DNA of 64,000 bases, taken from positions 69,381-133,380 of the forward strand of contig JAKMXF010000359.1 of assembly GCA_024704765.1 (NCBI GenBank), given 5' to 3'. The notes under the pieces are model-generated. The model searched no databases. It saw only the letters and a list, made by a program, of their open reading frames with translations, and was not told where the DNA came from. The DNA is from Oopsacas minuta (Eukaryota; Animalia; Porifera). This document shows, piece by piece, positions 1 through 64,000 of this stretch; the first letter of the stretch is position 1, and each line of letters starts with the position of its first letter. Made by a program: the position numbers and the translations under genes.

Positions 1-973
1 TAACGACCTCAGCTCTCAAGAAAGTGGTGCGAGAACGGATTCGGCGGAACCCACACCGTTCGATGAGGAAAATGGCCTTGGAGCTCAATATATCTCGCCG
101 AGCAATACAAAAGGTTGTCAAAAGGGACCTAGGAATGCGCTCTTTTAAACGCAAAAAGGTACAATTCCTATCTGGGTCGGTGAAAGAAAAGAGAGTGTCC
201 CGGAGCAAGAGCCTACTTGCTCTACACGCTATTGGAGTTCTCGAAAATACCATTTTCTCAGATGAGAAAATTTTCACCATTGAAGAGGCTACAAATAGCC
301 AAAACGACAGAGTCATCTCGACCTCAGTTTCAGCGATCCCTGATAAGTTCAGATATATCAGTCGGATGAAGAAACCACTGTCGGTGATGGTTTGGGCTGG
401 GGTCTCTGCTGTTGGTCGGACACCACTGATTTTCATCCCCCCAGGAGTGAAAATCAATGCCAAAACATACCAAGAGCTTGTATTAGAGCCTGTGGTAAAA
501 GGTCTGAGCCAGACCATGTTTTCTGGACAGCAATTTGTCTTCCAACAAGATGGTGCTCCCGCCCATACGGCCAATACGACCCATGATTGGATGAAGCACA
601 ATATTCCCAATTTTATACATAAGGATGAATGGCCACCATACAGTCCCGATTTAAATTCCATGGACTATTCTGTATGGTCTATCTTGGAAAACAAGGCTTG
701 TTCTGTGTCACACAACACAGTTAGCTCTCTAAAGATTTCCTTGTGTCAAGAATGGGAGAAGATACCCCAAGAAACTCTGCGTGCCGCAGTAGAAGGATTC
801 CCGAACAGACTCAGGGCTGTCATTTCCAAAAAGGGTGGTTATATTGAATAAATGACTAGGCAATCTCTTCCTAATAGTATGTATTGATTATATATAGAGA
901 ATCAATAATGTAGGTCATGCTGAATAAATATTATAGACAAAATGGTTTGTATCAGAACTTTGGAGCCACCCTG
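1..973 (+). mobile_element. Tc1/mariner DD37D (maT-type) element A, 5' end outside window; transposase ORF 24-851
   Basis: ORF motifs FSDEK, QQDGAPAH, SPDLNSMDY with 37 residues between 2nd and 3rd Asp; right TIR ...cagaactttggagccaccctg followed by TA (974-975). Confidence 0.93.
24..851 (+). CDS. DD37D transposase (N-terminally truncated by window edge), catalytic domain open
   Basis: 275-aa ORF with HTH remnant (RSMRKMALEL) and intact D-D37-D triad. Confidence 0.85.
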   Translation: MVRERIRRNPHRSMRKMALELNISRRAIQKVVKRDLGMRSFKRKKVQFLSGSVKEKRVSRSKSLLALHAIGVLENTIFSDEKIFTIEEATNSQNDRVISTSVSAIPDKFRYISRMKKPLSVMVWAGVSAVGRTPLIFIPPGVKINAKTYQELVLEPVVKGLSQTMFSGQQFVFQQDGAPAHTANTTHDWMKHNIPNFIHKDEWPPYSPDLNSMDYSVWSILENKACSVSHNTVSSLKISLCQEWEKIPQETLRAAVEGFPNRLRAVISKKGGYIE

Positions 974-1839
974 TAAATTTATCCCTAAGTTATCATCTGA
1001 TCTAAAGAGGGTCATAAAATGGGCACAAAACCGAAAATACTTGGCTATGTGACCATTTTATGACAGGGGAGGAGGAAACTTTGCTCGGGTAGAGCTTCGG
1101 TCCTGGCTACGCCTATGCATAAAATATGATGTCACCATTGTTGAAAATCTGTGACAAAGCTTATTGGATTCAGCGTGCTTCAAACTATAGATTTCAACTA
1201 AGAAACAAAATGATCATGAAAATCCCTGCAAGTCATTATTTCAACATCAGGCCCTCTACTATATATCCACACATAACCTGAACTAAAAACAAAGATAAGT
1301 TGGAGAATTAACCACTGCGGAATATTTTTCGACAAATCCTGAAAATGCCTTCCGATAAGCAGACTGGTGTCCTATTATCATCACTATTCGTTCATTCATA
1401 ACTATTGAGTTATAACAAAGGACTTTTGATACATGCGAATACTGTTGCCAGGAAAATTCGTCAAACATGCTTCAATTAATGTTAACTACCTTTGAGGCAC
1501 ATAGGGGTACCGTGTCACATCGATTCAGAACCACTGGTCAAGTGACATTCCATGTTAATAAATCAATAATATGTTCAGGGTTTTTGGGCAAAAGGCTATA
1601 GCAGTACGCCGCCCCATTTTGGCAAATTAACAGCTAGGTATATTTCAAATAAGGCTTGGTAAAGGTCTTACATAATAAGGTCAGTTGAGGACAGGTCTGA
1701 AGATTAATCAGGTCCATTTCAGGTCAATTCCAGGTCATTTTTTGGAATGGGGATTCCATACACTTAGGGATGGATGGATATACGTACTTCCAGTTTTACT
1801 TAGCACTTATTATGACGAGATACTATTCCATTGAAGATA

Positions 1840-4027
1840 CAGTCTACGCCGCTTAATCGAGTCACTTTGGTTCCAGAGCATTTTGCCCGGATTAAGCGGA
1901 GAACCCAATTAACCGAAAATGTACAATATATAGATGGGTAAATGTCTAAAATTATGGCAAAGGAATCCCTACAGTGGTAGTACTATGGTCTAATCTAGTA
2001 CAACTAGTATCGATATGTAAATTAGTTTGGGAAGAACACATCAAGTGCAGTCTGCTTCTTGCTTGATAACACTCTATTGAAAATCTCCTCTGCACATATA
2101 TCCAGCGCTGCATTTTGGACTTCAGAGACCCCTGCTCTAAGTACCGTTGCAGGGTTTGAATGCACTGTCGGGCAACTTGATTTGTAATAATCGGTTGAAC
2201 AAACTCATCATCAACGTCATCATCTTCTGGATAGTCATCTAAACATATCCTCTTGCTAACAATTTAGTTTATAATTTCCTCATCAAAGTTTTGGGCTTCT
2301 TCAAACAGGGTATATGGGTGTCGATAATCAAGTAATGCTCACCGTTCAAGACTCCTGTTAAGGCTAGTTCTTCTCCCATCAAAATTGGTTATCTCCAGAT
2401 TCCCCACTAGAAGAGGTTTGTGTCCTAAAGCAGTTGCTTATTGTCTCGGATTTCACCTTCCGCCAGCTCCTGGCAACGAAGTAGATTGCATCTAGGAGCG
2501 AGATCCTCGAGTTTATGTCAATTGCTGAGGCTGATGAGCTGACTAGACTGTAATCAATACCAGCAATAGTCATCTGAACCACTTCCTGTCTGTGGAAAGA
2601 TTTCAAGTTCTTGATAACGCCTTGGTCTAGTGGCTGGATTAGCGACGTTGTATTTGCTGGTAGAATTCCAGTCGAATGTTTGTGAGCGTGTTAATGTGAG
2701 GATGGGCAGGACAATTGTCCAAGAGCAGTAAAATCCCGCAATCTTCCCTGAGTACTGGAGCCAATTTAGAAACCCATTCTTGGAATATGATCCTAGTCAT
2801 CCAGGCATTTGGTTAGAGCAGTAAGTGATTGGTAGGGTGTCCATGTTAATGTTTTTGAAACATCTTGGCTTCTTGCTCTTACTGATCATTAAAAGTTTCA
2901 GTTGTCTTTACCAGACATGTTAGCGCACAAGAGTATTGTGATACGTTCCATTGCCCTTTTGGACCACTAATCTGCTCGTATGTATAACACAAGGAACTAT
3001 CCAATGTTGCTCGATAATACAAACCAGTTTCGTCGGCGTTGTGAATGTTCTCAGGAGTATGCTCTTGCAAAAGTTGAGGTAGTACAGTTGATACCCAAAA
3101 TTCAACTCCTTCGAAATTGGCACTGGTCTTTTCACCATGTATTCGCTTGGCCTTTATCTGGTGTCTTGCTTTCCATCTAGATAGCCAGCCTTCAGTTGCC
3201 ACAAAACCTGGTTTTCCCAATCTCACTGCAAACTCAGCAGCTTTGGACCTGATTATCACACAGCTAATTCCCACTCCTTTGTCTAGAACGGATTTAAACC
3301 ATTTGTTCAAAGTTTCCTCTACTTCTGGATCCTTTCCTGATCTCTGACGTTTTCCTTGCCTCATCCTCTCCTTTTGTACAAGTATCTCTCGCAAATCCTG
3401 TTCTTGATTAAGAAGTCTCCCGATCGTGGATCTCGATATATCAAACATGTCAGAAAATACTCGACGACTTATGTTAGGTTGGAGTAATCTTATTTTGTCA
3501 AGGAGTGTGCTTTATCTGACAAAGATAGCTCTTTTCTTGACGCCATTTTCTAGTCTAGTTATAAAATAAGATACGTACTTGTAAGTAAAAAGCAGTAACG
3601 TTTCAAAACAACGAACCACCCCCAGTATATGATCTTATTCGAATTAGGAAATGAGTACATAGGTGCTAAATCTTGTTCAATCTTATCGCCATCCTACGTA
3701 CTAGCTTTTAAGTACTGTAGTTTGATATTATTCCCAAGGTATACAAGAAACTGCATTAAAAGTGAACTCAAACAAGGTTGATATTAAGTAATGTAATCAG
3801 GTGAACATAAAAAATTACCCAATTAAGCGAAAATTTGACCCAATTAAAAGAAAATTTTGACCCAATTAAATAGAAAATTTAACCCAATTATGCTAAGGTT
3901 TTGACCCGATTCACCAAATTTTGACCCGATTAACCGAAAATATTTTGTATTGGCTCTATGGGCATGATTTCGTTCCAAGAAGAAGTGACCCAATTAATCG
4001 GCTGACTCTATTAACCGGAGTCGACTG
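1840..4027 (-). mobile_element. pogo/Tigger-type element, decayed (CENP-B HTH + DDE_1 transposase pseudogene)
   Basis: ORF 2879-3448 with GKRQRSGKDPEVEETL, GFVATEGWLSRWKARH, NADETGLYY; further DDE_1 fragments 2379-2800; imperfect TIRs cagtctacgccgcttaat / attaaccggagtcgactg with TA on both sides. Confidence 0.88.
3812..3940. repeat. Subterminal tandem array (~6 x 21-22 bp, core ttgacccaattaa) of the pogo element
   Basis: Direct reading of units; the core resembles gtgacccaattaa near the right TIR. Confidence 0.75.
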
Positions 4028-6914
4028 TATATCATACTCGAATCTAGTTGACCGTATTATAGAAGTAAAATTCAAATTATTAGTTAATTAAGTGACGAGA
4101 TTAGCAAGGTAAGATTATCAGGGGAGAAAAGATACCGTAAACTCCATGCAGCCTGAAAATGAGCTGAAAATATTCTGAATAACCTGTAAATGACCTTCAA
4201 ATGAGAGGGCGTGATTTGTTCAACATGTATTTTCATGGTGTCATTTGTACTTCTTGACCTTGAGGGCTGTCCGAAAGTTTCCTTGTCGCCTACTTGCTGG
4301 TAAGTATGTGTACAACTCACTAAGAAGGTGATTGAATTGGAATTTTCTTGGATTATCTAACTAGATTACATTTAGCCGAGGATGTGAGCATTTCTATCTC
4401 ATTATTTAGATAGCAGTTGCGGATCTTTCTGTTATTATCGTTGGATCTCCGACCTGAGAGTTTGCGGGAGGTTTCTTTGACCCCCGCCCGATGCCCAGTG
4501 TTATGCCTCATTTTCATCGTGATTTTATTCGAATTTTCTGGATTATTTATCAAACTAGATTGCATGTCCGTCTTCCGGTTGCTTTTTTTGTTCTAGATCA
4601 ATATGACCTTTGGTAACTTTTGTGTAATCCAATCATTATATTTTTGTTCTCGTAATGATTAATGATTTGGAGAACCGGTTAGACATTCCGGCCAACTCTC
4701 AAGGCCTGGATCCAAACCTAATGCCATGACAATCCACAACTGACATCCAAATAATCAAAACATTTAGCTAAAGATTTTCTTAAATAGCAACAGGATATGC
4801 TCGTTGGACAAATGACAACTTCATGTTTTCGTATAAATGGCAACAAAGAAATTCGACTAAAGGACAGCGCTCCGAAAATGACCCTTATTGACTTAAAAAT
4901 GACATGAAATATCCTATATTTTCCTCATGTGACCTTCTGTAGCTCAGTTAGGGTCATGTCAGTTCTAAGTCAGGTATGATTAGGTTCAGGCTAGGTCAGG
5001 TAATGACCTGACCTTTAGACAAGACTGATACTAATTTACTGAAATATCACCAGACAATTATATAATAATTTTGCTGGCAACCGAATATACTTGGCACTAC
5101 ATGACTCGAATTCACAAAATGTCAGAAAGTTTATGAATTTATTACCCATTGTCCAATCCACAAAATCATTTTAGACCTCTTGTGGTTTCACTAGATCTAA
5201 AACTTAACTTGTGGTTAGTAATCTTGGCCATTCATGCTCTATATAACTATGGGTGGTCAGATGGGTTCTAGCGAAAGCATGAACAATTTGGAAATTTATT
5301 TAAATGCACTGGACATCCCTGGGCCGTGAATTCTAACCCTCTACAAGCGCCGGTGCCACCGGTTGGTTGGTCCGGTTTTATCCGTACTACTTTTCGGGGC
5401 TGCTAATACTGTTTCTATGGGACCTGGGATTTTAACTGGATTTATTTTGTAATGGAACTACGGTTTAACCGGACCATTTCAAAATCCTTGCCATCTGTTC
5501 TTTTATAATAAACCTGTGTGAAATTGCAGATTATTTAAATAGGAGACTGAAATTGCTTGCCAAAACAGTTTTGAAGCTGCTTCTATGTACTCATCTCCCC
5601 ATAATCTGGTAAGTACATTTTGATCTCATAACTCAGGTCATTGTGACACAATCACTAATTATACCATATGCGGTCATTTTCAAGGTTACGTCACAATTGT
5701 CTGTGTTATGACATCAAAATGTATTGTCCTGTATGGTAAATGGGTATATAAAACCTGTTTGAGGACTATTTGTCCATATAAATTCACTTGTCAAGGTATT
5801 TGTGAAAATTGAAGTGAATATGCGATCCATGGTCACTACAATAACTGTAGAACGTGACACTTTATAGTTACAAATTATTTATATTTTGTGTGAAAAATCC
5901 TTCGAACAAAATGTGTAAATTTTGGGTGTAAGGGCAATAGATATTGTTTTTGCAGTGTACTCAAATTGTGCATTATGTTTTCAAATTGCTTCGTTATCAT
6001 TGAGGTGACATAATTTCGATCTAGGGATAGTTTTTGAGTATATACTCTGCCATAGCCTACTAAAGATAATGCGTGAGCACTGAGTAATTCACTGGGCCAA
6101 GGATAAGAGGAAGTGGATATATATTGATGGGAAAATCTATTATCGACAATAATGAAAACTGATGCATTTTCACCCGAATAAATGCATCATGGGTAAGTAA
6201 GAATCCACAAATCTACATTTGTGAAAATTTTCAGATTGAAGTGATGTCCTTTGTTAGGGGAATTGGCAAATATGTATTAAAACTGCTCCATCTTTGAAAC
6301 CATGTAGGACTTCATTATTCAAATAGTAACTGATCTACACGAGTGTGAAGTGGCAGCGAAATGTATCGAGCTCACTTTAACACATTATAATTATGTGACC
6401 AGTGAAGTGAGAGAGATACAATTTGGGCTATATCAATACTAGCATAGGAAGTTTATGTCACATTAATATCAACTCATTCTGACACCTCGGTGACTAACGG
6501 TGACGTTGCAAAAAATGAAAAGTGCAGAATTTTATAATTTTGTAAAATCGAGCATACTTTAATACTATAATTATGTGACCAATGAAGTTCGAGAAATACC
6601 ATTTGGACTATATCAACATTAGCCTTTATGTCATACATTATATATATATTATATATGATCTAATAGATTAGTTTTCGTGCCTGCAATCACACTAGTGGTC
6701 AAAGAGAGATAGACCTACCACTAGTACTTTACTAGCACTTAATCATGTATACAAAATCTAGTATAAATTTATCTAAAAGATCTAACTATAGTTTGCGGTA
6801 ATTCGCTAATTGAAAATACTTAACTATTTCTTTTCATTCATTGATTATAATTGTGCTGTATCAATTTCTTATACATAACTATCAGTTATCACGCTCTCCA
6901 TTATATTTACTTTT

Positions 6915-7330
6915 GTAACAGGTTGAAAGTGACAAAAATATAAACGCAAATACAACCCCTTGTCAGTTAATGGATGCACATTGTGTCTGTCATTGGATCC
7001 ATAGGCTGAAATTGTTCCAACAACCATCTATATCTTTAATTAGGAAATGTCCGTTATGAGGAGTTGGGCTGCTAGAAACAGTTTAAGATCAGTTCATTCA
7101 CCACCCTACTCGAGCCATAATAACTACCGATATATAATAATCTGTTGTAGGAGAATTATGCTAAGGAAGCAAATCATAATGTGATGTGCTATAGTTTGTA
7201 CATTGGGTTCGATATTTATTTTTCACATTTGTTATTAACAACTCTCTAATCTATTTGTGAAAATGATCTGAACCCTTAATAATGTATGATAATGAACTAA
7301 AGAGACAATTTCTATAAGGATAAATTCGTT
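6915..7330 (-). pseudogene. OTU-like cysteine protease domain relic
   Basis: Minus-strand reading IYPYRNCLFSSLSYIIKGSDHFH*IRELLI ... YFCHFQPV; PYRNC is two base changes from PDGNC; His-loop HFQPV. Confidence 0.6.
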
Positions 7331-7558
7331 TTTCCTTTGTTGGAGCAAACTTACCCACTATGTTAAGTTGTATCAAAAGCTCCATTTTCATAAATCACTC
7401 CACTTACATATGTAAACATGAATCCTTTGCAGTTTCATATTTACCAATCAAATCAACAGGTATAAATTATCTATGATCATAAAATACAACATCTTCTGAT
7501 GATTGATCCCTAATAGAATCCTCGCTAGTATATCATGTGGAATAGTCTCTGATATATA

Positions 7559-8470
7559 CTCTAAGTGGACAAAAGTATTTCAACACACATATATATTGTC
7601 ATAAATTGTACACTCTTTCCCGCTCCTATAAATTGTGTAGTCCATATTCGTAGCTGCTATCTAGTAATTTGTATAGAATAACATATGTTTTTCAAGAATT
7701 TCAAAAATAGTTTTGATTTACACTTTTTGAAGGTGTTAATTATCAATAATTATTAGATAATTATTGATAATCAAAATATGTGGTAATTCAAAGCCTATTA
7801 AGAATCTATAATTTCTGACTTGATATTTGAATTTACATAGGCGAGTTACCCCAGATTGAAATTTCCAATCGATTGAACAATTTTTACCAAAGTTCTAGAA
7901 GACGTTCAATTAGTCCCACCTGTGCCACTTTTTTCACAAAGTGGCACAGGTGGCAGGAAAAGCGCCACTACAAGGAAATCAACTAGGGTTAGGAGGAATA
8001 AGTCGAAGTAATATTTTCGAATGATATGACTATGCTAACCCTTGAATTCCAAAATAACCTCTTGGTAGCGGCCACTTGTGCCACCTTGGGCAAAAGATGG
8101 CAAAAATGACATAAATTGAAATTCATCTATAGCTCTGGTAAAAATTGTTCAATCCGATTGGAAATTTCAATCTGGGGTAACTCGCTTATGTAGAATTCAA
8201 ATATCAAGTCAGAAATTATAGATTCTTAATAGGCTTTGAATTACCACATATTTTGATTATCAATAATTATCTAATAATTATGAATAATTAACACCTTCAA
8301 AAAGTGTAAATCGAAAATATCTTTTTGAAATTCTTGAAAAACATATGTTATTCTATACAAATTACTAGATTGCAGCTACGAATATAGACTACACAATATA
8401 TAGGAGCGGGAAAGAGTATATAATTTATGACAATATATTTGTGTGTTGAAATACTTTTGTCCACTTAGAG
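7559..8470. mobile_element. Foldback MITE, ~340-bp TIRs, TA TSD
   Basis: Ends TA|ctctaagtggacaaaag ... cttttgtccacttagag|TA; arms 7559-~7895 and ~8130-8470 are near-perfect reverse complements. Confidence 0.92.
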
Positions 8471-8476
8471 TATCTA

Positions 8477-9776
8477 CAGGGTGGCCAATAAATTCTGGCA
8501 CATAACTTTATATCGTGCCAAAATCTTTCATGATTTTGATTGATTGACGTTACTGGTTTGTATATATTCTGTTATCTCTCGCAATATTTATTGAAAAATA
8601 CACTATTTGAAAACCGGGAACAAATTCTCAGCTATGGAGAAATAACGGTCGGCATTGTTGAATTATTTCAAAAAGGGAAAAACAAAGGAAATAATTAAAC
8701 TTTTAAAAATTCCACAGACACCCCGGTTTCATAATCCGTACGATAAAACGCTTCAATGACACTGGTGGCGTGATGGACAGAGCCAGAACTAGTCGCTCGG
8801 TCTCCATCACGACTGTAGAGATGCGAAAGGTAGTGTGGAGTCAAGTGTGGCGAAATCCTCCGCGATTATCAGAAAAATGGCTAAAGAACTGAAAATATCC
8901 CCTGGATCTCTTCAAATTATTGTCAAGAGAGACTTAGGGCTATCTCCGTTTAAGAAAAGGAAAGTCCATTTCCTTTCAGACAAAATAAAGACAAAGAGCC
9001 TCTCAAGAAGCAAAGTCCTCCATACACGATTCGCAGCCCAGGGACTGGTCAAGTCCTTTTCTCCGATGAAAAACTTTTCACCGTTGAACAAGCATTCAAT
9101 CGTCAAAACGATAGAATATTATTTAAAAGCACTTCTACTATCCCTGATGAGTACAGGTACGTCAAAAGAGTCCAGAAACCATTCTCGTTAATGGTTTGGC
9201 CTGGAGTATCTTCTGTTGGCTGGACAACACTGGTTTTCGTCCCTTCAGGGGTCAAAATCAATGCTGCAACGTATAAGGAGCTCATTTTACAGCCCATTGT
9301 GAAAGATCTTGGTGGGATGATGTTTGAAAACCAGCCGGTCATATTCCAACAAGACGGTACTCCTGCCCATACAGCAAACAGTACTCAGGAATGGCTTTAG
9401 GTAAATATTCCTGACTTTATCTCAAAGGTAGAATGGCCGCTGTCTAGCCCAGACCTCAACCCTCTAGATTTCTCAGTGTGGTCCATTGTAGGGTCAAGTG
9501 CTTGCTCGAAGTCCCATAACAGTATTGAGTCTCTAAAGCCATCTCTGACGAGAGAATGGGAAAAAATCCCACAGGAGATGCTGCGTACCGCAGTGTGGGC
9601 AGCCTCCGGGCGTCTGAGGGCTGTTATCAAAAAGAAAAGCGGATACATAGAATAGAGATTGTGCACAATAAAACTCATAATGCCTAACTACTCATTCTAA
9701 AATATCAACTCAATATAATGAACATTGGTTAAATTATAATAGTTTTTCTATGTGCCAGAACTTATTGGCCACCCTG
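8477..9776 (+). mobile_element. DD37D (maT-type) element B, complete length, pseudogenised
   Basis: TIRs cagggtggccaataa(a/g)ttctggcacata, TA TSD; frameshifted fragments 8835-9191 and 9191-9400; QQDGTPAH...SPDLNPLD. Confidence 0.92.
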
Positions 9777-10173
9777 TATTTTGCACCAAATACTTTCTTG
9801 TTTTCCCTTATTTTTAAACACCCTTTTCTTTCTTCTCGCTCTTGTTTCATTATTATTAGTCTTAGACAATTGGGATTTGTTGAAATAACTCCACCTTTCC
9901 TTCGTCTTTCCAAAATTTCTTATATCTGTGTGCTATCACCTTCCCTGTCTATTTTGGTTCTCTTTAGCACTCTACTGCTAACAGGTGTAAAGGCAAAATC
10001 AAATGCTTCAATTTGACTAGAGATTCCTTCATATATTCTCCTAAAAATGTCACCAGGTCACTATTTAGTTACATTTGTTAATATATTGTATTTAACAATT
10101 TTGACGCAATTTTCTACAATTGAATTGTTAAGATTAATTCTGACTTTACTTGGGAATAGAGTGGGGCCAATAA

Positions 10174-11542
10174 CACTGATATACAAAACTGTGAAAAGTT
10201 TTTGATTATTAATAAAATTAGGTGAAATTGAAGAATTTGAAGGGATTGCTTATGAATATTTACAACAGTTCTAGAATTTGGAGTTTTTTGGTTGGAAGAT
10301 TGTACCAATATGCGATTAAATATATGAAATTAAACATACAGTTATGTTTATTACCTATTAAATCATATTAACATTAACTATCACTAGGGCACTACGCTTC
10401 CTTGCGCTACGCGGATTCTAACACTTCGTGTCCGTACTCGGCCTTCGGCCCTCGCTTTGACTATTAATTCATGTGAGATTCGAAATCAGCGTCCCGATTA
10501 CCCCACAATAACCGTTGAAACCACGTTTCCAGGATTATTTTGAAATTTGTTTGCTTTTAGTTTACTTAATATTCATATAAACAACTAAAATTTGTATGAC
10601 AAATCCATAAATGTGATTCGGATTCAGCATATTCGCTAACCTTTAGTCAAGTTTATGAAATTTGTATATTTTCTTGATTAACACCATAGACATATAGATA
10701 CAAACATTATTGCAAATACGAATTCCACACTCCATTTCAGCTTCCTTAGTAACGGACAAACGGACGGACAGACAGACAGACAAACAGATAGCAGCGACAA
10801 TGATAGTATCTCCATTACTATCATTGTCACTGCAAATGTCCAATAATTCCAATGGAACTGGTACAGGTAGGTCCTCTGAATGTGGAACTGGCCTAATGGC
10901 GGACGGTACGTCTGGTTACGCAATAGTGGATTTATTCTTTATTGTGATACCATCAATTTTCGTCATACAGAAATGACAATCCGAAAGAAGACACATTGGT
11001 TCTCTCCATATCATTGGAACCTCAAACGGGATTATATTTCTCTTCCCAGCATACCACAAGCGTCTTTCAGGCATTGTGTGGAGCCCACGTCTTATCTTGA
11101 TCCCCAAGATGGCATCCAAAATAAGCGAAATAACAGCTTTCTACAGCCTTTATGATTTTGTCATTGGTTAGTTGTAGTATACCTCCCACAAATATAACAA
11201 AACTTTTCGGAGAATCTTTGCAAACCAGAGAAGCCATAAACAATAAAATGAACGAAATATACTAAATTTCGAGTGGAATAAAACAGATTATAACTATTAT
11301 TAGAGGCAATTTAGATCATGTAAGCAATAAAACCAAATAAATTGGATCTTGATGTGTAGAATTGAATTGAGAAATATTTTTAACCATGTGATCAGTTAAA
11401 AGATCGACATAACTAAAATAAAAATTTCTTACTTTTAGTACCCTTGAGAATGAAAAACACATAGATAATAATTCCCAAGATATATCTACACTATGCAAAA
11501 ACAATAGAGAAAGAAGATCATCAAAAATGTTGTATATCAGTG
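10174..11542 (-). mobile_element. Non-autonomous Chapaev3-type (CMC) derivative, copy 1
   Basis: TIR cactgatataca/tgtatatcagtg, TAA TSD (10171-73, 11543-45); internal fragment GDQDKTWAPH...PMIWREP..DCHFC homologous to the transposase N-terminus at 48300-48570. Confidence 0.85.
10377..10810 (-). mobile_element. Helentron/DINE-like non-autonomous passenger inside the Chapaev derivative (also ~41525-41955)
   Basis: (GACA/GGAC)n microsatellite 10750-10790, ggcc-ttc-ggcc stem-loop 10439-10450, short actatca/tgatagt terminal inversions; related diverged copy ~20040-20470. Confidence 0.4.
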
Positions 11543-13344
11543 TAATCAGCCCGGTATTTCAAGGACATATTGGCATATAGTAAGTTGCTAAATCCACAAG
11601 CAGATTCGGTTAGTAATATCTGCTGTTTTCATCCAGGGTGCTCTCTGCTTTCGGGATTGTAAATTTCGTACAAAGGAATCACTCTTCTGTAGTATGTCAT
11701 CATAAAGACTTCCGAATGGAAATATTTTTCTATATGTCATGCTATCTCATAGTTCGTTAGATAATTCCTTGTCTATTTCAGATCAATAGTCTACCACTAG
11801 TTCATAATTTTTCATCAATATTAGAAATTGCATTCTAAAGATGCTTGATACATTGGTCAATTTCAGTGAATTTCATCGAGATAAACATGATATACATAAA
11901 TGTGAATAATTTGTCCACTTCTTCTAGGGTTGTGTTACTTATATTTCAGGCCATTGTAAACATTTTTACTCGTTTAGTCTCTTTACACATATGAATAACG
12001 GTTTTTATTTCCAAGATGCCAATTTCTGTCTCGTTGACTCTTTGCCAACAAGTATCTAAGTACATATCCAGCGTGCTTGTATCAAGGCATGTACATACAG
12101 TGTGTAACATTGCCCAACTAAAATCTTCCTCAAGATGTGAAAGAGTTATAACTCTATTTAATACTTGTTTTATATTATAGAGCCATTTACTAAGGAAATC
12201 AGCAATTTCAACATTAGTATGTGCACTGCTTATCATCTCAGCAAGGGGGATAGGAGAAGTTTTAGCATCAGGATGACTCACTGTTAAAGCATAATACAAG
12301 TTTATTTTGTGAATTTGTAAATCTTTGTAACTATTGAGCGAGTTGGATCTAAATGCAAGATCAAATTTCCATGTTGAACATTACTCGGGTTGGAACAAAG
12401 CAGGTGTGAATTGTTGGAAATTAATAATAATTGGTAATTTCATGGTAGGTATATGAGTTTCATCAGAAATTGGAAATATGGTGAATTTGTGATGATTTCT
12501 AGTTTGTTTCTTGCGGCATACGTACATTATTTTTGCACGTTAACGAGCACGATTTCTACTTAATATAGATTTAGATAATTTACCCCAAATGAATTCGAGT
12601 AACGCCAATTCTGGTTCTCATTTATGCTTCTTTCAATATCACACGATTTGAGCTCCAATGCACATAATGCATTCACAATTTAAGATACTATATCAGTATT
12701 GCCATCAAGTAGATATGCAAGGAATACAATTCAGATCGAAAATACAAAATCTCAACCTTCAGAATTACTTACCTAGAGTTGTTTGTCCAGTGGGTTCTTC
12801 AATATCGCCACATTGCATTGAAAATGAAGTCATATATTGATTCAAGAGAGATATGAAATAAATACAAAATTATAAATGAGTTAACAAAGGATAATTTGTT
12901 ATTATTGTATGATTATTGAAACTATATGTATGAAAAACAATAGTTCAAGTAATACAGTATTACGTAGCAAAATATCATCGAGTATACTATATAAGACTTC
13001 ACAATATTATGCTAAAATACGTAAATTATTACCTACGATAACACAATAAGTGCTACTTTCAGTATTATATTACTCCCCGATTAAAAGTTGTGATTTAAAT
13101 CGAAGGATGTAAGATTGTATGAGTGCGGGTCATGCAATGACTTCTTGATAAATTTCGACTCTTCCAAATGAATTTCCCGTTTTTTACAACGTCGCCGTTA
13201 GTCACCGAGGTGTCAGAATGAGTTGTATAAATATGATATAAACCTCCTAGGTTAGTAATGTTATGGTCCAAATGGTATCTCTCTGACGTCACTGGTCACT
13301 TAATTATAACACGTGTAAAGTGTGCTCGATGTATTTCGCTGCTA

Positions 13345-13840
13345 ACTTCACACTCAAATGATCTTCAACCGTCTCTATAGAAAATATACAAATTTGTCAT
13401 GATAATTTTCGCACATTTATGAGTTATCGCGCAGACCATGGATGTTACATGTTTTGCCAATGTCAATTATAACTCGATAATCTTTCAAATTACGGTAAAA
13501 TCAGGATAGCCATTTTATGGTATACCCTCAATTTCCCATACCCTTGTGATAAATTTTGATATGATATCTCTTACCAATATGATGTAATCATGGATATGCC
13601 CGTGTATGGGCATCTTTGATATAGCCCAATAATCTTGAGATATCATATTAAATTATATCACAAGGGTATGGGAAGTTGGATGTATTCTATAAAATAGCTA
13701 TCTCGATTTGACTATAATTTCCACAATTATCGAGGCAAAATATGTGACATTCATGGTCTGTGCGATTAACCCGAATTGTGCGAAATTTATCATGACAAAT
13801 ATATATATTTTGTATAAAGAGGTTTAGATCATTTGGTATT
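13345..13840. repeat. Palindromic MITE-like unit 'Z' within the right arm of the MULE-like element
   Basis: Arms such as cccatacccttgtgata / tatcacaagggtatggga and atttgtcatgataa / ttatcatgacaaat; diverged relative at 38965-39350 plus 42762-42900. Confidence 0.75.
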
Positions 13841-15059
13841 TCAACATTTTGACTATAGATGAATAATTAATGTTCTACATGGTTTCAAAGATGGAGCAGT
13901 TTTTAATAATTATTTGCCAATTACGCTAACAAATCACATCACTTCTATCTGAAAAATTTCACCAATGTGGCTTTTGTGAATTCTTGCATATCAATAATAC
14001 GTTTATTCGGGTGAAAATGTGCCAGTTTCTCATTATCAGCGAATATAGAATTTCAAATCAAAGTTTACCCACTTCCTCTTTTTACTTGTCCAAAGTAGTG
14101 ATCAGGTCTTATCTTTAGTAGGCTATGACTTAATGTTTTGTTTATTATGGATCAATGATACAATTATTCGGGGAAAATACACCGTTTTGATATTATCAAA
14201 TAAATCTACTCGACTATATAAATATATTAGATATTTTATCCCTAGTCCAAAAAAATATTAAGCGGTCCATCGCCTTATGTATAGAATGCTATGGTTCTAT
14301 CTATAGCTGGAATATGTGTTGCTGTATTTCTTAGAGATTCTTGTCCCCGGGAAAGTGAAGCAGAATTATCACTTCCCTGGATTTCCCGTAAACCATGGAT
14401 GGTTTTGGATGCGACTTGTGACCAGATAAATGTCACTGACGAATTTATAATTTACTCTCAAAATTAGATCTGAATAATAGTGTAGGGTGTTTTGTCATGA
14501 TGTTGAGATAGAAATTTTGAAGTATCAATTAATTTGGTCATCATTTGAGTACTTCAATTTTTAATACAATAGAATCCCGCTTGATTATCTTCCACAATTT
14601 ATGATTTTTAGGGTAGATTCGACCGAAGCGAGACTAAAATTTGAGGGCCAATATTTTAGTGGATGGACATAGATTTCTAATTCCACTTTGATTTCCTATC
14701 ATTAAACATTATCAATTATCCTGGTGGAGGATATTTCCCCTATCTCCACTGCCGATGGCCACAAATCCTCCAATGAGGCGATAATGTGCTAAATGACTCA
14801 CTAAATAAGGTTGACTGTATAACTATAGTAGTTAAACAGTCAACAACCAGTACCTTGAACCTCAGGGGAAATCAAATCCATTCGAGTTTAAGGATTTAAG
14901 AAAATTTCATCATAAAATATCGAAGAATATCGTTTATAATTGGACGATAAATATCCAATAGATAATAAATATTGTCAACAATCCAATTGACGATTTAATT
15001 AATATGAAATGTGCCTATCGTCAATCCATAATTGTCTCAATTGGATTGAATTAGCATCA

Positions 15060-15232
15060 AGGGTTTCAACTCTCACGATCTGGTCATGAGTTTCACGATT
15101 TGGGTCTACTAATACTGCTGAATCCCTCGGTCTTTTCAATAGAAAATAATACTAAATTTCCTATCTCACGATAGAATCATGTGATTTTTGACGAATCTCA
15201 CGATTTTGGAGGTTTCCAGGTTAAGAGACCTG
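15060..15232. mobile_element. Small hAT-type MITE ~410 bp upstream of the G-alpha start codon
   Basis: Flanks tagcatca / tagcatcc (7/8 TSD), imperfect agggtttcaact / ggttaagagacctg ends, four internal tcacgat motifs. Confidence 0.5.
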
Positions 15233-15648
15233 TAGCATCCCTAGAATCCAAGGGTATAAGTATTTTTTCGATCCAGTATTGATTCTTGATTGACGTAGTG
15301 CTGATGGCCATTGCATGACAGTTACAAAGTGTTTGTTGTATAGTCACGTACTATAAGTTGCGATTTAGGAAGCGAAGCTTTCTAATTATGCTGTAGAGCA
15401 TTTTCAATTTTCCAACAAGTTTGTGTAATTTATGGATGTAGTATTTTATCTAGGAAAAATCGCCTTTTCTCCATTTTACACCTGCCTAAGATTTAGTATT
15501 ATTATTTCTTCATTTCAAATTAGAATATTATTTGATTAGCTTGTTTGCAAAATTTGTGTATCATATTTATCTTTTCAAAATCTTAGCGAATTGTATATTT
15601 ACAGTTTGGTTTAATTTGTAATACTGATGTATATATTGCTTTTATCCG

Positions 15649-15772
15649 ATGAATAAGTGCTGCATTAATGATCCGGATAAACGAGCTATTCAAGCAATAT
15701 CAAAACAAATTGATAAAGATATGAAGAATTCTAAGAGGAGATTGAAGACTGAAAAGAAATTGTTATTATTGG
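15649..15772 (+). CDS. GNAQ-like: G-alpha exon 1: MNKCCINDPDKRAIQAISKQIDKDMKNSKRRLKTEKKLLLL-G
   Basis: N-terminal CC palmitoylation motif, alphaN helix, KLLLL; phase-1 donor G|GTTTGT joins in frame to exon 2. Confidence 0.88.
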
Positions 15773-16843
15773 GTTTGTTGGAGTATATTTCGTAAATTTC
15801 GTTATAATTGTTTATGGAATGCTTTCCAAAACTGAGCTTTTGATAATTACCACTTGTTGATATACATAGTGCCTGCTAGCATGAATCTTTGATACTTTTG
15901 AGGACTCAGAATGTAGAGATTAGGAATTTTAGTCCCATCACATGTTTCCAATCCTAGAATATTGGGATTGTGGTCTTGTTCAATACTGGAATCCTTTGAT
16001 TGTAGATTAGTATTTACCTTCTCTTTTTGCATATTATTATTTGTTTTTAGTAATCGAAATTTTCGGAATCCCATATGTGGAATAGATAGCACATTTGAAT
16101 GAAAGGAACCTTTACTTATTTAGTCATAACTTAAGTAACTATTGCTTTGTTCGCTGAATATTGTAAAGCCATAGCATTCTATATAATAAGATACGATGAC
16201 TAGATGGCTTTTATCGAAAACCTGGACAAATTTTGATTTTTATTACTTAAAACTGGACATTCCTGGACAAATACGATTCTAACCATGGGCAAAATATTTA
16301 ACAGCAATAAACTTGTTGGAAATCGCAGATTATGAACATAGAGACTTAAATTGCTCTATCCACATACTGATATGAAATTTTATTTTGTTGAAATAGAAAT
16401 TATGAAGTATCTATTAATCTTGGTCACCTTTTGAGTACTTAATCTATAAGAAGGTGCTTCGTTTGCTCTCGTTGCATTGCTGCGAAGATTCTATGCTCCG
16501 TGCCTCGAATTTTATATTCAAAGAACAACAATTAGCTATATATAAGTACTTTTGAATCTGAAAATCTCTAATTAGCCTACTCGATTACCCCCTGTATTCC
16601 CGTTGAAACCAAGTTCTGATACTATTTAGAATGTTTACTTTATCACCTAAACGACATCAAATATTCAGTACATTTTTCCGACAACATCATAATTGGAATT
16701 AGCATACTGGAGTATGACAGATTTGCTACCATGACAGTTTTACTACCTCTATTACTGGTACCATGGATACTCCATATCCATGACGGAGTTACTACCTTAC
16801 ATGACAGAATTATTACCCTTTGATCATGACATGAAATCGTATA

Positions 16844-17106
16844 ACTCCACTCTTAGTTCTTATCACATTGATGATGATGAATTTTCAATGGTTTCTTTGT
16901 TCCTGCTCTAGAGTTATATTAATGGCAATATGTCTACTAACGAACTCAGTCCAATTTCTTTATAAAAATAGGTGAAAGAAAACAGTTCATGTGAAAATGT
17001 AAAATTATCTTGCTTATGCCTAGTTATGTAATATAACTCTAGAGCAGAAACAAAGAAACCATTGAAAATGCATTATTATCACTCTGATAAGAACTAAGAG
17101 TGGAGT
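16844..17106. repeat. Inner palindrome (~80-bp arms) in the left arm of the foldback
   Basis: actccactcttagttcttatca...ctctagagttatatt / aatataactctagag...tgataagaactaagagtggagt; no clear TSD. Confidence 0.8.
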
Positions 17107-17996
17107 CGGGCTACTATATACACGGCTAGCTAAGCAAGTAGTTGCCAATTTATTTCCAGGCCATTGATTATATTCTCTTTGATCTTGAAGAATTGCAGTA
17201 TCATTACAAATTCAACTGTAAATAGGATTCCACATACGGCGGAGACATCTAGAATACTTTTTTCCTCCTTTCCGAGTTATTTTAACCACAACGACGCAAT
17301 CAGAGTTCACCTTCAATAATGGAATTTATTTTACTAATAAATACCAATATTGTGGAGAAACACATAAACCCATGAAGTGAATCATGATTCGTTTAAACTT
17401 AGCACAATAACACAATTCAAAGACTGTTAAATAAACTTATAAAAATGGTTAACAATTATGACATATTTTGCGTTCGCTTACATTTTTTGATGGAATTTCT
17501 TCGATTTTCTAGGATTGACATGTTAATGCTGTTTTCACTGCGAATGTAACCAAAATGATTATTTAGCGAGTGGTTATGAAAATGAAGATCATCTTTTGGT
17601 TACTTAAACTAACATTTAACAAGTAGAAGGTATTTTGACAAATGGATTAGTCTAAGTTTTGAGAGATTCTGAAAAAAATTGATAAAAATGAAAAAATTAC
17701 TATATATGGGCATGAATTTTGGTTACGTCATTGTGGTTAAAGTAACTTTGCAAGCAGGTTCAAAATATTCTAGATGTCTCCACCCTATGTGGACTCCAAT
17801 TTACAGTTGAATTTGTAATGATAACTGTAATCCTTCATGATCAAACAGAATAGAATCAATACCTTGGTTGTTATTTTGGCAATTCTTTGCTTAGCTAGCC
17901 GTGTTTATAGTGGGCTATGATAGAGTATGCGATTTCATATCATGATCAAAGCGAAATAATTCTGTCATGTAAGGTAGAAACTCTGTCATGGATATA

Positions 17997-19319
17997 ACGG
18001 GGTGCTACTAAAAATCCGGACAACTTCACGAGTGTCAGATAATATCAATTGTTATGTCACCATATGTTTATATTGTTTGATATTTAAGTATACACTACTT
18101 GACAACTTTTAATTAGAAATTATTATTGAGACTGGTGTACTTCGCAAAATGGAGACCCTTTCAAAGAAGCAGAGAAGAGACATTGTTGTACAATTCTATA
18201 AGGAGTACTCCGATAGGGGTAAGTGTTTCACCATTGACCATTTTATGAAGATGAAAATGAGGAGGAGTACATTATATGATATCTTGAGAAGTTATGAGAG
18301 AAGGAAAACAACAGAAAGGAAAGGGAGAGTGGAAGAACCGCACAGAAACTGCCTGTATTGAAGAGGAGACGGTTGAAACAGGCTGCCAATAACAAGAAGA
18401 GGGTCAGTCACAGAAAACTGCCTGCGAAGTTCAATGTAAACAGTTCTTATGTAGGAAAGGTTCTCAGAAGTCAGAATGTAAAGTATTTCCTGAGACAGAA
18501 GTGCCCAGATTCAACTCCAGAACAACAAACACGACAGATAAAGTGCCACAGGTCCATGAATCGGAAACTCTGTCCACCAAATTCAGATGTAGTGATCATT
18601 TGGAGGACGAGTCGTATTTCCCTCTCAAACATGATGAAATGCCCGGAAATGATGGTTTTTACTCAGATAACAAGAAGAATACCCCATTCAGTGTAAAATA
18701 CAAAACGAAACAAAAGTTTGCTCCAAAGGTCATGATCTGGCTCACAATCAGCGAACGGGGCCACTCCGACGTCTATGTGAAGCCATCAGGTTTGGGTATT
18801 AATAGTGGAGTATATATTTATGAATGTATTCGTGCAAGATTGGTTCCTTTTATCAATCAATTGCACAAGGACGACGAAATCTTGTTTTGGCCAGATCTAG
18901 CAAGCTCCCATTTCTCTATAGCGACTAGAGCTTGCTACAAAGAGATCAGAATTAATGTTGTCCCCAAAGAAATGAACCCTCCCAACGTCCCCCAACTACG
19001 GACTATTGAAAATTTTTGGGGAATTCCTAAAGCAGAGGTCTATAAGGGTGCCTGGGAGGCCAAAAGCGTCGCTCAATTGGTTAATAGAATAAAAAAATGT
19101 CTAGCTGAAATGGACTGGACATCTGTCCAGGCAATGATCCGAACTTGTAAAACAAACATCAGAAAGGCAGCAGACAAAACACCTCTCGTAATGTTATAAT
19201 TGCCACTATATGAACTTTTGACTATGAATAGAGTATATACAAAAGCCGAATGAATAGGCCACAATATTGTCCATTCAAGTCCTGATCAAAACCATTCCGG
19301 ATTTTTAGTAGCACCCCGT
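17997..19319 (+). mobile_element. DD37E (ITmD37E-type) element F, frameshifted
   Basis: 24-bp TIR acggggtgctactaaaaatccgga, TA TSD; fragments 18149-19199; WPDLASSH...NPPNVPQLRTIE gives D37E spacing. Confidence 0.9.
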
Positions 19320-19324
19320 TAGGG

Positions 19325-19840
19325 CAGCGTTTCTCAACGTGGGCGATATCGCCCACATGGGGACGATACAAAACTCTAGAGGGCAACGAACGATTGTTTA
19401 ATTCAGCACAGGTTGCAGCTGAATTATTTGACCAAAATAATTATGTAATTGTAATTGTAATTGAAAAACACAAATCCATATAATTGCTGATTAATACCCT
19501 GCTCTATTGGCCACCGCGAAAATGATGATACCTCGTGGAGAAGGGTTTCTCAGCCGTTGTTGAACATCTCACAAAGAAGAGGAATAGGCTGGAGATAACC
19601 AAACGCAGTCACCTTCGGCCCCTCTTGACCAAATTCCTTCCCGATGTGAAAATCTTGTAACTGGGCACCTGTTCCGACCTTCACATTAAACTTATACAAA
19701 TGAAAAATGTAGTTATATTATGTCTTAGTATTTGGTTATATAATATAATAAATATGCAAACGCGAAGAGGTTAGGGGGGAGGTGAGGGATGGCGCGATCA
19801 TCGAAGTTGGCGACCGACAGAAATAGGTTGAGAAACGCTG
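19325..19840. mobile_element. hAT (Charlie-like) MITE
   Basis: TIR cagcgtttctcaac / gttgagaaacgctg; 8-bp TSD atataggg (restored after removing element F) / atatagag. Confidence 0.85.
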
Positions 19841-21216
19841 ATATAGAGTATCCATGGCACCAGTAATAGAGGTAGTAAAACTGTCACAGTAGTAAATCTG
19901 TCGTACAACCGTACTCACCTATTACCCTTATATAGGGTACTTGTACCCCTAATCCTAAGGCCTAGCCGTTGAAAGCAATTTCCTGGTACTATTTAGAAAT
20001 TGTTTTCTTACTATTCGTAAATTATATAATAATAAATCTCGATTGCTGTCTGTCTGTCTCTTTGTCCGTTGTCAAGGAAAGGATTTGATGTATGCAATTT
20101 TGAAATTGTCCCATAACTATGTATTTATCGTGTTTATCATGGAACTAAATCGAATTCAGTAAAACTTCACTAATATATCGTACATTCTGAATCCGATTCA
20201 CTTTTGGATTGATCATTTTTCAATTTATTGTTGTTATGAATATAAAGTAAACAAATTAGCAAAATCATAAAATTTACGTAGACACTTGCTCTCAGCGGCT
20301 ACAAAGGGGGTTTATCTTAAAATATAATTCGATCATGTATATCCCATATATGCATATTAGTCTGATATATCTATATTATAATACTCAAAGGGGATGTCAA
20401 TTTGAAGAATAATGGATATCTCGAGGCGCGTCGAGTTCATCGCAAAGCGACGAGCCCAAATGCTCGTTAAACAATAATTCTCATAAGATAAGTTGAACCT
20501 GCGATAGTCAGATTCAGCGTATTTAATTACCCATATACCTGTTGTGTGCAAGTCTCTATTTTTCTGGAAATTTACGTTATCACAGTGATTCATAACGAAA
20601 TACACACTTTTGGGACATTAACATGGGTAGATATCATATTTCCCATTCTTTTCATTCCAAAAACTAGCTATATTCAACTTGATCTTGAAAGAATTTCACG
20701 GATAGATTTATCCAGAAGTCGACAACTATGGAGTATTCTGAACGAAGAAAAGTTGGCCGTTATGTACTAATTTTAGTTTATGCCATATCTAGCTAAATTA
20801 AATGGGGTATATGGTAAAATAATACCAAATATCAATAATGACAGTACTAGTGTGTTAGCCAAATCAGATGCGAGCGGTGGAGATAAGCCATGTTTCCAAC
20901 TATACTGGCCTAATACAAAGACTTCAAAATATGCACACCTGGTTATATGGTCTTGAACAGCGAATACGTACTTATGTAGAGATGCAGACGGAAATGATGA
21001 AATCTTTTATAGTTGTCTGATTCCAACCATTCGATTAACCGGACACTCTCCCAAAAGTGGGCAACTTTTGTTTTGTTCGCAAGTGCATCAATTATCGAGT
21101 GTCTATTGTAGAATAATTTGCAGAATTTAAAATATTTTGTAAAGTTGTATGACGATTAGGTGTTCCTCGGATTAACTATGATTCGGTTAAGGATGTAGCG
21201 AAGGGCGACAGCTCAG

Positions 21217-21352
21217 TCTATTAAATTCAGTTTGTTAAAAAAGTGGCACTGTTAATTGGAGGCGCTATGAAAGGTTAGGTTTAATCCAATGCACATAGTG
21301 CCCCAATTAATAGTGCCACTATTTAAACAAATTGTTTTTAATAGACCAAGCT
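21217..21352. repeat. Short palindromic MITE-like repeat
   Basis: gtctattaaa...aagtggcactgttaattgg.ggcgctatg / catagtgccccaattaatagtgccact...ttaatagac. Confidence 0.6.
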
Positions 21353-23519
21353 TTCGGCACAGGTTGTATTTTTCTATTTTTTATTATCATTATCAGTTAC
21401 CCATAAATTCTTTTTAGTAAATTTTAAATGATGACGTCATTTTCCCACATTTTGCTGTGTTCTCAAAATTCTAGCAATTTTTTTGAAATCCACATTGTCG
21501 ATTTCCTACCATCCTTCAGACCATTATTTCGCAACAGAGATACAGGCTGCGTCAGTGCCGCTGGCAATTTTTCACGATGGCGCCTGCCTCTCATACTCAG
21601 TATATTGGGTGGCTCATTTAATGACGATCTGCAACATTATGGTATACATTTTTCCTCTTCTATTCATTCATATTGTACGGTAATACGAAAGTATTTGATT
21701 TCTTATGAAATATTCCAAAAATTCTGTTTTGATTTGTCATCTCTGAGTTAAAAAGGAATGATAAATTGGATCCACAAGTATAATTCTAATAGTTATAACC
21801 CAAACGCAAATATCAAACACAACCGCACAAAATTTGCTCCTTCAGTCTTCGTTTTGTATGGTAAACATCCTTATTTGAGCATTGTGGAAATTTGTATATA
21901 ATGTATCGAAATTCGTGATTCATAAACTAATGAAAATTCTAATTATGTAAGAATTTTTTGCGGGCCGCTTAATGTATTGTGGACCCCTGTAGTAGACAAT
22001 CCATTTTAGAAAGTCTATAACAGATTTTCCTCTATTATATTTAATTTTAGAAACTGTTTTCCGTTTTTCATAAGTTTCTCGTTCTCGGGTACATAATTAC
22101 GTATATAGTCTTCTATTAAGTAGACCAAGTATGGTTAAAGTAACTTTCTTCCATCAAAGATATCACTGATTTAATTCGTTCAATTCCACTAACCCGAAAC
22201 ATGTTTTTTGAAACTTAAGTATCATGGACTTATACTCTGAGGCTTTGGCGTACTCTTTTAATGCAGTTCTTGCGGGCAACAGTTTATAGAGAATCAAGCA
22301 AAAAATAGGAACTTCCATGAGTTGTAATATAATTGCATACAAATTCCTAATTCAAACGCTGATATTAATATCAACAATAATTAAATAGAGAGAATCCAGA
22401 CTTCATCTAGAGCTAGCCTACCCCGCACCCTGGATGTTCATATATTCAATTACCCGCACCCTAGTTTATTAAGAACATGGGGATAGCACCTGATGAAGGT
22501 CAGATTTCGCGCACCCTCATGAATAGTTCTAAAAGTCACGCACCTAGATAAAGGCTTGAGAGAATCCCTTAACGCCTGCAAAAACGATTCATAGTCACAA
22601 AGTCTTTTGGCTCAGCAAATATTTATACGTATATCTTGGAGGGAGTAGCGAGTGGACCAAAATTTAGAATGCGGCCTCTTTTGAGTATTACCCAGGAGAA
22701 AATTCGACTGTACAGGGCTTGTATTGCGCTGTTACCAGGTATATGATTGACAAAGGTTTGTAGGTGCGAACTGTGTGAAAATACTGATTTAAGCTGATTA
22801 AAGTATATATTTATATATCAGAAATTGACCAACATCTAATGTTATGATTTGGCCAACAGCCGTCTAGAGAAATCTTGGAGGTTTATAGCCCACACGAAGA
22901 CCTTATGTGGCGACGACCCTCTAAATAGCCTATAAACCATTAATAACCAGATTTTTTTACTACAAGTTACCTCAGGAAGTAGCCATAGGTATATCTGATT
23001 TATATGATATCTCCATTTATTTCACGTATATAACAAGATTAATTGAATTATTTCGGAGAAAACCATATGCACATCATCATCGTGCTCGCCAGTATACTAC
23101 GAGATTTGTGAATTTCGCTTGGCGCAACTGCAACCTCATAAAGATAAATTCAGCCTCTTACCCCTATCAGTGGCCGCGGGGTAGGCCTTACCACCGTGAA
23201 GCATATAGCATTTTCTGAATGTGGTCTAAATAGGTGAAGATCATTGTGCTCTAGAGTAAGAAATGTCTTTCTATGGGAATTTTAGGTATCACCAGATATA
23301 TTATAGTATTTAGACCTTTTTTGTCAATATGGATTACTCATATTTCCGTTTGGAGAATTTAACGACATCACTCTTGTCTCGAATTTACAGTGTTCTTCAG
23401 AATGAGTTTGCTATAAGCGTGTTCCATTGTATATAGTTTGTTCATTCAGTATAAGTTGGATATATAATGTGTCCCCTTTTGCTATACCATTATTCAGCGA
23501 AAAAAGAGCTTATAGTGTA

Positions 23520-24832
23520 CAGGGTGACAATTAAGTTCTGATCCACGAATATACTCTGTTTATTCCTAAACTAGTTATTCTTTCAATCCAAATTTTCACT
23601 GACAGTTAAAGCATATTATAATAAATCTTCCTATCCAATTCTATTCGATATAACCGCCTTTTGCCTTTACTACAGCTTTAAGTCGTCCTTGAAACCATTG
23701 GACAGATTTACGGAGTTCTTCTTACGGAATTTTCTCCCATTCTATAATCAAAGCCTCCCGTAGAGATTCCAAATTTCCATGCGGAGTAGCGCAGGCTCTG
23801 CTCTGTAAAGTCCCCCAGATGGAATAGTCAAGTGGATTCAAATCCGGACTTGAAGGAGGCCATTCTTCCCTTGGACAAAAAGTCAATATTTTCCCCTAAA
23901 AGCCAGGATTGAGTTGCTTTCGAGGCATGCGCTGGCGCAGAGTCCTGCTGGAAAATCTAGGGTGTGTTTTTGAACAAGGATGAACCAGCAGATTTGATTA
24001 CAGGCTCAAGAATAAACTCTCTTTATATGTTTGCGAGTTAATTTTGACCCCTTGTGGGACAAAAATCAATTTTGTCCGAGAATCTGCTGACACCCCAGCC
24101 CAGACCATCACAGAAAGCGGTCTTTGCACTCGATCGATGAATTTAATGCTCTCAGGGATGTCTTTGCATGGCGACACAATCATTCTATCATTTTGACGGT
24201 TAGTTGCTTCATCTACCGTGAAAATCTTCTCGTCCGAAAACAATATCTGTTCAGAATCTTCATTTATGAGGCGCCACAGAAGCCTTTTGCACCTTTCAAG
24301 TCTTTTTATCCGAAGAGTGGGAGTGAGATGATGAACTGTTTGCCGTTTGAGTGATTTAAGTCCCAGGTCCTCATGTATCATCTTTCGCAATGTTTCGCGA
24401 TTAACAGGGTATTCCCTTGCCATCTTCCGGATTGACCGCCTGGGATTTCGGCGGATTTTACTGCGGAGTTTTTCCCTTAGTGCTCTCGTACGAACTGTCG
24501 CCGGTCGGCCAGAACGAGGCTTGTCCTCCACACTTTTGGTATCGATATATCGTTTAATAGTACGATAAATGAATAATCTGTTGATCTTTTCGTTTTTCAG
24601 ATTTTTCGAAATCTCGCTCTGTGTGCTCCCGTTCATAAATAATGAGATAATTTTTGACCTCTTTACTTCCATGTTGAAATTTCTGATTTTATGCGTATGT
24701 AGATTTAGATTACTGTTTGAGCATAACAGGAAGACATATATGTTAGAATATAAATGATAGAATTATAATAGAATATATTGGAAGCGTATCAGATCTATTG
24801 GAACTATGCATCAGAACTTAATTGTCACCCTG
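23520..24832 (-). mobile_element. DD37D (maT-type) element C, full length, frameshifted
   Basis: TIR cagggtgacaattaagttctgat, TA TSD; ORF 23998-24672 ends in frameshift (ESLFLSL). Confidence 0.93.
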
Positions 24833-26033
24833 TATTGATGCAACAATGTTAATACACTACGTATCCTGCATTAATATACATAGTTGTCAACTTTTGTGAA
24901 GTTTTTTCTTGAGTTTTTTCAGATGAGTTGTATATATTTAGTTTTGAAGTGAAATGGATGTCTAATAGAGCATTTACCACCATTATTGTGCAATAGTTTT
25001 CATTTTTGTATGTATGAGGGTTTCATTCAAGTATTAAGGGTCATCCGCCTATAACTGAATAGTTAGTATTTTCATATTCCTGGACTATACATTTGTTATA
25101 CGGCATAGGCAGGTTAATAACAAAATTTCTGCACTCCTGTAGGCGCGCGGCATACGCCTGGATAAACCCATTGTATGAATCACTGTGATACCTTCAATTT
25201 CCGCTGAAATTTTAGAGTAATAGTGCAAAAATAAAAGTGATGTTGTGTTCAAATACCTGAGTTTCACTTTATATTCGTGAGATTTGACAACCATGACTAT
25301 ATTGAATCTAATTTGATGATGCATCTAAAATTCCAAATCTCGATGAGTTATGGGTAATAGTTTTGGTCTTGCGTCATAGTATAGGGATCGACCCGCGATC
25401 TTGACCCAATATCCATTGACTCTTTCTCCACACTATGATCAGTTTAAACGTTATTGGAATTGGATCTCTGTCAGCATTGAATATTTTTAGATTTAACTTC
25501 ATACTTCGTATTACAAGACGTATAACTCACATGTTTTTCATAGCATCATGGATAGCGAGTAGATGGCTATATTTTGAAATTAAGGTCCAAACACGTTAAC
25601 TACTTGTGGTATGCCCTTTAAATGTATTTCCAACACGTAATTACGCTACGCGTTTACACACTTGCCTTCTCAAAATTTCTATCTCATCATCTGACTACGT
25701 AATTTCTATTTTGCATAATTTTTTAGTAGGTTTCGCCGCTGTTTTTAGCCTTCTAATGAGTAAGTTAAGTCTTTGATATTTATGTAGTATCATGATACCA
25801 TGTAGTGGTTTCGAATAGTAGAAATTTTGATGGAATGCTGATACAGTCCACTTTTGCTATTCAAATACAAATCAGATTCAGCAATTCTGATATACAGGTG
25901 TGTATTACCCCATTATCAATTTTTCGAATTGATGCAGCCAAATATTTTAGACTTATTCCCATTTTCATTTGTGCCACAAACAGCCAAGTAGCACACCGCT
26001 AGAATATTGGCACAACAATGGAATAGTGTATGA

Positions 26034-29000
26034 CAGGCACGTAGCTAGAGCAAGACATTCAGGGGGGCAAGAAGTATTTCGGGAGGGCAATTGCAGGGAT
26101 AAATATTTTTGAAAAGTTAATTACTTGTGTATAACAAGTACGACCCAGTCTCCTTTTCTTACATGTATAACTTTTTAATTCATAAAGTACCAGATTACTA
26201 GGCTAGGGAGCATTAGATTAGTCTACATTATAGTAAGAGCATTTATTAAGATACTAAACTCAATTCAGGGATACTATTTGACATTACAAAAGAAAGCGGC
26301 GGTGCTTCATCTGCTTAAAATGTTCGATCACATCATTATAACAAAGTGTTTCTGCAATATCTTTTTCAATAGATAACAGGGCAAGATGGTTGAGACGCTC
26401 AGTGGTCATTTGTGAGCGCAAACGTGTTTTTATTCTCTTAACAGATGAGAACATTCTCTCAACTTTGCAAGACGTCTGAGGGATAGTCACAAGAATTTGG
26501 TATAAGTTGAAAACATCAGGGAAAATATCTTTGTCAATCACATCCAGTACATCGATCAAAGTATTTAGCTGAGATTCATCTTTCGAGCAATAAACGAACG
26601 GAGAACTTCTATTTCACAATCTTTGATATCTATTGCATACAGTTCAGATAGTGTATTCAATTCCTGTTTGTTAAGAAAGTTTTGAGACCTTGGTAAGCAG
26701 CAATCAGCAGCCTTCATGATGCCTGATTGATCTGTACCAAAACGGGCATCCAATCCTGCTAAGATCTCGCGGACATTTTGGCGTAACAATATTTCAAGCT
26801 CTTCAAAGTTGGATGCGTTTGTGTGTCCAACAGAGCTATTTAGATATCCTTCTCTAAACCTTTCTGGAAGACGCCGTTGCCTGATTGTGTCTCTTACATC
26901 AAAATTTTCGATTTCATATTCACCAGACAAATCTTTGGCATATTCGACAACCTTGTCAAAATCGAAATTGACCAACCTTTCCCTCAGATCGGCAAGTAAT
27001 ATCAAACAAGAAGAAACAGTTGCTGTCGACTTCTGAAAAGCTTTAGTGCAAAAATCAGAGTAATCATACAGCCTACCAAAGTAAACTAAGATGGTCATAA
27101 ATTTCTTTGTTTGTAGACTACCTAGTAAAGATTTAGCTGCTAAACTTGTGTCTGCATCATTATCATTTCCAAATATGCTTAAAGTATCAAGTATGCAATC
27201 AAACCGACGCAGAAACCTTTCCACCTCCAAAGAACGGGAAGACCAACGAGTACTACATGAACGTGCAAGTTCAAGAGCTTGGACGTTGGGGGATAGCGCT
27301 CATCCTGGACGTCTATGAAAACTGCATGTCGCTTTGTTCCATTCATGAACGAATACGTCAAATCCAATATATCAAAGAAAGATTTCATCAGAGGATGTCG
27401 TTCAGCAGTTGCAGCTAATACTAAGTTAAGCCTATGTGAAGCACAATGAACATATGTGGCATTGCGATAACCTGCTCCTTTCATGCGGGCTTGGACACCA
27501 CCGTGTATTCCTGACATAACACTAGCCCCGTCGTAACCCTGCCCTACACATTTCAGAGGATCGAGCTCAAAAGGCTTAAGTAGCTCTATCAGTTTTTCAG
27601 AGATGGTGCCCGCATCCATGTCCTTCAATTCAATAAAGCCAATAGCTCTTTCTCGGACATTACCTTTATGGATATATCGCAAAGAAGCACCTAACAACTC
27701 CTTCTTAGATGCATCTTTTACTTCGTCAGCTAGAATAGCATAACAAGACGCGATTTCTACTTCACTTTTAACATAGTCTAGAAGCACTGAAGCGAGTGAT
27801 GTAAGCAAATCATTTTGAATATCTGGACTTAGCATTTTTGCATTTCCTGGAAGACTTTCTATCCTCTTGGTCACATTGCTATCATATTTTCCTAAAAGTT
27901 CTAATATTTCAAGAAAGTTCCCTTTATTAAGCGACTGATCTGATTCATCATCTCCTCGAAGAGGAATATCTTGTTTGACACAAAAAGTAATAATGTCAAG
28001 AACAGTCATTAAATGTTTCCGATTGTCATCTATGAATTTCTCATTTCGAAAATTGGGATCCAGTTGCTTATCTACCGTCCCTATTATTTGATGAATTGGC
28101 CAGACTTTCTGTGTTTCAACAGCTGCCATATGACACACAGAACTATCGTGCTTCCTGCACTTGTCGCCAAGTTTCCTCCAGTCACAAAGTCCTTTTGTTG
28201 AAAAAGTTGCTTCAGCTGTTGATCCTCCAAAAAGCCGACACGGTTGGCAAAATATAGCATCGAGTTCTTTGCTATACTCTATCCAGGAGAATTGGGCATA
28301 CCAATGAGTACTAAAATGTCTACCGGCCTCATTTTTTGGGAAGATAATAGAAGGCTGCCTCGGTTTCTCACCATTGTTGGACAAATCATTTACAGTCACA
28401 ATTGGTGATTGTATATGAGTCGTGTTTAAACTTGGAGTTGAAATAGTTGTACAAGAATCGGAAGTTAAAGGGGTCGAAACTTGAATACTCGTAACAACAG
28501 GCTCTACCTCCTCATAATTTGAAGAGACGACATGATCTTCGATTTCTATTCGATTTCTTTTAAAATATGCCTGAACTTTGCTTTGTTGTAGTCTTTTAGT
28601 CATCTAGAATTGTTTGAGATACGAGTCACTGAACTGATTGAAGAACAGAAAATGTGAAAGATTTGATGATATAGAATGACTTTATAACTTATAGAGAATA
28701 TCTGAAATTGGCTTCACTCATGTGTAAATTTCAAAACAAGCTTTGAAAACTGAAACCCTAAGAGCATCACCAATGCTTCAATTACTTCAATGGACAGTCT
28801 AACTTCTGACAACAATTACTAGCGGTCGTGGTAATTCAATTAAAATTATAGTCGAAATTCAGTGCCTGTCAAAATAGAACAAGTTTACTATCAATGAGCG
28901 TTACTTCCTGTCTAGTATTAAAACCATCATCGCAACGCGAGTTATTAATTTCATAGTTTTGACGATGCAGTTGAAGTACATAGGCTATTAATTACAGTGG

Positions 29001-29229
29001 AGTTCGCTTATTAGCAACTCGGATTTTGCAGAGATTCGGTTGCTAATAGGACAACGAAATTAACATTATAATCCCGTTTGGGACCCGAAAGCTGGTTGCT
29101 AATAGAGCAATATTACTAATAAGCTAACTACATTGTATATAAAAACAAAACTTCCAAATTTATCTGGGGGGCGAGAAAAACTTTTGGGGGGGCGACTGCC
29201 CCCCCTTGACCCCCGTAGCTACGTACCTG
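26034..29229 (-). mobile_element. hAT element (TTF-type Zn finger / DUF4371 / dimerisation-domain transposase), left copy
   Basis: TIR cagg(c/t)acgtagcta; ORFs 27179-28603, 26565-27230, 26284-26559 (YSKELDAIFCQPC, ILADEVKD, GQGYDGASVMSG, HCASHRLNL, SCKVERMFS). Confidence 0.95.
28995..29135. mobile_element. Decayed Tigger-type MITE carried inside the hAT 5' region (twin at 32916-33056)
   Basis: TA|cagtggagttcgcttattagcaa ... ttactaataagctaactacattg|TA. Confidence 0.7.
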
Positions 29230-31465
29230 ATTTAGCCAATGAGAAAATGCCTTACTTCAACATGTACATCTAATGAGGGTCAGAATATCAGAATCGGAAA
29301 TATAAGGGGATTCAGATATTTGGGTATAGAATTATATTCTGAAAGTCATTAGATACAATAGGGGTGCAAATTATCGCTGCCATGACCCATGTTCCTAGAA
29401 ATTAATCCTACAATGAAGGGACATTTTCTCACAGGAGGCTGTTTTCATTAATGGTAAAAGTGAAATATATACAGTTAAAAATAATGGAATTGTATATTGG
29501 GAATAAATAGTTAGTATTTTATGTTTTGTTTCAACTTAGGGATTAAAATAGTTCTGGATACTACATCTTTCTAAATTTAACTCTTTGAATCATTATGAGG
29601 AAGAAAATCTATAATAGCATAGTAGTAAAATTACAATAATTTTTAATTATCTTTGTAAATTTTGCTGTTAGTGCTACGAGTGTGAAGTTGCCTAGTATTC
29701 GATAATCTGAACTTGAATCACAAATTATACTCGCCCGTACACATGAGTTAATTCAATTGGTACCATTCGATAGAGGATGGCTGAACGTTTTAGGCAATAG
29801 AAATTATTTTCAAAAATTTTGCTTTATAAAGCACAAAATTCACAAACCACAAAAATTTCAAGTATGCCAATATTAACAAGGAAATCCCCATATATTACTC
29901 CTTATTAAACCGTAATATATTTAGTAACACCAGAACTAAAATTTTTCGAGATTCCAATTATATTATACACACTGGGTTAACTTGCTATAGAGTCAATAAA
30001 AGTTGACTGTCCAGGTAGTTCAGAAGTCCAAGGTTTCAAAAAGGAGTCACTAGATGAAGGATAAATTTGAGAATACAATGTTGCGACATTCGAGGAACAT
30101 TACTGCGTAACCAGGCAAGATATATTCCCGAAAATAGTCACTAACCTCACAAAAATGTGAAATATTTCACTGATAGTACACTCGCTTAAAAAACAAAAGG
30201 AACGATCATGCATTTTGACACAGTAGAATTATCAGACACTTTGAGGTTGTTCCACAACACAAATTACTCATCCTCGGGTTTAGTTCTAACTCCAATTTCC
30301 ATTGTCGGCCACAATAGATCACTTAATCGACATACTTTGAAGGTGTTAAAATTCAGCTAACGGCCACAATCTAATCCATTCCGATATTCGTAAACAGGAT
30401 AAATTCCCAATTGGTAGATTGATCAATTCAACAGATATTGTTCATAGCAACGGAAAAATATCTCAGGAATATGAAAATATTACATTCTCAAAATTATACG
30501 CGTGTTACTCACATATTTTGTCATTGAAGCGATTATGCAAAATGGACATATTTATAATGGACGGGATAATTATTAGTTTGTGTCAGACCGATTATATACA
30601 TTATCCTTCACAAATATTCTTAGGTAATTAATAAAATAGATCAAATGATTACCACACCTGTCTATTATGGTTAAAATCTATAGCGATCACCTGTATGCAA
30701 CCGCTACTTTAAATAGCTCCTTCTGTGGACGTTAGAGATCACCTGGGAATCTTTGTTAATTCCAGGGGTCTAACCGGGAAATTATAACACATTTATATAA
30801 TAATAAAATTTAAACCAAGGTTGGATCCGAATAGTTAAATATTCGGTTACCAACAGAATATTAGTACGTATTAGATATTCAGTCGGCTGAAACCGAATAG
30901 TATCAGTAGTCTTCAGTTGAATCAAAAGAATATTATCAGTATAGGTTAAGGCTACCATTCATGAATATACTGATATAAGGCGTGAGGGGTTTCAACCTTG
31001 CTTAGCATTTACCGAGAGTTTGCAGTCATTAGATTGAACATGAAATATAAAAATCACGATTTAAAGTGCAAGGTAATTATAGACTTTGAAATAGTAGTCT
31101 GAATTCCTGCAATACTTTTAGAACTAAATACTATTTCTAACCTCAGAATTATGGCCATTTGCTATAACAATAGTTCACAACATATTGAATAAATAGATTA
31201 GATCTTTTTATTACGCATGTTTATGTAGCATTAAATCCCGGGCTCAATCCTGTCCGGGAAAAATATTTTCCAAATAGATAACTAGTGGCAGTTATAGACA
31301 AGTTGACAATACAAGTTGTACTTGTCCCTGCAAGATGTAGGCAAGTTAGATCTGAGTTTTCATAGTTATATGCACAAGCCATCTTCATTCTGGGAATTAC
31401 GCTGCTGAAACGAGGCAGGAAGTTCTAATCATCTTTGGAATTAGATGCCTTCAGTAATCGCAATA

Positions 31466-31866
31466 CAGTATTTCCTTGAATAGTAGCCAGGGGCATTATA
31501 CGTCTCAAGGACCATAAGAGGAGGTTAAGGCATTTGTAAATAGGTTAATTTGTTAAAAAGGTTAATTTTGTTTTGTAATCCGTACTTGTTTTTATCCCAA
31601 GTCAAGGCAGCAAGAAGATTTAAATTGGTCAGGGTGACCAATACAAAATATATTGAGTTATTAAAGTTGGCCCCGATGAGCTAATACTAGTCTTATTAGC
31701 AGTCAAGGATTGGCCCAGTTGAAACATGACAGACAAGAGCGTTTCCCACGGCCAGGAAAGTAAAAGTAGTTAAATGAATATACAGAGAAGGAATTATTCT
31801 TTTAGGTATATATAAGAATTTCTTACGCTCTCAGGAGGTGAAGGGGCTCTATTCAGGGAAATATGG
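31466..31866. mobile_element. pogo/Tigger-type MITE in the inverted spacer
   Basis: TA|cagtatttccttgaatag ... ctattcagggaaatatgg|TA. Confidence 0.5.
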
Positions 31867-32819
31867 TATCTCATAACTAAAACCCTTTCTTCTAAATAGT
31901 AAGGGGAATAACAACAATACTCTCGAACTAGTTTGGGAAATTACACATAATCCAGAGGAGAAAGTTCAACGTTGAGATCAATCAACTATCAAATGCTATA
32001 CTCCAATTACATACTTACATCTACGTACTATGTATTTGCATGACTCTAACTGGAATTAGATAACTTATTTTTTTGCAGACTATTTTGATGTAAATGCAGT
32101 ACACCATCAATTACCTGAGCACCTTTGAATACACTTTCAAGTTATGTGTTGGAAAACTGAAATAGAATATTTTCCTATATAAATATCACTGCTTATGCAT
32201 ATCCAATATACAAGATTTTGGAATTTGAATATATGAATGTATACCTTCGCCCTATGGGTGTAAGATGGTCACATCATTCGTAGACCTAGTTCTAAAGTAA
32301 TATAAAGCAGGCTTCTGAGATGAAGGTGGAATAATTTTGAATATACACTAATCGAACACAATTACTTGCACACCACAATAAATACAATTCTAAATCCTGG
32401 AAACAGGGCGAATATTTGATTTTGCAAACTATAATATCCCTCAAAGAACTATTCGGCTAGGAAAATTAACTTTTCCTGCCCAAGTAGTATTTTAGAATTA
32501 CACATTTTAAAGCTTGACTATATTAAATAGATAATGAGTTATGAATATCTATTCCACTCTTAATTGTACAAAATTCAAATGAGATGGAGCAATTTAGATC
32601 TAAGGATGTGTATTACTCCAGTATCAATTTTTCGAACTGATTAGAGTAAATCTTGTTGACTTGTTAGCATTTTCATATTTATGCAACAAGTGACAGAAGT
32701 GGCACATTCGAAAGTATGTATGCACAACTTCGTATGTTGATTAATATGTTCAAAATCGACATATCAAACTATACAAATATTTTAAATTTGTTTAGAGAGT
32801 GGTAAGTGATTTCATACAC

Positions 32820-35800
32820 CAGGTACGTAGCTACGGGGGGGGCAAGGGGGGGCAGTCGCCCCCCCAAAAGTTTTTCCCGCCCCCCAGATAAATTTGGAAG
32901 TTTTGTTTTTATATACAATGTAGTTAGCTTATTAGTAATATTGCTCTATTAGCAACCAGCTTTCGGGTCCCAAACGGGATTATAATGTTAATTTCGTTGC
33001 CCTATTAGCAACCGAATCTCTGCAAAATCCGAGTTGCTAATAAGCGAACTCCACTGTAATTAATAGCCTATGTACTTCAACTGCATCGTCAAAACTATGA
33101 AATTAATAACTCGCGTTGCGATGATGGTTTTAATACTAGACAGGAAGTAACGCTCATTGATAGTAAACTTGTTCTATTTTGACAGGCACTGAATTTCGAC
33201 TATAATTTTAATTGAATTACCACGACCGCTAGTAATTGTTGTCAGAAGTTAGACTGTCCATTGAAGTAATTGAAGCATTGGTGATGCTCTTAGGGTTTCA
33301 GTTTTCAAAGCTTGTTTTGAAATTTACACATGAGTGAAGCCAATTTCAGATATTCTCTATAAGTTATAAAGTCATTCTATATCATCAAATCTTTCACATT
33401 TTCTGTTCTTCAATCAGTTCAGTGACTCGTATCTCAAACAATTCTAGATGACTAAAAGACTACAACAAAGCAAAGTTCAGGCATATTTTAAAAGAAATCG
33501 AATAGAAATCGAAGATCATGTCGTCTCTTCAAATTATGAGGAGGTAGAGCCTGTTGTTACGAGTATTCAAGTTTCGACCCCTTTAACTTCCGATTCTTGT
33601 ACAACTATTTCAACTCCAAGTTTAAACACGACTCATATACAATCACCAATTGTGACTGTAAATGATTTGTCCAACAATGGTGAGAAACCGAGGCAGCCTT
33701 CTATTATCTTCCCAAAAAATGAGGCCGGTAGACATTTTAGTACTCATTGGTATGCCCAATTCTCCTGGATAGAGTATAGCAAAGAACTCGATGCTATATT
33801 TTGCCAACCGTGTCGGCTTTTTGGAGGATCAACAGCTGAAGCAACTTTTTCAACAAAAGGACTTTGTGACTGGAGGAAACTTGGCGACAAGTGCAGGAAG
33901 CACGATAGTTCTGTGTGTCATATGGCAGCTGTTGAAACACAGAAAGTCTGGCCAATTCATCAAATAATAGGGACGGTAGATAAGCAACTGGATCCCAATT
34001 TTCGAAATGAGAAATTCATAGATGACAATCGGAAACATTTAATGACTGTTCTTGACATTATTACTTTTTGTGTCAAACAAGATATTCCTCTTCGAGGAGA
34101 TGATGAATCAGATCAGTCGCTTAATAAAGGGAACTTTCTTGAAATATTAGAACTTTTAGGAAAATATGATAGCAATGTGACCAAGAGGATAGAAAGTCTT
34201 CCAGGAAATGCAAAAATGCTAAGTCCAGATATTCAAAATGATTTGCTTACATCACTCGCTTCAGTGCTTCTAGACTATGTTAAAAGTGAAGTAGAAATCG
34301 CGTCTTGTTATGCTATTCTAGCTGACGAAGTAAAAGATGCATCTAAGAAGGAGTTGTTAGGTGCTTCTTTGCGATATATCCATAAAGGTAATGTCCGAGA
34401 AAGAGCTATTGGCTTTATTGAATTGAAGGACATGGATGCGGGCACCATCTCTGAAAAACTGATAGAGCTACTTAAGCCTTTTGAGCTCGATCCTCTGAAA
34501 TGTGTAGGGCAGGGTTACGACGGGGCTAGTGTTATGTCAGGAATACACGGTGGTGTCCAAGCCCGCATGAAAGGAGCAGGTTATCGCAATGCCACATATG
34601 TTCATTGTGCTTCACATAGGCTTAACTTAGTATTAGCTGCAACTGCTGAACGACATCCTCTGATGAAATCTTTCTTTGATATATTGGATTTGACGTATTC
34701 GTTCATGAATGGAACAAAGCGACATGCAGTTTTCATAGACGTCCAGGATGAGCGCTATCCCCCAACGTCCAAGCTCTTGAACTTGCACGTTCATGTAGTA
34801 CTCGTTGGTCTTCCCGTTCTTTGGAGGTGGAAAGGTTTCTGCGTCGGTTTGATTGCATACTTGATACTTTAAGCATATTTGGAAATGATAATGATGCAGA
34901 CACAAGTTTAGCAGCTAAATCTTTACTAGGTAGTCTACAAACAAAGAAATTTATGACCATCTTAGTTTACTTTGGTAGGCTGTATGATTACTCTGATTTT
35001 TGCACTAAAGCTTTTCAGAAGTCGACAGCAACTGTTTCTTCTTGTTTGATATTACTTGCCGATCTGAGGGAAAGGTTGGTCAATTTCGATTTTGACAAGG
35101 TTGTCGAATATGCCAAAGATTTGTCTGGTGAATATGAAATCGAAAATTTTGATGTAAGAGACACAATCAGGCAACGGCGTCTTCCAGAAAGGTTTAGAGA
35201 AGGATATCTAAATAGCTCTGTTGGACACACAAACGCATCCAACTTTGAAGAGCTTGAAATATTGTTACGCCAAAATGTCCGCGAGATCTTAGCAGGATTG
35301 GATGCCCGTTTTGGTACAGATCAATCAGGCATCATGAAGGCTGCTGATTGCTGCTTACCAAGGTCTCAAAACTTTCTTAACAAACAGGAATTGAATACAC
35401 TATCTGAACTGTATGCAATAGATATCAAAGATTGTGAAATAGAAGTTCTCCGTTCGTTTATTGCTCGAAAGATGAATCTCAGCTAAATACTTTGATCGAT
35501 GTACTGGATGTGATTGACAAAGATATTTTCCCTGATGTTTTCAACTTATACCAAATTCTTGTGACTATCCCTCAGACGTCTTGCAAAGTTGAGAGAATGT
35601 TCTCATCTGTTAAGAGAATAAAAACACGTTTGCGCTCACAAATGACCACTGAGCGTCTCAACCATCTTGCCCTGTTATCTATTGAAAAAGATATTGCAGA
35701 AACACTTTGTTATAATGATGTGATCGAACATTTTAAGCAGATGAAGCACCGCCGCTTTCTTTTGTAATGTCAAATAGTATCCCTGAATTGAGTTTAGTAT

Positions 35801-36017
35801 CTTAATAAATGCTCTTACTATAATGTAGACTAATCTAATGCTCCCTAGCCTAGTAATCTGGTACTTTATGAATTAAAAAGTTATACATGTAAGAAAAGGA
35901 GACTGGGTCGTACTTGTTATACACAAGTAATTAACTTTTCAAAAATATTTATCCCTACAATTGCCCTCCCGAAATACTTCTTGCCCCCCTGAATGTCTTG
36001 CTCTAGCTACGTGCCTG
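32820..36017 (+). mobile_element. hAT element, right copy (inverted twin of 26034-29229)
   Basis: Same TIRs; all three ORF translations identical to the left copy, including two shared frameshifts. Confidence 0.95.
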
Positions 36018-37102
36018 GACTAAATTGTGGATTTAATTGATATTATCGGTGTTTTTGTCTTCCAAACTGCGAGTTAGAAAATATACAATTACCATCTCCA
36101 AAAACATTGACCTAATGAAATCACCTACTTTCATTCTTTTTCAATATTACCTTTTCTATCTGGTAGAACATTAACTGGCGTATTGATTTACACAAAATTA
36201 TTCACTTCCTTCAAGGTATTAATTGCATATAATATGCCTATTGAAAATCATTTTTTCCCGGGTAATAAAGTACATTATTTCATTTTACTTGATAAGTGCT
36301 ACCTCCAATATCAAGGTTATTCTCAATAACCTTGATATTGGATTTAGTGCTCTCATATTATATGTATTTTCAAAATGCCTACAAAAGGGATACCTTTGCC
36401 TGTAAGTTACGCCAATTAATTTTACAGTTTCATCCTCAAATTCCTTAGATATTTTGTTACTAATTTCTATCTCTATGCAAATTATTGCCAGTCAATTTAG
36501 AAATCTCTGATTATTTTATGTTGTAACTTGTTGCAGTTAATTGTAATTGATCTGCCTCATTTACCACAGACTAATTATAGAATGCTCAAGAAGTCTTGAT
36601 TTCAAAATTTCAAAATTTTCATATGGGTAGTACTAGTCCATGTTGTTTAACGATAATATCTGAATTGCTGCTAATCATTCTAATTCTGAGCATTTTATTA
36701 GTTGATCAATTTTATTAATTCCATACATACCTAAGATTGTAGTTCTCAATTGTATAACTAATTCCTAGAATTCTTAGAAAGTTCGTGAATAAGTGCCATG
36801 AACTAGATCGATATCTTTCATCACTTCATTTAGTTTAATGAAACTGATTGTAGAAGATACAGACTCAATCATTGCCACCATGTGCCACTTGTTCCCATCT
36901 TTTTGCAATGGGGGCAATTGAAAAACGTGGTACAATAGTGATACTCGACGTTAATTTTCAAACATTTCAATATCTAATAGAATATTCAAGCATCTTCAAT
37001 TGTAAATTCGGATGTGCCATTGTCAGAACTAGATTGCAACTTCTCATTTAATGCATATCCAATTCTGCAATTATTCGATTTAGTTTATTACTTGTTTTTT
37101 AG

Positions 37103-37287
37103 GTACTGGTGAAGCTGGAAAGACCACATTTATTAAACAAATGAGGATAATTCATGGAGTTGAGTATGACGAAAATGAAATATTAGAGTTTAAAAAAACT
37201 ATTTTTCAAAATATTTATGACGCTATTGCAAAATTAGGAGATGCAATGATTGAGTTCAAAATATCTTATAGGACAAATCTCCCTGAG
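37103..37287 (+). CDS. GNAQ-like: G-alpha exon 2: GTGEAGKTTFIKQMRIIHG...YRTNLPE
   Basis: P-loop and KQMRIIHG; acceptor ttttttag, donor GTAAGT; 185 nt. Confidence 0.96.
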
Positions 37288-37667
37288 GTAAGTGTCTCCT
37301 TTAGAATTTTGATTGCCTATCGTTTCTGAAGTGATATGTGGCAATGTAGTAAGTTCAGCAAATTTGATCATGGATTTGTGACCCCTCCCTCAAGTAAACA
37401 CTTGTATCTATAGAACCGTTGGGTTTTACTCGAAGGATAGTATTTTATCATTGTAGAAATTCATTTCTTCGATTAGAGTTCTAAAATTTGGAAATTCTGC
37501 CAATTATTTTGTCTATATTACTCATTATTTTCGAAATTTTCTGCGTCTTATCTGTATATCCAATGTAATGCTAAAAACTAACATTGAAATCAAATTTTAT
37601 ATTATCAAATGATGTTTTACAAATATACAAATTTATTTTGCATAATTTGCACATTCCTGAATAATTA

Positions 37668-38962
37668 CAAGGGTTGTTCAATAAATAGTGAGACTGTTTT
37701 TCATAATTCATATAGTAACCCGATACTTATCATAATTGATTATCAAATGTTTCGATAAATTCCCCCTTAAACTATATGCATCGTTTCCATCGTTTTGGTA
37801 ACTTTTCCATCCCAGTGTGGTATAGAATTCTTTAGGTGTCCCTTTTTCCCACTGTTTTCTTTCGTACTCCAGCCGTTTGAAATCCTCAAATCCCTTCCCT
37901 CGAAGAGGTCCCCTCATCTCTCCAAACAGCCAGTAGCCGCTGGGAGCCAGGTCTGGACTATGCGGGGATGAGGGAGGCATTCAAACCCTAAGTCGTCAAT
38001 TGCAGTCATTGTCTTGGAGCTTACATGGGGCCTTGCGTTGTCATGTTGCAGCAGTACGCCACGTGTTAACTTTCTCTCGCCTCTCACGTTTATTCGCTTG
38101 ACGCAATTCGTTCAATTCGTCAACGTAATAATCACTGTTCATGGTTGTCTTCTCAGGCAACCAGTCGAGGTGGATAATTCCTTCCCTATCCCAAAGTACT
38201 GTTGTCACTCTCTTCCCTGCTGATTTTGCGGCCTTTACTTTGATATGTACCAGTTCATCACGTCCCTTCCACTGCTTCGATTGAGTTTTACCCTCTGGTT
38301 CATAATAATGAAACCAAGTTTAATCCCCCTTTACTATACGTTCCAAAAGTCTTCCTCTACCAGATATCATGAAAGTAATTCTTTGCTAACTCTGACCCTT
38401 TCGCGTTTTTGTTCTTTTGAAAGAAGTTTCGAGACGCAACGCGCAGTTACCTTCGACATTTCCAGATCTTCAGTAATAATCGAGTGTAGTGTGGCTTTTG
38501 ATATACCTACCCTCTCTTCTAACTCTCGCAGGGTTATTCGTCTGTCCTCCTCGATATTTCTGCGGGTTTTGGAGGAAGTCGCACAACCTGGAAGAGGATC
38601 ATCGTGGCGGACCTTATCGCCATTATCAAAACGTTCGATCCATCTATATATGGTGGCTTTCGAAGGACATTCATCTCCGAAAATATCCTGCATTTCACGA
38701 ATAATGTATGAGTCAGTCTTCCCCTTTTTCCACAGGTACCAAAATATTTGTCGTTTTCCTTCTTTGCTAAAATCCACTAGTTAAAAAAAGTAGCCTATGC
38801 AAATGAAACTTTATACTGAAGAATATGCTAGGAGAGTAAAGAGTATTGTGTATAGAAGTTAGACAATCAAGTTAGGCTTGTAATCTGATATTAGGCTTAG
38901 AGCTGTATTAACTAGAATATGAATCCGATACATTAGTCTTATTACTTATTGAACAACCATTG
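37668..38962 (-). mobile_element. mariner (DD34D-type) element G, defective
   Basis: TIR caagggttgttcaataa; fragments 38367-38777 and 37708-37980; HDNARPH...SPDLAPSGYW (third Asp replaced by Gly). Confidence 0.92.
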
Positions 38963-40081
38963 CATAACCCGAAATCATTGAATTATGATCGAATCAGGAT
39001 AGCTAATTTAAGGTAAATTTCAAGCTTAACATATCCTTGTAGTACAATTAGACAAAGTATTCCATACCAATGTGACCTAATCATGGTTATGCCCATATAT
39101 GGTCATTTCAAGATTGCGAAATTAACTTTAGCGATATCATATCAAACGTATCACAAGTATACGTTAAGTTGGATCCGGAATATATATTGGTTATCCTGAT
39201 TTGACTATAATTTCAACGATTATCGAGTCATATGTTGATTTTGACAAACTTCACCCATGTTCTCTACTGTAACTCAGAAGCGTGCCAACTAATCATAAAA
39301 ATTTTTATCATATTTTCTGTAGAACAATTTACAGATATACATGCGATCGAAGTTAGGTCAATTTAGAGGAATTTATTTTGTAAATTAATGCTTATTAATC
39401 AAATATATTGGCACAAATAGAAAAATTTGCTCTATTGGACTGATGGAATGTATTTCTAACATTATGGTATACTAACTAAGCAGGAAGTGAAATTAGTGCA
39501 TATATGTCTAAAACTGTCTGATGTCGATATAATAAGGATATCACTATAAATTGAAGGTGTTTAGGTAAACCCTGTTATCCACGGACTTCTTAAAATTGAC
39601 TTCATTTACGCTAATGATATATTTCTTGCGCAGAAAGTCAACTGGATAAGGAAATTTGAGAATATTATAATATATGGAAAGATGTATATATCTCATATCG
39701 TACATCCTACAAATATTTTCAGGATACAAATATGACCGTTTGACACATAAAATATGACTTACTAGAGTACAATAATGCATTATTAGTGTTCAGTATTAGC
39801 AGATTCCGGGATATCAAGAAGTTTACTATCCTGTTATGGCCTAAGCTAATCTCACAGTATAACGAAGGCCATGTATCTAAGGACTCTGAACTGGGACATA
39901 AACCAGTATTCACAGATGGTGTCATTCAAGATTGGATCATAAATTTAAAAGATAGAATATGAAGATATTGTGGCATGGAAAGTAGGGATCACACTAAGTA
40001 CATATTTGTAAATCACTTAAAAACAGAAATACAAGATATCCAGTCTTGATTATTGGCAAATTGTACCATCCCCGGTATCTA

Positions 40082-42759
40082 CAAGGGTTGTTCAATAAGT
40101 AATGAGACTAATGTATCGGATTCATATTCTAGTTAATACAGCTCTAAGCCTAATATCAGATTACAAGCCTAACTTGATTGTCTAACTTCTATACACAATA
40201 CTCTTTACTCTACTAGCATATTCTTCAGTATAAAGTTTCATTTGCATAGGCTACTTTTTTTAACTAGTGGATTTTAGCAAAGAAGGAAAACGACAAATAT
40301 TTTGGTACCTGTGGAAAAAGGGGAAAACTGACTCATACATTATTCGTGAAATGCAGGATATTTTCGGAGATGAATGTCCTTCGAAAGCCACCATATATAG
40401 ATGGATCGAACGTTTTGATAATGGCGATAAGGTCCGCCACGATGATCCTCTTCCAGGTTGTGCGACTTCCTCCAAAACCCGCAGAAATATCGAGGAGGAC
40501 AGACGAATAACCCTGCGAGAGTTAGAAGAGAGGGTAGGTATATCAAAAGCCACACTACACTCGATTATTACTGAAGATCTGGAAATGTCGAAGGTAACTG
40601 CGCGTTGCGTCTCGAAACTTCTTTCAAAAGAACAAAAACGCGAAAGGGTCAGAGTTAGCAAAGAATTACTTTCATGATATCTGGTAGAGGAAGACTTTTG
40701 GAACGTATAGTAAAGGGGGATTAAACTTGGTTTCATTATTATGAACCAGAGGGTAAAACTCAATCGAAGCAGTGGAAGGGACGTGATGAACTGGTACATA
40801 TCAAAGTAAAGGCCGCAAAATCAGCAGGGAAGAGAGTGACAACAGTACTTTGGGATAGGGAAGGAATTATCCACCTCGACTGGTTGCCTGAGAAGACAAA
40901 CCATGAACAGTGATTATTACGTTGACGAATTGAACGAATTGCGTCAAGCGAATAAACGTGAGAGGCGAGAGAAAGTTAACACGTGGCGTACTGCTGCAAC
41001 ATGACAACGCAAGGCCCCATGTAAGCTCCAAGACAATGACTGCAATTGACGACTTAGGGTTTGAATGCCTCCCTCATCCCCGCATAGTCCAGACCTGGCT
41101 CCCAGCGGCTACTGGCTGTTTGGAGAGATGAGGGGACCTCTTCGAGGGAAGGGATTTGAGGATTTCAAACGGCTGGAGTACGAAAGAAAACAGTGGGAAA
41201 AAGGGACACCTAAAGAATTCTATACCACACTGGGATGGAAAAGTTACCAAAACGATGGAAACGATGCATATAGTTTAAGGGGGAATTTATCGAAACATTT
41301 GATAATAGTTATATACAAAATTGTGGAACGATTTTGATGATTAAATGACAATAGCTGAAATTGAAGAATTTGAAGGGATTGCTTATGAATGGGTTAAGTA
41401 TATATCCACAACAGGTCTAGAATTTGTAATTTTCTAGTTGGAAGATTGTACCAATATGCGATTAAATATATATGAAATTAAACATACAGTTATGTTTATT
41501 ACCAACTAAATCATATCAACATTTACTATCACTAGTACGCTGTGCTTCCTTGCGCTACGCGGATTCTAACACTTCGTGTCTGTACTCGGCCTTCGGCCCT
41601 CGCTTTCACTATTAGTTTGTGTGATATTCGGATTCAGCGTAACCCGATTACCCCATAATAACCGTTGAAACCACGTTTCCAGGATTATTTTGAAATTTGT
41701 TTACTTTTCGTTTACTTTATATTCATATAAACAACTAAAATTTGTATGACAAATCCATGAGTGTGATTCGGATTCAGCATATTCGCTAACCTTCCGTCAA
41801 GTTTATGAAATTTGTATATTTTCTTGATTAACACCATAGATATATAGATACATGCATTTTTGCAACTACGAATTCCACATTCCATTCCAGCTTCCCTAGC
41901 AACGGACAAACGGACAGACAGACAGATAAACAGATAGCAGCGACAATGATAGTATCTCCATTACTATCATTGTCACTGCAAATGTCCAATATTTCAAATG
42001 GAACTGTGCAGGTAGGTCCTCTGAATGTGGAACTGGCCTAATGGCGGACGGTACGTCTGGTTACGCAATAGTGGATTTATTCTTTATTGTGATACCATCA
42101 ATTTTCGTCATCCAGTAATGACAATCTGAAAGAAGACACATTGGTTCTCTCCATATCATTGGAACCGCAAACGGGATTATATTTCTCTTCCCAGCATACC
42201 ACAAGCGTCTTTCAGGCATTGTGTGCAGCCCACGGCTTATCTTGATCCCCGAGATGGCATCCAAAATTAGCGAAATAACAGTTTTCTACAGCTTTTGTGA
42301 TTTTGTCATTGGTTAGTTGTAGTATACCTCCCACAAATATAACAATACTTTTCGGAGAATTTTTGCAAACCAGAGAAGCCATAAACAATAAAATGAACGA
42401 AATATACTAAATGTCGAGTGGAATAAAACAGATTATAACTACTATTAGAGGCAATTTAGATCATGTAAGCAATGAAACCAAATAAATTGGATGTTGATGT
42501 GTAGAATTGAATTTAGAAATATTTTTGACCATGTGGTCAGCTAAAAGATCGGCATAACTAAAATAGAAATTTCTTACTTTTAGTACCCTCGAGAACGAAA
42601 AACATTGATAATAATTCCCAACATATATCTACACTATGCAAAACACTAGAGAAAGAAGATCATTAAGAATGTTGTATATCAGTGTAATCAATTATGATAT
42701 ATATCGGTTTACTATATGAAATATGAAAAACAGTCTCAGTATTTATTGAACAGCCCTTG
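40082..42759 (+). mobile_element. mariner element H (inverted twin of G) carrying a 1.38-kb Chapaev-derived insertion near its 3' end
   Basis: TA|caagggttgttcaataag ... tattgaacagcccttg|TA; ORF fragments identical to G. Confidence 0.92.
41306..42684 (-). mobile_element. Non-autonomous Chapaev3-type derivative, copy 2
   Basis: Homologous to 10174-11542; TAA TSD (41303-05, 42685-87); the empty site gaTAAtcaattatg is visible in sister element G. Confidence 0.88.
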
Positions 42760-44246
42760 TAAGTGGATATTGACAAAACATATGTCATTTATCGTCTCTC
42801 CTGTTACTCAGAACCGTGCCAAATTTATCATGACAAACCTTTGGATATTTTCTCCAGAAACTGTTTGAATCATTTAGTATTTCAACATTTGATCAAATAT
42901 CAATATTTTGGCTAAATTAGTGTTTGCTATAGAAATATATTGGCACATTTCGAAAGAATTTGCTTTTCCTTACTGATGGTATGTATTTCTTTTGGGAAAT
43001 TCATATTTTCTATGGTGACTTAGCTTATGGTCAGAATCATGGCTTAAGGATATTTATCACATCGAAGGGTACCTGTGATTCAAATTTCAAATTTGATATT
43101 CTACAAGCTGACAATCATGTTTTAATTTCGCCATTGATTGAATTTCCCCCAAGACTCGAACTTGTCCGAGTTGGCCCAAAATACCTATGTATGCTTAAAA
43201 TCTGCCATGGGGGTCTTCCATTCTCTTCTAACAATTCTGGACCTACTAACATATATTACATGCTTAAATTTATATTGAGATTAATTGAGTTTTCATTGTA
43301 TAGATTCGTGTATTAATCGGCTCAGAGCTCATGAAAGTTTATTTCGATCTTTCATGATCAGAGGGAGTTTACTATTTCATGCAATTGTAGTACTTTTATA
43401 TTTCTTCTTTTATGTACCTGCAGTGGAATCCGGATTTATCCTAATTCTTTCCAAAATTTATTTGTCTGGAAGTATACTTCTTATACACTTCCTTGTTTTA
43501 TTTTAATGAAGAGAACAGATATTTCTTTTGACTCACTTTCAAAATTTGTGCTTTGTATTTTTATTTTCATTGATTACAATCCATCCTGGCAAAATTATTG
43601 AACAAGACTGTCTTTGTCCATTACGAATTGCCCTACCGCACATTTTTCCCAATATTGTTTTATTTAGGGCCGATCCCTCGTTTAAGAAGTGTTTTCAATG
43701 GCACTTGTATTTAGCAATAATATTACCCATTCATATGTTATTAATATGTTAGATATCTAAACTAAGTTATACAAGCTTTTTTACTTTGCCCAATGGATAC
43801 CAAGTGGCCCCTTTTGATACAAAGATTTTTGTAATTGAATTTTTATGTTCATTCTTTTATTCATTCTTTTATTCTGCCTTTTGTATGACTAAAATCAAAT
43901 TGTCTATAGCGACTCCTAATGTTTGGAATTTCTTCTTCCCACACAAAATCATGTCCCACAATGGCTGTTCATTTGGAACAATTTACTGCTAACTCCTGAT
44001 TAAGCGAATAGATTTTAGCCATCATTTGGTGTTCGTATTTTCATGTTTCACTGTACTTATTTTTTGTACGGTTAAACCTTCAGGAAGTTAACACTCTGGA
44101 ACAGCCAAATGTTCACATATGAGAGGTGTTCACTTTGAGAAAGAGAAAGTGTGCTCATCTTTTGGAGGTGTTCACTTTTGTACATTTATTTGTACTCCCT
44201 GTTCATCTAATTCAGTTTTGAGTTCTTTTAATGTGTATTTCTTTAG

Positions 44247-44413
44247 GATATAATGAACGAATTGTTTGATGTTACTGGAGCTGGAATAGTCGAATTGCCT
44301 TCAATTATTCCTAACCATCATGTTGATGCAATCCAGAGATTTTGGAGTGATGATGGTATACAAGAATGTTTCCGTAGAAGAAGTCAATTTCAACTCATTG
44401 ATTCCGCACAGTA
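44247..44413 (+). CDS. GNAQ-like: G-alpha exon 3: DIMNELF...AIQRFWSDDGIQECFRRRSQFQLIDSAQ-Y
   Basis: Helical-domain motif W.D.GIQECF.RR..FQL.DSA; acceptor tttctttag, donor GTGAGT; 167 nt. Confidence 0.96.
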
Positions 44414-45109
44414 GTGAGTATTTTCTTTATTGATAATCTTATTTATTATCGAACTTCCTGGACGTTCGTGCAGCTCCCTAAACCTGACAAGATATTTTCA
44501 ATCTTATCAAAATTCACCATGTCAAAAAAATTTTTAACATGATAATACTGCATTTTCACATCAAACACGATTCTTGTCTTACAAAGACTGTGAAGACATT
44601 TCTACTAACTAATGGAATCTCGAAACTTGGTTGTAAGATACTTTTAGCTTGAAATAGAATTATTGATTTATATTTGAGACTCGGAAAACTCGGAGTTCTT
44701 TAGGTCCTCGCTTCGGGCACGTATTGTTATTGGTCCCTATGCGACAGAATATGCTCAGCACTACTTGCCTCGAAATCAAAGAATTGTTGAAATTTTCAGA
44801 TTATATTGTCCATGGTCCATCCCAAAAATATTGAATGGCATTCAGTGGAGTTGCTTTTTCGCTTCTGTTAGTGATGTCTGCACTTTGTGCCTCTGGTATT
44901 GAACGAAATTCTGAAAATTTTCGATTCGAATTTTGAACTTCTAGAATATTAAAAGCTGACCATGATGTCATAATTTCGTCATAGGTGTGAATTTCGTCCA
45001 AGTCTTGAACTTGCCCGAGCCAGGACAAATATACCCCTGTATGCCAAAAATCTGCACTGGCGGTCCTCCATTTTCTTCAGTGAATTCTGAACCTACAAAC
45101 ATATATATA

Positions 45110-46469
45110 CAGGGTGGGCCGCGGGAAACCGGTTGAAACAAATTTTGTATAATTTCTAAACAAAAAAAGATAAGTCAATTCTGTAAAAAGTATATTAAGG
45201 TTTATAAAGTGATATTATAATTTTCATTTTGTAGAGTATCTATCCACTAATAAAATGCTCGATCCAGCTCCCATTTAAAGATATCACTTTTTGCAATCTC
45301 GTGAGAATATTTTCTGAGACTTTTTTCAGTGTTTCTGCCTTGATCCGTCTTATTTCCCGGCGAATGTTTCTCTTGAGGTCTTCAGTAGTCACAGGGATAG
45401 GATTGGAGTAAACCTTGCTCTTCAGGTATCCCCATAAATAAAAATCACATGGGTTTAGATCTGGGCTGTAAGGTGGCCAAAAGAAGTCACAGTTTCGTAC
45501 GATCAGTTTTTTGTCAAATTTCTCTCTAAGAAAGTCAAGAACAACTTTAGCTATATGTGGGGGTGCGCCATCTTGTTGAAATGTTATACTACCAAGTTCC
45601 TTACGTCTTCTGAGAGTTGGAATGTAGTAGGACTTTAACATATCAAGATATCGGACACCATTCACGGTCACTCTTGACCCTTCATTATTTTCATAAAAAT
45701 ACGGACCAATAATCCTCTTGGAGCCAACTGCACACCAGACAGTGACCTTTTCTTGTGTTAAAGGCTTACTATCAAGTGGATCTGGCTTTTCCTCACCCCA
45801 AATTCTCATGTTCTGTTTATTAACATGTCCAGAAAAGTGAAAATGAGCCTCGTCACTCCAGTCAATATTACCGATGTCAATTTCCTTCTTCTCAACCTTC
45901 CCTGCGATAAGCTTTGCAAAAGTCAATCTCTTCTCTTTTTGGACAGTAGATTGCTTCTGTAAGATATGTATCTTATATGAGAAGAGATTGAGATCATCTA
46001 CAAGAATCCTCCTGACTATTGTCCTGGACAATTGAAGTTCTCTTGAAAGCCTCCTTGATGAACGATGTGGTGAATCGCAAGTTTACGCTTTACTTTTTCG
46101 ATGTTATTGGGGGTCCTCATTGTCTGGCATGGTCCTGGTCTAGCTGTATCAACTACAGTACCATTCTCCTCAAACCTCTTGACAATATTTTTGATGGTAT
46201 CTAGTTTAGGAACAGTTCTAGAGTTATAGAATCTTCTAAATCTTCTCTACGTTGTAACTATGGAACCATGATTTTTGTATTTCCATTTTAAGACATTAGT
46301 CCTTTCTTCCAGTTTCAGCCTTGTCATAACTTCCTATTGATCTAATTGTTAATTAAACACAAAATAGCATTCTTCTAGCTACAAAATGAAATGTTTGCAA
46401 TCGGTAATGGATATACGTGTGCCGAGTTATGATCATTCTATTTCAACCGATTTCCCGTGGCCCACCCTG
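45110..46469 (-). mobile_element. DD41D (rosa/Visitor-type) element E in a TA run
   Basis: TIR cagggtgggcc(g/a)cgggaaa(c/t)cggttgaaa; ORF 45240-46031 with WSDEAHF, QQDGAPPH, SPDLNPCD (41 residues); upstream N-terminus has a stop and a frameshift. Confidence 0.92.
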
Positions 46470-46493
46470 TATATATATATATATATATATACA

Positions 46494-49400
46494 CAGTCTA
46501 TAACATAAATATTGAAAATTGCTCCTATATCTGTTGCTTCAATAACACAGGCCAACAAAATTTAACTTCATTTTCTCATCAAGTATTAGATTGACATTTT
46601 CTAAGCTAGTTTTTTACGCTGAATGCAAATCTACTTTCAGATTCTTTCCAGCACGTCCAGTTTTTTTCCATCTACAAGTCAACGATTTTTATGTATTTCC
46701 TAAGTTTTTCCTGTTATTTTATGGTAATGGCTGTCTTTTTGTCTTCTTACATGATAGCCATCTGAAATAAATCAACGTTTCGATGTTTTAGATTAATGCC
46801 AAGATAATATCAGTTATTATCCTAGCTCTTACATATAATTATTCACATTCATGCTTGTGTCAACTACTCACAAACTAAGGGGAAATACATATCCATCTAG
46901 AAGTATAAAGGTAGCTAACTAAATTGAAAGTGTTGAGAGTACGACTTCCTTTTATATATCTTGTTAGGATTATCTCTGAAGAGCCTCCAACAGAAATCGG
47001 ACATCATGCCCTCATTCCAGAAACCTTGGCATCTGGTTTCCATCTCCTGTATGTCTTGGTGGAATCTCTCACCCTGTTCATCACTTCCAGCACCAAGGTT
47101 CTCAGGGAAAGAATCAAGGTGAGAGTGCAAGAAGTGAAGTTCTAGCGACATGCGACAGCCCATCTTCTCTTATGCGTTAAGCAAGGTTTCCACTCCTTCT
47201 CTGTAGTTGGACGACTTCTTGTTGCCCAAAAAGTTTTCACAAACCCATTTGAAAGAATTCCAAGCACTCATTTCTAATTCGGATAATGTCTTCTCGAAAT
47301 CTGGATCCTGAATACTTGTCTGATTTGTGGTCTTACAAATACTCCCTCTTTTAACTTTGCCTCGCTTAGTTTCAGATAATAGCCTACCAAATGCAGAAAT
47401 CCTGCTGAATTTGTTTCGCCCATTGTTTTAACGAATGTTTTCATTAATCCAAGTTTAATATGAAGTGAGGGTAAGAAAACTTTGTTTGGATCTACCAATG
47501 GCGAATGCTGTAAATTGGTTTTCCCCACTTCATAGGTTCTCTTCGGCCAATCACATTTTTTATAATGTTCACCAGTTGCTCGGCTGTCCCATAGACATAG
47601 GAAACAACAATACTTTGTAAAACCTTGTTGCAAGCCCATCAATAGCCCGATTATCTTAAGATCACCGCAGATATTCCATATATGTGTTCTATACTGTATT
47701 GCCTCCAAAGCTTCCTGCAAATTGACGAAGATTTCTATGAGATAGACGGAGTGAGCAATTGGAATGCCAGGCTTTCTATTTCCGTTATGCAACAGAACAG
47801 CTTTCAAACTGCGTTTTGACGAGTCGATGAAAAGGCGCCAATCAGAGGAAGAATGTTCTTGTAATACGTTTGCATAGAGTCCTTCGATATCATTACAATA
47901 GCACAGTGGACCATCAGTGGTGTAGTATTGAGCGAGATCGAAATTTCGCTTGCGATAGTGGGATACTAGGACATCTTTGTCGAGTAGGTTTTTCTGTTTA
48001 AGCCTGGATGCAAGGAGTTGAGCTTTGTCTTTAGATGAGTCTAGATCCCTGACCAGGTCATTCAATTCTCCCTGTGTAAATGTTTGTGGCTCTAGTAATT
48101 CATCTTCCGGAACATAATTAGCATCTGTAGAATCTGCATGGACATCTTCCACCATATCAGACCCGATTTTAATTTGCTGTGGCTTGGGAAATGGGATTGG
48201 TAATGAGATGTCGTGTGGAATTGGCCTGCGAGCAGAATCCAAGTCTGGGTAAACAAGAGCGTACTTATTCTTGGATGAGAATCCTGTAATGTCGATAAGG
48301 CAAAAGTAACAATCATCAAGGTGATTTTTCTGTTCCCTCCAGACCATGAGTATTGCAAATGGCATTGAAACTTTCCTTTTGTTCAACCAATTACGTAGTC
48401 CACTTGAACAAGAAGTGCATATAACATGTGGTGCTCACGACTTGTCTTGGCCACCAAGTGGACATTCGAAGTACAATTTGTATATGTTCTTTAATTGATT
48501 TGTGATTTTACGCAAAAAAGACCACAAACGCAACAGAAATTGTCGGGATGAGTTCTACAATTGCGATGCATGTTTGTAATTTGAGTTGCTTGAATTCGCA
48601 TATGTAAAGTCATTTATAATCCAGATTATTGAATCAAAATAGGCATGCTCATATAGCAATTTGGTACCCAGGTAATACTATATTATTGAAAAAATGGATA
48701 TTGGATTTCAGGATAACTAGACGTGCTAGGGAAATTCTGATTGCAGATTCGAGTTCAGCATTCAAAAGTATGCTAAGATAAATGTATGTGATCTCTGATG
48801 AGAAATCTTGTTGAGTTGTGTAATATTCGCTTAATCAAGTTATCAATAGTACAATGCACTAATAATACAGAACCAATCAATATTTAATTGGGACTCTATT
48901 CGATTCTATGACCATTTTACAACGTCGCGGTAGTGAATCTCAGCAGGGCTGAAGAAAATCAGGACTTATGTCTGCCCACAATAATTCTAGCTCTCTCTTG
49001 AGTTCAAAAATTGTCCTGGGACCGCGTTTCAAAAGTTCTGGTTTTGCCTAAGCGAACAGATTGCCAATAGGGTTTAAATCTGGACTTTGGAATGGCCATG
49101 GTATTTGTTTAGGATATTTTTTTATCACAAATGCGTCAGTAACTTTAGAAGTGTGTTTGAGATCATTATCCATTGCCAGGCGCCATTGGTCCTGATGAAA
49201 TTTCAGCCTGGGTTAGCAAATGGCCTTCTAAAATGCGTATGAACATCTTAGAGCCATATAGTCAGTGAAGATACAGAGTGGAAATGTTCCCATTGAGCTA
49301 AATGCAGCCTATACATTAATTTTTGGGACATGTTTCGTTGTTGGAACCACACGTGTTTTCCAAGATTTTGTCCACATTTTATCTTTCCTCTACCGAGCCA

Positions 49401-50110
49401 TATAGACATCTCATCGGCAAAAACAGTTTGCGCTTATGATTTCTTAGGATACATGTGCTTTCTGGCCCATTTTATTCGAAAGATTTTGGGTTTTTCACTT
49501 ACTAAGGGTGGATTAGATGGATATTTCTTAGTGTAATCGACCGTTTTTAAGGCACGCCAAACGGTTTCATGAGATGGCCTGCCAGGAATAAGATGGGCTG
49601 AATACCTTGTAGACAAATATGGCCTACCTCTAATTTGCTGGGCCAGACTTCTTAGAATGGAGAGTCTCATAGTAGGTGGCCTTCCAGACCCTCTCTTGCC
49701 CCCAAACCAACAATATTTGACTCTCTAGATTTTACTCTATAGACTGTCGCCAAACTTACACCCAAAGATTTTGAAATATCCTTCATAGAAAGTTCACCAC
49801 GTTTTATTAGAACATCCATTGGCTCTCTTTTCTGTTTTTCATTCATAGTTAGATCTAACTGTTTACATTATTAATTGTATATATTAAAACAAATTATCCG
49901 GACGAAAAGTTGAATATTACGTCACACAAATTTCTGACTCCTATCCTAGTGAAAAAATGCCCAAAAAATCTAACAAAGGTCATTAATAAGTAAAAATATA
50001 TCAAGTCAAGTGATTTTGAGTAGTTGGAATCCAGCTTATTACTAAACACTGAGAGTTAATGTGGTAGGATAGTAATATATCAATTTTCTCAATTTTTATC
50101 TTACAGACTG
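46494..50110 (-). mobile_element. Old Tc1 (DD34E-like) relic split by the Chapaev3 element
   Basis: Imperfect TIRs cagtct(a/g)taa(c/g)ataaa; fragments RPSHETVWRAL...RIKWARKH, DNDLKHTSK, WPFQSPDLNPIG; ~1.34 kb after removing the insertion. Confidence 0.7.
46546..48820 (-). mobile_element. Chapaev3-type (CMC) transposon, pseudogenised transposase 46915-48571
   Basis: TAA|cacaggccaacaaaattt ... aaatcttgttgagttgtg|TAA; motifs DNFCCVCG, QDKS*APHVIC, VWREQKNHLDDCYFC, WRLFIDSS, FCCFLCLWDSR-like, LHIKLGLMK, SDEQGERFHQD. Confidence 0.88.
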
Positions 50111-52699
50111 TATATTTTTCATTATCGGATATTTTTGAGTGACATTGTTGCTACAGTACAGGCATCGAGATCTGTTAAATTTGTCTTGCACTGCTGCTAC
50201 TTAAGCTGTAAGATGATAATTTCTAGTACCCTTACCTCCTAGATGTTGCTCAGATGTCTCAATATCTTCTAGATGTTGCTCTGGATGTTTTTAAGCAATA
50301 TCTAGTTACTTATTTTGATATTTATTGTATTAGTTAATGAAATTGCTTCAAATTGTAGTATTGGTGATATGTTCCACAATTCTTACTCTTTTTAAGAGTT
50401 TGGCCTTGGATTAGTGTCAAAATGCCTAACAATGCAATGTTTCTCATGTGTGTTTCTACCTCTTACATGTAGCCCTGTGTGTTTTGATCAAAATTTTGTT
50501 ATTTTATGGGATTTAAACTTATATGTTCTAGTATTTTCTTCCAAATTTATCCGATCCCTGGACCGTTGTTATATATTATTCAATTCCAGTATTTGTACCT
50601 TACTCCATGTTCAATTTCTAGTATCCCGTTAATTTACTTTACCCACATACTAAAGCCTTTGAGTCTCATCTGCTTCAATCCTAAAATCCTGCAAATTTAA
50701 CCCCATTGGCGACTGCCCCAACTCATTCCAACATGTCCTTGCTCTAATTCATTAACAAAATTTAATATTTCCACATCCTACTATACTTAGGACCCCAAAA
50801 CTCCTTCAGGATTTGTACCTTGGATGTATCTGTCTGGTTAAGTATTTCTGTGTTTACTATATTTCCATACGTCCCATTTTGACCGAATACATGTATTGCA
50901 TATATGTAGGACAACAAATATTATCAACCAATATAAGTGCATGCTAAAATACTTCATCATTGTGTCAATATATTTGTCTAGTAAGTATTTATCTGACAGA
51001 ATGTGTCCTTCCTTGATGTATTGTTGAACGTTAAATATTGGATATTTCATGCTTTTATATACATCGACCAAATCTTGAAGGCAAAAGTTGTCTCGTTCTT
51101 GAGTTACAGCACACAGCATATCTCACACTTTACTATTATATTATATAGCGATAATCGTGAATGTTTTTGCTCATGCAGGATAGCCAATTCATTGTAAATT
51201 TCAGACTTCCCATGACCGTATAATACATTTGATGTGATATATCTCTTACAAAGCGACCTAATTGCTACTATGCTCATATATTGTCATTTTGTTACATTAC
51301 GCTATATTATTCAGACATATCACATCGGAAGTATTTTGAAGATGTGGGCGGTTGACTATTTTCCACAAATTGGCCTTCCAGATTTAACAGTGGCTCATTC
51401 CCTTATAAATGAATTGGTTGATACTTTGTTGTTCTACATAAATGCTATCCATTTTTCGAGCAAAAATGAACAATTTCTGGTATATAGAAACTGCATGCAA
51501 ATACTCCGGTCGACACGTTCATCCCTGGCCCATAATGCTAAAAGAGTTGGGGGCCTTGTGTATAACATATAATTCCTAGTTTCAATTCAGTGATTATCAA
51601 TTCTAGGTCATTCAAACTTATTGCGGGTCATGTGGTGAAATCTAACCTAAACACTATGCATTAATTGCAGTTACAATTATTACTAATTCAAATAATCCTC
51701 TTCCACTCCTACACACTGTTTTTTATGTGGGTAGAGCGACGCTCTACCTACTTAAACACTCATTTATGTACTCTTCTTCGGGATAGATTTAAATTTCTGG
51801 TCCAGGGCCGCTCCTAGGGTATGTGGCGGGACAAACTCCATACCTTAAAGGTAGATTTAGTTTTGGAGAATAGGAAAAAATCGCAAGGAGCTAGGTCTGA
51901 TGAGTATGGAGGCTGTCTTATTAAATCTAACCCCTCTGCGTCCAAGAAATTTTTGTGAACTTAGTTGCCTAACGAGTATAATTATTCTCAAGGGAGCAGG
52001 AGCATTCGTCTGGAATTTCTGCTAATTGTTCTCTGAGTGTATGCAAACATCGTATTCTGTATTCTATTTGAAATGTCACAATATTGTAATGTAACATGTG
52101 CAGGTCCGGTGAGAGGGGGGTTTAGTGATCCCAATGAACCGGATTGCGTGGCAAGAGGGGGTGTTAAAGATTGAAATTGTTATTACTGTATATATTTATG
52201 GTTGGGTTCAACAGTCAAGTGAAGTTCTTGTGAACTTGTTATTGTGTTACTTTGCTAGAATATTTGAAATTTCAATTATATTACAAGTAATTACTACGAC
52301 TTTACATTTAATAATCAATATTTAATTGAGTTTTCTCCCCCAAATCATTACAACTTAGTGAATGTTTATTTGGTTTATTATTTACAAGTCAAGTAAATAA
52401 TCAATTTGTGACACCATTATTTTTATAAACTCCTTGAATACACATATGGTATACAGACTATTTGATCTTGTCGCCCAAATTCGGGATTGCCCTTCGTTTC
52501 TCAATCATGGCATTCATTTTCTGTTAATTATAGCGAACAATGTTACAATACTTGTTCTAGTAGTAAAACGAGTAGAATTGAAATTCTATAATTTGAATAA
52601 AAAATCCTCACTCGAAGTACTATAAATTTCATCTGTACTTGTACTGGGACGTAGTTATGCTTGCGAACTATCAAAATTTATTCATCTAACCTTGTTATG

Positions 52700-52930
52700 A
52701 GTACATTTGTTAGCACTTATTATATTCCAAAGGTTCTTACTATTCCAAGTGCTCTAGTGTATCCTAATGGTCATTTGCATGATGACATTTGTCAAAATTT
52801 CTTGAGGAATGGAAGGACTCAACAAAGCTGAGAGATCTTGCTATATTCACTTTCAAAAACGCATTGGCAAGATAAGTTGATTTTACCGATATTATCAACT
52901 TATTTGCTGAGAAATAGCACAGTAAGCATT
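52700..52930 (+). pseudogene. hAT transposase C-terminal relic
   Basis: Frame reads DLAIFTFKNALAR*VDFTDIINLFAEK*, resembling hAT dimerisation-domain tails. Confidence 0.4.
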
Positions 52931-54635
52931 CATATTAGTTATCAATGAGTTCCATGATTTGTAGGCAAGTGCATAAAATTCGAAATAGTATTTTCATTCT
53001 GTCAAATCATACATAACGATCCCGCGGGATAATGTGGGACCATGTCCCGAAATTTCTCTCACGAGCTCTGATCATTAGTGATTCATTACTAATTCATCTT
53101 CCAAATTTTCCTGAGACCTAATATTAGGTTGTAGCTACAGTGCCTTTTCCGGCAGTCAGCTAAATTATAGTCATTGGCAATATGTTACGTATTTACAGTC
53201 GAAATTACTTCAAAATGGATAATGACATCTTGTATCTCTAAGAAATCTGCCCCCAAACAGGCCCTCACATATTAGGTGCCCTGACAAAATCCATACTGAA
53301 CTTTTGTAATGTTTACTTTAGATTTTTACCTTTTATACCTGTCTCGTTTGAAGAATCTCACGTGATGTCCAGCCTACTTGCTTATAACCGACTGGAATTC
53401 CATTTATACATTTACTAGTCACTAGTAGATTTACGATCCTTTACTTCCTCTCTAATCCGTTCTTCTGCCCTGATAGGCGAAAGAGGATCATCTGAGCAGA
53501 CGAATTGTTGTGTATAATTGGTTTGGGAAGATAACACAAAGTTATGAGTTAGCTCTAAATTTTTCTTACAAAAAATCTTCCGATGATTCTAATATTCCTG
53601 GCAAAATGCTGAATAATGCACTTTTGAGCTAAATATTGCGAAGTGGATAAATTCTGCCATTTTGTCATATGATTAGACATTTATCTACTTCTTCAAATTT
53701 GCAATATTCCCATGGCTTTCCCTTTACGAGGTATGAGCTAGGGTATACTGTTTTTGTGCTTAATTTATTTTATCAAAATTATGAATCTTAGTTGTCGAAC
53801 TAAATTTATTATACATACTTACATTTATACTTTTATTTATAATCTCTTTTAACGCGTATTTGATTTTCTTGCCCTCATTATTTCAAATTAAAACCAACTT
53901 TTCTGCCACTGAGCTTATATTGGGTGACTAAATATTTAATGACCGTCGTATTCTATTTATATAGTCATAACATAGAGTAAATCTTTGCATGTGCAAGTAC
54001 TCAACTTCATCTTATATATATAATTATATAGGGCCCCCACAAAATGTTTTGCCCATGTGCCCCCACTGCCTAAATCCGGGCCTAGTTATCAAGGTAGTAT
54101 TATTATAGTCCTAACTTGATTTTTATTTCTTATTTATTGCCATTTTCGAAACATTTTTGTGGAAATCTAAAGATACATTTGTGTGTATCTTCGATATAAC
54201 TGACACGCAACTTGCTGTGACTCTTTAACACTATGGATGTCATCCATTTGGTGTAAATAGGTTTATTCTATTATTTAGGGGGCCTTGCCCACTAAATGTT
54301 GTCATGCACTATGTATGTAAACCAACACATTTTAATAGTTTTAAGTATACTCCTGCCTTCCAAAGTTTGATATATCATCATTTTATTGTTGAATAGACAT
54401 TTTGGACGAATTTAGCCATATTTCTGTTGTCTTTTCAGGTGTTGTTCGTTATCTAACGACTTACTCGAGATTACTCAAGTAAAGACAATTTGAGGTGTAT
54501 TAGATTTTGATTAACTAAATATAGGTTTGGTCCGAATAGTTAACATTCATTAATACTTGTGTATATGAACATATTAACTTATCATTCAATAGGCATAGAA
54601 CTTTGAATTTTAATGAAAATCTGGGGGGGGCGGAG

Positions 54636-57121
54636 CAGTGACCAAGCGCCTGGCTGCGCAACTACCAATCGATTAAGAGATATTATTAGTTCGTAATTTA
54701 TTATTAATATAAGTATAAATAGACCAGGGTCTAAAATTTCTTTCTGCGTTCATGTATTATAGTCTCTCCTTGTTCAAACATATTTAGCCCATCTGTAGAT
54801 CGTTTAATAAACTCTTCCATAAGATCTTTTACAGGTAGGCTTGTTCCCACTAAGTCCCGGTGACTGTTTAGAAACGCAAGACGACCCATGCGTTCATGAC
54901 CTTGGGTTGACCTCAAGTGTGTGAGTAACCTTCGCAACATACTAAAAGCTCTCTCTGCTTCGCATGTCGTCACGGGGAGTACAAGGTACAAAACAAGAGC
55001 GGTGCGCAAACCAGGTTATGACCTTCATTCCGGGTTCAACTTGAGTGTTTTCTTCAGAAATTGTCAGGAAATCTCGATGCCTTCATTATCACAGCGGTTA
55101 AACCAAGCTTGCCTTCCCACCTTAGTTGTGCCAATTCTGGAAGGTCACCATTATAGAATCTCGTCAGCTTTTCTAGGTCCTTATCCACTATGTTCTTATT
55201 CTCCAACCCGCATCTCAGCAGCTCATCCACGGTCTTGTAGAGAATACTGGGTAATGGGAGCCCACGCTGCCGTTTGTAATACCTACAAGCATACTTTGCT
55301 ATAATCTTACAATTCCTTCTGCATGATAAACATCCAACCAACAGGCTTGTACATATCTACATATCTCTTTTGGATCTGAATATCTATTTCCTGGGTGTTT
55401 GAATCTATTGGAATACCTCCTCACTCTTTTCGGTTGCTCTACGTAGTCGAAAAGGTTGGCGTTGGTCTAATCTAAGATCTCCTGCAGCTTTCTTAACGTC
55501 TTTGTAGAAAATCAGGGCATTTTCATTACTGAAAGCTTGGCTACTAAGAACAGTCACGAGGCTGTTAACCAACTTTCTGACATCACCAACTGTGATTTCT
55601 CGACCTTGACACATAGGGTGAACAGGGTTTGTTAGGGACAATATCTTCTCGAATATCACAATACCAAAATACGTCTCGAATGGTTGAAGAGAAGGCCGAA
55701 AAAAGCGTGATTCGGCACGCTTCTCAGGTTTGAGCGTTCTATCATCTTGTAGCAATTCAAGAAACTCGACAATCATAGTATATTGCGCCAACAGGCTTTC
55801 AATGCTAGAGAGCCTCATTATCCACTCTTTAGACAAAGTGGCCTCAGTCCGCGCTTGTCAAGTTTGGGGTTCTCCAAAGCTGCCGCAGCTACTATCTCTT
55901 TAAACAATACATATCTTTTGGTGGATGTTTTTATGAAGTTGATTACTGCACGTACCTTCTCCAACGCGTTTTCCAATTCTCGCACAGATTCCATGCTGTC
56001 TTGAACCACCAGATTAATGTTATGCCAAAAACATGATGCCCATGACGCTTTAGCGTTCTCAGCGCGAACTTTGGCTTGGAGACCATTGTGGCGTCTAGAC
56101 ATATTAGCTGCTCTATCATATCTCTGCCCCTCATCGCATCAAATGGTAATTCAATGCCAGTAAGGCATTCTTAAGAATAGTTAATAAGGTATCAGCGTCT
56201 GTAGTAGTTGCCTGAAAGAAGCCAAAAACATATGTATTGAATTCAGAACCGCGTTAACGTGGCGGATGCACACACTAACTTGCTCACGTTTCCTGATATC
56301 CTGCGTCTCGTTCATTATGACCGAATATAATAAACGGCCCTGCTTCTTTGCTTCCCCAGCTGTGGATTCTTGTTTCATGAGCGTAATAAAGTATTTAGTT
56401 ATTTTATCTCTCAACATATTTATTTGTTCGTTTTGAATTTCAGGACTCATAAATTTTATTCGTGCACTCGAAGAAAACAATATTTTGGCTTCGTCATTGA
56501 ACCTCGATACCAGAAGAGCAAGGTTTCAGATATTTGAGGTATCTTTTTCGTCCCTGTGCCCTAGTCATTGTGTTGCACACGTCTTAACAGAGTCGAATAC
56601 TGCTCTGAGACCTGTCCTATTGAGCTCAATATCCCCACGCTTGATCCTCTCAAATCTATGGTCAATGACTGGTGTATTTAGCTCCATTTGATAGATTAAC
56701 CAAGCCTTTTGGTGGTCGGACTGGTTCTCTACCATATGTCTGCCTATCAAGTGAGTTTTTACCTTTCTTAAAGCTTCTCCATCCCTCACCATCACCTGTT
56801 TTGATCCACTTTGAGGTGCCTCGTGTATTACCCTTCTCAATGGGTCGTATCCAATTATTCATGATTGCTCTACGCCTACGGCGCAATTACAAGTCTCCAT
56901 GTCCTCATTGAGTTTACACCACTGCTTTTGCATATAGCTCGTAGTATACTCATCTTTTTTGAAAGCCATATGCTCAGGAATGTTCTCTAAATCATGCAGG
57001 TCAGGGAGAACACAATCCTTTAAGTTAGTTTCGTAGATTTGGGGAGGGGTAGTTGGAGGAATCTCTTGGACCGAAAGTGAAATAGGAGCGAGGCATGCAA
57101 GTTCCAGTTACCCCATAATTA
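54636..57121 (-). mobile_element. Decayed hAT element (second family), truncated or interrupted by element D
   Basis: Fragments LLYSVIMNETQDIRKREQVSVCIRHV, CFWHNINLVVQD, LPVTTCEAERAFSMLRRL...ERMGRLAFL; left boundary tentative (cagtgacc). Confidence 0.78.
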
Positions 57122-57123
57122 TA

Positions 57124-58438
57124 CAAAGTGACAGTTAAGTTCTGATGCATAGTTCCAATAGATCTGATACGCTTCCAATATATTCTATTACAATTTCTAT
57201 CATTTATATTCTAACATATATGTCTTCCTGTTATGCTCAAACAGTAATCTAAATCTACATACGCATAAAATCAGAAATTTCAACATGGAAGTAAAGAGGT
57301 CAAAAATTATCACATTATTTATGAACGGGAGCACACAGAGCGAGATTTCGAAAAATCTGAAAAATGAAAAGATCAACAGATTATTCATTTATCGTACTAT
57401 TAAACGATATAACGATACCAAAAGTGTGGAGGACAAGCCTCGTTCTGGCCGACCGGCGACAGTTCGTACGAGAGCACTAAGGGAAAAACTCCGCAGTAAA
57501 ATCCGCCGAAATCCCAGGCGGTCAATCCGGAAGATGGCAAGGGAATACCCTGTTAATCGCGAAACATTGCGAAAGATGATACATGAGGACCTGGGACTTA
57601 AATCACTCAAACGGCAAACAGTTCATCATCTCACTCCCACTCTTCGAATAAAAAGACTTGAAAGGTGCAAAAAGCTTCTGCGGCGCCTCATAAATGAAGA
57701 TTCTGTACAGATATTGTTTTCGGACGAGAAGATATTCACGGTAGATGAAGCAACTAACCGTCAAAATGATAGAATGATTGTGTCGCCATGCAAAGACATC
57801 CCTGAGAGCATTAAATTCATCGATCGAGTGCAAAGACCGCTTTCTGTGATGGTCTGGGCTGGGGTGTCAGCAGATTCTCGGACAAAATTGATTTTTGTCC
57901 CACAAGGGGTCAAAATTAACTCGCAAACATATAAAGAGAGTTTATTCTTGAGCCTGTAATCAAATCTGCTGGTTCATCCTTGTTCAAAAACACACCCTGG
58001 ATATTCCAGCAGGACTCTGCGCCAGCGCATGCCTCGAAAGGCAACTCAATCCTGGCTTTTAGGGGAAAATATTGACTTTTTGTCCAAGGGAAGAATGGCC
58101 TCCTTCAAGTCCGGATTTGAATCCACTTGACTATTCCATCTGGGGGACTTTACAGAGCAGAGCCTGCGCTACTCCGCATGGAAATTTGGAATCTCTGCGG
58201 GAGGCTTTGATTATAGAATGGGAGAAAATTCCGTAAGAAGAACTCCGTAAATCTGTCCAATGGTTTCAAGGACGACTTAAAGCTGTAGTAAAGGCAAAAG
58301 GCGGTTATATCGAATAGAATTGGATAGGAAGATTTATTATAATATGCTTTAACTGTCAGTGAAAATTTGGATTGAAAGAATAACTAGTTTAGGAATAAAC
58401 AGAGTATATTCGTGGATCAGAACTTAATTGTCACCCTG
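57124..58438 (+). mobile_element. DD37D element D, inverted twin of C
   Basis: Same 224-aa frameshifted ORF with 5 aa differences; TA TSD; 5' TIR decayed (caaagtgacagtt). Confidence 0.93.
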
Positions 58439-60214
58439 TATTTATCACTAAAAAATGCTTTGACAATTACATTTTATGCTCAGTACGAATCTGGTGGTTG
58501 ATGTGATTTTGAAAGGTTATTGTTTTGAATATCTTGTGTGATTGGCCTATAGTCGCTATCATCAAGTAATTTTCCAAAGTCCGTAATTTCTCAGCTTTGG
58601 AACAGTGATTTTGACTGAACGGGTTCGAATTACCTTCAAAACAATTGTTCTCATATTTTATCTACAAGTACCTTAACACCGTATTTCCAGCTTTATTTTC
58701 AGGGTTTAGTACCAGACTTACTACGACGACTCTGGAACAGGGTTAATTTATGATAACAAATTGTTTGATTTTTTATGTCGCACTAACCTTTGAATCCATG
58801 GTATAAATATTGATATCAATGGATAAAGTCATTCATTACAGAGTTTCACAATTGGAGTATTGCTTTTCCATATTTGCTAAGTTACCACTAGATTACGACT
58901 TTTCTGTCTGGAAGTAATTTCAAGATATAGACTGTGACAAAATATACTATTTAATTTTGTTAATACAATAAAATTTGGATATTTTAACACATCTTTGCAC
59001 GAATAATTTGTTAACACTGTAAGATTTATGGTATATCCGTGTCTAATTTGGATTCTATGAATTTGAAAATTCAGTATCAGATTTCCTATTTAGAGACCAA
59101 ATGAAAATGAAGAAATTTTTCAATCCATGACATCGTGCCACTTTTCCATTTACAGCCATTATGATAGCTTTCACTAAGACACACTGGGTTTGAAATTTCT
59201 ATTCATACAGAATTCTAAGAATTTCCTTAGGATTGATTTACAATTGTGAACATTGATTCTTTGGTATTTATGTGGTATTTATGTAATTATTCATTAACAA
59301 TTACGTGCTTTCTTTCTATTCTATAAATATATTGGAAGTTTCGATAATTGCAAATATTTTGCGTTCATTTCAACTATATTATTGCACCAATTTTTCATGA
59401 TATTTACATCATATCCTCTCAATTAGTTATTCTCACAAGTTCAGATGATCTTATGGTGCGTCATAGAATTTCGGGATCACACTAATCCTCTTTTGGCGCT
59501 TCTTCGTTGCTCGCTACAAGGTTACTCGGTCTACATTCAGAGTTATTGATGGATTAGAAAGGGTTACAATTCCACCCACAATTAGATTACACGCTGCACT
59601 AACGGGCAGACGACAGTTCATTGAGCGCTCTTCATTTTTGAAGTCGCTCCCGCTCTGAATAAGGAGCAGCGCTCGCTCCTTACACAAAAACGCATTGCCC
59701 TCCGGCTCCCGCACCGAGTAAAAACGGTGCTCGCTCTAATTGTTCTCATTTTCATCCTTTCAGATTTACATGAGATTTGTATTTAAGTAATCAGGGGGGA
59801 GATAACCATTATACATTCGAGAAATTACCAAATGTGGAACGTCAACACACTTCGATACATTGTGAATTTTACAAAAGTGTCCCAGCATCTATTTTTAATC
59901 AAATGTTTACTGAATTTTCTGCAGAATATCTATGAACTTTGTGAATTGTTTGCAATTATGTAGGTCCGCGCTCCTTTAATGCTCTGGAAACGACTATTCA
60001 GTCTGGGCTTGCTTTACAATTTTCAGCTACAGCGACCTTTCAAACTAATGTCATTCATCTATTGTGTTTATATACTTATATAATCATACTTTTAGTACTT
60101 AAATAGTCCTTCTGAAGTCATTTTACGCATTTTTGCATTTATTAGATCATCGTATAATCATTGTGCAATATTTTTTCTTGATTATGAACTACCACATTGA
60201 ATTACCATCTTGAG

Positions 60215-60347
60215 CTGCGGTTCCCAACCTTTTTCATCCCTCGGCCCCCTATACCAATTTTAACACATTGTGTTGACCCCTTCTATAGACTCCGATAGAT
60301 CCTGTGGTCTACCAACGTGTCCATGGATCCCAGGTTGGGAACCGCTA
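60215..60347. mobile_element. hAT Charlie/MER5-like mini-MITE
   Basis: gcggttcccaacct / aggttgggaaccgc TIRs; weak 8-bp flanks atcttgag / atctaggg. Confidence 0.7.
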
Positions 60348-61186
60348 ATCTAGGGTGAAAGTATAATCTCAACTGCTAAAAATTATATTTTTGAGAACTC
60401 TCTACCTCACTTAATACTATATTAATTGGCTTAAATTCTTAGAATTGATTAATTGTTATGATTTGGATTTAGATTTTGTGAATATGGCTCCAAATGTCAT
60501 ATAAATATTGGATGGAAAACTTGAATATAGTTATTTGTAACGCTACATAGCGCGATTAGACATCAGTGGCTAGTAAATATGATTTCTCTGTCGAATCGTG
60601 ACACAATTAGTATTAAGTTATCAAGCATAAACCTTGTTCATTGTCAAAAATTGTCCAAACCCTATTTGATCTTTGATCAATATATGAATATTTGAAGTGG
60701 TATAAATAATAATTTGGCACCAATTGGACAAAACTTTATGTCAAACCTCATCTAGAATGTCTGACAAACAAAATTACATCGTTATATTTTCCTTCATATA
60801 TTTTGAACTCATTGCACGCTAACATACGCTTGAGAGCACGAATTTTTGGGTCTCAACTCAAGTTTGTTAGCTCTGCACAACCTCTAGGTTGGTTATATAC
60901 TTCAGAAGTCCACAAGTAGTTTAGTTTGGGAACTAGTATACTTGTCTTACTTTGCTCCCCTATTCCGCATTTCCAAGAGGCAATCCAACAGCCTCATCAC
61001 TAAAGTTGTGACTCAATAGGACTAATTAATGGATGTAATAAAGTTCCTTGTTTTACTCTCTATGATCAGAAAATATATTCTATTGTTGATTTCGCATTCA
61101 CCGATATATATAGACACTTATTAGGAGTATTATATCAAGAAGATATTAATATTTGAGGAAAATCTTTCTTAGTGTGGCACCATCTA

Positions 61187-62517
61187 CAAAGGGAATTCAA
61201 TTAGTTCGTAACCTTAGCTATTGCTGTTATTGTTTAATCACATGTATTTACTATTTGCATCTCATTTATAGCTTAGATTTCGTCTATTTACGACACTATA
61301 CTTTGTGGAGATTGATCTAATATCTTTTGAGATACACCCTTTTGAAGATAGTTTATAGCAACCACAGAGGGCTTATAGCTTCATAATCTAATAAATTTCT
61401 ACTTAAACAAAGAGCATACATCAAAATCCGCTCATTACTCTGCGATACGCCTAGGAATATTAACCAAGATGTTGTACAGGTATATGGTGGGGAGGTCTGT
61501 TCGAAATCAACCGTTAAGAGGTGGAGTCTACGTTTTCGTGAAGTTGGGGTGTCGGTTGAAGATGACCCTCGGTTAGAGCAACCTATAATTGCTACTACTG
61601 CAAACAATATTGCTCTGTAGCTGAAATGTGTGACTCTGATCCCCATATTACGATAGAGCAGTTAGCTACTAGCTTAACCTTGTCAACGGGAAGTGTTCAT
61701 ACAATTCCGACCATGCATCTTGGTATGTCCAAGGTTTGCTTACGTTGGGTCCCACATTTGTTTAATCTGACTCAAAAAAAGACCCGGGTGAGAATTGCAA
61801 AAAAACTGCTTGAAAAGTATGACCAGTGTAGTGAGAGGCGACTATTTGAAATATGTACCGGTGATGAGACGTGGATAAGATATTCAGGGCCAACTTGCAA
61901 AGAACAGAACAAGGTATGGATTGTAAAAGGAGTTCTCCCCCAGCACTACCAAGTCCGGATCATTGGGCCACCAAAGTAATGTACACCATATTTTTCGATG
62001 CACATGGTCCAGTCTACCAAATCTGTACTCCTAAGGGGCAAATAGTTACCGGGCACTTTTATGCAACAGTTGTTATTCCGGAAATCAAAAAACATTATAT
62101 TGAACGTCGGCCAGCCACGGGTCTTAGAGGAATCAAAATTTTGCATGATAATGCCAGACCGCACAATCTAATGCAGTCAAGGAAAAAATTGCTTCTATAG
62201 GTCTTGAGGAATTGGAACATCCACGCTATAGCCCTGACCTATCACCGTGCGACTTTTGGCTGTTCGATGGGCTCAAAAAGCACCTAGCAGGTACAGTTTT
62301 TGGAGAACGGATGCAAATTAGAAGAGCCATCCAACGGTACCTCAGAGACATACTACAAGAAGAGTATAAGAAATCATTTTTCAAGTGGATAGAGCGTTTA
62401 AAGCTTGTAGCTGAGCACAAGGGAAACTACTTTGAACATATGTAGTAGTATTTGAGGCTTATCTCACTTATATAATACAAATATTCTAAGAGTTACGAAT
62501 TAAATGAATACCCTTTG
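61187..62517 (+). mobile_element. mariner (DD34D) element, pseudogenised
   Basis: TIR caaaggg(a/t)attca(a/t)tt...ttcgtaac; fragments WVPHL, GDETWI, LHDNARPH, YSPDLSPCDFWLF. Confidence 0.88.
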
Positions 62518-62840
62518 AATTTATAGAGATACAGATTATCTCTTAGGTTTACTGCGAAAATTTCACCATTCTTTGAGAATTTCTGCATATTTTGAGTTGG
62601 AAAAGGGGAAATAGCTGAAATCTCGGGGAAATATTTAATCCAGGATTAAAATCCGACATTTTGTAAATGGGGTTGGTAATTATGCTGGCCCCCTAGCGCC
62701 GCCATTGCTTTCTGCATTATTTTATCACTTTCATTCGAGACAGCTTGTTTTATTATACATAGATAGAAGGGTGCTTTTTCCTTAATCCCTGATTAAGGAT
62801 TTTCATTCTGTCTCTTATTATTTTTCTTTTTCGGATATAG

Positions 62841-62969
62841 TTTTCTGGATAATATTGTAAGAATCTCACAACCTCATTACTCACCATCTATTGATGACAT
62901 TCTAAGATCGAGGAAAGCGACTACAGGGATTCAAGAGTATCCTTTTGATATATCCAGTATAACTTTCAG
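62841..62969 (+). CDS. GNAQ-like: G-alpha exon 4: FLDNIVRISQPHYSPSIDDILRSRKATTGIQEYPFDISSITF-R
   Basis: Switch I (Arg183/Thr186 equivalents), EYPFD; acceptor ...atatag, donor GTTCAA; 129 nt. Confidence 0.94.
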
Positions 62970-64000
62970 GTTCAAGTTTGTTATTATCATGCTTCTCTTG
63001 CTTTGTCGTCTAGGGGATATTCATAGCCATGGCCTACTATAATACGGCTGTACATGCTGCCGAATCAAGGAGAAAAATGAGAGTCCAGGTGTTGAAAATT
63101 GAAAATGTGTCGAGGCTGATAAACTGAAAAATACATGTGATATGCATTAGGAATATATTATCGCATTAACAAAGTAGTGCTAAAGTATACATATATGTAG
63201 TTAATTATGTGATTAGTCATAAGTTTGGAATGTGCTATTATTCGCAAACAAATTCAAGTTCTAAACTGTATTTAGACATTATTTCCTTCATCTGTGATGT
63301 CCCATTGGTATATATTGGATTGAATTAATGTATGTGGTTCGAAAATTTCGATACATGAACGGAATGTGATCATACTCCTGCGCTGCTAAACAAAGGAATT
63401 TTGTCATATTTAAGTCATAACTCGATAACTATAAATCTTATCGATCTATAGTTGGTACTAGTGTTCTCGCAATATGTTACTTCATATTAATGAATAATAT
63501 CTTTTAATGGTCTATATTCAATATATTTTGAGGAATTTACTTTTGATAACATGAAAGGAGGGTATACATAAATAATAATGTACATATCTAATAATTTATT
63601 TATTGTACCCCATTACTATTCGTTAATTGTAACTAACAATTTCCGCAAGCACTCGTATCTACTATTGATAGGTAGTACGTATTTATAGTTTTTGAGTTAT
63701 GGCTTCAATATGACAAAACATATTTCCTTAGCAACACACCAATGTCATCACATTCCGAACATGATATCAAAATTTTTGAATCCATTACATTAAATTCATC
63801 ATAACATATATCAATCAAGCATTAAAGCAGTTCCTAAATACTGTTTAGAACTTGCATTTGTTAGGCTAATAATTGCACATTTCGCAACCTCATTATCATA
63901 TATTTGACCACATGAATGTATACTATGATACTACGTTGCCTGTTACTAATATATTCAAAATGCCTATCACACACATTTTACAGTTTATCAGCCTTTGCAA

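What the first reader, a model, noticed from the sequence alone, without database searches (positions are those of the whole stretch)
26026..36025. 3.6-kb intronic inversion between inverted hAT twins, proven by exchanged TSDs
Neither hAT copy has matching 8-bp flanks, but the flanks are swapped. The outer-left flank gtgtatga (26026-33) is the reverse complement of tcatacac, the inner flank of the right copy (32812-19). The inner flank of the left copy, atttagcc (29230-37), is the reverse complement (7/8) of the outer-right flank gactaaat (36018-25). Independent support: 25870-26000 and 32575-32710 are homologous in direct orientation (gtgtattacccc/tcca.tatcaatttttcgaa.tgat). They become the two arms of an old foldback around the left insertion site once spacer 29230-32819 is flipped back. 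TSD exchange is the established signature of TE-mediated inversion (Drosophila buzzatii Galileo breakpoints), or of alternative/intramolecular transposition.
Basis: partly seen in the sequence, partly recalled or inferred. Interest (0 to 1): 0.85.

Follow-up and report, generated by a model that had tools for sequence, protein, structure and literature searches.

The report
Transposon twins flanking a flipped intron segment
Two near-identical hAT transposon copies in an intron of a glass-sponge G-protein gene have swapped target-site duplications, the known mark of a transposon-made 3.6-kb inversion, but no data available here can show that the flipped orientation is real and not an assembly choice.

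Summary
Copy L is 26034-29229 and copy R is 32820-36017, inverted. The 8-bp flanks do not match within a copy (3/8 each) but match crosswise as reverse complements (8/8 and 7/8; chance about 2e-8). Seven solo copies of the same family elsewhere in this assembly (Oopsacas minuta, GCA_024704765.1) have ordinary direct 8-bp duplications, so the swap is a true exception.

The pair lies in a 21.3-kb intron 1 of a G-alpha gene. An old foldback that rejoins when the spacer is flipped, and the spacer's opposite A/T skew, both indicate that the assembled orientation is derived.

The twins share 13 private variants, including two frameshifts in the transposase. They differ at only four places, all within 180 bp of the ends.

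One sequenced library lacks the left flank/hAT junction, so the insertion is young and polymorphic. The assembly mixes haplotypes that differ by about 1.7%.

K-mer contigs cannot span the 3.2-kb repeat, so the orientation is untested. My estimate is:
- real inversion, about 0.62 (one-step hybrid-end transposition 0.35, ectopic recombination 0.27);
- assembly mis-orientation, about 0.30.

The mechanism is known from Drosophila, maize and rice. Other first-stage notes report similar swapped flanks elsewhere in this genome; I did not check them.

The parts
15650..15771 (+). G-alpha exon 1 (context; defines the 5' end of intron 1)
   Evidence: ATG...KKLLLLG followed by a GT donor. It joins exon 2 in phase.
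25863..25995 (+). Left arm of an old foldback beside insertion site 1
   Evidence: 74.6% identical to 32571-32706 in direct orientation. The two arms pair as a hairpin once the spacer is flipped back.
26026..26033 (.). Outer-left flank GTGTATGA (target duplication 1)
   Evidence: Reverse complement of 32812-32819, 8/8.
26034..29229 (+). hAT copy L, 3196 bp; 14-bp terminal inverted repeat CAGGCACGTAGCTA / CAGGTACGTAGCTA; transposase on the - strand, broken into three reading frames
   Evidence: Pfam DUF4371 and hAT dimerisation domain. 97.4-99.0% identical to eight other copies. Two frameshifts shared by both twins only, at 27288-9 and 26583.
29230..29237 (.). Inner-left flank ATTTAGCC (reverse complement of target duplication 2, 7/8)
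29238..32811 (.). Spacer, the segment that is flipped in the assembly
   Evidence: No ORF of 80 aa or more and no G-alpha exon. A/T skew is +0.052, against -0.11 in both immediate flanks.
32571..32706 (+). Right arm of the old foldback, now 6.7 kb from its partner
32812..32819 (.). Inner-right flank TCATACAC (reverse complement of target duplication 1)
32820..36017 (-). hAT copy R, 3198 bp, inverted twin of copy L
   Evidence: Differs from copy L at 4 places only, all within 180 bp of the ends.
36018..36025 (.). Outer-right flank GACTAAAT (target duplication 2)
37103..37287 (+). G-alpha exon 2 (context; 3' end of intron 1)
   Evidence: AG acceptor, GTGEAGKTTFIKQMRIIH..., GTAAGT donor.

Best explanation
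The inversion is genuine, young and carried on the transposon-bearing haplotype, and it was made in one step by hybrid-end (sister-chromatid) alternative transposition of a single defective hAT copy. After replication, transposase supplied in trans pairs the left end of the copy on one chromatid with the right end of the copy on the sister. These ends insert into a target 3.6 kb away on the same chromatid, in the orientation that re-joins the chromatid. The product has two identical copies in opposite orientation and an inverted segment between them. The old 8-bp duplication then sits at outer-left and, reversed, at inner-right. The new duplication sits reversed at inner-left and at outer-right. 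Shown here: the swapped flanks, the twin status of the copies, the normal duplications of solo copies, the polymorphism of the insertion, and its intronic, exon-free position. Inferred: that the assembled orientation exists in a real chromosome, and that the route was one-step and not recombination. Real inversion by either route is about 0.62; this route alone is about 0.35.
For: Flanks are swapped 8/8 and 7/8, while direct matches are 3/8. Seven solo copies of the family in the same assembly have direct 8-bp duplications: six are 8/8 and one is 7/8, so a 7/8 match is not unusual. The twins share 13 variants absent from 7 other copies. They are identical over the central 2956 bp, whereas other copies differ pairwise at 20-52 sites. 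The Galileo study states that hybrid element insertion gives the same outcome as ectopic recombination except that the copies are identical, not chimeric. The family is active. It has tens of copies by contig depth, intact 772-aa transposase copies exist (L006), and the A-flank/hAT junction is present in runs X2 and X3 but absent from X1. The shared GG frameshift is seen in reads of X2 and X3, so it is not an assembly error (table 4). The path chosen by the assembler contradicts the simple arrangement in which each copy keeps its own duplication. Producing it would therefore have needed positive long-range support from PacBio or mate-pair data, both of which were used.
Against: No spanning read was seen. 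Logan contigs break at the element's ends. The interior identity could be partly a collapsed repeat edge used twice. All four L/R differences lie within 180 bp of the ends (chance about 1.6e-4 if uniform), which fits polishing that only reaches near unique flanks. Hybrid-end transposition of a single element is documented for P elements. For hAT it is documented mainly with paired or fractured elements. The parental single-copy chromosome has not been seen.
Confidence: 0.35

Rival explanations
1. Assembly mis-orientation. The real transposon-bearing chromosome has two ordinary insertions, each with its own 8-bp duplication, made by local re-insertion in opposite orientation. The assembler threaded the 3.6-kb spacer the wrong way between two indistinguishable 3.2-kb inverted arms.
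For: All four junctions are the same in both orientations, so short reads cannot decide (reasoning). The assembly was built with SPAdes 3.9 (k up to 99) from Illumina and corrected PacBio reads, then SSPACE, Pilon and GapFiller, with different adults for each library. At this locus it is a mosaic. The spacer follows the X1 haplotype, while the junction-proximal flank follows X2/X3, about 1.7% apart, and X1 lacks the junction. The element has tens of copies. Twin differences lie only near the ends, as expected for a collapsed repeat polished from its flanks. Other first-stage notes list many swapped-flank or transposon-bounded flips in this assembly, some said to split genes (unverified).
Against: There are no Ns in the window. 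Seven of seven solo copies are threaded to matching flanks. Interior differences are preserved in the other two twin pairs of the window, so the assembler does not always collapse repeats. The twin interior carries private, non-consensus variants, which gap-filling from multi-copy reads would not give. SPAdes normally stops instead of guessing when no long-range support exists (my own knowledge of the program, not tested here).
Confidence: 0.3
2. A real inversion by ectopic (non-allelic homologous) recombination between two independently inserted, oppositely oriented copies, as for Galileo in Drosophila buzzatii and for inverted Ds pairs in rice. It may flip repeatedly.
For: Opposite orientation and exchanged duplications are the expected footprint. 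In rice, 11% of rearrangements at an inverted Ds pair were recombination-made inversions of the inter-transposon segment. The 3.2-kb arms of near-identity only 3.6 kb apart are a good substrate. Identity of the interior with differences only at the ends would also fit arm-to-arm gene conversion.
Against: This route needs three recent events (two insertions of the same private sub-lineage, then a crossover) within the short time implied by zero differences over 2956 bp. No chimerism can be shown. No two-copy unflipped haplotype was seen.
Confidence: 0.27
3. Something else: a more complex history (for example nested rearrangements on a haplotype not represented), or breakage and repair at the element's ends unrelated to transposase.
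For: Another copy (L010) carries a 1.33-kb inversion with one breakpoint inside the element, only a 4-nt overlap and no long inverted repeat at the breakpoints. Small inversions by other routes therefore occur, or are assembled, in this genome.
Against: Here both breakpoints coincide to the base with the element's termini, and both duplications are accounted for.
Confidence: 0.08

Closest known systems
Galileo-bounded inversions 2j, 2q7 and 2z3 of Drosophila buzzatii (Delprat et al. 2009, PMC2775673)
   Same: Two copies of one cut-and-paste family in opposite orientation at the breakpoints, with reciprocally exchanged target-site duplications, while solo copies have perfect duplications.
   Different: Galileo is a P-superfamily element with 7-bp duplications, and its inversions are megabase-scale. 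Its copies were shown to be chimeric, and non-inverted chromosomes were sequenced. Here the element is hAT with 8-bp duplications, the segment is 3.6 kb and intronic, the copies look identical, and neither the parental chromosome nor the orientation has been verified.
Hybrid element insertion of P elements (Gray, Tanaka and Sved 1996; Gray 2000; as cited in PMC2775673) and sister-chromatid transposition of Ac/Ds
   Same: Ends from sister copies at one site insert nearby. The outcome is an inversion flanked by two identical, oppositely oriented copies with the same flank pattern.
   Different: These were shown experimentally in flies and, for hAT, mostly with paired or fractured Ac/Ds ends in maize and rice. 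There is no experiment here, and the transposase must act in trans because both twins are frameshifted.
Inverted Ds pairs at rice OsRLG5 (Xuan et al., PMC3239180 and PMC3429523)
   Same: A hAT element. Closely linked, inversely oriented pairs arose from a single insertion at about 1%, and the inter-transposon segment was then inverted by homologous recombination.
   Different: That was a transgenic, tissue-culture setting. Here it is a natural population of a sponge.
Inversion by intramolecular replicative transposition of bacterial elements (Tn3, Mu, IS families; established knowledge, not tested here)
   Same: The topology is identical: a second inverted copy, an inverted intervening segment, and a new duplication split in opposite orientation.
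   Different: That chemistry is replicative (a Shapiro intermediate). hAT elements cut and paste, so a replicated sister copy has to supply the second element.

Membership tests
hAT superfamily transposon | 8-bp target-site duplication | tested here: met
   Seven solo copies (L003-L009) have direct 8-bp duplications, six at 8/8 and one at 7/8.
hAT superfamily transposon | Short terminal inverted repeats | tested here: met
   14-bp CAGGCACGTAGCTA at both ends. The twins carry one private change in the right-end repeat.
hAT superfamily transposon | Transposase with the hAT C-terminal dimerisation domain | tested here: met
   PF05699 at 9.7e-09 and PF14291 (DUF4371) at 3.4e-25. Intact 772-aa versions occur in other copies. 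The transposase is frameshifted in the twins.
Inversion by ectopic recombination between transposon copies (Galileo criteria) | Two copies in opposite orientation at the breakpoints, with exchanged duplications | tested here: met
Inversion by ectopic recombination between transposon copies (Galileo criteria) | Both copies chimeric | tested here: inconclusive
   The copies are identical over 2956 bp, and the four differences, polarised with 7 outgroup copies, fit either history. The interior identity may be partly an assembly effect.
Inversion by ectopic recombination between transposon copies (Galileo criteria) | Non-inverted chromosomes carry one copy of each target and no element | not testable with these tools
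   Run X1 lacks the A-flank/hAT junction words (2 of 8, against 8 of 8 in X2 and X3). Its contig stops at 26033 with 22 unaligned letters, but those letters could not be read.
Hybrid-end (sister-chromatid) alternative transposition | Same flank pattern, with identical and not chimeric copies | tested here: met
   13 shared private variants and 4 differences near the ends. The caveat is possible repeat collapse.
Hybrid-end (sister-chromatid) alternative transposition | Parental chromosome with a single copy at one of the two sites | not testable with these tools
   No such haplotype was accessible.
Assembly mis-orientation across an inverted repeat | Arms longer than reads and k-mers, and indistinguishable inside | tested here: met
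   The arms are 3.2 kb with 2956 bp identical. The assembly used k up to 99 and 150-bp reads.
Assembly mis-orientation across an inverted repeat | No spanning long read or mate pair supports the assembled order | not testable with these tools
   Only Logan k=31 contigs were served, and none spans the element.

The most novel reading that the evidence does not exclude
In Oopsacas minuta, hybrid-end (sister-chromatid) transposition may be a routine outcome for several cut-and-paste superfamilies. Inverted twins with swapped duplications and kilobase micro-inversions would then be pervasive and still segregating. This locus would be a natural case in which the empty ancestral haplotype (the X1 individual) and the twin/flipped haplotype coexist. 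That would allow a direct test of one-step transposition against recombination in a wild animal.
Probability: 0.2. Interest if true: 0.6.

Novelty: new member of a known kind. Interest (0 to 1): 0.35.

Why it matters
If real, this is a clean, very young, selectively neutral example of a transposon-made micro-inversion in an early-branching animal, with the ancestral haplotype probably still present in the same population. It would show that active hAT elements reshape introns of a genome described as compact. It would also give a natural test between one-step alternative transposition and recombination. If it is an assembly effect, it is a warning. This reference genome mixes haplotypes from several individuals, so the orientation of segments between near-identical inverted transposon copies should not be trusted without long-read checks. 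That would also bear on the other swapped-flank notes made on this genome.

Tried and rejected
1. Fetching the read-derived contigs themselves. I looked up small ORFs of the left flank and of the spacer, and the 474-aa transposase piece, as exact proteins. None is on record, so the 22 letters that follow 26033 in run X1 stayed unread.

2. Testing orientation with reads. Only k=31 Logan contigs of three 2023 runs exist, and no piece spans the element.

3. An exon inside the spacer as an orientation marker. There is none: tblastn with four full-length G-alpha proteins finds exons only at 37.1, 44.3 and 62.9 kb, all on the + strand.

4. Other copies of the old foldback as an intact template. None was found in about 150 kb of other loci. 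Nothing crosses reconstructed site 2 either.

5. The 'goes back' joint 31100 to 25863 in X1 and X3. I considered that the spacer might really continue into a copy of the left arm. I rejected this as most likely a paralogous alignment of the right arm. It starts exactly where the arm homology starts. Shared 31-mers would have broken the left-flank contigs. X1 holds 95% of the spacer's words. The mismatch tables do not fully fit this reading, so it remains partly unexplained.

6. The 2:1 depth ratio of flank to spacer in X1 as a sign of hemizygosity. I rejected it because a contig's depth is a flat mean that a repeat at its far end can inflate.

7. A palindromic PacBio chimera as the source of the twin. 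I rejected it because the four unique flanks are all different and the left junction is present in Illumina-type runs.
Full report
**1.

The two arms are found as an inverted repeat, 26034-29214 and 32837-36017. Aligning the complete elements, 26034-29229 against the reverse complement of 32820-36017, gives three substitutions and one small indel in a C run.

- Each element starts and ends with a 14-bp inverted terminus (CAGGCACGTAGCTA).
- The four 8-bp flanks are GTGTATGA, ATTTAGCC, TCATACAC and GACTAAAT.
- Within a copy the flanks match at 3 of 8 positions. Crosswise, as reverse complements, they match 8/8 and 7/8.
- At this base composition the joint chance of the cross matches is about 1.7e-8.
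25863-25995 and 32571-32706 are 74.6% identical in direct orientation. When the element is removed and the spacer turned round, they become the two arms of one long hairpin of -138.6 kcal/mol.

**2. What the element is**

The - strand of copy L carries a transposase in three reading-frame pieces. It has a DUF4371 domain and a hAT dimerisation domain.

The closest proteins are 'zinc finger MYM-type 1-like' models of Oopsacas minuta. The window is identical to GCA_024704765.1, contig JAKMXF010000359.1.

I fetched eight more copies of the family from other contigs.

- Seven are solo copies, 97.4-99.0% identical to the twins.
- The family therefore behaves as a normal hAT. The swap is an exception, and one mismatch in a duplication is not unusual.
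- The eighth copy (L010) carries its own 1.33-kb inversion, with one breakpoint inside the element.

Against seven outgroup copies the twins share 13 private variants. These include a GG insertion and a C deletion that break the transposase frame. The twins differ from each other at four places, whereas other copies differ pairwise at 20-52. They are true twins of one defective sub-lineage and must be moved by transposase from intact copies. A 772-aa transposase model exists, for example in L006.

**3. Where the pair lies**

G-alpha exons lie on the + strand at 15650-15771, 37103-37287, 44289-44411 and 62848-62973.

Exon 1 ends ...KKLLLLG with a GT donor. Exon 2 follows an AG and continues TGEAGKTT. 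The two join in phase and rebuild the P-loop.

The pair therefore lies in a 21.3-kb intron 1, and the spacer holds no exon. The public annotation splits the gene into 88-aa and 136-aa models. This is probably because its RNA mapping allowed introns of at most 5 kb.

**4. Which orientation is ancestral**

Three lines agree that the assembled orientation is derived:

- the swapped duplications;
- the foldback that rejoins when the spacer is flipped;
- more weakly, strand composition.

On composition, the sense strand of the introns has more T than A (mean A/T skew -0.059; both immediate flanks -0.11). All six 1-kb windows of the spacer are positive, with an overall skew of +0.052.

None of these lines says whether the flip happened in the sponge or in the assembler.

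**5. What the reads show and cannot show**

Three runs of one study hold the spacer, but only as k=31 contigs. Laid on 25200-31100, they show the following.

- **Copy number.** The element is present in tens of copies. Contig depths are 1300-6000 against 35-140 for the flanks.
- **Left junction in X2 and X3.** In these runs the left-flank contigs run 29 letters into the element.
- **Left junction in X1.** The flank contig stops exactly at 26033, followed by 22 letters that do not fit the element. A word search across the junction confirms this: X2 and X3 hold 8 of 8 sampled words, X1 only 2 of 8.
- **Twin-specific variants.** X1 shows none of them. X2, and for the GG insertion also X3, show them at a low depth of about 20-140.
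- **Haplotypes.** X2 and X3 differ from the assembly by about 1.7% in flank and spacer, where X1 is nearly identical to it.

The insertion is therefore polymorphic among the sequenced animals. [quoted passage not shown] The assembled locus is a mosaic: its spacer bases follow the transposon-free haplotype, and its junctions follow the transposon-bearing one.

Orientation cannot be read from these data. Each of the four junctions is the same in both orders, and no contig spans the 3.2-kb element.

**6. Is the flip real?**

Points for an artefact:

- The assembly is a de Bruijn hybrid (SPAdes, k up to 99), followed by SSPACE, Pilon and GapFiller, and it mixes individuals.
- The element has a high copy number.
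- The twin differences lie only within 180 bp of the ends. Uniform scatter would give this with a chance of about 1.6e-4. It is the pattern expected when a collapsed repeat is polished only from its unique flanks.
- Other first-stage notes list many similar flips in this genome, some said to break genes. I could not check these, and I give them no weight as evidence.

Points against an artefact:

- There are no gaps in the window.
- All seven solo copies are threaded to matching flanks.
- Interior differences are kept in the two other twin pairs of the window.
- The twin interior carries non-consensus variants that gap-filling from multi-copy reads would not produce.
- Both the transposon-free order and the simple two-insertion order would place 32811 next to the left element. 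Choosing 29230 instead should therefore have needed positive PacBio or mate-pair support.

I put a real inversion at about 0.62 and a mis-orientation at about 0.30.

**7. How it arose, if real**

Two known routes give exactly this footprint, and the Galileo study sets them side by side.

- **Ectopic recombination** between two oppositely oriented insertions leaves chimeric copies.
- **Hybrid element insertion** uses one end from each sister copy at a single site. It leaves identical copies and creates the second copy, the inversion and the swapped flanks in one event.

I derived the topology step by step and it matches the locus. The old duplication lies at outer-left and, reversed, at inner-right. 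The new duplication lies reversed at inner-left and at outer-right.

The one-step route needs fewer events and fits twins that share 13 private variants with no sign of chimerism on a young, still polymorphic haplotype. I favour it slightly: 0.35 absolute, against 0.27 for recombination.

Recombination remains quite possible. Inverted Ds pairs in rice invert their inter-transposon segment by homologous recombination at an appreciable rate. Arm-to-arm gene conversion would also explain an identical interior.

**8. Comparison and verdict**

The element is a member of the hAT superfamily on all three defining features tested. The rearrangement works like the transposon-bounded inversions of Drosophila buzzatii, the P-element hybrid insertions, and the Ac/Ds alternative transpositions of maize and rice.

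Nothing in its anatomy is new. What is new is the host (a glass sponge), the small, neutral, intronic scale, and the likely presence of the ancestral haplotype in the same data set.

It is a new member of a known kind, of modest interest, and its reality still rests on an unverified assembly path.

**9. Dead ends**

- Exact-protein look-ups did not retrieve the read contigs.
- No intact copy of the foldback was found elsewhere.
- No independent marker crosses reconstructed site 2.
- A 'goes back' joint from the spacer contigs to 25863 is most simply the right foldback arm aligned onto the left one. The mismatch tables do not fully agree with that reading, so I list it as unexplained.

Noticed in passing
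window 37739-38962 and 40082-41306: Second inverted twin pair: a mariner-type element with Transposase_1, 99.6% identical arms and a 1.1-kb spacer, in intron 2 of the same gene. It is nested inside a 78-bp inverted repeat (37665-37742 / 42685-42762), next to a 1.4-kb stretch 92% like 10170-11548.
   Followed up: partly
window 23518-24762 and 57195-58440: Third inverted twin pair. The element starts TA|CAGGGTGACAATT, is about 1.25 kb, and has 13 differences spread along its length. The arms are 32.4 kb apart, in introns 1 and 3. The segment between them carries exons 2 and 3 in the correct + orientation, so this pair is not flipped.
   Followed up: partly
window 15650-15771, 37103-37287, 44289-44411, 62848-62973: The G-alpha gene spans more than 47 kb, with introns of 21, 7 and 18 kb full of transposons. 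This is unusual for a genome described as compact. The public annotation splits it into 88-aa and 136-aa models with a doubtful first exon at 36362-36403.
   Followed up: partly
window 26503-28737: Contigs of all three runs join about 26503/26506 to 28733/28737, skipping 2229-2230 bases. This indicates an internally deleted, Ds-like derivative of this hAT family in the genome (table 5).
   Followed up: no
L010:9373-13063: Another copy of the family is split. Element positions 835-3196 run one way. Positions 1-838, with the reverse-complemented duplication (TCTCACTA / TAGTGAGA) and 491 bp of flank, run the other way. This is a 1.33-kb inversion with a 4-nt overlap and no long inverted repeat at the breakpoints. 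A 37-nt inverted repeat (9000-9036 / 13141-13177) brackets the whole structure.
   Followed up: partly
window 25200-31100: The libraries carry different haplotypes. X2 and X3 differ from the assembly at about 1.7% of positions in flank and spacer, and X1 at almost none. Close to the left junction the assembly instead follows X2/X3. The reference is a fine-scale mosaic of individuals.
   Followed up: partly
window 25863-25933 and about 32571-32641: In X1 and X3 the spacer contigs end with 71 letters that the tool lays on 25863-25933 ('goes back 5238'), with only one listed mismatch (25929 T>C). The assembly's own right arm differs from the left arm at about 13 of those 71 positions. This is probably a paralogous alignment, but the tables do not fully fit.
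   Followed up: partly
window 29260-29300: All runs break their contigs here, and several contigs with unrelated continuations share this roughly 40-nt stretch. It is a short dispersed repeat lying right beside insertion site 2 (table 7).
   Followed up: no

Follow-up and report, generated by a model that had tools for sequence, protein, structure and literature searches.

Can transposon copies that lie in opposite orientation within introns turn the DNA between them back and forth and leave the exon order intact? A G-alpha subunit gene of the sponge Oopsacas minuta raises this question. In the window, the 64,000-nucleotide stretch of DNA analysed here, the first-pass annotation described two unrelated transposon superfamilies, each represented by two nearly identical, inverted copies a short distance apart with a flipped spacer free of exons between them, and a distant, more diverged pair around exons that have kept their order. 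It suggested that they fit distance-dependent recombination that repeatedly flips and homogenises intronic cassettes. The description has held up: the hAT pair is 99.8% identical with a 3.59-kb spacer, the mariner pair is 99.6% identical over 1225 bp with a 1.12-kb spacer, and the pair 32 kb apart is 98.7% identical. The flip-flop interpretation as a whole is partly supported.

The host gene and its transposon pairs

The host G-alpha gene is located on the + strand, and its exons are collinear by motif scan and Pfam (Table 1). The hAT pair (A/A') has been placed in intron 1 and the mariner pair (B/B') in intron 2. The exon 1 piece searched alone against Pfam gave no match. A scan of the hAT and mariner spacers found no host exon and no open reading frame (ORF) of at least 120 aa in either. 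Among the ORFs of at least 120 aa in and around the region, Pfam identified transposase-related domains only and no site-specific recombinase; the ORF and Pfam scan of the exon-free spacers revealed no recombinase gene either.

A third pair is formed by the Tc1-like elements C and D, which are inverted, lie 32.3 kb apart and bracket exons 2-3, which stay collinear. They are 98.71% identical over 1320 columns, and their differences (15 substitutions and 2 gaps) are evenly spread. The other copies of this family in the genome are 88-96% identical.

Table 1. Exons, transposons and spacers at the G-alpha locus (positions in the window)
Feature	Position	Strand	Basis or remark
G-alpha exon 1, coding part (MNKCC...KLLLLG)	15649-15774	+	motif scan; KLLLLG end runs on into exon 2 P-loop
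Tc1-like element C, intron 1	23518-24835	-	98.7% identical to D; weak Tc3-type HTH match
hAT target duplication x (GTGTATGA), outer left flank of A	26026-26033		reverse complement of 32812-32819
hAT element A, both terminal inverted repeats present, transposase frameshifted	26034-29229	-	DUF4371 match
Spacer 1, 3590 bp, reversed relative to insertion-time order, exon-free	29230-32819		exchanged flanking 8-mers
hAT element A', inverted twin of A	32820-36017	+	alignment to A
hAT target duplication y' (GACTAAAT), outer right flank of A'	36018-36025		reverse complement ATTTAGTC matches 7/8 of 29230-29237
Open frame with G-alpha exon 2, P-loop TGEAGKTTFIKQMRIIHG	37084-37296	+	Pfam G-alpha, E 8e-15, profile 25-83
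Mariner element B, complete, decayed	37668-38962	-	HTH_48 match; terminal repeat CAAGGGTTGTTCAATAA at both ends
Spacer 2, 1119 bp, reversed, starts with one half of split palindromic MITE	38963-40081		MITE alignment
Mariner B', inner 1225 bp	40082-41306	+	99.59% identical to B
Element E, 1.38 kb, non-autonomous, TAA duplication, probably Harbinger-like, inside B'	41307-42687	+	
Mariner B', outer terminal piece	42688-42760	+	six substitutions relative to B; two private changes common with B
Second half of split MITE, outer flank of B'	42761-42900		rejoins 38963-39330 against 13342-13868
Open frame with G-alpha exon 3	44247-44411	+	Pfam G-alpha, profile 106-142
Tc1-like element D, intron 3	57121-58440	+	alignment to C
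G-alpha exon 4, switch I, RKATTGIQEYPFD	62836-62970	+	Pfam G-alpha, profile 144-186; motif scan

Orientation of the two spacers

The assignment of A and A' to hAT is given by Pfam DUF4371 (E 3e-25). The sequence to the left of A, GTGTATGA, is the reverse complement (8/8) of TCATACAC to the left of A', which constitutes the last 8 bp of spacer 1 and is the partner of 26026-26033. To the right of A, ATTTAGCC constitutes the first 8 bp of spacer 1 and is the partner of 36018-36025, where the reverse complement of GACTAAAT, to the right of A', matches it at 7/8 positions. The outer flanks of the pair do not form a matching duplication. Such an exchange of target duplications implies an odd number of inversions, most simply one. 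It is found at A/A', while 13 of the 14 other scorable hAT copies have ordinary matching duplications.

A and A' have 11 private changes in common, which occur in 0/23 other hAT copies. They are found along the whole element; one is a G-to-A substitution 5 bp away from the right terminus, and another is a +GG frameshift. The transposase ORF is 474 aa long in A and A', compared with 772 aa in intact hAT copies (the open frames of L031 and L034). Because the private changes are shared by both and absent from the 23 others, comparison of the copies identifies A and A' as sisters by descent. Other young hAT copies are 99.0-99.25% identical to A (24-33 substitutions), and the pair itself is probably young, about the age of its family. 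Since the family is young and A and A' are sisters, their 99.81% identity over 3198 columns (4 mismatches and one 2-nt gap) would require no homogenisation and is not supported as evidence of it. With only 5 sites at which A and A' differ, the parental types are indistinguishable for detecting chimerism.

The assignment of B and B' to mariner comes from a match to the HTH_48 domain of Mos1 (E 7e-9). Their target duplication is just TA, which is uninformative, and the MITE that is split between spacer 2 and the outer flank of B' is itself palindromic. When the reverse complement of 42761-42900 is fused to 38963-39330, the composite matches the palindromic MITE at 13342-13868 in one HSP that runs through the join, while both unflipped joins align on one side only. 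Because the split MITE rejoins only in the flipped order, the assembled mariner spacer is taken to be reversed too. The evidence for sister descent is weaker for the mariner pair than for the hAT pair; the end zones of B and B' have 2 + 2 shared private changes alongside 9 differences.

Identical interiors and differing ends

B and B' differ at 1/1075 positions in the centre and at 9/220 in the ends (Fisher 9e-7), and the outer piece of B' is 92.3% identical to B over 78 bp. Molecular-clock counts for this 75-bp outer piece are above expectation. Element E has closest relatives that are only 91-93% identical, and a search for an intact transposase gene in 30 mariner copies found none, the longest open frame being 286 aa. 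The mariner pair is likely to be old because E is no more than 93% identical to its relatives, intact transposase genes are lacking and the arm ends have diverged; its interior would have been homogenised by non-allelic gene conversion. B and B' are far more alike than a pair of this age should be, an effect that assembly collapse may exaggerate.

The five A/A' differences are also all located within 180 bp of the element ends, and the mismatches number 4/360 in the ends and 0/2836 in the centre (Fisher 1.6e-4). Such clustering is not expected of a pair that is simply young, so some conversion or collapse is needed at the hAT arms too. The arm homogenisation claimed earlier is a likely explanation for the mariner interior and an unneeded one for the near-identity of the young hAT pair.

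Clean centres and differing ends have been found in other transposon pairs on the same contig. The mariner copies L019/L028, inverted and 81 kb apart, have 20/208 differences in the ends and 0/1088 in the centre, and the mariner copies L020/L027, direct and 52 kb apart, have 18/211 and 10/1090. The flanks of these two pairs do not align, so the pairs are not segmental duplications. Mariner sister pairs have 26-34 shared private changes beside ends that are 8-12% diverged. The hAT copies L050/L053, inverted and 43 kb apart, have 0/2824 differences in the centre; each has its own intact duplication, and this unflipped pair is as identical as A/A'. On contig C199, an inverted mariner pair 9.5 kb apart is only 94.2% identical and is a mosaic with a clean tract.

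Interior homogenisation of same-contig copies is plausible, and strongly so for the mariner family because no sampled copy has an intact transposase gene. We infer that copies on the same contig generally undergo conversion in this genome, whatever their orientation and over distances that reach at least 81 kb, with roughly the terminal 70-250 bp of an element left unconverted. Since the pattern recurs at 43, 52 (direct) and 81 kb and the 9.5-kb pair reaches only 94%, homogenisation does not appear to be a property of close palindromes, and no dependence on distance is seen. The distance dependence and the advantage of inverted over direct pairs expected in the first-pass annotation thus did not emerge among the sampled same-contig pairs. 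The assembly method could produce part of the identical-interior pattern.

Origin of the reversed intron segments

The best explanation, which we consider probable, is that two independent transposon-made micro-inversions occurred in introns 1 and 2 of the G-alpha gene, each from sister cut-and-paste copies, by hybrid-element insertion or by a local hop and one crossover, and that the mariner arms are old and converted. Each case would consist of two sister copies of one element in opposite orientation, with the DNA between them reversed relative to its insertion-time order. The mechanism of origin that we infer may take two forms. In a hybrid-element (sister-chromatid) insertion, the replicated element would contribute its left end from one chromatid and its right end from the sister chromatid, and insertion of both ends together nearby would give x[A]t'..S'..x'[A']t in one step. 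Alternatively, an ordinary local reinsertion in inverted orientation would be followed by one crossover between the copies. Both origins are predicted to give the same structure, and sequence cannot separate them. Exchanged duplications fit ectopic recombination as well as hybrid-element insertion, and identical copies favour the latter (PMC2775673). Work in rice started from a single Ds and obtained closely linked, inverted Ds copies at 1%; the segment between them was afterwards inverted through homologous recombination (PMC3429523).

A search of this assembly for an empty-site or opposite-orientation allele found none, and the ancestral order is therefore read solely from the duplications and the split repeat. 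If the assembled order is right, the locus is a tidy natural case of cut-and-paste transposons remodelling introns of a working gene with the exon order untouched, in which two elements from different superfamilies have left the same footprint at each pair. Transposon-flanked reversed intron pieces are an already known by-product of such elements, and the locus is a further natural example; the current understanding of inversions and of G-protein genes is unchanged. Its use is as a test bed, given that one-step aberrant transposition and copy recombination predict the same structure.

An assembly artefact is an unlikely explanation. Near-identical arms would have collapsed to one de Bruijn edge, so that the spacer was threaded the wrong way, interior differences were merged and identity was inflated. 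The assembly is probably a SPAdes hybrid, and the flipped state rests on threading through collapsed inverted arms; the published one was made with SPAdes (k = 21-99) from Illumina and Canu-corrected PacBio reads, followed by SSPACE, Pilon and GapFiller (PMC10280926). Because a hybrid SPAdes assembly with k up to 99 was used, spacer orientation depends on long-read threading, and sparse interior differences may be collapsed. The surviving differences are mostly within read or insert reach of a unique anchor; among these are differences that adjoin the E insertion or the breakpoint within the hAT copy of contig C2. On the other hand, both pairs are flipped, an outcome that random threading of truly unflipped pairs would give at most 1/4 of the time, and the scaffold is continuous without N. 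The 15 differences between C and D are spread evenly and persist as far as 615 bp from an anchor, which argues that dense differences were not collapsed, and collapse cannot create the private changes shared by the mariner sister pairs beside their diverged ends.

Chloroplast inverted repeats and primate sex-chromosome palindromes are flip/flop-type systems in which the arms are kept alike by gene conversion. By analogy, recurrent recombination between the arms could flip the spacers and homogenise the arms, more strongly when they are closer, with selection removing flips that disorder exons and both orientations coexisting as eukaryotic invertons; we regard this as improbable. It would account for the flipping of both close spacers, for clean arm interiors with differing ends and for the greater, evenly spread divergence of the 32-kb pair, and recurrent inversion between homogenised inverted repeats has been documented in yeast (PMC9731477) and humans (PMC3961182). 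However, one inversion or a one-step hybrid-element insertion suffices for the exchanged duplications, so that the repeated flipping proposed earlier is not called for. Clean centres are equally strong in the pairs 43, 52 and 81 kb apart, including the direct one, the 9.5-kb pair falls well short of them, and the unflipped hAT pair matches A/A' in identity. The spacers lack an exon, an ORF of at least 120 aa and, in the Pfam scan, a recombinase gene, and a single assembly cannot show coexisting orientations.

In its strongest form, which we think very improbable, both intronic cassettes would still be inverting measurably in germ line or soma with coexisting orientations, and the clean centres would reflect unusually active intrachromosomal recombination or gap repair in this compact genome. 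For instance, the closest copy on that chromosome might serve as the template for repairing excision gaps, or as the recombination partner of excised copies, so that transposon interiors would be continually overwritten from up to ~80 kb away and the events occasionally resolved as inversions. Nothing in the letters of the locus points to present-day flipping or function. Invertons and other programmed switches use a dedicated recombinase on short inverted sites and an invertible segment with a promoter or alternative coding, whereas the sponge arms are whole transposons and the spacers contain neither a host exon nor an ORF of the length scanned for. It is scarcely credible that each pair is a single large transposon of composite or foldback type whose terminal inverted repeats measure kilobases, a shape suggested by two long inverted arms around a spacer. 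Against this, every arm is a complete element that has its two terminal repeats, and solo copies of these elements with normal duplications are present at other sites. None of the matches elsewhere in the genome reaches into the flanks or the spacers, and the outer flanks do not match.

The two micro-inversions that we favour resemble inversions 2j, 2q7 and 2z3 of Drosophila buzzatii, which have opposite copies of the cut-and-paste element Galileo at their breakpoints, exchanged duplications and the same ambiguity between ectopic recombination and hybrid-element insertion (PMC2775673). The Galileo inversions are chromosomal and megabase-scale, whereas those in the sponge are intronic and span 1.1 and 3.6 kb; chimerism was decisive for 2z3, but the sponge copies are too alike for this test. 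In rice, too, a single hAT element, Ds, yields a close inverted pair in a gene; inversion of the segment follows, through either homologous recombination or reactions that involve the ends of different copies (PMC3429523). The rice system is experimental, with active transposase and tissue culture, while the sponge locus is a fixed or assembled natural state in which a second, unrelated mariner pair shows the same outcome.

Near-identical inverted arms around a spacer are also found in the Saccharomyces chromosome XIV FF region (PMC9731477) and in human recurrent inversions (PMC3961182), where the spacer can invert, gene conversion maintains arm identity, and data from many genomes demonstrate the two orientations or recurrence. 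The sponge locus shows a single state, its arms consist of transposon copies, and the signature of homogenisation extends to direct and distant pairs. A review of non-allelic gene conversion among dispersed copies of transposons reports higher rates when the copies are closer and more alike (PMC6598467); such conversion replaces the inner sequence of a copy with that of a neighbour, as it probably does here. Those cases are mostly Alu and regulatory elements in mammals and flies, whereas the sponge tracts appear to cover a near-whole DNA transposon minus its termini, at up to 81 kb. Identical interiors with diverged ends would bias the dating of insertions by copy divergence.

Inverted pairs and the orientation of their spacers

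Self-comparison of the window has confirmed that it holds two close inverted pairs from different transposon superfamilies, each with near-identical arms: the hAT pair A/A' and the mariner pair B/B', which is 99.59% identical across the inner 1225 bp and 92.3% identical across the outer 78 bp. A Tc1-like pair, C/D, lies further apart; its 15 differences are distributed evenly along the element, and C and D are mutual closest relatives with ≤96% identity to any other copy. The superfamily calls are backed by Pfam. The view of each pair as one composite element with long TIRs has been rejected. The first-pass annotation read the close pairs as intronic cassettes repeatedly flipped and homogenised by distance-dependent recombination. 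This interpretation is partly supported: inversion and homogenisation of the mariner interior stand, while the control pairs described below do not bear out repeated flipping or distance dependence.

The octamer to the left of A (GTGTATGA) is the reverse complement of that to the left of A' (TCATACAC), and the one to the right of A (ATTTAGCC) agrees at 7 of 8 positions with the reverse complement of its counterpart to the right of A'. A and A' each lack a direct duplication, whereas 13 of the 14 other scorable hAT copies have an ordinary one. The TA duplication of the mariner pair is uninformative on flipping. When the reverse complement of 42761-42900 is joined to 38963-39330, a single HSP runs through the junction against a palindromic MITE at 13342-13868, whereas the two unflipped mariner joins align to the MITE on one side only. 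The exchanged hAT duplications and the rejoined MITE therefore indicate that both spacers are reversed relative to their order at insertion in the assembled sequence, as first claimed. No second haplotype or empty site was found in the assembly, and in a genome search the window alone matches through the flanks.

The published assembly was produced with SPAdes (k = 21-99) from Illumina and Canu-corrected PacBio reads, followed by SSPACE, Pilon and GapFiller (PMC10280926). From the method, near-identical inverted arms are expected to collapse in such a graph, so that spacer orientation depends on long-read threading. The assembler could have mis-oriented a spacer, and could have merged sparse interior differences, turning a few into none. 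An artefact of spacer orientation is considered unlikely. Assembly collapse can create neither private changes common to sister pairs nor the contrast with ends diverged by 8–12%, and the dense differences of C/D have survived assembly.

Coordinates of the features discussed (window positions unless a contig, C plus number, is given; C359 is the contig of the window, which covers C359:69381-133380)
Feature	Location	Arrangement	Comparison
hAT pair A/A'	A 26034-29229; A' 32820-36017	inverted, spacer 3590 bp	99.81%; 4 mismatches and one 2-nt gap (self-comparison)
mariner pair B/B'	B 37668-38962; B' 40082-41306 + 42688-42760	inverted, spacer 1119 bp (self-comparison)	
Element E	41307-42687	1.38 kb, TAA duplication, interrupts B'	
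Tc1-like pair C/D	C 23518-24835; D 57121-58440	inverted, 32.3 kb apart	98.71% (self-comparison)
L019/L028 (mariner)	C326:61875-63180; 144303-145601	inverted, 81 kb	ends 20/208, centre 0/1088
L020/L027 (mariner)	C301:245029-246346; 298398-299702	direct, 52 kb	ends 18/211, centre 10/1090
L050/L053 (hAT)	C296:399913-403098; 446219-449393	inverted, 43 kb	ends 7/305, centre 0/2824
L058/L059 (mariner)	C363:21885-23177; 109858-111148	88 kb	94% including flanks
L034 (hAT)	C222:1335621-1338817		
L055 (hAT)	C2:65509-69199		
Copies related to E, listed with the copy in B'	10170-11548; C359:21734-23114; C359:134145-135510		
G-alpha exon piece	~15649-15774	+ strand	
G-alpha exon piece	37084-37296	+ strand	Pfam profile 25-83
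G-alpha exon piece	44247-44411	+ strand	Pfam profile 106-142
G-alpha exon piece	62836-62970	+ strand	Pfam profile 144-186
hAT-like element adjoining D	54734-57107	- strand	Dimer_Tnp_hAT match at 54734-55015
Tc1/mariner fragments	3-848; 8793-9652		

Probable homogenisation of interiors in the window, and control pairs

The comparisons were based on 37 fetched copies and on the copy tables for four families, from a genome of 61.46 Mb in 365 contigs with ~36% G+C. The hAT family is young. Its other full copies are 24–33 substitutions from A, and A' is only 4 away, so that recent origin is nearly enough on its own to account for the near-identity of this pair. All of the A/A' differences fall ≤180 bp from the ends (4/360 end sites vs 0/2836 for the rest; Fisher 1.6e-4). 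Hypermutable ends may contribute to this pattern: across the family, variability at the right end, which contains many G/C runs, is ~2x that of the centre, although singleton changes are only slightly enriched at the ends (15% observed vs 11% expected). For the mariner family the same cause has been ruled out, since family-wide end divergence (9–11%) is not above that of the centre (9.4%).

The mariner family is old, with a median pairwise identity of 90.5%, and no intact transposase gene or open frame longer than 286 aa was found in the 30 copies examined. Element E, which has inserted in B', is ≤93% identical to any relative. Even so, the comparison of B with B' shows 1 difference in 1075 central sites, against 9 in 220 end sites. 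Taken together, the age of the family, the presence of E in B' and the near-clean centre require conversion of the B/B' interior, and the proposed homogenisation is upheld for this part. A boundary set by insertion E is unneeded, as the boundary at ~70 bp from the end also occurs in mariner sister pairs without E. Dating B' by a molecular clock on its outer 75-bp piece was rejected because the counts are too small and internally inconsistent.

Matching interiors have also been observed outside the window, in every case between neighbours on the same contig, and with the same pattern at any spacing or orientation. In L019/L028 and L020/L027 the ends are 8–12% diverged and the interiors are identical or near-identical. 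Segmental duplication behind these two pairs has been ruled out, since their flanks fail to align. By contrast, L058/L059, which share the same internal deletion, are a true segmental duplication with evenly spread differences. The hAT pair L050/L053 is not flipped, because each copy keeps its own intact 8-bp duplication. It belongs to an old, decayed lineage ~4.3% from the young copies, with 87 private changes in common and differences confined to position 112 and the final ~110 bp at the right end, which suggests recent mobilisation in trans, or conversion. In L036/L055, two hAT copies 12 kb apart, none of the 9 differences is further than ~430 bp from either an element end or the breakpoint inside L055.

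The clean-centre pattern at 43–81 kb, and in a direct pair, is therefore not specific to close inverted pairs. Clean centres occur at 43, 52 and 81 kb, yet an inverted mariner pair with a spacing of only 9.5 kb has 94.2% identity and a mosaic structure in which a single 420-bp tract is clean. Other same-contig pairs, at 70–98 kb, are unrelated (~88%). Spacing is thus no predictor of identity, and the suggested distance dependence is unsupported. The controls run also lend no support to a selection filter on exon order.

Origin of the inversions

The exchanged duplications imply that the number of inversions was odd, one being the simplest case. Alternatively, in a hybrid-element route, replication would be followed by the joint insertion nearby of a left end from one chromatid and a right end from its sister, giving x[A]t'..S'..x'[A']t in one step; worked through, this would be exactly the observed structure. 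Since either one inversion or one hybrid-element insertion gives the exchanged duplications, the repeated flipping proposed in the first-pass annotation is not supported. Delprat et al. met the same ambiguity between ectopic recombination and hybrid-element insertion, the sole difference between the models being that the copies are chimeric in the former and identical in the latter (PMC2775673). A and A' are too alike for chimerism to be tested. Their descent as sisters follows from 11 changes that they have in common and that are absent from 23 other hAT copies, one of them located 5 bp from the right terminus. Another of the 11, a +GG frameshift, shortens the transposase from 772 aa to 474 aa; a transposase source is plausible because intact copies exist.

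Work in rice showed closely spaced inverted Ds pairs arising from one Ds at 1%, after which the inter-transposon segment was inverted by recombination (PMC3429523), so both routes have experimental precedent. A transposon-made inversion is a known phenomenon in kind, with precedents in Galileo (PMC2775673), in Ac/Ds (PMC3429523) and in inversions between inverted repeats in yeast and humans (PMC9731477, PMC3961182). For the homogenised interiors, the precedent is non-allelic conversion among transposon copies (PMC6598467).

Two further hAT copies are of note. L034 is full-length, with an intact 772-aa open frame and flanks that do not match (GGGTGTAG / AGTATACT), which may mark another rearrangement. 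L055, whose closest relative is L036, has its initial 838 bp in reverse orientation and 490 bp upstream of the rest of the copy (positions 835-3196), so that one breakpoint of this inversion falls within the element.

The host gene and neighbouring elements

The host gene encodes a G-protein alpha subunit. Its exons were searched against Pfam one at a time by reference, and the exon pieces are collinear, because the last three match successive profile positions. Intron 1 contains the hAT pair and C, intron 2 the mariner pair, and intron 3 contains D; no exons were found within either spacer. The P-loop in 37084-37296 reads GTGEAGKTT and differs from the usual G-alpha motif, GxGESGKST, so the gene is a divergent paralogue. 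The introns carry three long inverted transposon pairs which, judging from the sequence, would give kilobase hairpins in the pre-mRNA. C/D flanks exons 2-3, and an inverted pair on either side of exons is an arrangement that favours exon circularisation.

The four closest copies of element E are all on C359 in the same orientation and are 91–93% identical to it, suggesting local spread of this TAA element on the contig. With a further hAT-like element adjoining D and several Tc1/mariner fragments, much of the 64-kb window derives from transposons.

Follow-up and report, generated by a model that had tools for sequence, protein, structure and literature searches.

An apparent 1.1-kb inversion between inverted mariner copies in a G-alpha intron of Oopsacas minuta

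Two inverted mariner copies in a G-alpha intron

The window analysed here is a 64,000-nt stretch of contig JAKMXF010000359.1 (positions 69,381 to 133,380, forward strand) from the glass sponge Oopsacas minuta. Long open frames were scanned with Pfam for host exons and returned transposase fragments only. Host exons were instead placed by a G-alpha family search of the genome, which found G-alpha exons on both sides of a mariner-containing region and thus identified this region as intronic. An initial annotation had assigned it to 'intron 2'; the intronic placement holds, but the intron number depends on a first exon that was not seen. The G-alpha gene carries three nested pairs of inverted transposon twins, namely a hAT pair in the upstream intron, the mariner pair in the present intron and a Tc1-like pair that brackets two exons. 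The exons and the mariner features are as follows:

37093-37278, + strand: upstream G-alpha exon (Pfam G-alpha positions 25-83; PF00503, E = 1.3e-12 in the genome search; 55.1 bits, over the cut-off)
37666-37667, unstranded: TA at the outer end of G, read directly
37668-38962, - strand: G, mariner copy of 1295 bp with a broken transposase frame, its 3′ end outward and its 5′ end facing the spacer
38963-38964, unstranded: CA in place of the expected TA at the inner end of G (one transition), read directly
40080-40081, unstranded: TA at the inner end of H, read directly
40082-42759, + strand: H, mariner copy, whole span including the nested insert 41307-42684
40082-41306, + strand: 5′ part of H, 1225 bp, with 4 substitutions and a 1-nt indel relative to G and none of the substitutions in element positions 246-1220
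41307-42684, + strand: non-coding repeat of 1378 bp nested in H, with a TAAT duplication at 41303-41306 and 42685-42688
42685-42759, + strand: 3′ tail of H, 75 nt, with 6 differences from the 3′ tail of G
42760-42761, unstranded: TA at the outer end of H, read directly
44301-44411, + strand: next G-alpha exon (Pfam G-alpha positions 108-142, G-alpha family search)

G and H lie head to head around a spacer of 1119 bp (38963-40081). The element is of mariner size, at ~1.3 kb (1295 bp), and has short terminal inverted repeats (TIRs) of ~28-30 bp. TA is found at three of the four ends, the fourth bearing the CA that the initial annotation had noted at the inner tip of G and that was read again at 38963-38964. 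Among 28 copies of this mariner family, 25 have A as the flanking base adjacent to the 5′ tip. A Mos1-like HTH_48 domain was detected in an ORF of H (40267-40677, E = 7e-9), and PF01359 (Transposase_1) in the family copies L037 (E = 4.7e-16) and L042 (E = 3.5e-22). The transposase frame is broken in G and H alike. Motifs resembling conserved mariner blocks are also visible. The 1.38-kb repeat nested in H is present in at least 50 copies in the genome, the nearest of them 93% identical.

Divergence between the two copies is very unevenly distributed. No differences were found at the 975 sites of element positions 246-1220, compared with 6 at the 75 sites of the 3′ tail (Fisher p = 1e-7), and the arms must therefore have exchanged sequence by recombination. 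The homogenised tract ends at the nested insert, which marks the point where G/H identity collapses. The two 3′ tails have 2 derived states in common that are absent from 28 other family copies, and by sequence comparison G and H are old sister copies. Within the arms there are identical stretches of 570 bp and 404 bp. The arms are not collapsed, with distinct alleles at five sites, a distinct tail and the nested insert in H.

The Z repeat across the mariner junctions

Arms of a palindromic repeat, Z, surround both mariners. The Z profile used here was built solely from other loci in the genome (29 loci). Head-to-head pairs of minus and plus arms occur at many of the family's loci, giving the long inverted arms of a foldback-like element, and full copies read rc(X) rc(Z) followed by Z X, over about 1.8-2 kb. 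The arms around the mariners are as follows:

37450-37665, - strand: outer flank of G; covers nodes ~412 to 219 in descending order, the distal portion of Z3, an old and degenerate Z arm; 2-2.8 bits alone
38965-39096, - strand: Z2L; covers nodes 180 to ~53 in descending order, the proximal portion of a Z arm; 67.2 bits, E = 2e-20; ends exactly at the mariner, at node 180
39097-39465, + strand: Z1, the other arm of the palindrome to which Z2L belongs, complete; 328 bits
39466-39928, + strand: X, distal extension of the Z1 arm, which likewise follows Z in full-length family copies
39910-40079, + strand: right end of the spacer, proximal part of the Z3 arm, nodes 44 to ~214; E = 0.019 in the window and 2.8e-4 in a targeted test
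42762-42990, + strand: Z2R, distal part of the arm started by Z2L, nodes 183-407; 88.5 bits, E = 6.7e-27 in the window

The unit formed by Z1 and Z2L has its palindrome centre at ~39096/39097. The reverse complement of 38965-39045 aligns to 39150-39233 of Z1, and Z2R (42762-42990) aligns to 39234-39457 of Z1. The latter alignment is direct, so that Z2R now lies in direct and not inverted orientation relative to Z1, as had been stated in the initial annotation. When the reverse complement of the spacer's left end is joined through TA to the outer flank of H, the un-inverted junction gives one uninterrupted match to the Z profile (nodes 26-407, 174.6 bits) with no indel. The two halves abut exactly, the left ending at node 180, the TA occupying 181-182 and the right starting at 183. 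This restored junction reads like the Z family consensus, and its TA coincides with that of the family; a TA stands at this site in 43 of 53 copies, and 45 of 51 run across it free of indels. The ungapped match of 21 of 26 positions between the restored stretch and the opposite Z arm, reported earlier, was correct by hand count. The accompanying suggestion to compare the Z consensus with both arrangements was also followed. The consensus proved collinear with the restored junction but not with either of the present junctions, an outcome in favour of the initial annotation, which had named collinearity with the present junctions as refuting.

The reciprocal junction, which had previously been missed, joins the right end of the spacer through TA to the reverse complement of the outer flank of G, and restores a contiguous, older Z arm (Z3). 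It scores 16.7-17.6 bits through the junction, a score reached by 0 of 300 shuffles, the shuffle maximum being 1.0. Alone the halves are weak (6.7 and 2.0 bits); scored apart, they point to one and the same TA to within 1-2 nodes, an agreement with a ~1% chance. Pairing of the flanks by divergence class was rejected, as the identities to the Z consensus (70-71% for Z2L and Z2R, 66-67% for the Z3 halves) differ too little to be informative, although the bit scores are further apart.

Both un-inverted junctions heal into contiguous Z arms, which bears out the 1.1-kb inversion between inverted mariner twins that had been proposed from the letters, together with the argument that the TA target-site duplications (TSDs) are uninformative and that the interrupted host Z repeat records the flip. 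These profile matches confirm the apparent flip of the spacer relative to its ancestral order, which would be an ordinary micro-inversion mediated by transposons, of a kind already known. As read from the assembled letters, flanks are exchanged at both junctions between sister copies with a homogenised interior. It is reasonable to regard the event as independent of the hAT inversion, given that it involves another element family and a physically separate segment on the opposite side of exon 37093-37278. The whole of the event is contained in the intron and should leave the coding sequence unaltered.

Origin of the flip and competing explanations

On balance we favour an account in which two inverted mariners were present and a crossover inside the elements flipped the segment between them. 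The starting point would be two sister copies of a dead mariner, ~1.1 kb apart and in opposite orientation in the G-alpha intron. Both would have landed on TA sites within arms of Z, a palindromic repeat older than they are: E2 in the Z2 arm, at profile TA 181-182, and E1 in the degenerate Z3, at TA 215-216. A crossover within these 1.2-kb inverted copies, by homologous recombination, would then reverse the 1119-bp spacer together with the inner portions of the two elements. As every TIR would keep its own flank, the two halves of each interrupted Z arm would now lie beside separate mariners, wrongly oriented relative to each other. Because the arms have recombined, homologous recombination between G and H is the likeliest cause of the flip. 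We infer a crossover rather than an aberrant transposition, and the flip may have occurred more than once.

Inversions by ectopic recombination are characterised by copies in opposite orientation, exchanged flanks and neither deletion nor duplication (PMC2775673). At the present locus copies in opposite orientation lie at the breakpoints, and the exchanged flanks meet at TA with nothing deleted or duplicated. Chimerism of the two copies would tell recombination from hybrid-element insertion, but at this locus any such signal is masked by the homogenised interior, and the differences at the ends are private. Terminal derived states fall 9 versus 4 under the chimeric pairing and 6 versus 7 under the present pairing, neither split being significant. 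The initial annotation had held that the two decayed tips belong to one insertion; their derived polarity stands against 28 family copies (T at position 4 in the inner tip of G, C seven bases from the end in the outer tip of H), but their pairing does not (9 versus 4, p = 0.27). A transposase-driven event, in which the spacer was cut at both inner ends and re-ligated in reverse, was set aside as unsupported; it predicts non-chimeric G and H and is indistinguishable here.

A one-step aberrant transposition, either hybrid-element insertion or sister-chromatid transposition, would have made the second copy and the inversion together. Here a single mariner at one TA site would have engaged ends lying on two chromatids, with insertion at the second TA. 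Such an event gives the same topology as recombination (PMC2775673), needs one prior insertion rather than two, and would suit sister copies that have unique derived states in common even in the unconverted tail. However, no feature at the locus requires it, and since the arms demonstrably recombine (0/975 versus 6/75) crossover machinery is known to act there. To our knowledge these events have been described chiefly from P, hobo and Ac/Ds elements and not from mariners, and we consider this origin unlikely. Far less probable still, and already disfavoured, is that there was no inversion, and that two unrelated mariner insertions in separate Z copies were followed by a local deletion and duplication that mimic exchange. 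Mariner targets TA and Z is TA-rich; in addition, because the Z arms are homologous to one another, the flanks as now arranged also follow the profile roughly in line. Nevertheless, the present order would mean that ~36 nt were lost at G and a matching ~32 nt duplicated at H, whereas the restored order calls for neither change and has TA at both sites, and the summed profile scores are 192 bits for the restored order and 169 bits for the present one.

It is also conceivable, though we think it doubtful, that the true order is un-inverted with one mariner per Z arm, and that the assembler mis-phased the near-identical arms. Genome statistics fit a published assembly, a hybrid made with SPAdes, SSPACE and Pilon that combined PacBio reads and mate pairs with 150-nt Illumina reads, and the assembled orientation is right only if the identical stretches of 570 and 404 bp were bridged correctly in that build. 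Against a mis-phasing, the sequence is continuous with no gap, the arms are uncollapsed (five sites with distinct alleles, the tail and the nested insert), and the PacBio reads and mate pairs in the build would easily span 0.4-0.6 kb. Moreover, SPAdes usually breaks a contig at an unresolved repeat rather than guessing. Un-inverted or empty-site copies were sought elsewhere. The outer flank of G (37430-37665), used as a probe for a paralogous empty site, was found once only in the genome, and among the copies of repeat X recruited by the right half of the spacer none extends through the mariner insertion point. In the search for a second haplotype, the spacer and the outer flank of G each occurred once in the assembly. 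An exact 31-mer from the spacer had no match in metagenome contigs, a collection that may exclude records of the present genome; short-read contigs cannot bridge the identical arm stretches.

Comparison with known systems and implications

Galileo transposons in opposite orientation made inversions of Drosophila buzzatii by ectopic recombination (PMC2775673). The crossover that we favour would resemble these in having same-family copies in opposite orientation at both breakpoints, with flanks exchanged and nothing deleted or duplicated. However, the present segment is 1.1 kb within one intron, whereas the Galileo inversion is cytologically visible; the TA duplication is uninformative, and exchange is read from interrupted host repeats rather than from TSDs. 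Moreover, our case is known from the inverted arrangement alone, with chimerism of the copies masked by the homogenised interior. Hybrid-element insertion and reversed-ends transposition (P, hobo, Ac/Ds), reviewed in the same work (PMC2775673), give the same product, an inverted segment between two inverted copies with exchanged flanks. Under that model the copies would be identical at birth and active transposase would be needed, whereas G and H are dead and old. Nor does it require recombinational homogenisation, yet this is seen in their arms.

Large palindromes, such as sex-chromosome palindromes and organelle inverted repeats, undergo arm-to-arm gene conversion with flip-flop inversion. 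There too the arms are kept identical (here 0/975) with divergence just outside the tract (here 6/75), and a crossover can flip the spacer. Here, however, the arms are 1.2-kb transposon copies around a 1.1-kb spacer, and one orientation is seen, recurrence being a matter of inference.

Taken alone, a 1.1-kb intronic flip between dead transposons is of little importance, and no effect on the G-alpha protein is expected. As a method, however, it illustrates that where a 2-bp TA duplication cannot record exchange the profile of an interrupted host repeat can, having healed both junctions. For annotation, it is a caution: it adds one case to a pattern of twin-flanked inversions that may be genome-wide and that needs read-level validation before such events are counted as biology. 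Biologically, the locus offers a clean local case, in an early-branching animal, of inverted transposon copies that were homogenised and, apparently, crossed over. A more speculative reading, which we think improbable, is that this glass-sponge genome makes micro-inversions between inverted transposon twins unusually often and that the mariner locus is one legible instance of a process acting throughout the genome. The cause could lie in one-step transposition that makes twins, or in mitotic recombination within chromatids at high frequency. If this reading were true, the three twin pairs of the G-alpha gene would keep flipping and homogenising.

Inverted mariner copies within a G-alpha intron

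The assembly comprises 61,460,524 bases in 365 contigs. The published Oopsacas minuta assembly comprises 365 scaffolds of about 61 Mb at 36% G+C (PMC10280926), and the window has a G+C content of 36%. Pfam G-alpha matches place a G-protein alpha gene on the plus strand of the window. The copies G and H, the spacer between them and the flanking pieces of the Z repeat all lie inside the intron between exons 37093-37278 and 44301-44411, and the outer flank of G begins about 170 nt beyond the first of these.

Features of the G-alpha gene and the inverted pair (window coordinates)
37093-37278, plus strand: G-alpha exon (Pfam G-alpha 25-83, 55 bits)
37668-38962, transposase on minus strand: mariner copy G
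38963-40081: spacer of 1119 bp separating G and H
40082-42759, plus strand: mariner copy H, the same element as G in opposite orientation
41307-42684: nested insert in H (1378 bp) at element position 1220, with a TAAT duplication on its two sides
44301-44411, plus strand: G-alpha exon (Pfam G-alpha 108-142)
62842-62973, plus strand: G-alpha exon (Pfam G-alpha 144-187)

The element of G and H is 1.3 kb long, with terminal inverted repeats of about 28-30 bp and TA duplications; TA adjoins three of the four ends, with CA instead at the inner end of G. The first ORF of H encodes a Mos1-type HTH domain (HTH_48, E=7e-9), and two better-kept copies elsewhere in the genome carry a Transposase_1 domain (E=4.7e-16 and 3.5e-22), features that identify the family as mariner. 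The transposase frame is disrupted in both G and H. At least 43 genome matches to the element were found, the nearest copy other than the partner being 95% identical and most 86-89%. The repeat family nested in H is non-coding and abundant, with at least 50 genome matches (799 first-look candidates), the nearest 93% identical. It also occurs at 10170-11548 and in other places on the same contig, where three further copies are 91-93% identical to that inside H. Many matches span only query 22-648 or 662-1400, which suggests that the repeat is built of two modules.

Pfam G-alpha positions 84-107 are unaccounted for in 37279-44300, between the exons either side of the G/H locus; either the exons continue past the ends of the local Pfam alignments or the interval also contains a small exon. 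No host exon was found among the long open frames of the window. The G-alpha introns are crowded with DNA-transposon remnants, and ORFs at 3-848, 2882-3511, 45240-46028 and 49437-49724 encode DDE_3, Tc5/pogo HTH and Tc3 HTH domains. Inverted twins of 3181 nt (26034-29214 and 32837-36017), 100% complementary around a 3.6-kb spacer, sit upstream of the exon at 37093. Another inverted pair, at 23518-24762 and 57195-58440, is a Tc1-like element (HTH_Tnp_Tc3_2 match) whose copies are 99-100% identical. These lie 32-34 kb apart and enclose exons 37093-37278 and 44301-44411; since the G-alpha exons share the plus strand both within and beyond this pair, it is not currently flipped.

Restoration of two interrupted Z repeats

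The Z repeat of the initial annotation proved to be a genuine family with dozens of genome copies, three others of them in the window. It is palindromic and foldback-like, with full copies ordered rc(X) rc(Z) | Z X over about 1.8-2 kb, where X is a distal extension of the arm and rc denotes reverse complement; Z/X arms vary in length among copies. A profile of one arm (416 nodes, or profile positions) was built from 29 loci elsewhere, with the window sequence excluded.

Z-related features
39097-39465, plus strand: Z1, a complete arm within the spacer
38965-39096: proximal part of the arm opposite Z1, stopping exactly at the G inner end (node 180)
42762-42990: distal arm part just outside H, beginning at node 183
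39910-40079, plus strand: right end of spacer, degenerate arm (nodes 44 to about 214)
37665 down to 37450, reverse complement: G outer flank (nodes about 219 to 412)
5584-5908, 13360-13938 and 50958-51388: other Z/X copies in the window
Loci L003, L016 and L022: Z/X copies elsewhere in the genome

The arm part at 42762-42990 is direct, not inverted, relative to Z1. When the reverse complement of the sequence from 38965 is joined through TA to that from 42762, a single profile match spans the junction without a gap (nodes 26-407, 174.6 bits), and around the junction the joined sequence is closer than Z1 to the family consensus. The TA at nodes 181-182 is kept in 43/53 family copies, and 45/51 have no indel across this point. 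The consensus thus fits the restored junction and is not collinear with the present one, so the original observation of an inverted spacer stands.

A second restored junction, at the outer flank of G, is new. The right end of the spacer and the G outer flank are each weak when scored alone (6.7 and 2.0 bits), and joined through TA they give one through-junction match of 16.7-17.6 bits; the top score among 300 dinucleotide-preserving shuffles was 1.0 bit. The separately scored halves point to one consensus TA (nodes 215-216) within 1-2 nodes, an agreement with a chance of about 1%. Un-inverting the spacer therefore rejoins both interrupted repeats, which strengthens the observation.

The present order, by comparison, would mean a loss of 36 nodes by deletion at G, matched by a duplication of about 32 nt at H. 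This is what a partner swap between arms hit 34 nodes apart would produce exactly, and independent mariner insertions with coincidental damage are thus very unlikely to explain the present order.

Probable origin of the proposed flip

Differences between G and H were polarised against 28 family copies. In the inner part, G has derived states at positions 4, 23 and 131 plus the TSD, and H at 245, with an extra A at 816; the 3′ tail has five derived sites in H and two in G. The first 245 nt differ at 4 sites, positions 246-1220 are identical (975/975), and 6 differences fall in the final 75 nt on the far side of the nested insert (Fisher p=1e-7). The tails share two derived bases found in none of the 28 other copies, and have diverged by 8%, against a family mean of 12% over the same stretch. 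These shared bases and diverged tails show that G and H are sister copies that split long ago. Their interiors were homogenised later by recombination, in a tract that stops at the nested insert: arm-to-arm gene conversion with the heterology as its boundary.

Ectopic recombination between inverted copies exchanges flanks with no deletion or duplication and leaves chimeric copies; after hybrid-element insertion the product is the same but neither copy is chimeric (PMC2775673). Exchanged flanks with no deletion or duplication are found at the G/H locus. With the interior homogenised and the terminal differences private, the copies give no clear sign for or against chimerism: derived states divide 9 versus 4 if the parts are paired as chimeras and 6 versus 7 if paired as at present, neither split being significant. 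The initial annotation had paired the decayed tips in one insertion after un-inverting, which is a correct description but, given the non-significant 9 versus 4 split, not evidence. We favour homologous recombination between G and H as the probable route, because their arms demonstrably exchange sequence; a one-step aberrant transposition is a less probable alternative.

An error of assembly could also orient the spacer wrongly, and between the arms two stretches, of 570 and 404 bp, are identical. The arms show no collapse: each retains its own alleles and its own tail, and the nested insert is kept. The published build drew on PacBio long reads, mate pairs and Illumina paired-end reads, which were combined in SPAdes and then run through SSPACE and Pilon (PMC10280926). 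The assembly holds no alternative haplotig for the G outer flank or the spacer, each being present once, and metagenome contigs scanned with an exact spacer 31-mer gave no match in a collection that may omit records of this genome. We consider a wrong orientation possible, though less probable than a real flip. If the assembled orientation is right, the restoration of both junctions by un-inverting supports the proposed inversion between mariner twins. The flip is a further instance of a well-known type of event, and no effect on the host G-alpha protein is expected.

Follow-up and report, generated by a model that had tools for sequence, protein, structure and literature searches.

In this study we focus on an inverted pair of transposon copies within a window of 64,000 nucleotides (the whole stretch of DNA analysed) from the glass sponge Oopsacas minuta. 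Two defective mariner copies, G and H, lie head-to-head about 1.1 kb apart in an intron, and differ by only 10 substitutions and one 1-bp indel, which corresponds to an overall identity of 99.2%, ends included. All the substitutions are found towards the ends of the element, with none in the centre, and on one side the change from no divergence to strong divergence falls close to a 1.4-kb element inserted in H. From this pattern we infer a copying event between the two arms, and its best reading is probably gene conversion, i.e. templated repair, that was unable to cross the insertion. The most likely process is ordinary gene conversion between neighbouring repeats, with some doubt left by the assembly method.

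A head-to-head mariner pair and the map of its differences

Self-comparison of the window sequence established that G and H form a real inverted repeat, as the preliminary description had proposed (Table 1). The twin ORF is matched by the Pfam profile HTH_48 (Mos1 HTH, E=7e-9), the HDNARPH and SPDLAPS-Y motifs align to the Mos1 and SETMAR structures, and the element ends in terminal inverted repeats (about 28 bp) flanked by TA, except at the head of G, where the flank is CA. All these features are shared with Mos1-type mariners (DD34D), from which G and H differ in being dead: they contain an in-frame stop, frameshifts and a Gly replacing the third catalytic Asp, D284 of Mos1 (APSDYHLF in Mos1, APSGYWLF in G and H). 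To judge from its sequence, the element is a dead member of the mariner group (Tc1/mariner superfamily), whose catalytic triad is broken by D284G. Sequence comparison revealed that an unlinked copy, L001, has the D-to-G change, the stop codon and the first of the frameshifts as well, and the G/H/L001 subfamily is non-autonomous. Among the defects first described as common to both arms, D-to-G is indeed shared, but H carries one extra frameshift, an additional A that is absent in G. Moreover, the shared defects had been put forward as support for conversion; since they are subfamily-wide and occur in the unlinked L001, they are no proof of it.

Table 1 Features of the inverted mariner pair and its surroundings (positions in the window)
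Feature	Position	Strand	Remarks
Arm G, uninterrupted defective mariner, 1295 bp	37668..38962	-	Tail at 37668, head at 38962
G tail, 72 bp, matches isolated H tail	37668..37739	-	G-private change at 37719
G side of substitution-free tract, element positions 246-1224	37740..38717	-	0/950 one-arm-only derived sites
G head end, element positions 1-245	38718..38962	-	G-private changes at 38959, 38940, 38832
Spacer, 1119 bp	38963..40081	.	Left 0.5 kb is part of palindromic host repeat
Arm H, head and centre, element positions 1-1224	40082..41305	+	Substitution-free at 40327-41305
TAA target-site duplication, left copy	41303..41305	.	Single TAA at equivalent place in G
Non-autonomous 1379-bp insertion, putative CACTA/Mirage/Chapaev type	41306..42684	.	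Splits H
TAA target-site duplication, right copy	42685..42687	.	Read from the sequence
H tail, 72 bp, severed from remaining arm	42688..42759	+	Six substitutions vs G (8.3%)
Right flank, outer arm of the host repeat that adjoins G head	42760..43000	.	From alignment

Differences between the arms were mapped in the orientation of H and numbered as element positions; variable sites were compared by their column states. Four substitutions are located in the head, at element positions 4 (G 38959, H 40085), 23 (G 38940, H 40104), 131 (G 38832, H 40212) and 245 (G 38718, H 40326), and six in the 72 bp of the tail (H positions 42700, 42701, 42708, 42721, 42739 and 42753). No substitution is found at element positions 246-1236, of which 246-1224 form the part left of the insertion, and the sole indel is the additional A of H at 40898 (element position 817). 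This exact list agrees with the earlier counts of about three differences away from the tips and six in the 72 bp beyond the insertion.

As gene conversion would leave it, the tract of low divergence is contiguous and set against diverged flanking homology: substitutions occupy 0 of 979 positions in the centre and 10 of 317 at the ends (Fisher p=7e-7), and a difference-free run of at least 991 bp never arose in 200,000 simulations. From the left to the right side of the insertion, divergence steps up from 0/99 or 0/245 to 6/72 (p=0.005 or 1e-4, respectively). The original proposal that near-identity stops at the 1.4-kb heterology thus holds for this side, with the tract end placeable only to about 35-100 bp from the insertion, but not for the far tract end (positions 131-245), which is bounded by no insertion. 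Among the points that weigh against gene conversion as the best reading are the low numbers of differences at the ends (head 3/131 vs tail 6/72, p=0.07), and the fact that no retained substitution is farther than 245 bp from unique sequence, as an assembly artefact would also give.

Unlinked copies and the polarisation of changes

The G/H identity profile was compared with other genomic copies, as the preliminary description had recommended, and unlinked copies diverge by about 9-13% in every region. For six of them, the divergence is 8.6% in the head, 9.7% in the centre and 12.9% in the tail, with values of 8-12% in the centre. This even divergence indicates that the ends of the element are not intrinsically fast-evolving, and that the identical centre is specific to the G/H pair, which is what gene conversion between two copies would produce. 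It is hardly credible, then, that every copy of this mariner is conserved centrally and variable at its tips. The tail is slightly more variable in the unlinked copies (12.9% vs 9.7%), but the ratio is 1.3-fold there and more than 80-fold in G/H, and the idea is refuted by the regional divergence of these six copies, whose centres differ as well.

With the six copies as outgroups, derived changes present in one arm only were found at 0 of 950 sites in the centre and at 8 of 299 at the ends (p=1e-5), so that lineage-private changes lie outside the tract and are absent within it, again as after gene conversion. Changes common to G and H alone, for their part, amount to 2.0% in the centre and 2.0% in the ends. 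Taken together, the uniform level of shared private changes and the restriction of one-arm-only changes to the ends indicate that G and H belong to one private lineage, in which the centre alone lacks divergence after the split. After polarisation, 3-5 private changes fall in the H tail, 1-2 in the G tail and 3 in the G head. In the H tail, 42700, 42721 and 42753 are clearly H-private and two further sites (element positions 1238 and 1276) are ambiguous; the A at 40326 in the head of H is also H-private, and site 37688 in the G tail shows three different states in G, H and the family. The suggestion that H is old and G young is not borne out by the private counts (about 7 vs 2, not significant), and the density of shared-derived sites, at 2.0% in both centre and ends, had no power to give the direction of the donor.

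The nearest other copy found is L001, with 94.6% DNA identity. No relatives of G and H closer than this were found in word searches that covered annotated proteins only, a weak negative. In the short-read contigs, most members of the mariner family stand at 90-95%. Thus the central identity of G and H is not the effect of a young family.

The insertion, the host repeat and the assembly of the locus

The element that splits H reads TAGTTATATAC... at its left end and ...GTATATCAGTG at its right end, where CAGTG is intact; on the left, TAGTT stands in place of CACTG. A sister copy at 10179-11545, 92% identical and flanked by a TAA duplication of its own, retains the CACTGATATAC ends intact. Both copies belong to an element with CACTG/CAGTG ends and a 3-bp TAA duplication. 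The insertion encodes no transposase, and its assignment in Table 1 is putative. At least 11 substitutions of the insertion are missing from both the sister copy and the read majority, which shows that the insertion is not recent and, therefore, that the H arm is not young. We also considered whether the changes at the left end of the insertion were spill-over of the tract, and rejected this candidate: two of the three match the bases of G, for which the chance is about 1 in 4.

A palindromic host repeat has one part at 38963-39470 (the left 0.5 kb of the spacer) and its other part at 42760-43000. When the reverse complement of the first is joined to the second, the sequence aligns across the join to a repeat copy at 13342-13868. 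Alignments of the present-day sites to this copy end at the element, and elsewhere a weak match (51116-51334) crosses the G junction by about 27 bp. The host repeat next to the G head thus resumes at the H tail, which means that both mutated ends stem from one original insertion, whose centre now equals that of the other copy. This argues strongly against a deletion chimera. Such a chimera, formed by recombination between two direct copies, one young and G-like, the other old and carrying the insertion, with a deletion that fused the young head and centre to the old tail, would give a young-looking centre with an old tail by a single crossover; it is nonetheless very improbable, since the host repeat is continuous from head junction to tail junction, the head partnered with the old tail also bears private changes, and by chance the crossover would need to have occurred no farther than about 35-100 bp from the insertion. 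The locus thus presents two copies from a single family, inverted and with their flanks exchanged, as after a transposon-mediated inversion, and the flipped orientation of the spacer may be the assembler's choice.

The split host repeat would also fit the topology expected if G and H were made as identical inverted copies by one aberrant transposition (hybrid-element insertion between sister chromatids, or a local duplication). The hybrid-element model does yield identical inverted copies around an inversion (PMC2775673), and the private changes common to G and H, ends included, agree with it. We nevertheless judge such an origin improbable, and its corollary, that the spacer was flipped in the same event and the end differences came later through an end-specific process, no less so. 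It predicts even divergence, and the six other copies show no end-specific mutator; most private changes are on the ends left uncut in the model (G head and H tail); and an insertion with at least 11 private changes would have to post-date a very recent birth, as dated by the centre.

A reciprocal crossover cannot homogenise two copies, and a non-reciprocal copying event is therefore required. If gene conversion is the correct reading, two copies of one private dead-mariner lineage would have diverged long enough to reach about 2-8% at the ends, after which the 1.4-kb CACTG-ended element would have inserted into one of them, 72 bp from its outer end. Later, at least one homologous repair event would have templated one arm on the other, by gene conversion, possibly with crossover. 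The copying would have overwritten the region from about 132/246 to 1224 and wiped every substitution there, the tract being presumably unable to continue beyond the 1.4-kb heterology unless the insertion was deleted or copied as well. Because the heterology could not be crossed and 72 bp would be too short to recombine alone, the tip would have retained its full divergence, while the head ends would have kept their differences, since conversion tracts seldom extend to the very edge of the homology.

The genome was assembled with SPAdes 3.9 (multi-k, hybrid), followed by SSPACE, Pilon and GapFiller (PMC10280926). Our read evidence consists of Logan short-read contigs from one sample, probably the assembly's own source. 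They support four of four junctions, and one of them spans 42619-43000 with 0 mismatches and confirms the H tail; they carry no linkage across the arms, which are not phased. Both the mariner and the inserted element appear in them as high-copy families. The sample contains a second haplotype, 1-2% divergent, which implies that bubbles of such density were being collapsed. In a two-copy repeat, sparse differences can be lost when bulges are removed from the de Bruijn graph, and polishing restores them near unique anchors only; with SPAdes and Pilon, part of the central G/H identity is thus open to artefact.

We therefore considered that the arms differ sparsely and evenly, that their interiors were merged and one path used twice, and that Pilon restored the anchored differences, a course of events that we regard as rather unlikely. 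The assembly method and the second haplotype speak for it, as does the finding that surviving differences are no farther than 245 bp from unique sequence, in mariner and hAT twins alike, and the fact that the only deep-interior difference is a homopolymer indel. However, collapse requires sparse differences, and at 8% or even 2-3% divergence a 1-kb bulge is too long for removal. The 99-245 bp beside the insertion are anchored like the head, yet show no difference, against 6/72 just past it, and the isolated SNPs at 131 and 245 survived. Furthermore, a control 1.3-kb Tc1-like pair in the same assembly, with 1.3% divergence, kept every interior difference (15, evenly spread); this pair is also private, its next relative in a word search having at most 88% amino-acid identity. 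At most, an artefact would change 0% into under about 1%, and the step at the insertion stays. Exact-product look-ups with three ORFs of the window found no second assembly of the locus. In this SPAdes-based assembly, flipped spacers, and neighbouring repeats with identical interiors, should be confirmed by long reads before they are read biologically.

In neighbouring hAT twins of the window, with a 3.6-kb spacer, differences are likewise confined near the ends and unique sequence, and a pair 32 kb apart is without the end-limited pattern.

Relation to known palindromes and inversions

Arm-to-arm gene conversion has been described in sex-chromosome palindromes, on the human Y (P6, PMC3723533) and on the X (PMC8981503), where conversion, in tracts of 1-2 kb, and rarer spacer inversion proceed from the same recombination intermediates. 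Like these palindromes, G and H are inverted arms around a unique spacer, with an arm identity far above that expected from their age. Unlike them, they are two transposon insertions, with no segmental duplication, no genes and no sex chromosome, and have arms of 1.3 kb instead of 9 kb to 1.45 Mb. Indeed, at 1.3 kb and 99.2% identity they fall short of palindromes of the Y/X type, whose arms of about 9 kb or more are held over 99.9% identical for long periods by recurrent conversion. The analogy with Y palindromes drawn in the preliminary description can thus be kept for the mechanism only, and the homogenisation proposed for G and H would be a small-scale instance of a familiar process.

In Drosophila buzzatii, ectopic recombination between inverted copies of the transposon Galileo has generated inversions (PMC2775673). 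As with Galileo, G and H are inverted, belong to one family, have exchanged flanks (the split host repeat) and are of mosaic descent from two parents. Copies of Galileo, being reciprocal chimeras, have stayed divergent, whereas the G/H centre is homogenised, hence the need for a non-reciprocal step here.

Experiments in yeast and mammalian cells have established that heterology limits conversion tracts and that recombination needs a minimal homology. The G/H case is similar in that a large insertion ends the tract and an isolated homology of 72 bp does not recombine; it differs in being inferred from a single natural locus, with a tract end known to within 35-100 bp. If real, it would provide a clean natural example of a conversion tract stopped by an insertion, with a remnant of 72 bp that is not long enough for recombination, and of transposon pairs that behave like small palindromes in a sponge, an animal with hardly any known recombination parameters.

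More tentatively, close inverted transposon twins in Oopsacas minuta might be miniature palindromes that are repeatedly homogenised, and sometimes flipped, by intrachromosomal recombination. Tracts might then conceivably halt at heterologies and leave the outermost 100-250 bp untouched. Such a pattern is seen in the mariner and hAT pairs, with spacers of 1.1 kb and 3.6 kb, respectively, but not in the pair 32 kb apart. If true, such twins would offer a natural read-out of conversion tract length, minimal homology and distance dependence, mitotic or meiotic, in an early-branching animal. Pairs like G and H would also appear far younger than they are if transposon copies were dated by their pairwise identity.

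Structure of the inverted mariner pair

The window belongs to a 152-kb contig of the glass sponge Oopsacas minuta (assembly GCA_024704765.1), and two mariner copies, G and H, lie head-to-head in it around a spacer of 1119 bp. Element positions are counted in the orientation of H, from the spacer-side head to the outer tail. The assignment to mariner comes from a Pfam HTH_48 match and from two ORF pieces that align to the Mos1 and SETMAR structures; in these alignments Asp284 of Mos1 is replaced by Gly (D284G).

Coordinates of the repeats (window positions, unless a contig is named)
Feature	Position	Strand	Remarks
G, uninterrupted mariner copy	37668-38962	minus	1295 bp
H, inverted twin of G	40082-42759	plus	includes the insertion
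Element inside H	41306-42684		1379 bp; 72 bp short of H's outer end; right end CAGTG
Sister copy of that element	10179-11545		
hAT twins	26034-29229 / 32820-36017		3.2 kb
Tc1-like inverted pair	23518-24835 / 57121-58440		1.3 kb; TIR CAGGGTGACAATTAAG...
Palindromic host repeat	13342-13868; 38964-39457; 50947-51334; 5600-5898; L005 (another contig of the assembly):18882-18993		
Mariner-like coding remnant	61447-62367		remote; 28-69% amino-acid identity to H over tblastx segments

The element interrupting H is flanked by a duplicated TAA, vs a single TAA at the matching place in G, and in its sister copy (92% identical) both ends, CACTG...CAGTG, are intact and a separate TAA duplication is present. 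These features show that the insertion is real and that the 72 bp past it were formerly part of the same mariner copy. At least 11 sites of the inserted element differ both from the sister copy and from the letter dominant in the reads, so the insertion-bearing arm is not young. The first five bases of the element hold three more changes (41306-41310, TAGTT, vs CACTG at 10179-10183), and two of the three match the bases of G at the same offset beyond the TAA. A drift from G at least as large would be expected in the mariner centre of H, and is not observed.

The context ATAA...TAATCA surrounds both copies of the inserted element, which suggests a target preference. In addition, two annotated O. 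minuta proteins (P0005, P0006) match 60% of the mariner N-terminal ORF (40267-40677) with 100% identity: one is named a G-protein alpha subunit (136 aa), the other is SETMAR-like (164 aa). At least the former looks like a gene model with transposon sequence taken in as an exon.

Distribution of differences between the arms

Global alignment of G and H yields 10 substitutions and one indel, an additional A in H at position 817 (window 40898). Four substitutions are in the head part (positions 4, 23, 131 and 245), none occurs from 246 to 1236, and six are in the last 72 bp, so that the counts of the preliminary description (about three differences away from the tips, six in 72 bp) are correct. 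The contrast between centre (0/979) and ends (10/317) is strong (Fisher p=7e-7), and a clean run of this length was produced by 0 of 200,000 uniform simulations; the clustering is not a matter of chance.

Six further full-length copies, located on other contigs of this assembly, were used for comparison and as outgroups. The closest, on L001, is 94.6% identical to G and the other five 85-89%. Their divergence is even along the element (head 8.6%, next part 9.1%, centre 9.7%, tail 12.9%), and unlinked copies thus lack the central identity of the arms, which in the preliminary description would have spoken against conversion had they shared it. Read contigs show a large mariner family, with members mostly 90-95% like G and H, and at many sites the letter common to G and H differs from that in nearly all the family read depth. 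No relative nearer than the L001 copy was found among annotated proteins, and exact look-ups of three window ORF products found no independent assembly of the locus.

Polarisation assigns positions 4, 23, 131 and 1245 to private changes in G, and 245, the additional A at 817, 1237, 1258 and 1290 to H; 1238 is ambiguous, and at 1276 G, H and the family each differ. A derived state confined to one arm occurs at 0/950 sites in the centre vs 8/299 in the ends (p=1e-5), while sites derived in both arms and in no other copy amount to 2.0% in centre and ends alike. Judged from these patterns, G and H are one private lineage that split later, and post-split divergence is missing in the centre only.

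The preliminary description also pointed to defects shared by the arms. However, the L001 copy (L001:2732-4023) likewise carries the in-frame stop, the first frameshift and D284G, which are therefore subfamily traits and do not speak for conversion. Derived sites common to all three copies, among them the stop codon and D284G, number 38/950, all at 186-1127, vs 2/299 for the outer parts (p=0.002). Relative to its interior, this non-autonomous subfamily looks conserved at the ends, as expected if the ends alone were needed for mobilisation in trans.

Probable gene conversion and possible assembly collapse

The clean centre and divergent ends are confirmed as an observation, and gene conversion between G and H is the best-supported reading, which we regard as probable. 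Reciprocal crossover, in any number, would merely exchange segments and leave divergence throughout, the outcome seen in chimeric copies of Galileo at inversion breakpoints in Drosophila (PMC2775673). Identity limited to a tract would require non-reciprocal copying, by gene conversion or by gap repair with the other arm as template. Such a tract would be unable to pass the insertion site unless the insertion were removed or copied, and neither occurred. Moreover, 72 bp is very short in view of the minimal-homology requirements of homologous recombination. The head ends would escape conversion since tracts would require homology on both sides. In the human palindrome P6, tracts measure 1-2 kb and rarer inversions arise from the same intermediates (PMC3723533). 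The proposal that the insertion bounds the conversion is supported by the divergence step at the insertion (p=0.005 to 1e-4), although the ~10 end differences place the tract limit only to within ~35-100 bp of it; it does not extend to the far tract end (131-245), where there is no heterology. Gene conversion is well known, and G and H would add a new, minor but neat example from a sponge.

A serious, if rather unlikely, rival is assembly collapse, in which near-identical arm interiors were merged and sparse differences dropped. The assembly combined Illumina and Canu-corrected PacBio reads in SPAdes 3.9 (k up to 99), after which SSPACE, Pilon 1.21 and GapFiller were run (PMC10280926). With a de Bruijn assembler, two nearly identical copies can become fused in their interiors, polishing brings differences back solely where read pairs are anchored, and no surviving G/H difference is more than 245 bp away from unique sequence. 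The hAT twins nearby give the same picture, with a single substitution 61 bp in from one end, three substitutions and a 2-bp indel 20-178 bp in from the other, and zero differences in the intervening 2956 bp (Fisher p=2e-6); this could reflect either shared biology, close inverted repeats converting, or a shared assembly effect. Furthermore, short-read contigs, all from one sample, were compared with the assembly at 37400-37752, 38931-40109 and 42614-43000: X1 contigs match exactly, whereas those of runs X2 and X3 differ by 1-2% in flanks and spacer. This indicates a second haplotype or second individual in the sample, which also has the G-tail junction and the insertion/H-tail junction.

Collapse requires sparse differences, however, and an interior at 2-8% would stay unmerged. 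The 99-245 bp beside the insertion junction are anchored as well as the head, yet clean (p=0.005 to 1e-4), and the isolated SNPs at 131 and 245 were retained. The Tc1-like pair, whose copies lie 32 kb from each other and are 98.7% identical, is an internal control: its 15 substitutions and 2 indels are evenly spread, so interior differences survive the pipeline. Its next relatives are at most 88% identical at the protein level, and it is therefore also a private pair. Because of these four points, an artefact could make 'under 1%' read '0' and would be unable to create the step at the insertion.

Flanks and the host repeat

One palindromic host repeat is split in two: one part is the left-hand 0.5 kb of the spacer, adjoining the head of G, and the other is the right flank, adjoining the tail of H. 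When one part is flipped and joined to the other, the repeat copy at 13342-13868 aligns with them over the junction, so that the head of G and the tail of H are the two ends of one original insertion. Hence one original copy is privately changed at both ends, and its centre equals that of the other copy. Alignments of the present-day sites to 13342-13868 end at the mariner element; a lone weak match to 51116-51334 runs ~27 bp across the G junction. The apparent flip of the spacer is not counted as independent proof of recombination between the arms, because an assembler's choice of orientation would look alike.

Another reading, in which H arose as a deletion chimera from a young copy and an old one, is excluded, since the head of G and the tail of H are ends of one insertion.

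The mariner insertion target was one copy of the host repeat. This repeat of ~0.5 kb consists of an outer arm, a palindromic core and an outer arm, exists in several copies at 60-70% identity, and may be a MITE-like element.
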